A stretch of DNA of 63,397 nt, the filler included, from Platydemus manokwari (taxonomy: Eukaryota), in assembly GCA_037951405.1 (NCBI GenBank). It is 6 parts of 6 records of this genome, joined end to end, with 100 filler letters (N's around TTAATTAATTAA, not from the genome) between each part and the next. Parts side by side here need not be neighbours in the genome. Positions count along the whole stretch, not along the records: positions 53,490 to 63,397 come from JBBMOY011190433.1; 5 more parts are not named here. One strand, written 5' to 3'. Numbering within the stretch: position 1 is the stretch's first letter; every line of letters begins with the position of its first letter. Made by a program: the position numbers and the translations under genes. The notes under the pieces were generated by a model. The model saw only the letters and a list, made by a program, of their open reading frames with translations, ran no database searches and was not told the DNA's origin. Positions 1-63,397 of this stretch are shown piece after piece.

Positions 1-188
1 TTGTCTGATTGGTTTGCTACGAAAGACGAACATTTCTATTGGCTTGGCATCCACAAATTGCCAGAAAGGTGGTCAAATGTATAAAAAGCAATGGTCAATA
101 CTTTGAATAAATGTTTTTTACTTTTCCATTCAAAATTAGTGTTTCAATTTAACAAAAAAACGCTCATTTCATACCGGTACACCTGGTA
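1..188 (+). mobile_element. 3' end of a Mos1-like (mauritiana-type) mariner: frameshifted transposase C-terminus, terminal inverted repeat and TA
   Basis: Translates LSDWFATKDEHFYWLGIHKLPERW/..CIKSNGQYFE*, the typical mariner C-terminus. TIR 161-186 reads (rc) CCAGGTGTACCGGTATGAAATGAGCG, close to the Mos1 ITR, and is followed by TA. Confidence 0.9.
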
Positions 189-2347
189 TATGAAGAATTA
201 TATAAATTCTCAATTGAATATATTTTTGTATAAATATATAATAATAAAATTAGTTGGAATATATTCTACATCATAAATATGAGCTAGTAGATTTGTTTCT
301 TAATTCTCTCAAAGGTGCAAGCACTCTTTATATATAGATTCGATTCTTTTAAAGTTTATTACAAAATAATAATTTACAATTTCGTATCTAGCTCCAGTTC
401 AACAAAAACCAGATATGAAACGTCCAACTTCCCTAACTTCTTTTCCACTGGCCCCAAATCGGGACCGATACCATCGGCAGGTCCAGGTCCAAAAATATTT
501 ACCTTTAATGTTTATGGCAACAGTGCTGGAATACCTTTTGCTGATATTCTCAAGTTATTATTCAGCATATACTCTGTGAAGCATGATTCCGTTTTCATTT
601 CAGAATGTTTTTTGGTGGAATGGCTGACTTTGGTCCTACTGCAAGCCCTAATAGAACGCCTAGACGTCCTCCTAATAATCGTATTTTTATTATTTTTTAT
701 AAGTATTATTTTTGTATAATTTTTTTTATTAATCAAAAACTACCTCTTAGAATTTGAATACTTTTTACATTAGAATTGGCAGAGTTTGTCCGCAAGTTTT
801 ATTCGATCTATCTCAAACTCTATGACAACACGATACATTTTAAAAACTATTTCGATTATTTTATCAGTTATAGGTAATGAATTGCAGTTATATAGCAACC
901 TGGAGCTTTGAATATTTTAGCCTTGTTCGTTCTTTTTTTTATTCGAAAAGAAACTTTTTTAAAGCTTTTCTTAAACTTTTCAATAAGTTGAGTCAACATG
1001 AATTTCTTCCAATACATAACTATTGTAATGAAGCTTTATTTTTCTGTTTCGGACGTTTCCATGATAATTTAGCTTTGGCTCTCTTCCTCTGTAGATTATA
1101 TTATTTATATAAAATAAGTTAAACACGATTTAAAAAATCTTGTTTACTGGAATAATAAGATGGAATAGTCAGAAATACCAGAGCTTTTTAAACATAGAAT
1201 GTCCCTTGAAGCTACAAGACTTCATACTATTAATCAAGAGACACTATCTTCCTATATTAAAAACCAATCAGGATATTATCAAAATTAAATCCTTTTAAAT
1301 AAATCTGGATCTCCTTATATCAATCTTAAGGTCACCCGAGAAACTATACCACTTCCATCACACACTGACTTTCGTCTAATTTTCTGTAAAATAAGCTGAA
1401 GGTAGATGGCAACATTCTCAATTCTTAATCTGTCTCATGAGTATAATTTAATGAATATCTTATTTCAATTTAATGAGTAGGAACAAGTTATCAATTTCTT
1501 TATTTTAGAAACAATAAAGAACTGTTTTAAAACAATTTATGTATTTCAAATGTAACTGCAATTTTATTGCAAATAAATTTTTTTTCTTAGCATTGGGCCT
1601 ATTATTGAAATTAAAGCAGTGAACACAAGTCAGATAACGATGACCAAAATAAGAATTTCTATTTTTTTTAAAATTTTTCTTATTCTCAGGGTTAGAATCA
1701 ATACAGTATGTCAACATAATCTATGTTAGGTGGATTTAAAAATAAATTTTTAATTAAATATTTTAAAAAAATTAAAACAACAAAAATTTCGAATATTTTT
1801 ATTTGGGATTACATAATATCTCGACTTTATGTTTCGCCAATATATTATCTCTGAACTGATTTGATATTCTGAAATCAATCCTGAAATTTTATTGATTTTC
1901 TGCCATTAATTTTGCAATCAAATGAATTATACTAATAATCTTTGAAAATTTAAAACCTTATTTATTAGAACTGGTAGAATTGCTTTTACATTCATATTTT
2001 ATTAAAGAAAGTTTTAATCCAATTTGATTATCTTTTCAAATTTTATTAGATAAATAATTTTTTTATTTACATTCTTTCATTGATGTATTATAAGTGCTTT
2101 CTACCAATCCTGGTTAATGTCAAGGTTGGAATCAATCCTATTATCACCTGTTACTAGATAAATTTATCGATACAAGTCTGTTGATTTTACATGGACCTGT
2201 ATTTGTTTGATTTGTTTTAATGAATTATCAAGTTTTTATAGGATTTGTTTGTATCGATTGATTCTTTGATTTGTTCTTAATAAATAATTATGGATTATGA
2301 AATATTATTTATTCTTTATTTTATTGATAAATAAATTTTCTTTAAAG

Positions 2348-2886
2348 CTAACGCTGCTGCTGTGTGTCAGTTTTGTAGACAATTGTTTTCCGTCCAGGAA
2401 TTAGTGAGGTTATTGGTTGGTGTAATATTGTCATTTTATGCAATGGTAGATTATCCACCAGAAAATCTGTCCCCAAAAACCGACCACCAAAGAAGATTTT
2501 GAAAATATTTTCCCCAGTTATCCCGGTATGCCAACACCAAATAAACCGCATGATTGGAGACAACAGCATCAAGATACGTTAAATGCAATCAAACGAGATC
2601 GTGAAAAAGCAGCAAATAATAAACCGTGGTCTGATCCGTTTGGAAATGAAACCAATTTTGAGTATGAGATTCATCAAAGCGGTTAGAGATCGAAATAGTT
2701 GTCATTGATTTAATGAACCCATTTACAGGATATGTTCAATGCCCTCACTGTAACAGGCGATTTAATATGGAGGCAGCATCACATCACATTCCATTTTGTC
2801 GACAAAAATCGAACGAGGAAAACTTTCGGCCTCACAATACCAAACCAGAAGAGAGACCAACAAGTTCATTTTATAGAGCAAGAGAA
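2348..2886 (+). CDS. C2HC zinc-finger protein, ZC2HC1/FAM164 family (internal exons 2348-2403, 2450-2681, 2729-2886; start and stop exons not resolved)
   Basis: Splicing across GT-AG introns of 46 and 47 nt gives VCQFCRQLFSVQELIIHQKIC...DWRQQHQDTLNAIK...GYVQCPHCNRRFNMEAASHHIPFCRQK: two C2HC fingers with the family WRxxH motif between them. Confidence 0.8.
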
Positions 2887-5485
2887 GTAATTGTTTTAAT
2901 TGGAAATTTACTACTTGATCGATTTTATTTTTATTGACATTTAATTTTTATATTTTAATAATTATTATTGATTTTTTAATTATAATTATTATTATTAATG
3001 AAAGTTTTTATATTTTTGACAAGAATTGACAATCATAACCCTGATAAATATTGATTCTCACCAGACAAATCCGAGACCATATTGATATCAGAGATGTCAA
3101 ATATTTGTTTAACCTTCCAACATTCAATTAAATGTTTCAGATCATTAATAAATTTAGGCCACACTTACTAGCATCAATCATTAATCAATGAACGAAAAAT
3201 ATTGGATATTCAGTATTTTCATATTATTGGTGTGGGTTTTTCATTTCCTATCACGATAAACCTTGTTCTGGTCACAACAATTAAATATCGATTTCATCCA
3301 GTTTGAATATCGATAACGAATAAACATTATTGATTCTTTTCCGCATAATGATATCTTTTAACTATCTGATAAACTATATATTTGATTGACTTTGAATTGA
3401 TCGTAATAATTGAATAGAATATATTGATTACAATTTTTAAGTAGAATAAATGATTTTATAAAATGATCAATATTGATGTAAATTGATGTTGATGGTGAAT
3501 TCACTTAATTCGAAGTTTTTGAGCATTTATAAATAATTTTTTAATATTCTTTTTTATTTTACTTTGTTATTGTCTGTGTTTTTATTCAATGCCATCTGCA
3601 TTGTTAATTAGATGTAAAATAACATCTACTATCAGATGCTGCATTCATATTTCTCATTCCGCGATACACATTAGGCAGATGAAACTTGGCATCATGGGTT
3701 AATTTTAGCAACTGTTACGTCTAGCTTTATGCAGCTTTTAATAAATCTTCTTTAACAGAAATGCCTTGTGCTCTTAACTCACAAATGACAGCATTAGACA
3801 AAATTTATCAATTCTCATTTTATTTCTGAGCATCGACTAAATGCTTCCTTATCCAACGTTTCGATCGTTATTGTATAATCTACTCGGTTGAGATATAAGT
3901 TTTATTTCGATTTTTTCTTTTATTAATTAAAGTTAATTAAATATATCTGTATCGTATTTTCGTTTTTATTTATTTTTCCTTATTTATATAAAAATATTTT
4001 TATTTTTTTAAATACAAAAACGTTATGCGTTATTTTCTAATGAAGTCCATTATTTTCGATGATTATTCTCGACATGCCCGAAAAAATATTTCAGCTTCAT
4101 CGATAGATTAACAAACTCTAATAGCTGTTCAAAGAATTGCGAATTCTGGAAAGTTGATTACTTTATTAGACTTATAAGCAGTAAAGAGGAATCCTTTAAA
4201 TGAATCTTGAGCTATTCTAATAATCTAATTAATACAGTTCCGATTTTTACTCTTGAAACATGGTTATCATTAACAAGATTGCTTTTTTATTTTTCTTTAT
4301 ATATAATCTTTATTTTTTTATTATTTCTTCCTTAAATTTTCTATTTTTTATTTACTTTTATTTCAACTTTATAGACAGGAGCGGTTTGAGTCGAATTTCA
4401 ATATTAAAATGGAATATGGGAAATAGAAATTTCATACTGTCGCATGTTTTATCTCCAAAACGATGATTGTATTATCAGTAATTATAAACAATTCTCGTGT
4501 TTTCCTTGGTCCTTGAATTATATTTTAGTCCGTCTGAATTTTGAACTCTAAAATTCAATATTCTGTTTGGCATAAATATCGAGAATATATATCTCTAATG
4601 TATATTTCAGAAATAAGTTTTTTCAGTGAGTTATTTTGTCTATAAAGTGAACGACGGTGGTGATGCGCGGATTAAATTTTTTAGGTGAAATAGAAATTTT
4701 CATTTTCATTTACTTATTTTATTTTATTATATACATTGTATTGGATTCATAAAATCTACCCAAATGAAAATTCCAAACTTTGTTGTGGTTTATATTTTAC
4801 TTAGCTGACCAAATTCAATGCTTTAATTCCAGATTCACATATAAGTGTAATTAATAATTTCCTAACTCTCATTAGACCTATGGTGATAACTTTATGACAT
4901 TAGATAATGTGTGCATAAGGGTTTGAAAATATTTTCTTTTGATGCGATAGATACTGTTCTCAAGGATGTGCTTATAATTCGGTACGAACTGGAATAATTA
5001 AAGATTTTTTATTAGAAATGCAACAAAACTTTGCAAAACCAAGGATACGATGCCAAAACAGAAAATATAAAAATGTGTTTATTAGATCATATAAAAATAG
5101 TTTTTATTCGAGAATGCTTTGTATTTTTCATTTTATTTGAATAAATAAATGTTTTGGAAGTATAGATCTAGTAAAACGTTCGATTTTTGCATTCAAATGT
5201 TCTAATATTCAAATCAAGAACTATTAACGAAATCTCATTCAGCTATCTAATTAATATCTTCGTCAGAAAATGTTTGAAAAACATATTCATCAACAATATA
5301 ATTTTTCAAACCAATTTTTCAACAGATAAACCTATGTCATGAAATTAAGAGCCTATTTTCTTTCACTAAAAGAGATTTAATAACTGAGATTATACATCAA
5401 TAATACATACAAGTTTTCCTATTTCATGATCGCATTATAAAGTGTCTATCAAAAAAGGTCTTGTTTGCTGATGATTTCGTTATAG

Positions 5486-5519
5486 TATAAAGAAGTTTTA
5501 TATAATTTTTGAATTCAGT
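5486..5519 (+). promoter_or_regulatory. Core promoter: TATA box plus TCAGT initiator
   Basis: TATAAA at 5486-5491 and TCAGT at 5515-5519 (A is 31 nt from the TATA start), just upstream of ATG 5531. Confidence 0.55.
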
Positions 5520-5530
5520 ACGCTAAAAAT

Positions 5531-5755
5531 ATGAAAAAGTCTAATCAAGACGATCATAACAATAACCAATGGGATTCATTTGATGCATATTGGGATCAAG
5601 ATGAAGAGGAATACATGAATTCTGGAATGACTAGCAATTACAGTAGCGATCGGGATTTGTATTCACAATTTTGCAACTTCTCGGCAGGCTATATGGCCGA
5701 TCGTGTTCATCGTAAATCTACTTTTCCGGATATTCGGATCAATAATGGAAGTTAG
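5531..5755 (+). CDS. Small acidic orphan protein, 74 aa
   Basis: ORF is less AT-rich than its flanks, with TATA+Inr upstream and AATAAA at 5783-5788. No recognised homology. Confidence 0.5.
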   Translation: MKKSNQDDHNNNQWDSFDAYWDQDEEEYMNSGMTSNYSSDRDLYSQFCNFSAGYMADRVHRKSTFPDIRINNGS

Positions 5756-7259
5756 GAGAAATTTCTTTATTTTGATAAAATCAATAAATAACGAAATAGT
5801 TTTAAAATTTTAATCAAATAATATGGTTTATGTTTCAAATTGACAACTAATTTTCTGATAGTTGTAAAAGTTTGTTGGCTGTTAATAGCATTGACTTTTG
5901 TTTTACATCACGATATGACGTAATAACACAAATCTGTTCGATTCCTAACTAATCCACGAGTTTAATGACAATTAATTATTTGATAATATGGGTATGTATT
6001 ACGTTAGCAGAAATTTATTATAATATCTTTATTATTAATTGCAATATTTTTGTTCCAAGCACCACCGGATTTCTCCGGATGAACAATGCACTTTAGAACA
6101 AAAATTAGACTAAACGCCGAACCAAAAGAGTGTGGATATTTTGATTCAATTTCTAATACAAAGAAACAGGAAACCATTTTTCTAAGTGGTAGTAGTGATT
6201 GCAACATTTTAAACGACGATGATATCAATAATTTTAATTTTCGACACATGATCATATAGTAGAGCATTTCATCGATGTTTCCTTGTCGAATTGTATTTCT
6301 ATATCTGTATCAATTGACCTTCAAATTTATTAAAAAATCACTGACTTACAGATTGATTAACCAGCTGATTAACTGACCGACAAATTAAATGTAAGTTAAT
6401 TTTACAGTAAATTCATTCGATCTCTCAACACATCTCAAGTGTTTAGATCAACGCTGCACTTAAAATAGTTAATACTTTCTGTTAATATGTTTTCCATTGA
6501 TATTTCTTTTAGGTTTTGAACTATTTGATTAGATATTTTTTGGATTATTATTTTATATATTGATTATTATTATTAGTGAAATTAAGAACCGTTTTAAGTT
6601 TTTCATAGTTCTTTCCCCAAATTACCACGGTGTCTCTAAATCAAAATCCTAACAAAGTTATGAATAAAATAAATATTTAATTAATTAAAACAAAACGATA
6701 GCTCATATTATTGTATATTTATAGTGCAATGCTTTTTTAAAAAGATGTACATCTACTTTCTGTATTACAATTTAAGGTATGTATTGAACTACTAGACTAT
6801 CAATATTGTCGTAAATAATGATGCTCAAAGTTATATACATTAAATGAGTTATTTCTTCATTATAAAACATGAAAGCGTGACTGAAATATATTTTTTAAAT
6901 TTTTTGTTGCTTCGTGTTGAGAAGAGAGGTACAATACGTAATGTTTATTTTTTGTATTGATGCTAACTTGAAATAGTTTACCAGTTATTTTAATTATTAA
7001 CTCTAGTTAAATGTGGTTGGTTTAAAATACCAGGAAAAAGTGTATTTCTTTAAACAATTATTAAAATTTTAACTTTTCTAACGAACCTCTGAAATTTACT
7101 ACTAAAAAATTTACAATTTTCTGCATTTATTTCTTCGTTAATTGGTTAAAAATGAAATTAATCTAAATCGAAATTAATTTATATCCAGTTAATAACCAAT
7201 AAACTCGGTTATGTGTTAATAAAATGAAGTAACGCAAAGATGTTAATAAAATATACCTG

Positions 7260-8750
7260 AAAACATTAAAAAGATAGGCAAAACATTATATTTTTCATTT
7301 CAGTAAAATTTAGAAAAAGAATAATGGTTATTATAAACAATATTAACATATTACGAGCTAGTATTTAGAGTAAAAGAATCATATGGTACGGGCGTTCGAA
7401 TAGCGTGTGTACTGTTGGTGGTATTGTTGTAAAATCCAGAAGTAGATGATGTGTAGTTGGTCTATTTTGTTGACCATTAACAATATATTCTCTGATTTTG
7501 TGCATTATTTATTGAAAATTGCTATACTAATATATTTTAAACAAAACTTGGCATGTTGGCTCATTGGACGAACCAAAATATATAGTGGAATAAGATCACA
7601 ATAAGTCTGACATTGAGAAGTATCTGGTGTAATAAATTTATTGACTTATTAATATAATTATTCTTTAACCATTTCATCCTTTGATTTCTGAGAATTAGTT
7701 TAATTAGAAGCACAGCATTTAAAATATGTTTATTGTTTATCAATATATAAAATTAATCAATCACAATCAATACTTATTTAATTAATCATATTTATAGATT
7801 AATTTTATTGTCAATTTAATTACTTTTTATTTATATTTTTCAAACAGTATTCTCGGAATCACCATCACCGGGAAAGTCGAGGAGAAATACGACATCTGAT
7901 ATTTTTGACACAACATTTCCATCTTTACACAAACAATAGTAATTTTTAATGTTATTTTTAAGAGTAACTGATGAGAGTTTTGTAGTAAATTCAATAAGTC
8001 GCATAACGGTTGCGATAATTGTATTCGAATGTATGGTTTTGAAGCTGCAAAGGTTCATTGTAGTTGTGCTTTCAAAAAGGCCACAAATGTCAGACATAAG
8101 TGAAATGTTGGTGGGTATATGATGCCACTTATTTCATGTAATGATGAAGACCAAGATTTTAGAAATTTGTTTTGTTAATTCACAGATTACTGTCTTTCGT
8201 GCAGATCTACTAATAATCATTACTTGTGCACCACCACTCGATTGAGATAATAGATTGATTATGGGTCGATCTTCCATTTTCGTATATATGCATTGCATAA
8301 TTGTTAAAAAATATTTTATTCCACTCGTTACTTAGCAGTTTGTTCTGTGGGGAATCTGAAATAAACAAAATTAAAAAATAATTTTTAAATTTGTTTGAAT
8401 CGATCAAAATTAAAAATTGTTTAATCGATCTCCAGGTCATAAACAGAAATTTAGTAAAATTCCAAAAATAGAAGTCACGCTATGTTCGAAAATAGAATAA
8501 CTGCAATTGTTACTTTAAATAACCAGGATAACTAAAAATACTAACCCATACATAATAAACACCAAAAATAGTAACACATGATATTAAGTATAATATGTTA
8601 CCAAAAAATAACGACATGACCCAAGAAAAACGCTGAATACGTTGAATTAGTATATAAGCAAGTGACGCCTTCATTCCATGCACAAAATTGATATCACGAA
8701 TATGAACGCGCAATATTATTTGGATACTTATTTGAACGATTCATGTTATT
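7260..8750 (-). pseudogene. Degraded multipass membrane-protein gene, tentatively otopetrin-like
   Basis: Broken hydrophobic frames in colinear order: QLQLFYF..NFTKFLFM, LHEISGIIYPPTFHLCLTFVAFL, FFYSKY*LVIC*YCL**PLFFF...CFAYLF. These loosely resemble otopetrin segments. Many stops and frameshifts. Confidence 0.25.
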
Positions 8751-9036
8751 ATTTCTTGTTTTGTTTACAGAATGAAAATTCAAGACACTAATTTATGCGT
8801 ATGAGTAAATTTTTTATTGTTGTACTATTTCCAGCTTCGTGATCTTTTGAAATCCAATAAGAGGCTTATATTTGATTCCCCACTTTCACTTTTATTATGG
8901 AGTATTGTCTAAGCACCTAAATGGCATGTCATTATATTTATTTTGAGGATACTGTGCTTTTACAAAAGAATTATTTATTATTTGCTAGTGTTACAAAATT
9001 ATTTCAATTAATCAAATACATTTTATTGTTTTATTT

Positions 9037-9109
9037 TATTAGGTTGTAAATAAAGTTCGCGGACAAAATTGGAAATAAAAATTTGTTGTACATAAATTTA
9101 TTTAAAACA
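9037..9109 (+). mobile_element. Probable mariner-type terminal inverted repeat running into the contig end
   Basis: TA + TTAGGTTGTAAATAAAGTTCGCGG; shares its first 9 nt with the TIR at 53601-53630. Confidence 0.45.
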
Positions 9110-9209
9110 NNNNNNNNNNNNNNNNNNNNNNNNNNNNNNNNNNNNNNNNNNNNTTAATTAATTAANNNNNNNNNNNNNNNNNNNNNNNNNNNNNNNNNNN
9201 NNNNNNNNN
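9110..9209. other. Artificial contig linker (44 N + TTAATTAATTAA + 44 N)
   Basis: Identical 100-bp structure occurs five times; the 12-mer is palindromic and puts TAA stops in all six frames. Confidence 0.98.
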
Positions 9210-9494
9210 ATTCTCTTATTCATGTAAATAATTATCTTAAATTGTGCAAAATTTATTTTAAAACTCAAAAAACCCTATAAGAATTAAATTTGTTCGAATA
9301 TGAATTGAGTAAATAAATATTTCTGGGAAATCTGCAACACGTCAATATCAAAGAATAATAATTGAACCAATTTAACTCGTCTTGATATCGGGTGCTTTTT
9401 CTTAATATCTAAACATCATTCAATGTCATTAAATAAATAAAAACTATAATAAGAACTATCAGACGTTATGACATACCAGAGTTTGCTCATATAC

Positions 9495-9745
9495 TCCCTG
9501 CAATTTCTACCGACAGGTCGTCAGTTATTTGAACTATAAATTTCCAAAACATTAGATTGGTCACTGATAAAATCTTTTGAAATGCCCCTAAAGATCACCA
9601 GACCAAACGCCAGGTGATTTTTATTTACTAAGGGTCATTTAAAATAAGTGGTGCACAGCGTTATGTGCAAAAAATAGAATTTGCGAACCAGTTCATGTCG
9701 TCGATGGAAGGCAGTGCATATAGGCATGAGGTCGAGTTGTTGAGA
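9495..9745 (+). mobile_element. Tc1/mariner superfamily (Tc3-like, WIGR/WPxRSPD type) transposase relic
   Basis: NFYRQVVSYLNYKFPKH*IGH**NLLKCP*RSPDQTPGDFYL/GHLK matches the consensus H..VR.YLN..FP.RWIGR....WP.RSPDL.P.DF.LWG.LK. Confidence 0.7.
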
Positions 9746-10080
9746 AGTGAATTCATATTTGTAATATTGAAAATTGCGGAAATTACTAAAACAAAATTTG
9801 AAAATAGAAGTCTTTATTATTTAAGATCTGGGGGTTCAATTATACACGCATCATGAGTTATAAATTATTCCGATAAAATATTCGTTGACAACTACACCAA
9901 TAATATCTGAAATATTGCAATATCTAATTTAAAAAGTATTTAGTAGAAAAATTATAAAAGTGATATTTAAAGATGCACAACATTAAACTTTAAAATGAAC
10001 AGATTATATCAGCATTTTATTTTCATCAGGGTTGAACTAAATTGTGTGACACAAAGGAGTTTTATTGACATACAACACAC

Positions 10081-10082
<2 letters not shown>

Positions 10083-10114
<32 letters not shown>
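10083..10114. repeat. (AT)n microsatellite
   Basis: Direct dinucleotide run. Confidence 0.95.
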
Positions 10115-10117
<3 letters not shown>

Positions 10118-10579
10118 AAGAATGTTAAGTATTTTATAATCATTAAGATACCGAGAAATATCCAATCAGAATTGAGGAATTTATCTATTATCTATTTGAT
10201 TAAAACAAAGCAAAATTTTTAAACAAATTGTAATTTGTTAAACTGCATTCTTAAAATTTTTTGTCTGATCATCTTTCGCTACCAGTTATAAACATTTCGT
10301 AGAACCCAATAACAACTTACAAGAAAAAGTACGAAATAACAATAAGGAACACAAGGAAATTAATCGGTTATCCAATGGTGTTTTCGAAATAAAAACTTTA
10401 AAAACCATTTTAGCAATGAACCATTCAACTATGATTAAAATATCGATATTATTTTTATAACTAATCCAATTTAGCCAGTCTAAATAAAACGTGTAATTAT
10501 CAACCAATCAAATTTCAATATTAAAAATCATTCTTAAATGTTATAAACAAAAATAAAAGTTTATTTTTATTCATAACAA

Positions 10580-13500
10580 ATGTCGAATTTGACAATTAAA
10601 GAAATATCTAATCTTTCACCAGGACACAATCACAAATGTGACAATGAACGATGGTTTGTTTTTCTAATAATCAGCATCTTGTGTCAATTGAGTGGAATAA
10701 CACTTGTTGGTCTCTATCGAGCCTTTCAAAACTTAGCTCTGTGGATAAGAAAAAATCAAGCCACCTCACACAAACCCATTGTTGACTATCAGTTGAACCG
10801 CAAACCTAATTATGTCGACACAAAACCCGAAAATGAAGTCCAGGTAGAAATAACGGATTGTTTCTTCGATCTCCAAGATTGGGCTGGTGAGATTATATCG
10901 GCACAAAATCTAGCCGGAAAAGCTTTGATGGGTTTGGTCTGTGCATTAAGTATCAGTTCGATTGGATTATTTTTGTATGAGCTTTCAATTTATGAAGGAC
11001 AAACCGAGATTTGTTTGAAATGGAATCGTTCAGTCACTCAACAATTGGATCTTGCTTTTAATATCATTTTCCTCGTTTATTTTTTATTACGGTTCCTAGC
11101 ATCCAATGATAAATTGAGCTTTTGGGTTGAATTGTATTCATTCGTAGACTTGTATACTGTTCCACCATCATTTGCTGTTTTGTATCTCGAACGCTACTGG
11201 ATAGGATTGAGATTCGTACGCGCCATGAGATTAATGACATTGACGGAAGTACTAGGGTTCCTAAATATCATCAAAAGTAGTAGCTCAATTCGTTTAAGTT
11301 ATTTATTCACAACATTTGTTAGTCTGGTAATCACAGCTTCTGGTTTCATACATCTCGTTGAAAGTTCAAGTACTCCATCAGCAGGAGATAATCCTCATAC
11401 AACGTTTTTGGATTTCATATACTTTATCATCGTTACAATATCGACTGTTGGATATGGTGACATTGTCTGTAAAACAGCACTTGGAAAATTATTGATGATG
11501 CTCATCATCTTGGGTGGATTGGCCTTGTTTGCAAATGCCATTCCAGAAATGATTGAAATTATCGGCAGTAGAAATCGGTATCGAAAACCATTCAGGAAGC
11601 AAAAGGAAAAGCAACACATTGTACTCTGTGGACATATCACATACGATTCAGTTTCCAATTTTTTAGCGGACTTTCTTCACAAAGATCGTGAAGACGTCGA
11701 TGTTCAGATAGTTATTTTGAATAATTTCCCACCGGAACTGGAATTGAAAAATGTTTTGAAGCAATATTTCATCCATGTCGAATTCTATCAAGGAAGTGGA
11801 ATGAATACAAACGATTTGTCTAGGATTCAACTGCAATATGCTGATGCCTGTTTGGTATTAGCTAATAAATATTCTGCTGATCCCGATGCAGAGGATGCTG
11901 CCAATATTATGAGAGTTATTTCAATAAAGAATTTTTGCCCTAACATCAAGGTCATTATTCAACTCATGCAATATCACAACAAAGCTTATTTATTAAATAT
12001 TCCCAGTTGGGATTGGAAACGAGGAGATGAAGCCGTTTGTTTAGCTGAACTCAAATTGGGTTTTATAGCCCAGAGCTGCTTGGCACCAGGCTTTTCCACA
12101 CTTCTGGCTAATTTATTCACCATGAGATCTTTTAAAAGCAATTCAAATCTTCCAAACTGGTTGAACTCATATCTTGAAGGAGCGGGAATGGAAATCTATT
12201 CCGAATATTTTTCGCCGGCTTTCCATGGATTAACGTTTGCTGAAGCGGTTGCGATTTCTTTTAAAAAGTTGAAGTTGTTATTGATTGCAATCGAAACGAG
12301 ATCGGCTTTTAATGACGAAAGCAGTATAGCGATAAATCCAAAAAATGCCATCAAAATTGAACAGGGTATGCAAGGTTTCTTCATTGCTCAGTCTGCCGAT
12401 GAATCGAAAAGGGCATTTTATTATTGTCAACACTGTCATAGTAATATTCACTACAGTTTAATTAAACAGTGTGTATGCGAAGCCAGTAAACAATTTCAAG
12501 AACGATTATATAAGTTGAGGAAAATGGTTTCCAATAAATCCAGACACATCAGATCGGAATCACAAAGACGTGATGGAAGTCGAGTAAAGTTGAGAAGAAA
12601 GAAAATTATCAGGCCCAATGAACGAAAAAGACCACCGAATGTTGTCAAATCAAACGTAAGAATTTCACCAAATCTTAGATTTAATGACCAAGTTTCAAGA
12701 AGATTTGATACTACAGGAATGTTTCATTGGTGTCCTGGAAGACCTATTAAAGATGTACTTCTCAATGACTCAGATCAATTGAAGATGTGTGTATTTTCCA
12801 ATCATATTGTTGTTTGTGTTTTTGCAGAAGCTGACAGTGCACTTATAGGCTTATGCAACTTTGTAATGCCATTACGAGCCAGCAATTTTCACTATAGCGA
12901 ACTGAGTTACATTGTGTTCATTGGAAACCTGGAATATCTTAAACGGGAATGGAAAACGCTAGCCAATTTTCCATGTCTATCAATTCTAAGTGGCTCACCG
13001 TTGAGTCGAACCAACTTGAGAGCTGTCAATGTTAACATGTCGAAGATGTGTGTGATTTTGTCATCGAAATCCAATGATAGTATTGAAGATGCATTTCTAG
13101 TTGATAAAGAAGCTATTTTATGTTCTTTAAATGTTCAAGCTATGTCATTTGATATCGACGATTTTAAAATCGAAAATTTTCCCGAACTTTTACCTCAAGG
13201 TGAAAAATCGGATCTCCTATTGCCCCCTGAAAATCATGTAATTACATTAGATGATAAAATATCAAGAAGCGGATCTGATATACGAATGATAACTGAATTG
13301 GCGATGGACAGCAATGTTCAATTCTTAGATCAAGACGATGAAGACAGTCCAGAAATGGATTTGTTTATGACTCAACCTTTTGCTTGCGGTCGAGCATTTG
13401 CTGTCAGTGTTCTCGATTCGCTAATGAGTACAGCTTATTTCAACGAAAATGCGTTGACATTAATAAGGACTTTAATTACTGGTGGTGCTACACCGGATTT

Positions 13501-13927
13501 GGAACAGGTTTTAGCTGAAGGTACTGGAATCCAAGGAGCTTATTTGACACCAGAGACTCTGGCACACCGGGATCGTTGTAGAGTTACAATTATTCAAGTG
13601 ACGCAGAAACCGTTGGCGGAAATATTCTTATCAAAAACTGATTGCATTAATTACGGATTTCTGTTCTTGGAGGCCCTAGAACGATTTGGTATTTTATGTA
13701 TTGGTTTATATCGTTTGATCAGCTTAGATAATCAAGATGACAACAATGATATCATGATAAATAATAAGAGTAACAAGCGTTACGTTATTACCAATCCTCC
13801 AGAATATTTACAGTTGCATTTTTCTGATATGGTCTATTGCTTACAGCAGTTCAGTGTACATTTGAATGTTGATTTTCGCAAGAACACACCGAAAAACATA
13901 GTAGACGACGATGAAATAGATGTCTGA
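10580..13927 (+). CDS. slo: Large-conductance Ca2+-activated K+ channel alpha subunit (Slo1/BK/slowpoke family), intronless, 1115 aa
   Basis: S0-S6 with DWAGEIIS, S4 [10 protein letters not shown] and selectivity filter TVGYGD. RCK1 [27 protein letters not shown] and [16 protein letters not shown]; CxxCH heme motif; Ca-bowl [14 protein letters not shown]; TQPFACG. Confidence 0.97.
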
Positions 13928-15389
13928 TTATTGGAAAATTTGCTTGCATGATATTTATGTAAAATATGTCATTTTAACAGAGTATTTTTCATTATCAACT
14001 TTTTATATATGAGATACACAAATTCAGACTCATATCTATAGATATGTGTGCTTGAGTTTGGGATGCTTTGGTTTAGTCATATATTGAGTATTGTCCTGCA
14101 GTTCAATTCAGGGTTTTTACTAGCATGGAGACGAATAGTTAAGCAAATACTAGAAGTAAGTCAAATAGACAATGAAAGAAACTAGTGATGAACACCATAC
14201 TGATCTTAAGGTAGTAATGAGCAATCGTTGGACATGCTATACAAACAAAAGACATTAATATTCTTATAAAGCACGCATCGAAAACGAACTGAAAAGCCAC
14301 GACGCCATATTATATTTTATTAGCAATTATTCTAATAAATTAATCTTTTATAAAAATAGAATTTAAATTTGTTTTCAAATTTAAATTTATTATAAATCCT
14401 CAGAATTTTCAAGTCGTTAAAATTTTCTTGTTTCTTATGCTGATGAATTACCTGTCAATATATAATTGTAGATGATTTATGTGCTTCAATTTTTCTAAAT
14501 AATTTGATTGTTGAATTGGCTACATAAAATTTTTCGCTTAGTAATTATTTTTTGGCAGAAGAAATTTCTTTTTAAAAGCCCAATATTGTTTTTTTTTCGC
14601 ATTAGTGCAACTGGCTTAAAGTGATTTCTTTGGAATATCAGTTTATATCTTTTTATACTCGCATTTATTCAGCCTTATTATTTTTCGTTGTTATTCCAAA
14701 TTTTTCTTTCTATTTTCTGGATATATTTTTAACACTTGTATGTTGTTAGTTTGTTTAATTTTTACATTTATATTCTTCCATCATTTACTTCCATCGTTTT
14801 ATTCTTCTACGTCCATTATAATTCAAGTAAAATCACATAATCGCAATAAATAATGGCTGAAATAGAATGATGTCATAAAATAGCACCACGAGTAGTTTAA
14901 TAAAAATAACTGTAACAAATTTAATAAAATAAAAACCATTATTATTTAGATAGAATAATCCACTATTTGTTAACCTATCGAGCATTTGTTTTTTCCCCTG
15001 TTCTTATTAGTTGCTTGAAGCTGGAGATTTAATATACAATTGGTTCTGGCAAATGCTTATTGATATCATTATTTCCTTTATCTCTTTTCTCTGATAACAG
15101 AAAATATCGAATGCTTAAATATACATACAAAAGGTATGCATACTTTAAACATAGAATAGCAATAAAAAAAAGAATAAGGAATTGAAATAAAATGAAAAAG
15201 TAAGCGGAAAGACACAATTCACAATTATAAAGAGTCTACATAACAGTTTCAATCTTAAAATGAAATTAATTGATACTTTACAGATTGAGAGTATCGAACA
15301 AAGAAATAATATTTGAGAGAATTTTTAAATGAATTAAATTTTTAAAGATAATTATTATCAATCCCTAGATTCTTTCGAACTGTATGGTT

Positions 15390-18060
15390 AATATGTGCTT
15401 ACCAAATTCTGAGAACCTATATAACAAAAGCGAACAGTTTCAAAATCCAGTCGAGTCGCCATTTTATCGCTTTTCGGAGGTCTGAGTATTTTTCCATATT
15501 CTTTTGAGCTGCTTAAGCTAGTAATAAAGATTTGTCCATGGGACAATTTACAGCGATTAGAATGATCGTAAACTTTCAATCATTTTTAATTGAATATCCG
15601 CCTTTTAATTTAAATTCCGTGGATAGGTATGTTTTCTATAATAAACTATGTAATCTGTATTGTTAGCAATTTATTTGGCCAATATATCCATGATTCCGTC
15701 TTGTCGATAGTGAATAAAAGAGTGTGATAGTTTGCGATTGATAAAACGTGTGCTTGCGATTCCACTTTAGTTAAGTATTTTCTGCATGCCATCTTTCTCA
15801 TGCCTGTGCGTTATAAATAAATTTGAATTCAGCAATATTTACCAGTCCATTAAAAACTTCTTTTGACCACGTTTAGCACCTATTTATGATTTGATTAATC
15901 CTAGTTTAATTGGTATAATCGCATTAAACATAGTCTCAGTAATTTTGGTATTTCTTTGAATTTCTATGGTTCCCACTATGAGGCATTATTTCACCGTTGA
16001 TATAAATGGAAGAAAAAGTGGTATATATTTTATCTGAGGCATACTTAATGCTCTTTCTTATTTTTCCCAATCATGTTTTGCTCCTTTTATTGGGTAGAAT
16101 ATTGACCCATTCCAATGCTTCCTCGATTCATTTCAGCATTTTTGCACAAGGAGTGTATGGCCGTTATCTTAGATAGATAATACGCTTGGGTGATCGAATA
16201 CATTGTATACAAAATCTACAACCACTATTTGACTTCGTTGAATAAAGATAATTCAATGAGCAAAATTTCAGTACACCAAGAATGTTTTTCAGATATTTTC
16301 TTATCATCACGTCGATCTGTAACAGTATAATTTAAGCGATATAGTAATTTCTCATGTCGAAGGTCACTTTCGTGTGCATAAATAACTCAAAGACTCTTAG
16401 ATTTTGTCATGGCAGTATAATGCATTTTTCTATTTTATTTATCAGAGTGTTCATGAATAGTTCTTCAGTTGTAATTTGTAGCTTCAAAGAGAAGTTCATA
16501 GATAGCGATAGTGCTCTTCTAGACTGTAGGGATTTTTTCCTTGTAGTCTATGAGTTCCTCCGCATTAGTACTTGCTCTTAGATTATGTAAGCATTTATAT
16601 TTTAAGAGTTTGAACTTGAAACCAAGTTGGAACTCAAGAACCAATGATTCCTTGATCATCATTTGAAGTGCATTTTGCTTTCGTAGTAATTGCTAATTTC
16701 ATCTGTATATACGAGGCATGAAATTCAATGATTTGCAATTATAAAACTGCTCTCTTAATTTTCATTGGTTTCATTTCATAATTTAAGAGTGGTTTGTGAA
16801 CATCGCTTCAAGATCTAAGGAAGGGAAGGTTAAGAATCATATGTGAACATAATCTTCTTTCTCACTGTGTTCTTTTATAATGGCCAGAAGTAAAAAGTTG
16901 TTTAGGGTCTTCTGGAGTGAATGTATTCATATTTTTCATCAACCCAGTACCTCATTTGTTTTCACAGAATAGTTGTGGAAATTTTATAGAGGCAACCGAA
17001 CAGAGCAATAGGACATTAGGGGCTGACTTGTTGATTTTGGCCCTACTTCATGGGTTTTGGTATCAACAATGTTGTATATGTTTTCCATTCATCAGGTATT
17101 TCTTGATTATCTAGGCATTTTGTGAAAATGTTTCGTATGATTTTTGTATTTCTTTCTGCATCTTTGAAAATTTAATCCATGTAAATATTCTCACGTAGAA
17201 TATCTTTATAGTTGATATTGTTATTTACAGGGGTACTAGAGTCCCTCTTGAATTGGGTTGCATAAATGGTTTCCTGTTCAACTTTGCTGAATTAACTTTC
17301 TTAAGTGAGCAATAATTTTTACATACCTTCGCATTCTGGAAGATTTGTTTTTTGCTTCTGCTTTCTTTGCATGTAGAAAGTCAGCTTCTGTGTATTGCGT
17401 AGCTAATTCCAAGGTGATGAATGGTGATTAAAGAGGCTCCCTAGATTCCGGTCTGTTTCACTTGTTTTTTATCCTTGGCTTTACCCAAATATGGGTTATT
17501 TGGTAATTTAGTTGTGCAGATACAGCAAATGAATTCACAGTATTTGCTAAACATGTCATCTGATGTGTCATTTGAGAAGTTGTTGACCAGTCCTTCTCTA
17601 AAGATTTAATGATTTCAAATGTATCTTTTGGGAAGTGATAAGGAATGCATATTAGTTATTCTCCTTTCTTGATCTTCTATTTACGTTCTATATTGTCTCG
17701 ATCTTTATTCTTATCAGTTGAAAGTTGTGACTGATGTTCATTATATATCCAAATTCCCCAAAATTGCAATGTAGTAATCCGGTTTTGTAGGTTCGAATTT
17801 TTTGAGTCCTTCTTTGTTCCATTCCATTATGGATATATTTTTGTTTAGATTATTGAGAAAGTTTATATTTTCAATATCCATATCATCATCAGCAATGGAA
17901 TTTTTTGTTACAAATATAGTGACTAGAAACCAGCGTTTAGATTTCATTAGAAGTGGGTAAAAGATAATTTCTTTGTTTATGAAGTAATGGAATGACAGGG
18001 ATTCCTTCCATCTCATCGACTCCAAGGGCTTTGCCAAACGACTACTAGAAAATTTCGACA
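15390..18060 (-). mobile_element. Decayed non-LTR retrotransposon, probably restriction-like-endonuclease (R2/NeSL/R4-type) class
   Basis: RT N-terminal motif KIPDEWKTYTTLLIPK...CPIALFGCLYKISTTIL...MRYWV (~16930-17105). Downstream: RQDGIMDILAK (RHD-type motif) and ETVRFCYIGSQ (resembles the RLE tail V.PFIVGSLG). Many stops. Confidence 0.6.
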
Positions 18061-18119
18061 TCTGATAATTTCGATTCTTGAAATTGCTTAATTTAAATTT
18101 TATTTTAATTGTTTATTAT

Positions 18120-18196
18120 TATTAGGTGTATTAGTATGATTCCGGCTTTTACAAAAATGTGTTAAAATTTGTATTTCAATGAATAAATTTAATTGT
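18120..18196 (+). mobile_element. End of a mariner-like element (TA + TIR), truncated by the contig end; copy 1
   Basis: TA+TTAGGTGTATTAGTATGATTCCGGCTTTT..., Mos1-ITR-like. Near-identical (1 mismatch in ~75 nt) to 32252-32327. Confidence 0.75.
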
Positions 18197-18296
18197 NNNN
18201 NNNNNNNNNNNNNNNNNNNNNNNNNNNNNNNNNNNNNNNNTTAATTAATTAANNNNNNNNNNNNNNNNNNNNNNNNNNNNNNNNNNNNNNNNNNNN
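18197..18296. other. Artificial contig linker
   Basis: 44 N + TTAATTAATTAA + 44 N. Confidence 0.98.
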
Positions 18297-19830
18297 TTCT
18301 ATTATTTTTAGACTTTTAGAAATTCCAACGAATTAATTTTGGAATTTCTATATATTATTAGCTCACTTAAACACATTCTAAAATTTTATATAAGTTAATT
18401 TTATTTTTGCTTTTATTTTTATTTTTAGGCGCGCTATTTATTATTTCTGTTGTCCGATTTGTTTTTTCTTTATTTTTGAGCTTATTAAAAATTTCCATTA
18501 ATTTTAAAATATAATTTTTAACAAAATACGTTACAATATACGTTTAAATACAATATACATTCAAGGTAAGATTAGGAAAATTTCATTATCATAAGGCAAA
18601 GATTATAGACAAATTTGTAATCACAAAATGTTATAATGTGAGTGTTTTTAGAGATATCCGGGGTCATATTCCTCGTCCAAATCCACTCGCTTATGCATCT
18701 CCCACCATCTTAAGTTTTCCGTTCTTGGATTCTCTGGGATCATCGGTTCCGCTTTTATTGCTTCTTTTGGCTCGCTCTAGCCGACTTTCTCGGGCTTATC
18801 CCCACAATAAACAGTTCCATCCCATTCTCCATTTTCGTCCAGTATTATCCTCTCATTGTTTGAGGTATTTGGGGCATTGGAAGCACTTTCCTAACAATTA
18901 TGTATTTGTAGAGATATTTTTTACATGTATTATCATCGTAACTTTTATGGTAGCTTTCACTGAGACACGATTTTGATTTTTGCTCACCAAAATTTTTGAT
19001 TATTATTAAACAGTATCCTTCTATATGTTATTTATTTTTGCTTGTAACTGTTAAATTGATCATTAACTCCTTCGTATCGTTGTCCATATTTAAAGAACCC
19101 ATCATATACACCAACTGCGAATAGGAATTCACAATTGTTGCTCAGCCTCAATTTTTGAAACAGCACTAATAAAATGCCTCATTAAATTGAATAATACACT
19201 AATTTATAAATTTATGAATTTCGCTTTGAAATTTGGTTAAAAAATCCTAAATTTTTTATTCCACAATTGCAACATACTTCTCCCGAGAAAAAACAAATTC
19301 TGTGGGTTGTTGATGCAAATATGCATATTTTGTCACGTATATGTAAACGTTAATACCTAGTTTATAAATTCAATACTAAACATTGACTAATAACTTAAAT
19401 ACGCAATATTGTAGTGTTCGATTAATAATAACTAAACACCCTAACTATAATATGCCAAAGAATAATTGAATACAATATTTCCTGAAAACTCTGTGAATGT
19501 TGGGTAGGCATATTCTTCACTAGTTATAGTTTTTTTTTCAAAATAAAAAGAAAATTGCATTAATCATTTTTCTTAATTTGATATGAACCATATTTCAGTT
19601 GCAAATTCAGAAATATTTTGAAGTAGTTAAACTTTTGATTTTTTTCAAATAAATCAGAACATTTAATTCTTATATTTTCATTATAAAATTTTAATTAAGA
19701 AAAATTGATTTAATTAATATGGTTAATTTGGATAGTTTTAAATTTTTTTTAATTTTAAAATATAATTTTTAATTTACCACATCACGCATTGTTTTAATAT
19801 AATTGCATTTTATAAGTTTTTCTTTACAAC

Positions 19831-21728
19831 ATGTCTTCTGCTCCAAATGTTCAAGAATTATATGAGTGCTATGACATTGTCAATAATGCCAATGAAAAGG
19901 AAGACGTCGTAAGATTACACATTTGTAAAAAATTCTCAAAGCATTTATTATTATATTAGAAAAAAGCAGCCTATGAAAAAATATTACAAGGAGTAAATGG
20001 CGAAGAAAAAGAAAAACGACTCTCATCTCAATTTATTGCAAATTTTTTCAAATTATTTCCCCAGCTTTATGAAGAATCTTTTAATAAATTGTTAGATTTG
20101 TGTGAAGATGAAAATGTAGTTATTAGAAAACAAGTCATTCAATATTTGTCGGTCATCGCAAAATCAGTATGTGAATATATTCCAAAAATTGCTGATACAT
20201 TAATACAAATGCTAATTACTGATGATAATACTGTAAGAAACATTTCCCATGTAAGATTTTTACTTGATAACTTTTTTAGGAAGTTAGTTTGATATATAGT
20301 GCTCTGAATAACGTTATTAAATTGGACTCCAAAGTCGCTCTTGAAGCTATATTTAATCAGTTATTAACTCAACTTGATGAATCAACGGAAATGATCAACA
20401 CGTTTGCCTTTAAATATCTCAATGAAAAATTTTCCCATGAAACTGATAACGATAATTGTAAAGCCAATATTGAAGGCTTCATTGAAAGTCATGGATCAAA
20501 ATTGTTGAATAAATTATCAGGAAAAGAGGAATTCCCGTTGATTGTTGGCATTTTATCATCGCTAAAATCGTATTCAACATTAACTGGCAGGCAAAAGCTA
20601 ATCGGTGAAATCACCGAACAAACGAAATTGCTTGGTAAAATAAATAATTCTTCCAAATATACTTCTTTGGTTTTGAATTGCAAACAAGCTGTTAAATTGC
20701 TATCGGTATTGTTTGATTGATTATAAATAATTATATATTATGATTATATATAATGATTATATTTTAATATTAATTGTCATCATTATTTATTATTCACAGA
20801 TGATTTTTCCAAATAATTTTTTAATTAATTGTATTGATTTAGTAAATATTAAAATTATTTTTATTATTATATAAAATATTACCATTATATATTAATTCCT
20901 AGAAAAATGTCCATGCTGATGATCTTCTAAAGTTATTGGTTGACAATTTTTCTGATATCGTAAAGGTCGCCTCATCAGTTCCAGAGATCAATTTAGTCGA
21001 TCTCTTGCGATGTTTTGTAGAATTGAGTAATCGAGGACAGAATATTGATAATAATAATGTCCATGTTTCTACAATTGATTTCAGTGGTGATGAAGGGCTT
21101 AAATTGATTAATAATGTCTTTCAAGCATGTTATGAACAATTGCCACCGGTTGCTGATGATGTAACCGCAGATATTCTTATGAAATATAGTGAAGATGTTC
21201 ATAAATTGAAAGATCTTGAATGCTATTTGTTAATCACGTATAATGTTAGATTTGAATGTTTTTCAATGATTGGAAAATGATTTTGTTTATCAATTAGCTG
21301 TGCAAATATCGGCCGGAAGCTATGAATCTAAATGAGGAAATCTTGAAGCAATTCAAATTGCGTTTGCAATTTCTTGGCCGATTTAATCAAATAGCAAACA
21401 AGAAAGCAAATGATTCCGTTGGAAAATTGTCGAAATATGAACAAATCAAATCTGAAAACCGTGATAAAATCATTCTTGTAAAGGTGGGAGGACAATGTTT
21501 GCTTTTGATTTTTATCCAGCATTACACCAGGTCACCAATAATTTACAAATTTTAATTCGAGAATTCTTCAAACCAGTCCTGTCGTTCAAAACGGCCATCC
21601 ATCCCTCATGGAACACCCCAGTTGAAACCGTCACCAAAAGATTGTCAAAGGATTCCAATGATTCCACTGTCTCGAAAAGAAAAGCACCACCCGCTAGAAG
21701 TAATAATTTCAACACGCCTCGTCGTTGA
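19831..21728 (+). CDS. API5: Apoptosis inhibitor 5 (API5/AAC-11), ~500 aa; exons 19831-19908, 19960-20232, 20280-20705, 20903-21244, 21298-21483, 21531-21728
   Basis: Spliced frame MSSAPNVQELYECYDIV..KAAYEKILQGVNGEEKEKRLSSQFIANFFKLFP..LLDLCEDENVVIRKQ..KIADTLIQML..FKLRLQFLGR..KVTNNLQILIREFF. All introns are GT-AG and phase 0. Confidence 0.93.
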
Positions 21729-22559
21729 TTTGTTTATATATTAGTTGGCTAATAAATTCGTTAATGTTTGAATGATTGTCGTCATGGTGATTAATTTAAT
21801 TATGATTTTGTCATTTCAAATTTTTTATAATCGTTTAGACTGCTATAATTTGTGAGTTTCATAGAAGTCTCATTTATAATATAAAATTTCGAATTAATTT
21901 AAAAGGGTCCTTAAATAATTTGTCGAGTGTTTAACAAAATGTTTTGCAATTTGATTATTGGTTCTGAATTTTCGGTTATTAGTATTTGAATATAAATTTA
22001 GTATTTTTCAGCATTTGACAATCGATCAAAGTTACCCGTTGGAATAGCCCCATTGGTTAGATACATAGAATCCCAATAGACATATGTGTCTATCGCAGTA
22101 GATAATAACATGATAAAATAAAGGGAATTTGCAATTAGACTAGATTTCAGTCGGTTCTAAAATATGAAGAACTGCAGCACAACAAGTTTATAAAATTGGT
22201 AACCCCAAGTACCACATTAGCATGTTTGGTGATCATTTATTTGTCTTTCATTCATTCGGTTATGAAATCCCCTTCTTTCAATAATTGATTGAAAAGCGAA
22301 GTTGTTCTAATCCATTTGTAGATCTATTGGTGGAATTAATATTCAACCTTTATTTTTTATAAAAGATGACAATGAATTTACATAAAACATTATATCAAAG
22401 GTGATAACCATATTCAATCAATTGTTGTTTGTTGAATTTAAGAATACAAATTCTTTATGATCTGTGTGTTTAACAAATTATTTCTTCACACTGGCAGTTA
22501 TTGCCTGTAATGCATAACGAATTCTTGATTGGCCTAAAGCTCTTTCCTTATCACACAAT

Positions 22560-23500
22560 ACACCTTTTCATAACTCACCAGATAAAGCTGAGTGTAATTT
22601 CATAAATTTTCATCGAAATGCTTTGGTCCACTGAAAAGCTCTACCATTTCCTGATATCGCGACATACAGAGGTGACGCTATGATGAATCTTCTTTACCAC
22701 TTTGTAATTCCAAACAGTGATGATAACTTTACGTTCTTGAGTATTTGTGATTTGAAAAATTCCATCGGTGTTTGTTTTCATTCTATCTTTGATTACAACG
22801 CGACCCTAAGATTTAATTTCGTCAGTGAAGAAAAATCTTTTATCTGGATTTATTTTCAATTCAGAAACCTGAATGTTCTCAAACAATTATTGATACAAAA
22901 CTACAGGTTCTTCTCCTGTTTCACTATATGTCATCGAGATATACAAAAACTGCTCAAAATAACAAACCATTCAGTAGACGATACATCAATTTTTAAAAAA
23001 CTCCTGGTACCATAGCCAACTCGAATAGAAGTCTGTTAAAATAAAATTAGCCAGTCTTTCTGCGTTTGTTCGAGGTAGATCGAATAAATATCCTTTGTTA
23101 GGCATTGAGAATATTAACCTCTTGGTTATTCCATTTAGCTTATGCAAACCACACACATACGAATTGATCCGTTCTTTGTGACAATGGGCTCTTGAATGTC
23201 CTAATGACTTTTCTCTGTATCAAATCTGAAACTAATTCGTCAATTTTCTTTTAGAGATCCAATGGTTGGCTTCTCGAATGTTTGTTATTAGACTTTCAGT
23301 CATTTCAATATCAACATCGTTCTCCCAAAATCCAAATTTGACACCATAAATATCCAAGCGTATTACTTTGTTTATTTATCATGATCACTACATTTACCCA
23401 ACTGATATACTCTAATTATGTGCATAATGCGACCATAATCCAAAAATTCTGCTTTCAAATACATCCAATGAATCGTGTGGATCTCTGTTAGTTGAATCTC
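22560..23500 (-). pseudogene. Heavily degraded phospholipase B-like (PLBD/LAMA family) pseudogene fragment
   Basis: C-terminal segment SLFGIT/KVV...LYVAISG-NGRAFQWTKAF resembles PLBD G.D.KV...A.SGP....PFQWS. Upstream IYLEQ and NNCLRTF resemble LEQ.P and Y.NCPR. Many stops. Confidence 0.4.
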
Positions 23501-25184
23501 AAATGCATTCATCATATTCATGCTTGTAATAAAACAAGATTTACAGGGATAATGCTAATACTTCTCTTTTTTCTTTCAAACAGCTGTCATTTTGACTCAA
23601 CCTCTTCTGTGGAAAATACTTCACATTGTACTTAAAAACTAGATTTATCGGTTTTCTTGTGATTGAAATCTTCATCATTAAAGTGATACACAACTCTTTA
23701 AAATCTATAATGGCATCAAGGATTTATAATATCTTTCACATGAATATAAATCTTGTTTATTTTTAAAGTATTTCTTAAAAGACTGAAAGCCATTGCAACT
23801 AGACATAAATTCAAAGAGTGTTTTGAGGTCATTATCGATAATGTGAAACCGAGGATTATTTATAACGGCATTATTCTGGATATTTTGAAATGTACTTTCA
23901 ATGTTTATAATATAACTTCAAAATATTCACTACTCATGGATTTTTTGATCTCGACCTTATCGATAAACTGTAATCAGAACCATTACCGTCCCTTCCGGTT
24001 CTCCAACAGTTCTATTTATACCACATAAAATTCTTGATTTTATTTTGCTTGTCATTTCGTGATTTATTTTTATTTCAGTCAATTTAAAATATTATTTTCG
24101 AATTTTTCAATGATTTTCATTTTATTAATTTCCTATCATAGTAATTTTATTTATTTTACCGATTATACATCACATTGTTGATTACATCCATATTTGAATT
24201 ATTTTTTAAAACGTTCAGAATCATTTGTCAAAGTCCAACTTATCTGTTGCCCACACGACCTTCAGCTTTTTCGTTATTTAAATTCAGTTTTCTTCCTCAC
24301 TACTTCTAGATCTATTGGGATGGCCTACCTAGCTGGTGGATTCATATATTGATTGACTCTGACGAATTTTGATTCTAAAGCTAGTAAGCTTTTATATTGA
24401 ATGATTCGTATGGAATGAATGTGAAAATGAGTTTATATGTTCTATACTTCTGTTTCCATTGATTCAAATGACTCAATTTATCCATACCATAGCCCTCCTA
24501 CCAACCTCTGTTACTCAAAATATCACTATCAAACATTATCATTACATCATCAATACAGAAAACCCAAGACATTTAATAACTAGAATACGAAAATATTCTT
24601 CAAAAATGTGTTCCTAATTTTTATTGATTTTCATTTGAAATTAAATGTTAGCTCGATAAAAATGCCATTGTAATTCATTTGCTTCGAATATTTGGAAAAA
24701 CCTTATGAAGTGATTGGTTGATAATAATGATCTTTCATTTATTAATTAAATTTCAAAAGTATTTTCGAATTCTTTCCAAAACTCTAACATCATTGTCGTC
24801 GTGAAATATATGTAAAGTTTGAATTTAAAATCTTGTCACAAGAGATCTAGTTAAACAAACATAATATTTACATAAACGACACTATCCGGTTTGGAAAAGA
24901 AAGTCACAAATTTCCAAAACACATCCAAATAACAGAAATACAAATGATATTAAAAATTAATTTTTCCGTCAATATTAAAATCCGAAAAACTATATCAAGT
25001 ACAAGCAACCAATAAAAACGTGTATAAAACATGGACTTTTATTGATTTTTATTATCAAATGAAAATTCACCAAATGAATATGGATGTAAATATTGCATTA
25101 CAAAAGCAAACCACCAAAATCTGCACACAGAAGATTTAATCAATAATATATAGAAAGTTATAAAAAGAAAATAATAAAATAATA

Positions 25185-26165
25185 TTATTCAAGTTTATGT
25201 GATGGTTCAATTTTCCAGGCTCCAAGCATATATCTCAAACGAATCATCAAAATATCTTTTGCCATTTGAAGCCAGGAAAATATGGGAACTAGTTTGGAAC
25301 CATCTTTTTCCGTCCAAGACACACAAACCTCACCAACAGGAATGCGAAAATGATTTGCGAGATACAATAAATCCACATCAAAAGCCCATCTTTCGACGTG
25401 GAGATTACCAAACAACAATCGTGCTGATGGTCGAGAAAACAACTTAAATCCACACTGTGTGTCTTTCACTCGAGAATAGCACAAGATCCAAACCCAAAAA
25501 TGAAATCCATACATCAGAATCGTTCGGAAAATAGATCTTTTAGCAATTGATTCTTTTTCTAAATGAGCTCGAGATCCACAAATTAATGCCATATTGCAAT
25601 CACTGCGATTTAATTGGACTTTCATTTCATCTTGTAAACTTTCTAATTCGGAAAATTTTGTAGCACCATCGGCATCTGCAAATAGCAATTCTTTACCACG
25701 AGCCGATAGCATTCCAAGTCTCACAGCACCTCCTTTACCCCTATTTCTTTCCAATGTCAATACTCTCACAACTTCTGTTGTATACATTTGAGAATATTGC
25801 AAAGCAACTTCTGATGTTTTATCACTACTGCCATCATCAACTATTATAATTTCATAAGACAGCGATTTTTCTGTTTTACATTTTTGTAAATATTGAAGTG
25901 CCTCATCCATCATCATGGGAAGCCTTATTTCTTCATTATATGCTGGAACAATAACCGACAAATTAATGGAACCGCTATCTTTAAGTTTTGGAAATAATTT
26001 ATAAACCTTGTCGATAGGATCATAATATTTTTCTTCTGAAGCGCTCCTAGTGAGATTTGGATAAGGATTTGTCATTAAGTAAATAAATACTAATATTACA
26101 AACAAAATAATTACAATGGTAGAGGAAACAGATACAAGTGTAAGTAATCCCATTTCCACAGTCAT
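25185..26165 (-). CDS. ALG5: Dolichyl-phosphate beta-glucosyltransferase (GT2), intronless, 326 aa
   Basis: N-terminal TM helix, LSVIVPAYNEEIRLP, YEIIIVDDGS, NRGKGGAVRLG, LFADADGATKF, ICGSRAHLE, DTQCGFKLF, RWAFDVDLL, WTEKDGSKL. Confidence 0.97.
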   Translation of the reverse strand: MTVEMGLLTLVSVSSTIVIILFVILVFIYLMTNPYPNLTRSASEEKYYDPIDKVYKLFPKLKDSGSINLSVIVPAYNEEIRLPMMMDEALQYLQKCKTEKSLSYEIIIVDDGSSDKTSEVALQYSQMYTTEVVRVLTLERNRGKGGAVRLGMLSARGKELLFADADGATKFSELESLQDEMKVQLNRSDCNMALICGSRAHLEKESIAKRSIFRTILMYGFHFWVWILCYSRVKDTQCGFKLFSRPSARLLFGNLHVERWAFDVDLLYLANHFRIPVGEVCVSWTEKDGSKLVPIFSWLQMAKDILMIRLRYMLGAWKIEPSHKLE

Positions 26166-28584
26166 GATTTCTATATTATATAATCTGACTAATAATTTAA
26201 AGATTCGTAGTAAATAAGATTGTATTATTTATTTAAACAAAAAACAAAAAAGTATAAATTTAATAAAAATAGTGTAATACTACTGTTCTTATGATCTTTA
26301 ACTAATTCGTTAAATTAAAAAAATTTAAAAATAAAAAATTTAATATAAGCCGTTATTAAAAGTACTTTATTTAATTATTAAAATTAATTTTAATTAAAAG
26401 AAAAAACTTATTTTTAATCTTATTTACACAATGACATAAATTAAAGTTTTTAATTTAATTTCATTAAGTACCTAAATGACTGTATTTTTCACATTGAAAT
26501 TAAAATTAAAAACTTAAATAAAACCAATTCAACAACAATAAAAATAATGAAAACCTTTAAATTAAATTTAATGACAGAACATAGATGAATTACCATTACC
26601 AAAAATTACCATTCAATGTTTTCCAATGTTCTATCACCGAAATTATAAACGTTACAGATAAATAATTAAATAAAATATATGTTTATAATTAAATTTTTAG
26701 TCAAAGTTTAATAGATAATTTATCGTAATCACATTAGTTTTATCACTGGTTAAATAATACTTTAAATTATTATTTGAAGAACGGGAATATAATACAAACA
26801 TTTTATTTATTTTTGGTTAATTAATCAAAATTTTGATTCTGGCTGCATTTCATATTATTTAAGCGGTTGATTTTCCTCACTTAATATTTTTCAGGATTTT
26901 CTTTGTGTTTGCTCATAAAAAGGAACTGTCAGAATTTTACATATGAACAAAGATGTAAATTACAATTGCGCGCACAGTGAGCATCAATAGCTGCAGATTG
27001 CGGAAGTCAAATTAAATATTGAAATGAATACTCAATATAGTCCCATATTAAATCAGAATTTAATATATAATATAACTACTATCTAACAGATTATGGAATA
27101 TTACTGTCAACTGTAATTTCTGTATTTTGACTTGAATTGTTTACTGGTCTTTGTATATTGACACGGAATTAAAATTTTCTTTTAACAGTTTCTCATTTGA
27201 AGAATCTTAATAAACTTTTACTGAAAATCACAAAGATCTATCTATTATATTAATCTGTTGCAGATTCTCGTTGTTGGGCGTTAGTTTATATATTTGACTG
27301 GTCCTAAAGGGGCTTCAACAACCGGTATTGAAGACCAAGCTGTAGGAAATGAGTTTAATGTTAATTTATGATTGTAGCGCAGAGGATACTGAGTCACCCT
27401 GGGCCTGAAATAATAATATGGGATTATGGAACCTTTTTTCGCAACTGATAAATAGAATAATAAGTTATGACAAATAGATGGTTTCAAAATTCCTAATAAA
27501 CTTTTAATCGTGACTAATTAATGTATTGATATAGCAAAGACAAACGCGATTGTGATTTTCAAAAAGCTTTAATTTAAGAAAAATGAATTCGAACAATTAA
27601 TATGAAAAAGAACACAAAAGTTTTGAATAATATCCCGTACCTCGCCTTCGCGATTAAAAGGTAATCCGGACAACGGACGAAGATATTAAATAATGCGGAG
27701 AGAGTTGTAACACTTCAATATTATTAATTGTAAAATCAAAATTAATTATTAATGACTAAGAATGAAATAAAACTTAACGACAATTAAATAAATTGTTACT
27801 ACAACGTTAATCATTTCTACGTGAGAAATGATTATCGGAGAAAATAGCTCCAAAGAAAAACTCCAACTACTGATATATATTCTCGGTGTGAAATCTCCCG
27901 CAGTTAATATCTGTCGTCCGGCTTAGAAATTCCTCCTTCAAGATGTCTCTTCAACGGCTTCTGTTGATATATTAAAATAATTTGTCCGAATTTACAAAAT
28001 CGATCAACCGAAATAATTCTTCTGAATTGAATTGATCCTTCTGAGTGCGTAACTTAGCTATTCGTTATTGTGCGTTTATCACTATAGCAGTTGTGATTGT
28101 GATTGTGGTACTGCTCTATGACCAGCGCCGCTATTTATACACACCTGGTCATATCCATTTTTCTCTCACGGCTCTTCATGCCGATTTTTGTCACTTTAAC
28201 TTCCTGCTTATTTTCACTTAGTCAGACTTTTTCTCACGGATTTTCAAATTGGATTTTATTTTGGTCATTTTTGAAATCATAGATCAAACAAATTTGTGTT
28301 TCTTCATCATCAAGAGAACTGACATCCATAACTGAAATCTGATTTCCAATATTTTAAAAATTTCCGTGGTCATTAGTATGTATTAAATTATTTTTAATTA
28401 TATTTCATATTTTAATTCACTACATTCGCTATGAATGGTTATTGCAACTAATTTATCTTAATTTGTACTTTATTACTTTTGTTTGTTTATATAAAACAAT
28501 TATATTTACTTTTAAAAACATTTTTAAAATATATTTTATTTTGATCAATTATAACGACTGTAATTCTGCTTTTCAAATTCGTAA

Positions 28585-29085
28585 ATGAATATAGATCAAT
28601 GGAAATTTTTTTTAATAATCATTACAAACTTAGTTGCAGTTCTATTCATCTATCTATTTTATAAATACTACTGCAATAAATCTAATTCAGGTGAACCAAA
28701 CGTTGCTTTAGAAAATAAAAGTGATGATAAAACAGTATCATCACATAAGCAGCCTGTTTGTCCATTTATGGCTGCATTTAAAAAAGGCAAAATGATGCAG
28801 GAGATGAATAAAACGAATAATATGTCTAATGCAAAAGTAAACTCTTTTCACAAAGATGTAAATTTGAAGAAAAGCAATGACAATCAAATAAAATGTAAAA
28901 ATACGGACGATAAGACATTGGCGCCTTCGGAATCAAAGATCGTTAAAACTTCTAATGTTACCTCGGGTGATTGTAAAGTTGGAAGAATCCTTACAAATGA
29001 TGCAGCACAAAAAAATACAGCAAAATCAATGAATGATGATGAAAATGCCAAAACTAAATTAATATCAAGTTTTAAAAAAGGTTAA
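28585..29085 (+). CDS. Orphan single-pass membrane protein, 166 aa, with a Lys/Asn-rich tail and a CPF motif
   Basis: Clean 501-nt ORF with a hydrophobic helix at about aa 8-26 (FFLIIITNLVAVLFIYLFY) followed by a polar tail. Confidence 0.6.
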   Translation: MNIDQWKFFLIIITNLVAVLFIYLFYKYYCNKSNSGEPNVALENKSDDKTVSSHKQPVCPFMAAFKKGKMMQEMNKTNNMSNAKVNSFHKDVNLKKSNDNQIKCKNTDDKTLAPSESKIVKTSNVTSGDCKVGRILTNDAAQKNTAKSMNDDENAKTKLISSFKKG

Positions 29086-30054
29086 TTATTATATTGATAT
29101 TTAGTTATAAAATAACTGATTTTTTATTTTCTTTTAATCTTGAATATTAGCTTACTGATTGCTTATGAAGAATTTCATTGTTTGACTAATTATATGTTGC
29201 AAATCGTTTCCATAGTAACAAAATAAAGGCATTGTCAATTGTAAAATAACCCTTTGTTATTTGGATAATTAATATTTTCCACTTGAAATATTTTGAGGCT
29301 TTTTAATATCAATTTATTTACAAATAAATATTTCCAATATTTTAATGATAATTTCTGTCTATTTATAAACGAAATTGTTATTTTATAATTTTATTATGAA
29401 TTTTGTATACAAATTTGTTTTAGTGTAGAAAAATTGATGAAAATTTTTGTTTTATTAAACTGATTTGAAATATTTATTGAATTCAATTTTACAACTGAAA
29501 TGAGAATGAAAGATCAATTTATTTAATCAAATCAAAATTAGCCTTATAATTGAATATGACAAATGTCAATTAACTGATAATTAATATTTGATTAATTATT
29601 TAATTAAAATTAAATACTAATTAAGTATTTATTGATATTTGTTTAATCATAACTGAATGTGTGTATAACTGTCAGAAATATTATCACTATAATCTTTTGG
29701 TGATATATTGGGATAATATATATGATATTTATCTATAATTTATCATTTATCGATAAATAAGGATAATATCAATATATTTATCTATATTGTAACTATTCGA
29801 TATTGCTGAATAAATGTCAATGAACTCTATGTTATTGCTACTGTTCTAATTGATATATTCTATCGCTGACATACTCTCTATTATATAACGCTCATTATAT
29901 ATAATACTATAAAATACCGTGCGATTAATAGATCTCCTCCTCTAAAACTAAAATAAAACAGCAGTAAGAACAAACTAAATGTATTGAGTTACTTTAATGC
30001 ACAACAAAATACTAACAGTAAAGACGAATAACGGTAAATAATAAGCAATTTCAT

Positions 30055-30215
30055 AACAACTGTTTTCAAAATGTTCACCACCTTGCCCCAAACAGAGATT
30101 CCATCGTCTCCTGAGGCTTGAATAACATTTACGGACAACTTCTTGATTGATGTTTATTAATTCATGTAAAATTGCTTTTTTTGTCGTACGAGGCCGTTTA
30201 GATAAAGCGAATCTT
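30055..30215 (-). mobile_element. Tc1/Tc3-like transposase C-terminal relic
   Basis: SKRPRTTKKAILHELININQEVVRKCYSSLRRRWNLCLGQGGEHFE matches the Tc1-family ending RR...C....G.HFE. Confidence 0.7.
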
Positions 30216-32251
30216 CATCTGAGAAAATAAATATATAAATTATATATATTCACTTTACATTTATTATAAATTTATAATTAATTTTTCATTCATTTAAATT
30301 GGCTGGAAAGTTCATTTTATTCCATTTGAACTAATCATATCATTTAAATGGGATTTGAGCGAATATGATGCAAAAGCTCTTCAGCAATAAATCATTAAAG
30401 TTTTAAACATGTGCCAGATTTTTCTCCATTTAAATATAAAGCAAATATACAATTAAAATTAATAAGTCTCAATTATTCTGATTGAAACAAATGTCTATCA
30501 TATGTTACATTACATTGATGTAAATATCTGATAGCAATGATATACAATTTCTGGTTTATTTAACTCGAGACTTGATCAATTCATCACGAAGGAAAGAATC
30601 TTTTAGTACATTTTAATTATTTGTTATTATTATGTTGGTTTTAAATGGGAACTCGTCAAACACTGCATTATAATCTATAACGTTATTGCAAAGCAACATT
30701 TTAGTATCAGACCGCTTTACAAACAACATTGGGTACCATCGATCCAGTAGTCATTTATTTTGCCTTTCTAAATTAATTAATTTGCGTATTAGTCGATATT
30801 AAATTCACTATTTCAAATTTTCTAATTTAATTACTTGTAATTAATGACTGAAATCTATAGAATGACTGTGTGATGTTGTATTATGATCTTGTTATTATCT
30901 TGACACCCAGTAAAATCAGTTTCCCTATGATGAATGGGTCACTAGACTGATGGATGAATGCGGTTATGTTGTACAGTGCTCTTAAATAATAATTATTTTT
31001 ATTTTGTGATAAAAACATTATCAACAATTGGTGTTTTTTAAAAACAAATTTCTTTTTCGACAGTGTGAATCCTGTTTCGGAAAGTTTTATATTATGTTTT
31101 AGTGATGTTATAATATCGTTGCTGATATATATTTGTTTAAGAATGACATAATTAATGATATATTCAATATATCTGTATTTTTTCAGTTATTATATTGGAA
31201 GAAATAATTTTATTAATAAACAATTTGACAACTCTGTGATTAAAAACAAAAATGATATATACTTATTTGAAACAGAAGATTTGTCTAATCTCATATAAAC
31301 AATCTGTGTTCTTTGATATTCTTTCTTGTAGTATTCAATAAATCACATACCAAAAATACCAATATGTAATATCTTATGAAAGCATGATGATTTGAGATTG
31401 ATAAAATCTGTTAAGATCGAATATCAATCCACTAGTCCTATTACACGAAAGCTCAAAGATCCAACGATGTTTTATGTACACCTTGTTGAATGTGTTGTGT
31501 GAATGCTTATGTATTTTTAAATATGACAGTGAACATGATATATATTTTGATTTTTCTTTTGTAACATTGATAAGTAATGTGCTTTTATCAAAACATTATT
31601 TATTGAATTATCTTATTTCTTAGGTAGGTAGTATTTTAGAGTAACAAATAAATAGCAATAGTAAAATATTTATCCATTTTTTCATGTCATCGATTTTGAA
31701 ATTATTTTGTTGAAATTATCGACCTCGGTTGATATTGATTATTTTGGGAACTCTTTAGGATCTTCATAAAAATGTTCCAATTTCTTCAGTTAAAGTAAAA
31801 GTTATTAATTTTAACATTAAAAGGTTATAACTAAAACATTGAAATTTATCCACAAAATTGGCTTAAACTGATCAGTTCGTAAGTACGTGCATAGAATAGG
31901 AGCGAATAGATGCTGATTCCATGACATCGAAATCATATCTGGATAGTCTTATAATTTTTAATAATATTTATAGCAAAGTTTTAAGGTGTGTATATCTTGA
32001 CTTAATACATGGTTTAAAAGTTTATAATTAGCTTAGTGGGAATCGAATTAGAATTATAAAGTTAGGACGATAAGGAGTTATGGTTAATTAATTTAAATTA
32101 TCAATTTTTCTATATAATCCCACTCAAATTTATCATAAATATTCTCTAAATGTTAATCATCGTTTAATTATTTTTTATTATATTTATTTAGAAAATATCT
32201 TTTATCGATATGTTTAGAATAATTTCGTTCATATCATTTGCCTAATAATGA

Positions 32252-32327
32252 TATTAGGTGTATTAGTATGATTCCGGCTTTTACAAAAATGAGTTAAAAT
32301 TTGTATTTCAATGAATAAATTTAATTG
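32252..32327 (+). mobile_element. End of a mariner-like element (TA + TIR), truncated by the contig end; copy 2
   Basis: Near-identical to 18120-18196, with unrelated upstream flank. Confidence 0.75.
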
Positions 32328-32427
32328 NNNNNNNNNNNNNNNNNNNNNNNNNNNNNNNNNNNNNNNNNNNNTTAATTAATTAANNNNNNNNNNNNNNNNN
32401 NNNNNNNNNNNNNNNNNNNNNNNNNNN
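32328..32427. other. Artificial contig linker
   Basis: 44 N + TTAATTAATTAA + 44 N. Confidence 0.98.
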
Positions 32428-32789
32428 CAAGATTTATTTTCTAAAAATAAAATTTAATGATACAAGAAAATTTTAATACTATTAGTTTTATTTGATTTCT
32501 ATTATTTTATTTTTAAATATTTACTATAATTTCCATATTATTATGGAATGAAAAGTATAACGACAGTATTATACTATAAAAATCTTTAAATTTTAAAGTT
32601 AATATGCTATTATGAAAACCGTTTTGTCAATAAGAACAGTTTGTTTTCCAAATCTAATTAATTGAAACGTTGTTTAAATATTTAATGTTAAACAAAGTCA
32701 ATAAATTTATTTAAAATAAAAATTTACTATTATAATTAACGAAGAAAATCTTCAAAATTTTATCTTATACAAGTGTGCATAAAAATAAA

Positions 32790-34373
32790 TTAAATTTCTG
32801 TCATTTTCTTTAGTTCAACCTTTAATGTCTTCATTGATCTTAAAAGTGACTCAACCGCTGGAAAGTCTTTATAAATACCACTAATCGAAAAACTGTCTAC
32901 TGTATTTAACAAATAAGCTACCAAATCCTTGTGTGATGTTAATAAGACTTTCAAATAGCTCATGATTTCGATGTCACTGTAATCATCAAATAAAACCGAA
33001 CAAAGATAGCTAATCCCGTGCACATTGTGTAATAATAATTCTAACAACTTTTCCAGATGAAATAATAGTTTTCCTCTCCTTGATTCAGTAGACTCAGCCA
33101 CTACAGTCCAATTTCTGCAGATACTCATATGAACTTTAAAAATATTATAGCACTTGATGTACTGAATTGTTTGAATGTAAGCCATGTATTTTTTTAAAAC
33201 CTCAATCAAAGTAGAAATTTCTCTTTCACCGGTTTCCGACATCATTTTACTAATGATAATGATCACTGTTGGTAAGTAAAATTTCAATTCCAACATATCA
33301 GAAATCAAAAATTCTATGAAGTCAATCAATTCATTAATTCTCCTTGTGAAAATTTTATCTTTTCGAATAATTAAATATTCAAAAGCTGTTTGATAATTTG
33401 TGGCTGATAAATCAAAAATTAGCAAATCACTTAGCTTTTTACCATCGAATGGACAACTTCCTCGTTTCATACAATATTTATTAATGCATTTTAAACATAT
33501 CTTGTGATTACATCCTGGAAATATGGCATAACTTGATAAATGAATGATTGACGCACACATCAAACAATGATTATAATCTGTCTCGGCTACATGAGGTTGA
33601 TGGAGTTCATACAGATTCCGATTGTCATTTACTTCACATATTACTATTCTTGTAAGGTGTTTTGATATGAGCTTAATCAATTTTATATCATTTTTTAGAT
33701 TTTTCAATGTTTCTGTCATTAAATGATTACGATAATTCCCCGAATCCCATGCTTTCAATATGATTTCTTCTGTCACGTGATTGCTGAATAACCCGTCCAT
33801 GTTTAGTATCATTTCATTATTCGCTTTCAATTTTAAATGAAACCCAGACAAACGACATGGATAGAAATTGTTTATAAGTTTCAAAATGAGTTTGCTACTA
33901 TTAAAAGTGGAAAGTACTTGCTCATAGGATTCGTCGATAGTGCTACTGTTCTGTTGGAAAAAACTTAGATAAACATTGATTTCCCCATCATCGATTTTGA
34001 AGTTACTTTCTGTCCAATTTTTCAATAATTGTTTCGAATTTCTTTTAAATGCTAGTTGCGTTTGCAAAACTTTGATATATACTGCTATATATGTTATCCA
34101 GATGTTTTCCATGTAATTCATCATGATAACTGAATCATTTAAGATTTCATATTGATATTCAGATATCGTCTTTTTTAAACACGACGAACCTGGATGTATT
34201 AAGACGATTTCGTTGGAGTTTATCATATCAATAGGGCAAAAAACGTTTTCCTTTAAAACGATTTCTACAGAACAGACGGAACAGAATTTGTGAGGGCAAT
34301 GAGAAAACATTATTACTTTGCAATCATCCAATAACTCGTAACAAATTAAACATATATTAGGATCGATATCCAT
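32790..34373 (-). CDS. Intronless protein with two RING-HC (C3HC4) fingers, each followed by a helical region; putative E3 ubiquitin ligase, 527 aa
   Basis: CLIC-x12-CPHKFCSVC-x11-CPID at the N-terminus and CLMC-x14-CNHKICLKC-x10-CPFD at about aa 270-310 (spacings approximate). Confidence 0.85.
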   Translation of the reverse strand: MDIDPNICLICYELLDDCKVIMFSHCPHKFCSVCSVEIVLKENVFCPIDMINSNEIVLIHPGSSCLKKTISEYQYEILNDSVIMMNYMENIWITYIAVYIKVLQTQLAFKRNSKQLLKNWTESNFKIDDGEINVYLSFFQQNSSTIDESYEQVLSTFNSSKLILKLINNFYPCRLSGFHLKLKANNEMILNMDGLFSNHVTEEIILKAWDSGNYRNHLMTETLKNLKNDIKLIKLISKHLTRIVICEVNDNRNLYELHQPHVAETDYNHCLMCASIIHLSSYAIFPGCNHKICLKCINKYCMKRGSCPFDGKKLSDLLIFDLSATNYQTAFEYLIIRKDKIFTRRINELIDFIEFLISDMLELKFYLPTVIIIISKMMSETGEREISTLIEVLKKYMAYIQTIQYIKCYNIFKVHMSICRNWTVVAESTESRRGKLLFHLEKLLELLLHNVHGISYLCSVLFDDYSDIEIMSYLKVLLTSHKDLVAYLLNTVDSFSISGIYKDFPAVESLLRSMKTLKVELKKMTEI

Positions 34374-35874
34374 TATTGAATATTTTTAGGCAAAATTCGT
34401 CTAAAATTTACAAATAAACAAACAAATTTTAATAATACAACAGCAAAAATATTAATAATTATTATTAATTAAGTATTTATTATATTCTAATTTTAGTACA
34501 AAAAAATTGTTTAATATTAGTTAAAAATATCAAATAAATCGTGAAATAGAATTTCATAATATTATATATGTATGAAGAAATTTATTAATAAATGCATTTT
34601 TAAAATTTTTAATTTCTAATTTAATACTAAATAAGAAAAGTAATTTAATTCAAACTTTAAAAAAAATTAAAATTTAAAATCATTTATTAAATTATTGTTT
34701 TTAGAATTGAAAATAATTAATGAATTTTTAAATTGATATTTATTTACTGATTAAAAAATGTATTAAATAAAATTTCTTTTTATAAGATGAAAATATTTGT
34801 TGTCTCATTATAATCAACGGATAAATTTATTTAAAAAAATAATTTATTAAGATTTCTATTAATTAAAAATCAGAACATTTGTCTAATGAAATTACCAAGC
34901 AAACAAATATATCGATTTTTACAGTATAATTTCCTTTTATAAACAAAATGGAGAAAAAAGTCTTGGTTCGAAGAAAATCTCCCAATTTTATCTTCATTGT
35001 AATAGAAAATTATTTTTGTATATTTCTCTCAAATTGCATGTATGGGATGCTCCATAGTCACCGAAAAAATTAAAATAAAAATCGATATGGATAAATCACA
35101 ATTTTAATGAAAATTCAACGATTTAAAGTTAAAATATAATAAAAATAATTAATTACTATACAAAAAGATTAATTGAATATTAAGAAAATTACTATGATTT
35201 TATTAGAAGCGTTGATTGAGACGAAATCTTGCAAAATAAAAACGGATTTACACTTTCGAATCATTGCTTATCTTTAAACATTGTCATGCCTACACAACCA
35301 AACAGGCATTGCAATCAATCAATCATAATTGACTTAGATGGAAAACCACTAATTTAAGAAGGGACACCACTGTGTCTACACAAAACCTATCAGCCCAATA
35401 GAAAATTGGAAAAGTAAAGGTCGAATCAAACTGTGATACAAGCGTGACACAAAAATTACACACAGATCTTGAGTATAAATACCGTTATAAAGATGGTCAA
35501 CAGTCAGTGCAAAGCCAAGTTTTGGTTATGTTTTTTGAGACATTGTATTAAATTTTGTGAGTTGCACTGAGTAGTACGGGTGTAGTTGAAAGTTAGGTTT
35601 TAGTTGTATTTTTGTGATATTTTGTAAGTCATACTGATTTGCACAATAATTAGAAATAGAGCTCACAACCTTTGATTATTGGAGTCAGCAATTATTTGTT
35701 AATTTAGAATCAAGATCCAATAGAAGTATGTTTTCAAAGATTAAAAATAATGTCGATATTAATTATAATAGCTGTCATGTCATTAATATGATCCATTTAA
35801 TGTTTAATAATTGCATGGCCGCTTGTTTGGTTTTGGATAAATCTGTATAACAATTGAATGTCGCAATTAGCACA

Positions 35875-37123
35875 TATCCTAAATTACGTGTATTACGACC
35901 CTACATCTATTAAGACCCCCCTCATTTTTAGATTAAAAATTTTAGAAAAATCTAAATTACTTAATTCATCATAGAAACCATGAAATTTTTCTTAACTCTC
36001 AAACATATCTTCTGTTTCCACGTGTTGACTAACCATTTTTGTAGCTAATTCTTCAATTTCCTCATCATCTGTGTCTGAGGAATGACTTTGGGCAAAAATA
36101 GCTTCATCCTCAAAGCCGTCCAAGACATTACAAATATCTGTTTTCTTAAATGATTTGATGATAACATCTTTCTTGATGGCATCCCATGAAGTTTTCACCC
36201 ATTGGCAGACTTTTGAGATTGTTGGCTTCTTCAAAAAACCTGATGGAGTTAAGTTTGAATCAGATTCACTCATCTTTTTGGTTTACTCTTCTTTCATGTT
36301 TGCCTTAAAAGCTTTATTGGTACTGACATCAAGAAGTTGCATTTGGCTTGTGATACCACCTGGAATTACTCCTAACTGAATTCTCAGTTCTTTTGCCTTT
36401 TTGTTTTACTTTTTCCGTCAAAGGCCCTTAAAATGATCAAAAACTAAAAGAGATTCCTTCTTCAACAGGCCTCCAAAACGTCTAGATCATAACTTACCAA
36501 ACCACAAGTCCATCCCTTGCTGGTCCATCCACCCTTTTTGGATGAACATGAACCAATACTCCTAGGGGATTTTGTCTTTAGACAGGATTTTACGTTTGAA
36601 GATTAATAGTGGAGGCAACTTGTTGCGATCAGCCATGCAGGTCAAAACACAGGTAAAATGACTTTTTTCATGACCTGTTGTACGAATTGCAATTGTCTTG
36701 GCTCCTTTCTCATCAATTGTGTGATTATCAGGACAATCAAAGTTCAGAGGTGTTTCATCCATATTGCCTATATGAGACAATTCATAGCTAAACAGTTGCC
36801 GGGTATTGATGACAAATTTGTGGAAAGATAGGACTTTTTCTTCATAGAATTTAAGCTTTCGTTGGGCTAACTTTGTTCTTATTGCCAAACCCCAATGTTT
36901 TCTAAATCTGTATCACCAAACTGGACCTCTCTTAGTGATATTTTGAGCTTGTGGAATTCTTAATCTATGATTTATCACCACGGCTCTTTGAATTGATCAA
37001 TATAAAATTACTCAAAGACTGATCAACAGTCATATATATTTAATATAATCATTTGTGATAAGAAATGGTTCTGTTAGAAGACTTTGTTAACACATCAGGG
37101 GTCGTATTACGAGAATTTTTATA
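35875..37123 (-). mobile_element. Internally deleted pogo-family (POGK/Tigger-like, DDE_1) DNA transposon with degenerate TIRs
   Basis: Broken frames IGNMDETPLNFD..GAKTIAIRTTGHEKSHFTCVLTCMAD..KLPPLLIFKRK, GWMD, VIPGGITSQMQLLDVS, LTPSGFLKKP..VCQWVKTSWDAI. Left end TATCCTAAATTACGTGTATTACGACCC is an imperfect inverted match to GGGTCGTATTACGAGAATTTTTATA at ~37098-37123. Confidence 0.88.
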
Positions 37124-40100
37124 TTGAAAATTAACTGGATTAAAGCTTGTAAAGGAATCGAATATTCTACTAATCATGATTTCTTTTAGTTCTAACTAGA
37201 AAATGGTATTAAAGAAGCGAGATATTGAAATGTTTATAGGCTTGATAAAAAATAACAGCAACAAAAAGAATCCGATACTCTTGCGAGTGACGCTCATTGA
37301 TTATGTGATTCCCATTGACTGCTTATAATTGTAAGTAAGATCAACTCAATACCACAAACCAACTTACACTTACAATGCCATTAGATTATTATTTTCCTCT
37401 CATTTTTATGTGGTACTGGACTATGTGTCTCTTGTTAATTTGGATTGTTGATGACAAATTGTATTTATTATTGTTTCTGATTGCTCCATTAGCGATGATT
37501 GAACTTGTGGTTTATTCGCTATGTCAAATTATGTTAATCTATGTTAAAAAGTGTATGTAGCTTATGTTAGCCACCTGTTTTTATACTATTATTTTTTGCT
37601 TGAACTTATTTCTATTTGATTAATATTGCCCCAGACTATTGAATCGCACATTGAACATTCTGCTGATAAAGACATAAAATGATGCTCATTAAAGGTTATT
37701 ATATACATAATGCTCTTAATACAATTGATATAGATTAACGCTTTATAAACATATTGAAAAGTTTAAAGTTCATTAAAATTATTATTATTATGCTATTAAA
37801 ACAAGAGACTTTTCTATTTGATTTTAATCATGAAAAGTAATTAACTAAATTTTTAAATAATTTATTATGTTTTTATAATCTTCATATCATTAATAATAAT
37901 GACAATGTGGAGTGTGTGACAAAACAAATCAAAATACCTACGGAGACCAGAAATGACCTTCAAAGTGTGAATAAACACAGGTACAATGAGTGTCAATCAG
38001 ATACCTTCAAATTCAATCGTAACAAGCAACGAACATAGAGATACACCAAAACCATGGGTGATAGAAGAGAAAGAAGCCAGTCTAGACTGTTCTAATGAAT
38101 AAAAAGCAAAGCTGCTTTGGAAACATTATTAGTAAGTATGCTATACCACAGGAAATTAAAGAGTATTTGAAAGATTTTTAATAAAGTTAAAATGTAGCTG
38201 AATGCAGCCGAGTGTTTTAAGATTGGGTCTGAGCTCGACGAATTAATAAATGAATACTATGTCTCCTCTCAAAAAGGTAATATTACTGTAAAACTTGGAA
38301 ACACGATTATATAATATCCGAAACTCTCGTCGTAGTTTTGGTTTCTATTATTGTAATGGTTTTCACCTGTATGGTTTGGTTTTTATAATCCTATTTCTGG
38401 GTGGGATATCAAAGGTGATTTTTAGACACCATTTGTTCTCAAATTATTATGAGAATTAATTTATTTAATTATTTAATTTAATTTTGTATATTATTAAAAT
38501 TAATCTCTTATTTTCCGTCGATATTTAAAATTTAATTTAAAATTAAAAATTTAATTAAAAATTTAATTTAAATTTAATTTTTGTTTCGCAATTTATTATT
38601 AATATTTTATTATTCTAGTTGAAATGTTATTCTAACTTTACTATTTATAATAAATATTTTTTCATATTTAATTGTTAATACGCTATTCTCGAAATTTGCA
38701 CCACTATTGCCCTCAATTCTCATTTTTTTATTTCTCTTTTAAAATCCAACATTTTTTGTAATTTAATTTTTGCCAATATTCAAAAGACAGAACACATCAA
38801 AATCATGGAATTAAAATTACAAATCATTGCTATTGTTTATTTTATTCTCATCAAACTGCTCCATAGGATTGATTTACATTGAGGTAAGAAAAGATTTTGA
38901 CTATGATTCGACTATTATTTATTCACAGAATTGTTTTTTTCGGGCTGGGTCTGGCTTCAATAAATTAAATGATCATCAGATGCAGTTAAAAGATGTATAT
39001 TTTATATAAAAATAAAATCTTGAGATGAAAATACAGTAAATAAATTATAAGATAACAATAGATGCACTTTATTTAAGTTTGAAAAATACTAATAAAATTT
39101 TGAAAAAATTATAATTGATGATAATAAAAATTAGCAATAAAATAACGGCCAATTGTTAAAGTAATAACCTGAAAATGGTAGAGAATAAATGATGAAATAA
39201 TTGTCAAGTTTACTGATAGCTCTGAGATTACTATTAATCAATCAAATTAAAATGATAATAAATCAATCGAAACACTGATTATTTTCATCGTTACTATATT
39301 AATAGTTAAATCATCTTTAAAAGAGTACATAAATGAAAATCATAATTCGATAATGATAAGATAAAAATATACGAATTGCGTATTGTTTTTTATTAATTTA
39401 CCAAATATCTATGATAGTCAACAAACTATCTTAGAAGCCAATCATAGATAATAACTAAACAATCACAAAGACCACTATATTTGTGCCTGAGTTATATGTA
39501 ACTATAGTCCAAAAATCAATTTTTTAAAATTAAAAATGCTGATAGGAGATTAGTTTTTTTTAATATTTAAAAAATAATTAAAGTTTTAATTGGTATGAAA
39601 GGAATGAAATCCTGAGTTACATACATTTATTAACAACCAGAGTTAAAATTCTACAGAATCAAAAAATCAGAAAAGATTCCAAGGAACTAAAAATTCAAAT
39701 AGAATAATTAATAATTTCCGCATGCATGTTTATTAAAATTCAATTTTATCAAGGCTAATTTCGAATTCCAATTCTTGAAACTATGTTAAGTAAATATTGT
39801 TTAACTATTTCTAATGTTCAAAGATATTACATGAAATATGAAATATTTACAATTTATCCTTCTAAATTGTATCTTAATTGCTATATTATTGTCGTAATTA
39901 AATATGTAGGTAGCATCAGTTACTAAGTTTGTATTATCTATTTTTTATATCTTTAAAGCTCGAAAGCTTTCAAAGATTAATTTTTGTTCAATATTTTATA
40001 TTTGTATTCGCTTAATTTGCATTCTTCAATGAAAGATTGTTAATCGATTGCGATATTATTTGAGACAGGTAAGTAGCAATGACAAAATGTTATCAAAAAT

Positions 40101-41291
40101 ATAATAAATTTTAAAAAATTTACCCTACATTTTTGAAACCAGGGTCGAGGAAAATAAATCATTGGAATTCATTTCTTGACATATGAATGCATTCATCGTA
40201 CGGAAAATAAAACAGATGTATACTACACATTTTTTGGTAAAACTAATTGTATAATATTTGATTTTTGTACCCGTGAATAAAACATATTTATAATTAAAAA
40301 ATGTTGAGATTTAAATTAAATAATTTAAATTCGAATATCACTTTCAACTCACACATTGTAATGAAAGAAACACAGTATGAAAAACATAATCAGAATCAAA
40401 CAATAACTAATTAATACAAACAGGAATATTACGGGGGCTTGTCAGTGAATTTGATTTTCTTTTTTATATTTTAATTATGCAAAAGACTTCAAATTCACCT
40501 TTATTTCTAATGTTCAAAGATTTTCACAAGGCTTGTATATAAACATTCACACACATTATATATAATGATTTAACATTGGCAGTATAGTTTTCCTCTATTT
40601 GATTGAAAAATTTAGATAAATATCATTGACAATAATTTCAAAAACCAGGTACTCATATTAAGATATTTAATATTGCAAAGAAGCTCATTGTAAAACAGGT
40701 TTTGAAAGAAACACTTGTTAAAAGTAAATCCCATAGAATAATAAACAGGTGTTAAATAATATTTGCTTTATCTTTATTAAGAAAAATTAATGAAACACTT
40801 TAATTTTGAACTTAAATATGTATTTTAAAAATTAAATTAAAAAAAATGAATGAAACAGATTAGTTAAAATCAAAATTAAGTAAAAATTGACAATTATTAT
40901 TAAACTTGTATTTAATTGAATTAAAAGTGCTTAAATTTCAATTTAAAAATTAACTAACAAATAATTATAAAATATAAATAAATAATAATTTAATAGCAAA
41001 TATAAAAAAATTAAATTAAAACAATTTCGTATTGCTACTAAATTACTTTGAAATTACAACGCATCTCGACTTGTTTAAATAAATATAATCTCGCAAATAT
41101 TTTGTTTGTTAATTTTATTAAACAGACACCTAATTTAATGATTAATTTAAGTAAGATATAGCTTTAAATAAAATTTACTTAAAACATCTATTTTATATGA
41201 GTTTTAATGTTAATCTTTCGTAATTTATTGTTACAGTTCTCTAATTTTAAAATGTTGTTAAAATGAACTGAGAATTTATAAATAGGTTCTA

Positions 41292-41875
41292 ATGAGCAAT
41301 GAAAAATGGACATGTTCAATTTGTACATATATTAACTGGAATGCTTCTCAAAAATGTATCATATGTCAAAATGAAAAAGCCACATCTCAACTAAATCAAG
41401 AAATATATAACCTAGAAATATCTAACAATGATAAGATACCTATTAATAATTCTATTCCAAATCAAAATTTATCAGAAAATCGTACTAAATGGGCATGTTC
41501 GGCTTGTACATATTTGAATTGGCCTAAAGCTCGTAAATGCGTTCAATGTAACACGGTGCGATATAAACACAGTTCTCCGACTCTTAGTCAGCAATCTATA
41601 TCGTCTAATTCAGATGACCAAGGCGCTAATACGCCTTCAAAATCTCAAAACATAAAATGCTCAAAGGAAATTGTATCCGAAATCAAGGAAAAATCTAAAC
41701 CGGAAGGTGGCAAAGCTACGTCTAGTGATCAATTAGTATCGTCTGAACCCCTCGGTGATAATTTTAATTTAAGCAAAGCACTTCAAAAATGGTATTGTTC
41801 GGTGTGTACGTACGAAAATTGGCCGAAATCGAAACAATGTATTATGTGCAACTCAGCTAAAACAGTTGATAATAA
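41292..41875 (+). CDS. ZRANB1: ZRANB1/Trabid N-terminal exon with three RanBP2-type (NZF) zinc fingers; AnkUBD/OTU exons not seen in this contig
   Basis: KWTCSICTYINWNASQKCIIC, KWACSACTYLNWPKARKCVQC and KWYCSVCTYENWPKSKQCIMC show the Trabid TYxNW signature. The ORF ends at a plausible donor, AA|GTAAT (41876). Confidence 0.82.
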
Positions 41876-42964
41876 GTAATGATATTATATTTTTCTGTTC
41901 ATTTCTTTATTGAGTTCTATATTGAAGTATCAATTAGATAACATAAATTTCAAAATTATTAATGTCAACATTTGTTTGTATGTATGTATGTGTGTGTAAA
42001 TTAGTGTCAACCAATCAAAATCAACTGCTACATATGGGTTCTTCGATAATTATTCTTGTTTATTATCTACTAGAGTGAAATTCAGTCTAAAATATTGATT
42101 GATTATGTATTACCTTCAAAAATCAATTTTGATTAAAAATATTCTTGAATTTCTAAACAGTTGTTTTTGACTAATATTTATATTCTAATTTTATCAACTC
42201 TAAAATATAGAAAAATAAACAAATCAGGGATGATAATATATTGTTAAATGATAATTTGGGATTATTTATTTCATTATAAACAGATTTAATCTCTTACAAA
42301 CAATGGGAAATCAGAACGGGTGATTGGACAATCATTTGATGGGTTTCCATTTCATAAATATATGATTTATTGCAACGAAATTAATTCAAGAAACTTCCTA
42401 TAATACATTAATGGATTGTTGGAAATATTGGAATAATAAAACGTATTAAACAGCTGTGAATAATGAAGCGAATTGTTTGTGATCATTAACGGGATTTTAA
42501 CTCAGTTTTTTTACGAAAAATCATTGTTTCAACAAGCACCAAAAACAGCTGATCAAGTATAGAGATGCTTGTATCACACTAGGAAAGAGTTGCATTGATA
42601 CTCGAAATATAACATAAACGCTTCTATATATTGGGTGAGATTGCATAGCCTTTCGCATTAGATTGTCCATAATGAAATAACGATTACAAAAATTCCACAA
42701 ATAGTGTATCCTTTATCTAAACCTAGATTGCATCATTGATTTATTCTAATAGAGATTATGATGATGTTTTAGAGAAATTCTTAATTCTCCAGATTATATT
42801 ATTGACAAGAGTGCACGTTGAAGTGTTACATTTGGAATGGCAATAATATCGGATTGAAATGAAAATCTTGTCCGATAAAAAATATTATCTATTTAATCAA
42901 TAAAGAAAAATATTTAAATTGAGAAATATAAACAAAACACCATTCGTCTGTAAATCTGAAATGT

Positions 42965-43270
42965 TGAAAATAGATCAACCTTTAAGATCCACACACTTCT
43001 GCCAGCGTTTTGGAAGTTGTTTTATTTTGTTTTCATAGAATTCCGCAGGTTTGGAAACGAACCACTTTCCCAAATCATCGTTAACCTTTTCCGCGGAGTG
43101 AGACGTATTCCCACCAAGTGAGTTTTTCATAGGACAAAACGGGTACTAGTTTGAAGGGACAAGGCTTGAAGAGTGTGGTGTATGCGGTATTACCGTAAAA
43201 CGGATCTCAGCAAGCTATTTTGAGTTAAACGTGTTATATGCGTTCGAGTGTTATCGTGAAGGAAAAGGAA
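42965..43270 (-). mobile_element. Mariner (DD34D) transposase C-terminal relic
   Basis: LFLHDNTRTH...IPHSSSLVPSN*YPFCPMKNSLGG...DLGKWFVSKPAEFYENKIKQLPKRWQKCVDLKG. Confidence 0.85.
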
Positions 43271-44508
43271 CTTTTCAAAACTGTTGTTACACATTGTCTT
43301 TATTGGTTAAATGAATATTATTTTCATTCCAATTCTATATTAAAATCTCAAGCAAAATAATTGATGAAATGTTTTATAATTATATATTATGCTTCTTTTG
43401 ATTTTTCCTAGAGATTTTAATGAACTTCCATAAACAATTTGTAGTTAGAGATTATCACAGAATTATTTACTATTCATGAAATGGTTATTTTCGACATTGT
43501 CTGAATATCCGGATGACATAAGCCTGATTTTTATAAATAATTGTTATTTTCAATTGGTTTTTTTGTGTTTTGCAAATCAATAAATAGACGAGATTCATTA
43601 AAAAAAATAGGCTCGAATTATTCACTATAATAATAATTACGGAAAGTGTTGTAATTTTTAATGTTCCAATTATTATTATTATTATTATTATTTTACAGAT
43701 CAAAGACTATTATATTATTTTTATAGTCTTTTGGTTGAAAATATATGATAATTATTTGAGACAATCGCTTATTGCAATGTTGATTTCAACTTTGATAATA
43801 ATAACAATACCTTCAAACTATGGACAAATCGATTATTTTTCAATGATTATTCCAATATTGGACCGGAAATTCCATTGGGTAAAAGTAGGATTGTGTAGAA
43901 TTGAATGAGTTTGTACTTGGGTTTTCAGTGTTGCATATGGATGTTGTGTATTTATTAGAGATGTGAGAGATCTATTAATTAATATTATAATGATTAGTTT
44001 GACAATTTCTGTATTAAATTATATTGGGTAAAATTCAGTCGAATTCAGTCCATATGACCTCATAATGATTCATCTATAACTAGGCGGAGTTTTTGTTACA
44101 AATTGGAAATTTGTTTTGATGTGTTATCCTTGAATTTGATGATATGATTATTTTGTTGCCAGTATTTGAGTGTTTTCGTAATTCTACGAGAAATGTCATT
44201 ATTTTGTAATATTTAATTTGTGTGATTATTTCCTCTTGATATTCCAATGATTTAATGTCATGATGAAATATTTTCATAATCCAATTACTGACAGAAAAAT
44301 GAATTTTCATTTGTGAGATTAATGATGTTGTTTGATGGAATGTAAATGATATTCTGTGAAATAAGATCGATATTTTGTTTAGGTTGATTGATGAAATGAA
44401 ATCTGATTGATTATTTGATAAATCGTTGAGGAAAATCAACAAATCGGTGATGTAGAAAATGATGTTGTGGCGATTGTTTACTACAATTTATTAATATGGA
44501 GTTCAACT

Positions 44509-44558
<50 letters not shown>
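44509..44558. repeat. Compound (CA)n(TA)n microsatellite at the contig end
   Basis: Direct repeat visible in sequence. Confidence 0.95.
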
Positions 44559-44560
<2 letters not shown>

Positions 44561-44563
44561 CTC

Positions 44564-44663
44564 NNNNNNNNNNNNNNNNNNNNNNNNNNNNNNNNNNNNN
44601 NNNNNNNTTAATTAATTAANNNNNNNNNNNNNNNNNNNNNNNNNNNNNNNNNNNNNNNNNNNN
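44564..44663. other. Artificial contig linker
   Basis: 44 N + TTAATTAATTAA + 44 N. Confidence 0.98.
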
Positions 44664-44689
44664 TAATGTAAGGTTATTGATAAGGTTAT

Positions 44690-44772
44690 TGATTATGTCA
44701 TTCCAACCAAACAGAATAAAAATTAAGGCTTGTTCACAACTTAACGCTCATTTCATACCGGTACACCTGATA
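44690..44772 (-). mobile_element. Opposite terminus (TIR + TA) of the Mos1-like mariner family seen at 1-188
   Basis: AACGCTCATTTCATACCGGTACACCTGA-TA (44743-44772) matches 159-188, but the internal sequence differs. Confidence 0.8.
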
Positions 44773-44849
44773 TGTACACTCCCGAGCTCTTAATAACCTT
44801 CACTTGATTAATAATACTCTGCATTTCATTAAGTAGCAAATATATTTTT

Positions 44850-46230
44850 TGTAAACGCTGTAACATTGATGCTGAAATCGTTGCCCACAAACTATGGTTC
44901 ATTGCTATGCAACTCCTGGAAAGGTTATAAAATAGCTCAGTATGATTCTTGACTTTCTAGGAAACTATCTTCAATCTTTAAATATCAATGCCGCTATTGA
45001 TCTCACTCTATCTGTTATTCTCTCTACTCTTCAACCTGATCTGATCATGAGAAATAATTCCAAACATCAAACATTTATTGGAGACTTAAGAACTTCTGTC
45101 ACCATGAACCATTTAAGCTGGCAAATCATCGATTATTTATTCAAGAAATTTAAGAGACAACATGGCATCAAATAGCCATCATTGACGCTGGCTAAATATG
45201 GGTTTCTAACAGGGTTTCCGCGACACTCTTAATGATAAAATATTCAATCTTCTAAGCTTAAACTAAAAACATATCGATTTCATTTCACCTTTCCTTATCA
45301 TTGTCTAATTAAAAAACGCCTACTTCATCTCTTATGCTCCTACTGATCAAAATAAGCCATCAGTGCCTCCAAACAATCCACTGATCACTTTAGCTGATTG
45401 TCTATCATTTCCGTTTATCTCAGATTTCACTCAAATCGCATCAAAACATCAGCTCCCAGGAATCACCAACAATCATCCCAGGTAAATAAGCTGTTAAACT
45501 TCTCCAAGCTGTTACAGAGCTGGATGCTCTTCTCAATCTCAGCCCCACAACAAAAATTAAAAATCTAATATTTATTTAAGCACAAATATGATCTTCTTCG
45601 AGGCAGTGGGATATCCCTCATCTCATTTTTGTTTGTATGATCCATGATTTTTTGTAGGTTTCTTCCTGTTTGATGGCATAGAAATTCTACCACAATGTAG
45701 GTACGGATTATGACGTTGTGATGACTTTGATTTGACTGAGGTCGAACAAATAAACAAAAGAAATGCTTTCAGTAAAACAAACATTAAATCCAATACATTA
45801 AGGCCGAAACAAATCATAAATCTAAACATAATAACTGATAAACAAGCATGTGCTAATAAAGACTAAATAATGACCATCATGAAATCCCTTTATTTAAATA
45901 TAAGAGATGCCTCGATTATCAGTTGAGAAACCAAGATAGAACAGAAAATGGCTCCGATTAACGCACTAAAATGGCTGAACTCACACATAAAATCATAATT
46001 TGAAGGAAGACGCGCCGGGATAAAATTCGAGGAGCCATGAAGCCAGCTCATCACTGACTGCCCAATTTCGATTTGTTGACATCAGAATTGGATTGAGTTG
46101 CACAAAACATAAAAACTGATGAAGATTTTATACAAAAATTATTCAATTAGTTAGAGCTGTTAACAAAACAGCTGAAATCATTCAACAGAAACACAAATTA
46201 AACCAAAAATAGAGTTTTGCAAATTTATTC
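44850..46230 (+). mobile_element. Possible highly decayed LINE (RT and 3' region) fragments
   Basis: Fragments ILDFLGNYLQ, RAGCSS...KSNI and SQLITDCP resemble LINE motifs II.WI.SFL, WGCS..YKS.I and HL..DCP, in the expected order. Confidence 0.3.
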
Positions 46231-46395
46231 GCTACATAATTTTCATTCACTCATTTTAAAACACCCAAATTTTTACATAAAATTTACATTTTTTTCATTA
46301 TGATTTCAAAATCGAAATTTTGTGTCAATTTCTAGCAAATTTGTTTAACAAGTGAGGTCTCATCGAAATATTTTAGAAGATTTGATTGAAATCCG

Positions 46396-46791
46396 TCAAT
46401 TTTCCATTTGCTCGAGATCATTTTGTAGTTTCTCCAATAAATTGTCCTTCATAACCAATATTTCGCTTCTGGCCAACATTAATTTCCGTTGTGTGTCAAC
46501 ATCAATGTCACATCCATCACCAGTCAGATGATTATTAATTGATTCTTTAACTCTTTGAAGACAATTTCGTAAGCCTTCAACTTTTTGAGAAATTAATAAA
46601 TTCATCTGTGCATTTGGATTATAAAATGATGTTATCTTGTCATCAGAAACCATTGATTCATTTTCAGTGGTGTTAGGTTGAAGTCCAAATAGAATTTCTT
46701 CAATGTTAGGAATTATCTGATCGAGACCAAGATCCGATTCTGAAATTGTTTTGAATTCAGTAATATCGTGAAATGTTTTATCATCAGACAT
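46396..46791 (-). CDS. Hypothetical protein, 131 aa, with acidic N-terminus and coiled-coil C-terminus
   Basis: Clean ATG-initiated ORF with protein-like composition and heptad pattern (LISQKVEGLRNCLQRVKESI; LLEKLQNDLEQM). Confidence 0.6.
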   Translation of the reverse strand: MSDDKTFHDITEFKTISESDLGLDQIIPNIEEILFGLQPNTTENESMVSDDKITSFYNPNAQMNLLISQKVEGLRNCLQRVKESINNHLTGDGCDIDVDTQRKLMLARSEILVMKDNLLEKLQNDLEQMEN

Positions 46792-48227
46792 TGAAAATTA
46801 TCTCAAACGATTGATTCAAAAACTGTTTTAAAATAAATGTTTGATTCTATTATTTAAACAAAGATCGTGATTAATTTTATTTTTTAAAATATTGTAGTTT
46901 AAATAAAATTTCATAGATATGGTTATTTAATTCTAATAAATTTTAAACTATTAAAAAAATAAATTTTAATAAAATTTATTAAAGAGAAAGAATTTAAGAA
47001 AATATTAAAATATGTAAGTAAGGTAATATATACACTTCTATATTATTTCTTATTTTTCAATATTTTTTATTTAAAAAGTAAATTTGGGTAAAGTTAAAAA
47101 ATAAGGTCCTAAAAAAAATTTTAAATTGTGGAGTGTATTGCAAAAATCTATATATATTATTTAATAGATTGGATACATGGATCCCAAATCTGTCGATGTT
47201 GTAATGAAATGAAGATTTGATCGAAATCAAATAAATCGTACAGGTGAAGATGCCACAAATATATAAGTTTCGGAATTCAAATAGGGACTTGGAACAACAA
47301 TTCAGCCTTGTCCTTTTTTGACATTCTGAATAAAGTATTTTTGATGTACGGGGCTCTTACAAAAAATTATACTATAAAATATATTATATTTACAAATCCA
47401 TTAGAAAACTAACAATCAACAAATGTTGACAATTTTTATTAAAATAAAACCATTAATTTAAAATTATTTATTGAGATACAACAAAAATTGTAGATTCCTC
47501 GCCACTGAGAAAATATTGTGGCATAGAAATATAATTCTTTCCCTAAATATCGTCATAGAATTTGACAAGAAATGTTTTGAAAGTGCCAAATATAGTAGCG
47601 GGCATCGAAGACATGGTTTTTGATTGTTAGAGTTGATTTTTGGTTTTTAATCTAAAATTGAATTTTATGTAAAAATTTCATCAAAAAATGATTATAAATA
47701 AATTTTAAAATCAAATAACTCACGAAAAATCATTACTTTAAAATTGGGTCAATGGAAGCACTTCTTCTTAACTTAAGCCCAAAATTATATTTAACTATCA
47801 TTATTTAAACAAATGAAATCAATATGATCTTTTTAATATCATCACAACAATAATGTTAATTCAGTGTTCTTAAATATTAATAAAGCAAATTTGAAACTAT
47901 TTTATGAATAATGATTTCATTTAAACCACATGTTTCCAATCGATATTACAAGCATTTTAAAATTGAGAAATGGTGAATTATGCCAACATCAAAATCCCAT
48001 TCATTTAGCTGCTGTCCTAATGACAACTATTCAATATCAACACCATATTAACCGATGACTATCAATCGTCATTCATAGACGACTATTAATTTTTTCCAAT
48101 CCAACAATAGTTTCAAAAGGCCTCACCAATTGCCATTGGTCCAATATTTCGGTCAATCAAATTATTTTCATTATCCATATTATATATTTTGATTACAAAT
48201 ACAATTTATTATAATTCTGCTGGAGAC

Positions 48228-48345
48228 ATGTCTGCTTCAAAATTTACCAATTTTCTTGCTCAATACAAAGATAGTGAAACAAAAAAACTCAAGAACTTCA
48301 CCGCATCTCAATTCGCTGAAGTCTGGAGCCACTACGATGCCGATG
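48228..48345 (+). CDS. First coding exon of calbindin-32 / calretinin-family hexa-EF-hand protein (Cbp53E-like)
   Basis: MSASKFTNFLAQYKDSETKKLKNFTASQFAEVWSHYDADG|GTAAT matches invertebrate calbindin NF..QY.D.E...LK...A.QF..VW.HYD.DG. No further exon was recognised before 53389. Confidence 0.85.
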
Positions 48346-51300
48346 GTAATTTATTATCAGATTATTTTCTATTATATTTTATTTAATTGTTTTTTATTAT
48401 TATTTTTTATCAGTTATCGTGTTTCATAGTTTTTAAATAATTATCCGGAATATAAATAATGATTGTAATAATAATAATTATAATTATTATTATAACCGTA
48501 AAGAATATTTTTGTCAATGTAAGTCAATGAATATATTTTAATGACTGGTTTCACCCAATAATAAATAATTATAATTCCTACCATACATTAACAATATATG
48601 AATATTATTCCAATTATCTGTTTGTTTTCAAATATTCAATTCACAATTTCCGCCGAATGAAAGTACTTTTTAGATCATCCGTACTTGATGTATAGCATTG
48701 ATAATTGATGTCAAAATCATTATGAATATATAAATTCATTTTATAAGCCTGGTAATTGGCCATATGAAATCATTAGAAAACAATAGCTCGTTTGAATTAA
48801 AGATTTTTAATTTTTATAATCATTGGTTCTTTTGGTTTGTGATTATTTGAATAAGTATTTTCATGGAGATAACTAATTCTTTTGATGAATAAATGGGGTT
48901 TATCAATTATCATGTGATAACAAAACGATAATGGTTTTAGGTTCGACCATTTTTATGTGGTTTACCACTGTTGGTGAAATTAATATTATAACTTTCAATT
49001 AGTTTTTATGACGTAATAACAAATTTATTGATCGCTAATGCTGTCAAATTTTCCTTGCTCAATCTCATGGGAATATCAATATTAAACGAAATAATAAAGG
49101 CTACATTATTTCAAAAAAAGAAATTTCATGAGAACAGTTCAACTGAGCTATAGTATTATGGTGGGTTTAGGATTAAATTGGATGTTCGGAATTTTCCGCT
49201 ATTGAATTCTCAATGGGGGTATTTCAGGTTTTTGTTCACTAACTAGATGGTTTTGAAGCTTCTTGATATAATAAATTATCTGTTTGTATAATTTATCCCC
49301 ATCATATTTCGTTCTTGATAAAATATATTTTCTTAAAAATAGCTGCTTTATATGAATATTTGTTCGGAAAATTTTAATATTTTTATTTAAAGTCATGGGT
49401 CGCTATCGATACTTTGAGTTGTGAGATTGGAACTATAATTTGACAATTCGATTTCGAAGATATTTCATGAGAAAAGCGTATATTTGCGTTTCTGAATCAA
49501 ATTCATTAATTGAGATAACATTTCAACGATGAACTAGAAGGACAGTTAAGAAGGTAAATCACAACAAGCAAAAAAATGAACACATCTACTCAAAATGAAC
49601 ATTAAACAATTAAAAAATTTCTAAAATAAAAACAAATGCCGCCAAATAATAGAAATCATAACGGACTGGGGACGGTAAATAATTTTAAATAACAAAACTT
49701 TGCGCACCATTACACAATGAAGCCAATCATTTTTGTTTTGTTCCTTTGTATCGAAGCGGAAGCGAAATAAATTGAAATTGACAAGAGCAGAAACGAATTT
49801 GATAATTCTCCAAATTTTTATTATTTTCCTTTTTAAGAAGAAAATTGAAAATTTCAAATACAAACCAAGGAACAACGATTAATTTTTTCCAAGAAAAAAT
49901 TCGACCAAGGTTAAGAAAAGTAGTCCAAAAAGTAAAATTTTTAATTTGTTTTTTTTAATTTGTGAATTTAAAAAGAATTTCGGTTGTTTGAAATCAAATA
50001 TTAAATAAACTAGAGCTTTAACATTTCCTAAAAGTTAATTATTTGAAAAATGGATCAAAGTAGGTCAAGGTGCATTTTTGCTGAGAATCAGAGTTCATTT
50101 TCTTTTGACATTCGATGCAAATGAAGAGATACTTGTATAATCATTTTACAAGAACAAATTATGTTACGATATTAAACACTTCCCGAGTTTATTAATCTGA
50201 TTTATAATGAAAATTGAAATGAAATTAAGAAAATCAAAGAACCATATAATGTTATAAATAAGTGTGTTATTAGGATTGGATATAAGAAAACCAAAATTAC
50301 CATTACTAAATCTACCATTTTAAATGACAAAAAATTTGTGATATATTTAAGCTATTATTTTTTTTGGAATCGTCTCTCTATCATTTTTGTAGATCAACTT
50401 TTGTGAAGTAACTTTTCATTCATATTTATCTCACAACAAAGCTTTATTATTACAAATCGATTAGTTTCCATATTGCTTGTGGAATGTACTATCGATCGTT
50501 ATGTTTTCATAATTAAGTGAATTTTTTATTTTGCACAAAGTTTTATTTCTAGTACAAATAAAATTTTATTCTCGAACAAAAATAGGTACAAATAAATAAA
50601 CAACAATATTTAATAACTGGGATAGAATTAATCATAATATATGCTTAATTTTTCTTTAGTTTAACTGAAATGAACAGTGTAAAGTGTCGTTGATAGTTTC
50701 AATCTTTGAATATTTTATAATATGTTGTTTTTCAAAAAATTTAATTACATCCGCACTAAGTCGAATAAACAAACAATTATTTTAAATAATTATTCGAATA
50801 TGTTTTTCAGTTAGAATTTTTATTTTTCAAATTAGACTAATAAACTTAAATAAAATTAAAAATGATATTTTAGACAAGATGTAATAAAATTTTATAAACA
50901 AATTATTATAAAATTTTCAAAATAAATTTTACCAACAACGCATTACGTCTTTAAAATCACTTGTTTCGGTTAAGCTAATCGAATATAAAACTTATTCAAT
51001 GGATCAATCCCAACAGATTGCGGTTTAATTATTTGGTTATTATTTAATACATAAAAGTCCTATGAAACATATATGGATAAATCTATCTCAAATACGCACT
51101 AATCATGGCTGGAATGTATATTATGTTTTTAATGTTTGCCGATATCAGAAGCACTCATTATTTGTCTGCTATCGAAGTCTTCATTCAGTATAAAAACTCG
51201 TATTAATGGAGCCACAACAAATTATTTGAAATTTAATAAGAAAAGGAAAATTATATTTTTAATTTAAGATAAAATATTCCCTTCAACAATTCCATTGAAT

Positions 51301-52225
51301 CCAATTATTTCTTATCTGGCTCACCGTTGAATGATAATACAATTCCATCTTGATTGTCGGGTTCTATACCAACATAAATTTATAATTTGAATGTGCTTGA
51401 TGAGTAAATAAAAGTCCTGAAATGAAATCATCATCAATAAACGATATATGTTCCTATAAAATAGAAATTCAACATAATCCCTTAAATATTAAATATATAA
51501 TTACGAAATTGAGGGATTCATTTTTCTGCCCGATACTGATTTAAAATAAATAGCATGAAACATTAATGATCTTACAAAAAAATTGAAATATTTTTTTGAT
51601 CAGATTTATTGTCCAGTTTTTAACAATCTTTTATTATGGCTTACAAAATAACAATTGTGAACAATTTTAATGGCCAAAAATATTATTCAATCAATTTTCT
51701 AATCCATTCCTGTGACGGAAATTTTTCTTTTCCATAAAAATAGATCGTTTGTCACCGACCCACTGTTTGCACTTCCGAAATATTGTGAAATTGAATGAAA
51801 AAAAAGTTTTTAATGGAGCAAATAAAAACGAACAATAAAACTGGGAAAAAATCCACAAATTCGATCTAAACAATGAGGTCTAGGTTTTTTTTTCTATTTT
51901 TTGGTTAATTTTGGCTTTTTAATATCAAAGTTCTCAGATTTTAATTGTTGATTTTCGGGTCAACTATTTTAGATTATGCTTATACAGAGAATCATTGGTT
52001 GTAAATAAGACTGGACAGTTTATTGGGTTTTATTGGAAAATTTGTTTCATGATGATTAGCAAAAGATAAATGGTTGCTTAAAATGATTTATTATTTTTTT
52101 AAGGTCTTCAACGTCTTGGATCAAAGAAATGCGATTCCAGATTTTAATCATAACGAAATTCAACAATGAGCTCATAAACATTTATCACATTTTTCAGAAT
52201 TTCCTTCTACTATTTGTGTTATCTG

Positions 52226-52248
52226 CTCTCTCTCTCTCTCTCTCTCTC
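52226..52248. repeat. (CT)n microsatellite
   Basis: Direct repeat. Confidence 0.9.
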
Positions 52249-53323
52249 CATATTTATTCTATATGAAGCCATTACAGAATATTGATAGATTGGAATAATA
52301 ATTTTATTATGGCCATTTAATATACACAATCTCTAAAAATCTTCTTTTAACCTTTACAGTAGCTTATTTAGGCTTTTTTGGAGTTCCTTGAATTTTTTTT
52401 CATGATTTAGAATTTTAAAATCGTTATTTTGTTTATTTTTGGTATTTGATCAGCCTAATCAATCATGTTGTCGTTATGGTAATCTATCTAGATATCACCG
52501 ATAAAACTTTAACGACAATGATATCCTGTACAAGGTTCCGCTTTCAAACCCATACCGAATTGCTACTTTTCATATTATAGCTACTATTTTACACTGAGAC
52601 TTAATAGAAACGGTTGTATTAATGTGATTACAAAATAATTATTTGTCATCAGTTTTGTAAAATTATAACAATTTCTTTTAAACAACCAACCCAACATTAA
52701 ACGTTCTTAAATTAGTTTAACTAAATGAATAACTACAGAATTTTTGTTACAACTCATGTAAGTATCTGTGTGTATCGTTCTATCCCAAAAACCGTAAAGA
52801 TTTTTGTTCTGGGATATGTTAATTTGAATATCAGAATTTCGTTTTCATTTTCGTAAAATCTTCACAATTTTCTTATTATATTACTCACAGAATAACAGCT
52901 AAATGATGACAAACAAAGTTTTTCAATGACGTGTTTATATGTTTATATATTTCCACTTCTCAACCAATGAAAATAGGTTTTTCAGAAACGCTAAAACGTT
53001 ATTTTTTGTTAAAATTAATAAATGAAGCATGCAATAGTAGGACATGAAATGATAAATGGAAACAATTGATTTATCTAACTAGTTTGAGAGATGTTTTTTC
53101 TTCAGAAGAAGGAAGAATTCTCTTTATTCATGCTTCATTTCGCATAAGTAGAATTTATAATATGTTTTAATTTTGTTATTATCATAATGTCTGTTATTAT
53201 CATTTTATTATTAGTACTAATAATCATATTATGATAATTTTTATTCTTAATAAACACTATTTTCATTAATATTGCTATTATTTTTAAAATCAATATAATT
53301 AATTTTATGATTATTATAATTAC

Positions 53324-53389
<66 letters not shown>
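53324..53389. repeat. (TAT)n microsatellite at the contig end
   Basis: Direct trinucleotide run. Confidence 0.95.
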
Positions 53390-53489
53390 NNNNNNNNNNN
53401 NNNNNNNNNNNNNNNNNNNNNNNNNNNNNNNNNTTAATTAATTAANNNNNNNNNNNNNNNNNNNNNNNNNNNNNNNNNNNNNNNNNNNN
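53390..53489. other. Artificial contig linker
   Basis: 44 N + TTAATTAATTAA + 44 N. Confidence 0.98.
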
Positions 53490-53632
53490 AATAAATAAAC
53501 TTTTAGGTCGTTGGGAGAAATGTGTTGATAGCCTTGGAGCTTATTTTAATTAATAAAAAATATTTTTTTATGAGTTATGCTTCTTCAAATATGTGCATGA
53601 AAATCGGACATTTCATATGGGACAACCTAATA
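53490..53632 (+). mobile_element. 3' end of a further mariner family (transposase tail, TIR, TA)
   Basis: INKLLGRWEKCVDSLGAYFN*, then TIR (rc) TTAGGTTGTCCCATATGAAATGTCCGATTT and TA at 53631-53632. Confidence 0.88.
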
Positions 53633-53789
53633 ATATTCGATTTTTGTGCTTATTCCAGATACAAAACTTCCACCTGGTATTGAACATTCTACATTTATTA
53701 ACGTAATCTCAGGTAGATGTATTTTATTTTCTGATAAATAAGTTTGGGGAGTCTATAATTATTATTATCAAATACGAAAATAGAACCTA

Positions 53790-54170
53790 ATGTAATGATT
53801 TTTATATTTCCTTTCCTAATTATTTCGCATTTTAAAGTGGCTTTATCGGATCCTATTTTTACATTAAATATTGAGTTTTTATTACTATCAACTTGTGTAA
53901 TTCTATTAATTTCATACTAACCAACACTTTTTCGTATACTTTCATTTATATCAGGAATTTTTCTAGCATAAGGAGGAATTTTATATAATTTATTCTAGTA
54001 TAAAAAAGAATTATTATCATTAATATTATAAACATAATTATAAACACTTATCGACATTTAACCAATTTCATATTCAAATCTTTCATCTAACTGTAAATGC
54101 ATTGGAGAACTAAATTCCCATTCTGATTCTTTACTGTGCTATATTTTTTAGATATGATCTTAATCAAGTC
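53790..54170 (-). pseudogene. Minor capsid (penton, single jelly-roll) N-terminal half
   Basis: EFSSPMHLQLDERFEYEIG*MSISVYNYVYNINDNNSFLY*NKLYKIPPYARKIPDINESI...IGSDKATLKCEI matches Polinton penton F..PI.LD...YE.GL...YN.I.NI...NN.F....IP.G.YEI.DIN...NTLK. Confidence 0.75.
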
Positions 54171-54194
54171 AGTTAATTTCGCTTCAATTTTTAA

Positions 54195-54790
54195 TGCTCA
54201 CTTATACGAGTCTTGGCCATTCGGTGATAAATAAACCCTTTAGCTTTAATTTGTTTTAGAAACGGTAACTTTTTATAGCTAGTATTTTTTATAAAAGCAT
54301 ATAAAGCTCTTCCCTCATATGGATTTAAACCAATCCTAGCTCCTTTACCGCCAGTGTTTTCTTGTTTTAATTCATCCTTTGTCTTTAATTGTGCTAGTTC
54401 TTCCTTTATATTATCAAATTCTAAATTGGTTTTAACCAGCTCCGTCCCTGTTTTCTTAGATTATTTTGCTTCATTTACTGCAGTTGCGGACTCCATTAGC
54501 AATTCCTGTTGCTCAACCTAAACCTGCTATAATTGCTGGTAATGTGATTAATAATGGTAAAATTCCTCCAGATTTTTGTCTATTATAGTCTTCTTCATTA
54601 TCTATAAATTTTCTTAATTTGTTAATAATTTCTTTAGATAATTTTCTTTTTTCCCATCATAGTAAAATTATTTAGGATTACTAGTTTTTGTTATTTTTTT
54701 TAAAAGTTTTTCATCATTAATATTTTAAAAATAAATATCTGCAAGACAATCTTGAATACTATATCGCTGAAAGTATATCAATCATGGATA
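54195..54790 (-). pseudogene. Polinton/adintovirus core-like (adenovirus pX/pVI-reminiscent) protein
   Basis: RQKSGGILPLLITLPAIIAGLG*ATGIANGV/ATAVNEAK*SKKTGTELVKTN...TGGKGARIGLNPYEGRALY matches GGFLPL...AGL.A...GG.A.AVN..K...EL.RHN...GKG.YL.PY..G.GL. Confidence 0.75.
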
Positions 54791-54844
54791 TTTAATCTTG
54801 GAGGCTCTCTTTAAAGTCAGTCCGTTTTCAACCAGAGATTGAAT

Positions 54845-56072
54845 ACATCTGTCCAATTAATATTTCAACAGCTTTTTCTTATAATATACAACAATAAGCT
54901 TTGCGTTTTAAACCCGAAAGTTTTTCAATTTCAATTGATATTGTACAACCATTAATTATTAATTTTTCATCTTAAGCTTTCACATCGAAACAAAATATTG
55001 AGTATTAATTCTGAAAATCAATCACATTAAATTGAATTCTTTACTTAAATTAAGATATGCATCATAAGGAGCATCCTGATTATTTGCTGTGATATCAAAT
55101 TGCATTTTATTGACTGAACAGTTACTGTTATTTAATCTAACTTGTAATGATTTTATATATTTATCATTTCCAATATGTTGAATGAATTTTGAATTATTTT
55201 TAGTAAAGTTAATTTCAGGATCTTTGAAATCAATTACTGTTATATACCGTGGTCTATTTTAACAAAGTTACTTGCCATGTAAAAGTATTTGACTCAGGGA
55301 TATCAATTAGATTTGAAAATCGATTTAAATAATTACCTTGAATTGGCTTATCGGTTTGTAATATTTTCAATAATTCAAGTTCATTCTTTTAATCTAAAGC
55401 TAATTCAGGTATACAAAATTCCAGTGATTTAACAGTTAATTTTCCCTCTCCTTTTTTCCATCAAATATTTTAATATTTTCTTATCGTCTATTTTTCTGTT
55501 TAATGTTAAATTAATCGTCATCAAAAATAATAGTCTATTGCAGATTTCTAAAAATTCAAATATGGGTTTAAGAGAAATCATCCTGTGATCATGTTTTATA
55601 AATTATAAAAGGTTTATCTTCTTTTAAATCCTTTATTGTTTGTATCCGGATCTTCTTTTGTTAGATCTGGATCAATGATGTTAATTCGACAGTTCTTTCA
55701 TTAGATTGATCTAATAATATAAAATTTAACATACTAGATATTTCCCCAAAATTTGTAATATTTTCAATTTCATAAGTTCCTAATTTTAATCTCATGGAAT
55801 AAAATATATTAGGAAAGAAATTATTTTCTAAAGCTATATTTTCTCCTGCATTTTTTGCACTTGCATTTTTTTCTTTTTGTCTTTCTTAATTCAATTTCAA
55901 TTTCATATCTTAAGAAAGTATTACAAATATTCATCGGATTTGAAGTTTGTTGGGATTCAAAAATAATATATTTGAATTAATTTAAATTAGTAACTGTTGT
56001 TGCTGATGGATTAATGATACATAAATTTTCTTCTTTAATTTCATGTTTAAATTTATAAAAATTTTCATCCAA
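54845..56072 (-). pseudogene. Double-jelly-roll major capsid protein
   Basis: About 400 codons with stops and frameshifts: NIALENNFFPNIFYSMRLKLGTYEIENITNFGEISSMLNFI, NNKGFKRR, ISLKPIFEFLE, INLTLNR, KLTVKSLEFCIPEL, FTWQV..RPRYITVIDF, IKSLQVRLNN, YDAYLN, YSIFCFDV, KAYCCII. These follow the motif order of Polinton-like DJR capsids. Confidence 0.85.
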
Positions 56073-56179
56073 TTTTTTTTGTATTTTATTATAAAAAATT
56101 AAACTAAAAATGCTTTTTAATGATGAACTTTGTTCTTTTTAAAATACTTTTTCAATATCTTATTTTTTCTTTATTTATA

Positions 56180-57043
56180 TATATTAATTTATTTAATTTT
56201 ATTTAAATACCATTTATTGAATTATAAACATTATTATGTCATTCTTTTTTAGCTGCCAATAACTTTCATAATTCATAAAATACGGTTATAGGATTAACCA
56301 TTGGTAACAACTTTAGTCGATTCAGCTATCCTAATGACTTTAATCGATTATTATTTAATCCCGTTCCTGACTAACTGGGAATATTTTCAATCATAAAATT
56401 ATTTTGATTCATTTTTATTTTTACATCTTTAAGATATATTTAAGAAATATGTAATTGTTGCAAATTGGTGAACAGAAATTGCTGCTCTCCATAAAACCTC
56501 TAGATAAATATCTATATCTTTAACACGGAATTTTCCTTCCCTTTTTAGTCTTTCTACGTCTACTCTTCCAAGAATTGAATTATATAAATTTTCAACTAAA
56601 TCATCAACTAAATTTTTCTCCTTCAAGTTAAATAATTTAAAATTCTTGTTTATTAATAAATAAATTTGGGAAATTCACTCCATCATATACTCTTTCTCCC
56701 AAGTTTGGATAAATACTATCACCTTTACCTTTACCGTCTCTTCCATAAAATGTTTCTGGATTTATAACACAATTTTCACTGTTTATTTCACTTGGTAATG
56801 CATTTCTCACAAGTTTAAAATTCTGAATAGTTTCATTTAAAATTTAATTTGTTTCATTAGCAGATGTTTTTAAACCTCCAATTGCTAAGAAATTTTAGCT
56901 TGATTTTGTACAACAAGTGCTAATAAAGGTTTAGCAAATTCACTGATACCTCGATTCATCAAAATTTTAGAATATTAATTTGCTTCAGCTTCAGTACTTA
57001 TTTTATCTTTTCTTATTCTTTTGTTTATGTCAAAACCTCCCAT
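56180..57043 (-). pseudogene. Conserved Polinton/adintovirus-type ORF of unknown function (includes ORF 56429..56626)
   Basis: Ends with SGTGL...LPMVNPITVFYEL*KLLAAKKE*HNNVYNSINGI, resembling the DP.EL..RL.LL.A...AG.N...NEI..I C-terminal motif common in such elements. Confidence 0.55.
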
Positions 57044-57059
57044 TTTTAATTTGTAAATT

Positions 57060-57620
57060 TAAGTTGTTTATTCTTCATAGATAGAAAACATTAGTGCAAG
57101 AATTAGATACTTATTTTTTATCAAAAATTCTCATTTCATCATTTATTTACAAGAAAGTCAAAATTCCTTTTCTATATCATTTGAAAATAAAACAGAATAT
57201 ATTAAATCTTTATCTCCTTTATTTAATTTCAATAAAATAATAAAATTTGAATTATTCCTGATTGTCTTCCTTGGTAAATCATACCAATTTAGTGTTAGGT
57301 AAATACTATTATAATTATTATTTCCTCCTCTTGTATGAGCAGACATAATTTCCTGGCTTTTCTCTGAAAGACAATCATAAAAAATTATTTAATTATTTTT
57401 AGTTTTATTTAAATCTGAAGGGTTCATAATCTCATTGTATTTGAAAGTAATGATTATTGATATATTGCTTTTTTCTAGATGTGACAACATTTCAGCAATG
57501 AGTTCACAAATTTCTCTAATAAATAAATCTTAATCAAATCTGCCGTGTTCTTCAAATATCTTAATAATAATAATATCTTTTGATAATCCATTTAATAATA
57601 ATAATAATATTTCGCCTTCG
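57060..57620 (-). pseudogene. A32/FtsK-like genome-packaging ATPase, 5'-truncated (Walker A not seen)
   Basis: NGLSKD..IMNPSDLNKTKNN*IIFYDCLSEKSQEIMSAHTRGGNNNYNSIYLTLNWYDLPRKTIRNNSNFIILLK. This is a decayed Walker B (IFDD), RGRH arginine finger, YLSQ and IRxN motif set. Confidence 0.85.
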
Positions 57621-59236
57621 GGTAATTCAAATCAAGTTTTTTACTGAAAAGAATTTAGGTATGGTGAAACAGCATTTTTCAAAGAAAAAAAATAAGTATT
57701 GTTTATGTGACAATTGATCATTTACCTTTACCCAGTTGTATTCTTGTCTCGAACGATGTCCACAATTTATATGTTGTTCTTTACTAAGATCCGTGGTGGA
57801 TTAATTTGACAAGACCACTGGAAAATATTTATAATATTTTTTAATTAAAGTCTTTTTTTCCATTTCAATAGTTTCAATAAATCAATTGGTGATCACCAGA
57901 GTTGGTTTTTCAAAAAGAAATTCGTTGAATCAAATTTTACATTCAATAAAAGTTTAATTATTTATTTTTTTGCCTTCTCGTTTGATTACAACGCATTTCA
58001 ATTAATAAAATCATTGCTTGGGATACTCGTCACATGTATAACGAATTTAAAATCAAAACCAATCTCAAGCTAAGAAATATCTTTGAACATTGTTAGCATA
58101 ATATTAACAAAGGAATACAGAGTTTAGAACTATAAATAAGTTTAGAAATATAATTCTTGTGATTGTCTTCATACTATTCACAGAAGCTACTTCGAGATAA
58201 AACAGTGACCTATATATACTTCACAATTTCAAACTTTCTTTTTTTAAATCACATCAGAATAAATTCGATATTGACTATCTCCTTGGTAACGTAGTCTAAT
58301 ATTTATCATTATTTTGACAATGATCTTAATTTTTTCAATCATTAAAGAAATGGCAGCTTTCTTTGAGTTGGCAGTAGATAGTGTTTTGACACTTTAATAT
58401 TGAATCAAACTTGTAAATGGTTTATTGGAGTTTTCGATTTAGTGAGTCAAATTCATGGCTTTGGCTAATATTTATTCTGAATAGTAATTTTATGATTTTG
58501 AGATCCCATTTGTTTTATGCGATTTATATTTACTTGAAATTTTGTTCTTGCAAATGACAACTTAAATGACAACCCAATCTTCTCATCAAATAATGAAGTT
58601 AAAATCAGGTGAAATAATAATTATTTAATAGACTATATAAAAACATAATTTTACTAGCTTATATGAAAGGAATCAATAATTTTTTTTTAATTTAATTTTT
58701 TCTAAATATGTATCTATATATAAAAAATCGATTCATTAAAACATCGAAACTATATAAAACTTATGATTGATAAATGCTTTAGGAATTGGTAAAAAAGCTT
58801 AAATTATATCAATAAATATTTAAAATCAATTGTAACTCAGTCAAAAAGTAATTATGTTTGCAGCAAAATGTTTTCGGACCACCAATTAAACTGTTTTAAA
58901 AATTCTTGAAATTGATCTCTAGTGAATGAAACTTTAATGAGTTCAAAAAAATATTATTTATTTTGTGTTATCTTCGAATATTGACCCCAATTACGGGTAA
59001 ACTGCATTAATACCAGCTTAATGTTGTTTGTACAAGCTTTTTATTTAGTTTAAAGTTTTCTTGCACGTAGTTTTTCGCAGCACTCTAATCTACTTTAATG
59101 TTATTTGGAGTGTGTAACTCACCTCCTACACCACTAAATGATAGCAGCTGTAGGTGAGCATGTGTGGGCTTCACTAGTTTTATCTTTTAGTAATTTTATA
59201 TATTAATCTATAACAATATCTAGCGCAGAGCTACTA

Positions 59237-60784
59237 ATGTTACCAATCCTCAAAAATACTCTGAATTTATCAAATTTGGTGTGAATTTTGTATTTTTTGT
59301 TGAGAAATTGTTGAACTATTATTTTTAGGTATTCTCCGCTCGGATTAGCTGTTTATCACTTCCCAATTTCAAATTACATAGTCTCTCCCAACCTAAAGAG
59401 AAGGAAAACCTATCACCTGTTTGGGCATGGAATGAATGGGATACTTTGGAAGAAGTAGTAGTTGGGATTCCTAATGATGCAGTGTTGCCATACCCTTCAA
59501 AAGATGTCGCCGTAAGTTTATATCATTTCCGTATGAGTAGATATTCGTGTATCAGGCAACATTTGGTCATCCTAGAGTCCCATTTTTTAAAGAACATGGT
59601 GGGAAAAAATTTTCTGATGTTATGGGCCCAGAACTTTGGAAAAAAGTGGAAGACGAAGTTAATGAGTTAGTGCGGGTATTGGAAGGAGAAGGAGTCAAGG
59701 TAGTTCAACCAACACCTATTGATTATACTAGGAAATTTACCACACCAAGTTTTTCATCAACAGGTTTCTTTTATAGAAGAAAATAAATAATTATTTCGTA
59801 ATCTATTTCAGGTTTATATGCGGCCATGCCTCGAGATTTCCTATTGATAGTTGGAGATGAGATGATTGAATCACCAATGGCTTGGAGATGCAGATATTTT
59901 GAATATGAGGCATATCGACCTCTCTTAAGATATTATTTCAATGAAGGAGCTCGGTGGACTTCAGCTCCAAAATGCACAATGGAAGACGGCATGTACGATA
60001 TGGTAAAAAGTATTCCTTTTTCGAAAATTGAATTTTCTTCTCTTTAATGAGGAATTCGACATCGGCCAAAGCAAACCATTTAAATATATAACCACCGAGT
60101 TGGAACCTTGCTTTGACGCTGCGGATTTCATACGGCTAGGAAGAGATATCATTGGTCAACGCAGTCATGTGGGTAGCAGATAAACAAATAATCTCATTGA
60201 CAATAATAATAATAGGTTACAAATAAAAAGGCTATCCAGTGGTTGAGAAGACACTTAGAACCGAGTGGAATAAGAGTGCACGAAATCGAATTTGATGCAC
60301 TTTATTCCATGCATATAGATACCAATTTAATTCCAGTAAAACCAGGTTTGATGTTACTTAAAGATGGATTGAATTGCAAAAATCCTGCCCTTCTTGAAAA
60401 AAGTAAATGGGATATCATTCGTCTACCAAAAGGGCCTCATAGAGAAGGTAAAATGAATGTGATAATACAGATTAATTAAGAATAATTTTGATAATGCATA
60501 TATAATTATATTTGTTTATAGAACATTATAAATTTTTGAATTATCACGGTTTACCGAATAACATGCTTAGCATTGATACGAAAAGGGTTCTAGTTGAAAA
60601 ATCCGAAGAGTATATGGTGAAATTCATGGAAAATTTAGGTTTCAAACCAATCGCAGTATCACTGAAACACGCTAATAATCTCGGTGGTGGATTCCATTGT
60701 TGGACTTGTGATATCAGAAGACGTGGAACTCTTGAAACTTATTTTGATTGGCCGCAAGAAATTTTAGACAAATTAGAACCTTAA
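59237..60784 (+). CDS. GATM: L-arginine:glycine amidinotransferase-like (AGAT/GATM family), ~411 aa; exons 59237-59278, 59329-59511, 59556-59763, 59812-60002, 60052-60168, 60216-60447, 60522-60784
   Basis: [87 protein letters not shown]. The catalytic Asp/His/Cys are present, and introns of 44-74 nt restore a continuous frame. Confidence 0.93.
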
Positions 60785-63397
60785 AAATTTGCTCATTGTT
60801 TCGTTTTTGTTTAAATACACTGATTTACTTTAATCTTTTCTTGAATTTTTCAATGGTAAATTTGGATTTGAGTTTCTCTGAAAGACATTCTCGTCGAAGA
60901 CATCCTAATTTGGTAACTAAATACTGCAACTTAAGCCTAGAATGGAGCCTGAAAATAAAATGTTCAAATTTAAATAATTATATATTTTAATCGATAATTT
61001 TATTAATTTTGTAAATTGTTTTATAAAACAGCTTAAATGGGAAATATTATTTATTTCAAACCATCATGTTCTTTGTCAGAATGGCATCGCTGTAAGAATA
61101 TTAACATATTTTCTCTGTGGTAAACTAATTTTATGGAAATCAGATTGATTTGAAACACCAAAACCATGACTATCCTAATCATAGGATATTTTTCCCTTCT
61201 TATTAAGTCATTCTTTATCCATTCAGAAGGGATTTATTTCTAACAATTGTACCTAGTGTTCATTTAAGCAATGAATTTGTTAGATTTTCGATTGATTAAT
61301 CAGACTCAATGAAAAGTTATTTCACACCAAATGCGTTCAATAGTTATTAGAAGAAAAGAACTTTATTTGACAAACTTGTTGAAGAAAAATATGTTATGTT
61401 TTAGCCTCATGGATTTTATTATTTATAATAATTATTATTTTATTATAATTATTATGACAGTACAATGAAATTCACATATAGATACAAATTCAAATGAAAA
61501 CAAGTTACAATAATACAAACTAGAACATAAGGCAAATTACCAGAATGTTGGGTAAATCAATTATAATTATAGGTCTATTGTGTGATTCTATTTCTATAAA
61601 ACTTAAGATTTTTTGGAAATCTCTTATGGCAGTGCCCGTAAGAGGACTCAATTGATTTTATCGGTGGTTAGATCTAATGGTACCGTAACCACTACTATGA
61701 ATTTGTTTTGGATTTTAAGATTTTAGGCGTCACTTTTAATTTTAGAACAACTAGGTTCAGGCTGGAATTTATTAACAGATAGTTATACAAAAATTAATTC
61801 AATAATATTTCACTTTTTAGAAATTACTTTTCAGAGAATAATATATAACTTATGATATTGTGACTCGCAATAGACAAACTGGTGATGATTAAACTCGGTA
61901 CAATATTTTCCTTTAAATTTGATTATTGAAACCAAGCTACTTGACTGCTTTCTTCTTTCTTCTTTTTGTTGATACTTCTCAAAATATTTATATGAGAATT
62001 ATCAGTTGCAATCAGGTTAATTTGTTTCAAAAATCCCAACTAAGCAGTTATTTTCACGAAATCTATTGATTAATCTCAAAAATTCCAGTTATTTGGATAG
62101 AGTAGCAAATCGCTTCAATTGTGCTGTGGTATCAATTAGTCGTAGTAAAAAATTCTAATAATTATAATTATATTTTTTGACAAACTTATAATTTAGGATG
62201 ATTCATAAAAAGATTTTTATGTATAAATTATTGTTATTTATGATATTGTTATTTATTTCATTTGTGAAGCTATCAAAATTTATTCTCTAAAATTGTCATT
62301 ATATTATAATTATTTTATCATATTTTATCAATCCATCTGAAGAAGAAGTCGTTTATATTATGAAGAAAATTTATTTAATCAGAAGTTGTCCTATTCATTT
62401 ACCGTGAATTCGATCGAAATCGTTATTGTCAAATTATGTGCATCCAGTAGTCGCCCAGTTGAGAAATCCAAAAATTTCAATAGGTAGAACATTTATAGTC
62501 CATAATTTATAAACACCAAATTTCATATTTTCAATATACTTTTACCAATTGATCACGATACAACCCCCCCCCCAAAAAAAAGCGCACAATTTTTGTACTC
62601 GTTCTAGAAGTTGATCAAAATCATCTGCACCAGTATTTTTATTGTGTGTTTACTTAGAGTGTATTATTATTTAAATTTGATTATTCATTATAAAATTTAT
62701 ATAAAAATTAACTTCGATTTGGTGTTTTATATAGGCCATTTTCATTTACAGAGAAATTTAATAATTATTGTCGTTAGTTTTGTCATCTAATTTGAAGAAG
62801 AAAGAATCATTGAAGTAATCTCATCGTGTCTTAATAATCTTTGATAATAGACTGTGATAATCTTTTGATCAAATTAAATTTAATAATTAATAATAAATCA
62901 AGAAACTCGATTATAATTACTAGATCACATTTGCACAAAAATAAGTATAATTGATGTAACTATGAACGAGGCTGTTATTAAACTATACGGTTGCTAGACG
63001 AAGCTAAGTTAAACATTGAGGTAAATCGCACCTCTAGGAAATGACTCAGAGACTGATTTAAGTTGAGTGTTAGTTCAAGAATAATATTTTATTTTTATTT
63101 GTTTATTTTTAGAGAAATCAAAATATCATCTATTAAATTTGCAACAAACAATTCGATATTTATAATCAATATTAATATTAATTCATTTAACAATTATATA
63201 CACTAATTCAATTTAATATTGTCAGATTAAAGTGTAGCAAACAATAAAAAGTTTTCATAATTTGATAAATGAACACAATTTACATGCTGATATTCCATTT
63301 TTACAAACAATAAAAATATTCAAGTTATTGTCCTTTAATTTTGAACGTTCCCACACTCTAACTAATATTTACGTTTATATTATTTCAATGTACATTC

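Follow-up and report, generated by a model that had tools for sequence, protein, structure and literature searches.

What is the stretch of broken reading frames that lies 1.7 kb from a host glycine amidinotransferase (GATM-like) gene in Platydemus manokwari (GCA_037951405.1), and is it one of a kind? The window analysed here, i.e., the whole stretch of 63,397 nucleotides, is AT-rich (~27% GC) and gene-dense, and it is split by five identical spacers of 100 N positions, with the block in question on its last piece (53490-63397). The animal genes that it carries include a Slo channel, API5, a family-2 glycosyltransferase, and a RanBP-type zinc-finger protein; the top scores for the Slo channel are invertebrate BK entries (best 1187 bits, with human-type entries at 1076 bits), the highest of them presumably that of Aplysia. 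The frame of the GATM-like gene is open once five GT-AG introns, all of them short (44 or 50, 48, 49, 47, and 74 nt), are spliced out, and Rfam returned no RNA families over the window. From the evidence set out below, the block is very probably the dead remnant of one integrated animal Polinton/Maverick (adintovirus-type) virus, a member of a family with multiple copies in this genome.

Profiles of the intact relatives were searched against 1272 six-frame pieces covering the whole window, with stops read as X. Their matches were restricted to the block and to the minus strand, and they define five gene remnants over ~53633-57654 that are colinear and closely packed, in the order ATPase, conserved ORF, major capsid protein (MCP), protein-X-like core protein, and penton (Table 1); elsewhere in the window, the best E value of any of the five profiles among the 1272 pieces was 0.049. 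The five identities and their order are those of the original prediction, which had placed the block at 53790-57620. That placement stands, but the penton runs ~160 nt further to the left (to ~53633) and the ATPase match reaches ~57654, and, in place of the two ~60-aa fragments said to be all that the ORF track shows, a stop-to-stop listing gives nine frames of at least 60 aa. In the converse direction, all five ORFs of the metagenome locus L002 match the window block (E 1e-44 to 2.5e-5), and those of L005 that match it at E 0.01 are the ATPase, MCP, and core only. Because Pfam gave almost nothing on the broken frames (a relevant family in none of seven queries), the gene identifications rest on intact relatives, and because the ATPase and MCP were missed there too, we take Pfam negatives on decayed frames to be insensitive. 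Such relics escape both ORF-based and Pfam-based annotation.

Table 1. Features of the block and of the flanking DNA, in window coordinates
Feature	Position	Strand	Remarks
N spacer, 100 positions	53390..53489	.	Borders left end of the block's contig piece
Penton remnant	53633..54141	-	3-4 stops, 1-2 frameshifts
Core-type protein with adenovirus protein-X-like hydrophobic stretch	54281..54721	-	3-5 stops, 2 frameshifts
MCP remnant (double-jelly-roll family)	54834..56093	-	6-9 stops, 6 frameshifts; relatives all PF21738
Conserved ORF, several frames	56134..57043	-	C-terminal ~50 residues alone match relatives; putative start at 57043 (AAA-ATG context)
Packaging ATPase remnant (A32/FtsK-type), without first ~53 residues including Walker A	57071..57654	-	2 stops, 2 frameshifts; relatives PF04665
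Host glycine amidinotransferase (GATM-like), flanking marker outside the element	59329..60784 (start codon not set)	+	E 2e-25 and 1.6e-20 to L-arginine:glycine amidinotransferase

The ATPase profile matched 57598-57164 (E 2.9e-46), and the peptide of 57062-57619, translated through its stops, matched four of 81 candidate proteins, of which the top one (E 5.8e-47, 59% identity) is annotated as Pox_A32 (PF04665), the family to which Pfam assigns the ATPase relative P0002 (E 1e-9). This agrees with the A32/FtsK affinity first proposed for 57060-57620. Upstream of 57654, the first 53 residues of the protein scored 22-23, a score equalled by 72-82% of 816 background stretches, with a control piece at 170-192; a decayed Walker A had been suspected directly upstream of this position and was rejected, its score being that of the background. 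For the ORF that follows, "conserved" holds for the last ~50 residues only, because the upstream part (~56300-57043) had no match in one intact relative (E 36 and 0.42). Over the C-terminal part, the ORF aligns with its L002 counterpart at 56295-56101 (E 6.7e-7), the profile matches 56298-56206 (E 1.9e-5), and three stops and one frameshift are found. Another copy, on a 1998-nt contig with 54 differences, spans 56614-56915 of this ORF, and a protein atlas held no usable matches to its relative.

For the MCP, a single frame of 55022-55885 had 14 matches among 257 candidates, all in PF21738 (double-jelly-roll-like), with a best E value of 6.1e-25. The relatives span nearly the full length of the window MCP in six frame segments, which the profile places between 56075 and 54852 (E 6e-21 to 1.6e-7), and identity to the PF21738 proteins is 44-47% over ~390 residues; Pfam on the MCP piece of the window itself gave E 0.0089. 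A model (pLDDT 78) of the intact relative P0016, which shares 45% identity with the broken window copy and stands in for it, matches double-jelly-roll capsids in the PDB (E 8e-16; iridovirus, PBCV-1, mavirus, and Sputnik capsids) and varied viral capsids of the same fold in BFVD, and so points to the double jelly roll that had been foreseen for the repaired protein. The core profile matched 54712-54281 (best E 3.2e-9), and the core remnant aligned with a relative from L006 at E 3.6e-12. Adeno_PX was found in all three intact core relatives (E 5e-4 to 1e-3) and in the window core piece (E 0.0032). Because every one of these matches falls below the curated cut-off, "core protein" stays a label, reasonable for a function predicted from sequence.

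The penton is recognised by its profile in two stretches, 54141-53797 (E 4.9e-14) and 53752-53633 (E 2.7e-4), and by alignment with the L002 relative (E 1.5e-9), its extreme ends aligning weakly (scores 22-32). The intact penton relatives belong to no Pfam family. Their profile drew 54 proteins from 3026 candidates, one of which, at E 6.4e-30, is a protein named as the penton of Mayetiola barley midge adintovirus, with which the window piece also aligns pairwise (E 8e-9, 31% over 93 residues). The predicted structure of an intact relative, rather than of the broken copy, matches the mavirus penton first (pLDDT 90; E 1.2e-10), followed by the penton bases of adenoviruses, which supports the penton assignment; together with the fold of the MCP relative and the presence of an adintovirus penton in the family, it also argues for the Polinton/adintovirus affinity that the original prediction had suggested. 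In a protein atlas, the penton relative fell among unnamed viral clusters only (score 0.97). A tree computed in quick mode with 48 rows, leaving out 7 of the 54 matches as shorter than 200 aa, gave the window penton, which fills 44% of the columns, a long unplaced branch (end branch 2.08).

It is clear from the frameshift-aware alignment that all five genes align with intact relatives and that each is broken, as the hand translation had indicated. The roughly 890 codons aligned contain 17-20 stops and 12 frameshifts, and the longest stop-free frame over the block is of at most 89 codons. In the intact relatives, 6.4-7.6% of single changes make a stop; on that basis, the 17-20 stops over 892 codons correspond to ~0.08-0.12 substitutions per site after inactivation, a rough figure that carries no date, so that the description of the integration as old is only loosely supported. 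The right end is read as a truncation, because the first 53 residues of the ATPase are absent upstream and related contigs drop in depth there, reaching host level within ~150 nt of the ATPase break. At the left end, the contig piece stops ~140 nt beyond the last penton match. The term "partial relic" therefore fits the right end, which is cut inside the ATPase, but not the left end, where the contig piece merely ends. No working product of the five genes can now come from the window copy.

Linkage and copy number were addressed with contigs from the only public sequencing run in which the stretch was found (89% of words), a run that may be the assembly's own source. A single 4186-nt contig at depth 13.5 covers 57492-61677 with no differences and links 163 nt of the ATPase to the glycine amidinotransferase gene, bearing out the proposed connection of the block to host DNA. 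Over 53490-58200, there are 4629 contigs of at least 80% identity, 626 of them at 99% or above, 695 at 95-99%, 1275 at 90-95%, and 2033 below 90%, so that 3308 of the 4629 are less than 95% identical to the window; up to 94 contigs differ from it at a single position. Their density is 983 per kb on the block versus ~91 per kb on the neighbouring 5.2 kb of host DNA, roughly a tenfold difference. Summed contig depth, which is not a copy number and is inflated by short overlapping contigs, is 76 to 37,000 per bin on the block versus 14-96 in 16 of the 17 bins from 57793 on (326 in the other), leaving out the very high depth at 53490-53647, which may reflect simple repeats beside the spacer. These contigs do not separate genomic copies from free virus DNA, nor the host from another organism in the run. 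They nonetheless suggest that the family comprises at least dozens of variants and probably far more. The block is accordingly no lone or rare fossil: thousands of related contigs occur in the same run, and degraded copies are usual for these elements.

A metagenome scan with the alignment of MCP relatives reduced 291 pattern matches to 10 loci, each 6.7 kb or shorter, two of which (L002 and L005) hold intact versions of all five genes. Other scans found no relatives, whether of viral contigs (with P0002, A2, A5, A4, and P0105), of metagenome contigs with P0002, or of genome contigs with A7. The nearest sequences found are unnamed metagenome proteins, 56-64% identical for the ATPase, 44-47% for the MCP, 40-43% for the core, and 30-34% for the penton. 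Near the MCP, L002 and L010 carry rve integrases recognised by Pfam, that of L002 with a phospholipase-A2-like domain; such a region precedes the integrase in L001 and L002, with Pfam support for L002. No polymerase was recognised in the 10 loci (16 ORFs by Pfam; loci of at most 6.7 kb). Downstream of the penton in L005 is an ORF that we take to be protease-like on short motifs, with no Pfam match, and its position would fall past the end of the window's contig.

In the window itself, neither an rve integrase (profile from four related ORFs, best E 0.089) nor an adenain/Ulp1-like protease (L005 protease-like ORF as query, best E 0.47) was matched. Pfam, which had overlooked the broken ATPase and MCP, found pPolB in none of 24 flanking frames, and short polymerase motifs, a weak test, yielded a single loose match, at 47181 and so on a different contig piece. 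No terminal inverted repeat encloses the block among the longest 25 of 137 inverted repeats; none of four end hexamers lies at either block end, and no target-site duplication was identified there, neither natural end being present. With the copy truncated within the ATPase at its right end and bounded by the contig end at its left, the missing genes have no room to appear. Polintons are described as replicating with a protein-primed polymerase, integrating by an rve integrase, and encoding capsid, penton, packaging ATPase, and protease (PMC11161782, PMC8502044), and bona fide polintons as marked by pPolB and rve integrase (PMC11161782). Formal membership of the window copy, judged on sequence, is likely rather than settled, because neither defining enzyme is seen in the window (one weakly tested), though rve integrases adjoin the MCP in the two related loci.

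It is on this point that the original prediction went too far in holding that the gene set defines Polintons, since the account in PMC11161782 has MCP, penton, and ATPase common to virophages and Polinton-like viruses as well. The block could then be the relic of a Polinton-like virus, or a non-autonomous, helper-dependent module of capsid genes only, that never had pPolB and rve integrase. The failure to see either enzyme in the window and the short related loci without a recognised polymerase would fit such an origin. The mark of Polinton-like viruses and virophages would be a capsid module with other replicases or tyrosine integrases in place of pPolB and rve integrase, and a divergent MCP. 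However, close relatives in L002 and L010 adjoin integrases, the penton family includes that of an adintovirus, and a copy cut on both sides offers no space for what is missing, and we therefore consider this origin very unlikely. A shade less credible still is that the assembled block is a mosaic of repeat-family copies, or DNA of another organism mis-joined to the host gene. The region is highly repetitive in the run, which is possibly the assembly's own source, and no listed contig bridges the whole block, the identical ones leaving gaps such as 57431-57491. Against this, identical contigs of 341-740 nt, at the same depth (8-16) as the host-side contigs, tile about 2.8 of the 4.0 kb, the identical 4186-nt contig passes from the ATPase through the host gene, and the genes are colinear and tightly spaced, with a second copy, 79% alike, sharing the same core-penton junction. 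Proximity to a host gene (1.7 kb) in a gene-dense genome might also suggest that at least one of the block genes has been co-opted by the host, or that the copy is still particle-competent, but stops and frameshifts in all five genes, an ATPase without Walker A, and stop-free frames of no more than 89 codons leave this with hardly any credibility.

The dead remnant of an integrated Polinton/Maverick virus thus remains the preferred reading, and its history may be sketched as follows. A full element with a protein-primed polymerase and an rve integrase would have entered the germline near the amidinotransferase gene. Its particle would have an icosahedral shell of MCP and penton that the ATPase would fill with the genome, and the role of a core or membrane-active protein would fall to the protein-X-like product. 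A deletion would then have removed everything to the right of the middle of the ATPase from the window copy, which would have drifted neutrally by roughly 10%, and sister copies may have spread meanwhile. Any value of the locus lies in this family, as the related contigs reach a summed depth in the tens of thousands versus 8-16 at the window locus. A bolder and rather unlikely proposal is that the host, a small, AT-rich animal with short introns, carries a very large or still replicating marine-type polintovirus family with its own gene order, in which the window holds an older dead copy and the deeper contigs represent a recent burst or free virus DNA. If this were true and the host phylum were without reported Polintons, the host range would be extended and a system gained in which to seek real animal Polinton particles; if the high depth stems from free virus, or from a burst of recent date, in an animal with a compact genome, it would bear on whether animal Polintons make particles, which PMC8097293 describes as not observed.

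Degraded multicopy Polintons are already well documented in animals, and to these the block adds one ordinary dead copy. In published accounts (PMC8502044, PMC8097293, PMC11161782, PMC11131425, PMC12451622, bioRxiv 10.1101/2025.04.19.649669), 96% of 3511 vertebrate Maverick loci are degraded (PMC8097293), a similar adintovirus relic lies on human chromosome 7 (PMC8502044), some corals have hundreds to thousands of polintoviruses per genome (PMC11131425), and polintovirus regions exceed 10% of some invertebrate assemblies. What appears particular to the block, on the sequences compared, is a lineage nearest to unnamed metagenome proteins (30-64%), a compact-genome host, and a gene order unlike that of the three informative relatives. 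L002, L004, and L005 share with the window an ATPase followed by the conserved ORF, and L005 also an MCP followed by the core; however, these loci have core, ATPase, and ORF in a row (with the penton where the contig reaches it), with the MCP upstream in L005 and on the opposite strand in L002 and L004, whereas in the window the MCP lies between the ORF and the core, and the penton comes last.

With the adintoviruses (Adintoviridae, renamed Eupolintoviridae, in the class Polintoviricetes; PMC8502044, PMC12451622), the block shares an FtsK-type ATPase, a double-jelly-roll hexon, a homologous penton, unnamed conserved ORFs, and a protein-X-like ORF, a domain described as an adintovirus feature (PMC8502044), as well as the occurrence of degraded endogenous copies in animals. 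It differs from them in that pPolB, integrase, and adenain, the first of which serves to tell the Alpha from the Beta class, are not seen in the window copy, no phospholipase-A2 domain was seen on its protein-X-like ORF, and its penton is not grouped with support with that of Mayetiola barley midge adintovirus in the tree. The vertebrate Maverick fossils (PMC8097293) and the human chromosome 7 relic (PMC8502044) are described as having the same stops, frameshifts, lost terminal repeats, and many copies per genome. Vertebrate Mavericks are, however, described as two facing modules with the ATPase and capsid genes on opposite strands, whereas the window has its five genes on one strand, and the host genome here is that of an animal, compact and AT-rich, with introns of ~50 nt. 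Although the window copy is dead, and is likened to the stony-coral polintoviruses (PMC11131425) by description rather than by sequence, it has in common with them, as they are described there, a paralogous expansion to many copies within an invertebrate, detected in the corals by MCP, minor capsid, and ATPase.

The intronless frame of the Slo/BK channel matches BK channel structures with an E value of 0; other genes of the same genome have short introns. Since both this channel and the glycosyltransferase lack introns amid such genes, heavy intron loss or an origin as retrocopies is suggested. In the ORF at 32790-34385, the RING finger is under the Pfam cut-off (E 7e-6), more RING-like cysteine patterns were seen by eye, and an exact look-up of its translation in the protein collection gave no entry. 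The broken frames at 35992-36912, which by eye resemble a pogo/DDE-type transposase remnant, gave no Pfam match with the two pieces searched.

Features of the window and of the related metagenome locus L002
Feature	Position	Strand	Remark
Slo/BK potassium channel	10577-13927	+	complete; single unbroken frame, 1116 codons
Glycosyltransferase	25185-26228	-	without introns, like the Slo/BK channel
ORF with RING finger	32790-34385	-	531 codons, without introns; RING finger at start
Broken frames	35992-36912	-	putative pogo/DDE-type transposase remnant, by eye
Putative first exon, EF-hand gene	48228-48340	+	resemblance only
Five artificial spacers	9110-9209, 18197-18296, 32328-32427, 44564-44663, 53390-53489		identical
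rve integrase, zinc finger and phospholipase-A2-like domain	L002 5191-6606	-	one frame; Pfam

Each spacer consists of 44 N, a 12-base AT palindrome, and 44 N. The putative exon at 48228-48340 resembles the start of a calbindin/secretagogin-type EF-hand gene, and because no further exon of it was found as far as 59300, the spacer at 53390-53489 may join unlinked pieces. Among contigs of one public sequencing run, summed depth, which is not a copy number, reached ~330,000 at 53490-53647, far above all else, and probably reflects simple-repeat contigs. A single contig of depth 39 links the core ORF region (54544) with the final part of the conserved ORF (56207), bypassing the major capsid protein gene; it may represent a sister copy that has undergone deletion or rearrangement or, as its short side spans only 30 letters, a chance joint.

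The L002 frame contains an rve integrase (E 6.5e-13), a zinc finger (E 8.9e-4), and a phospholipase-A2-like domain (E 4e-12), and the arrangement in L001, a second related metagenome locus, is similar but interrupted by a stop. The phospholipase-A2-like domain of L002 shares a frame with the integrase, whereas in the published description (PMC8502044) the phospholipase-A2 domain is joined to protein X.
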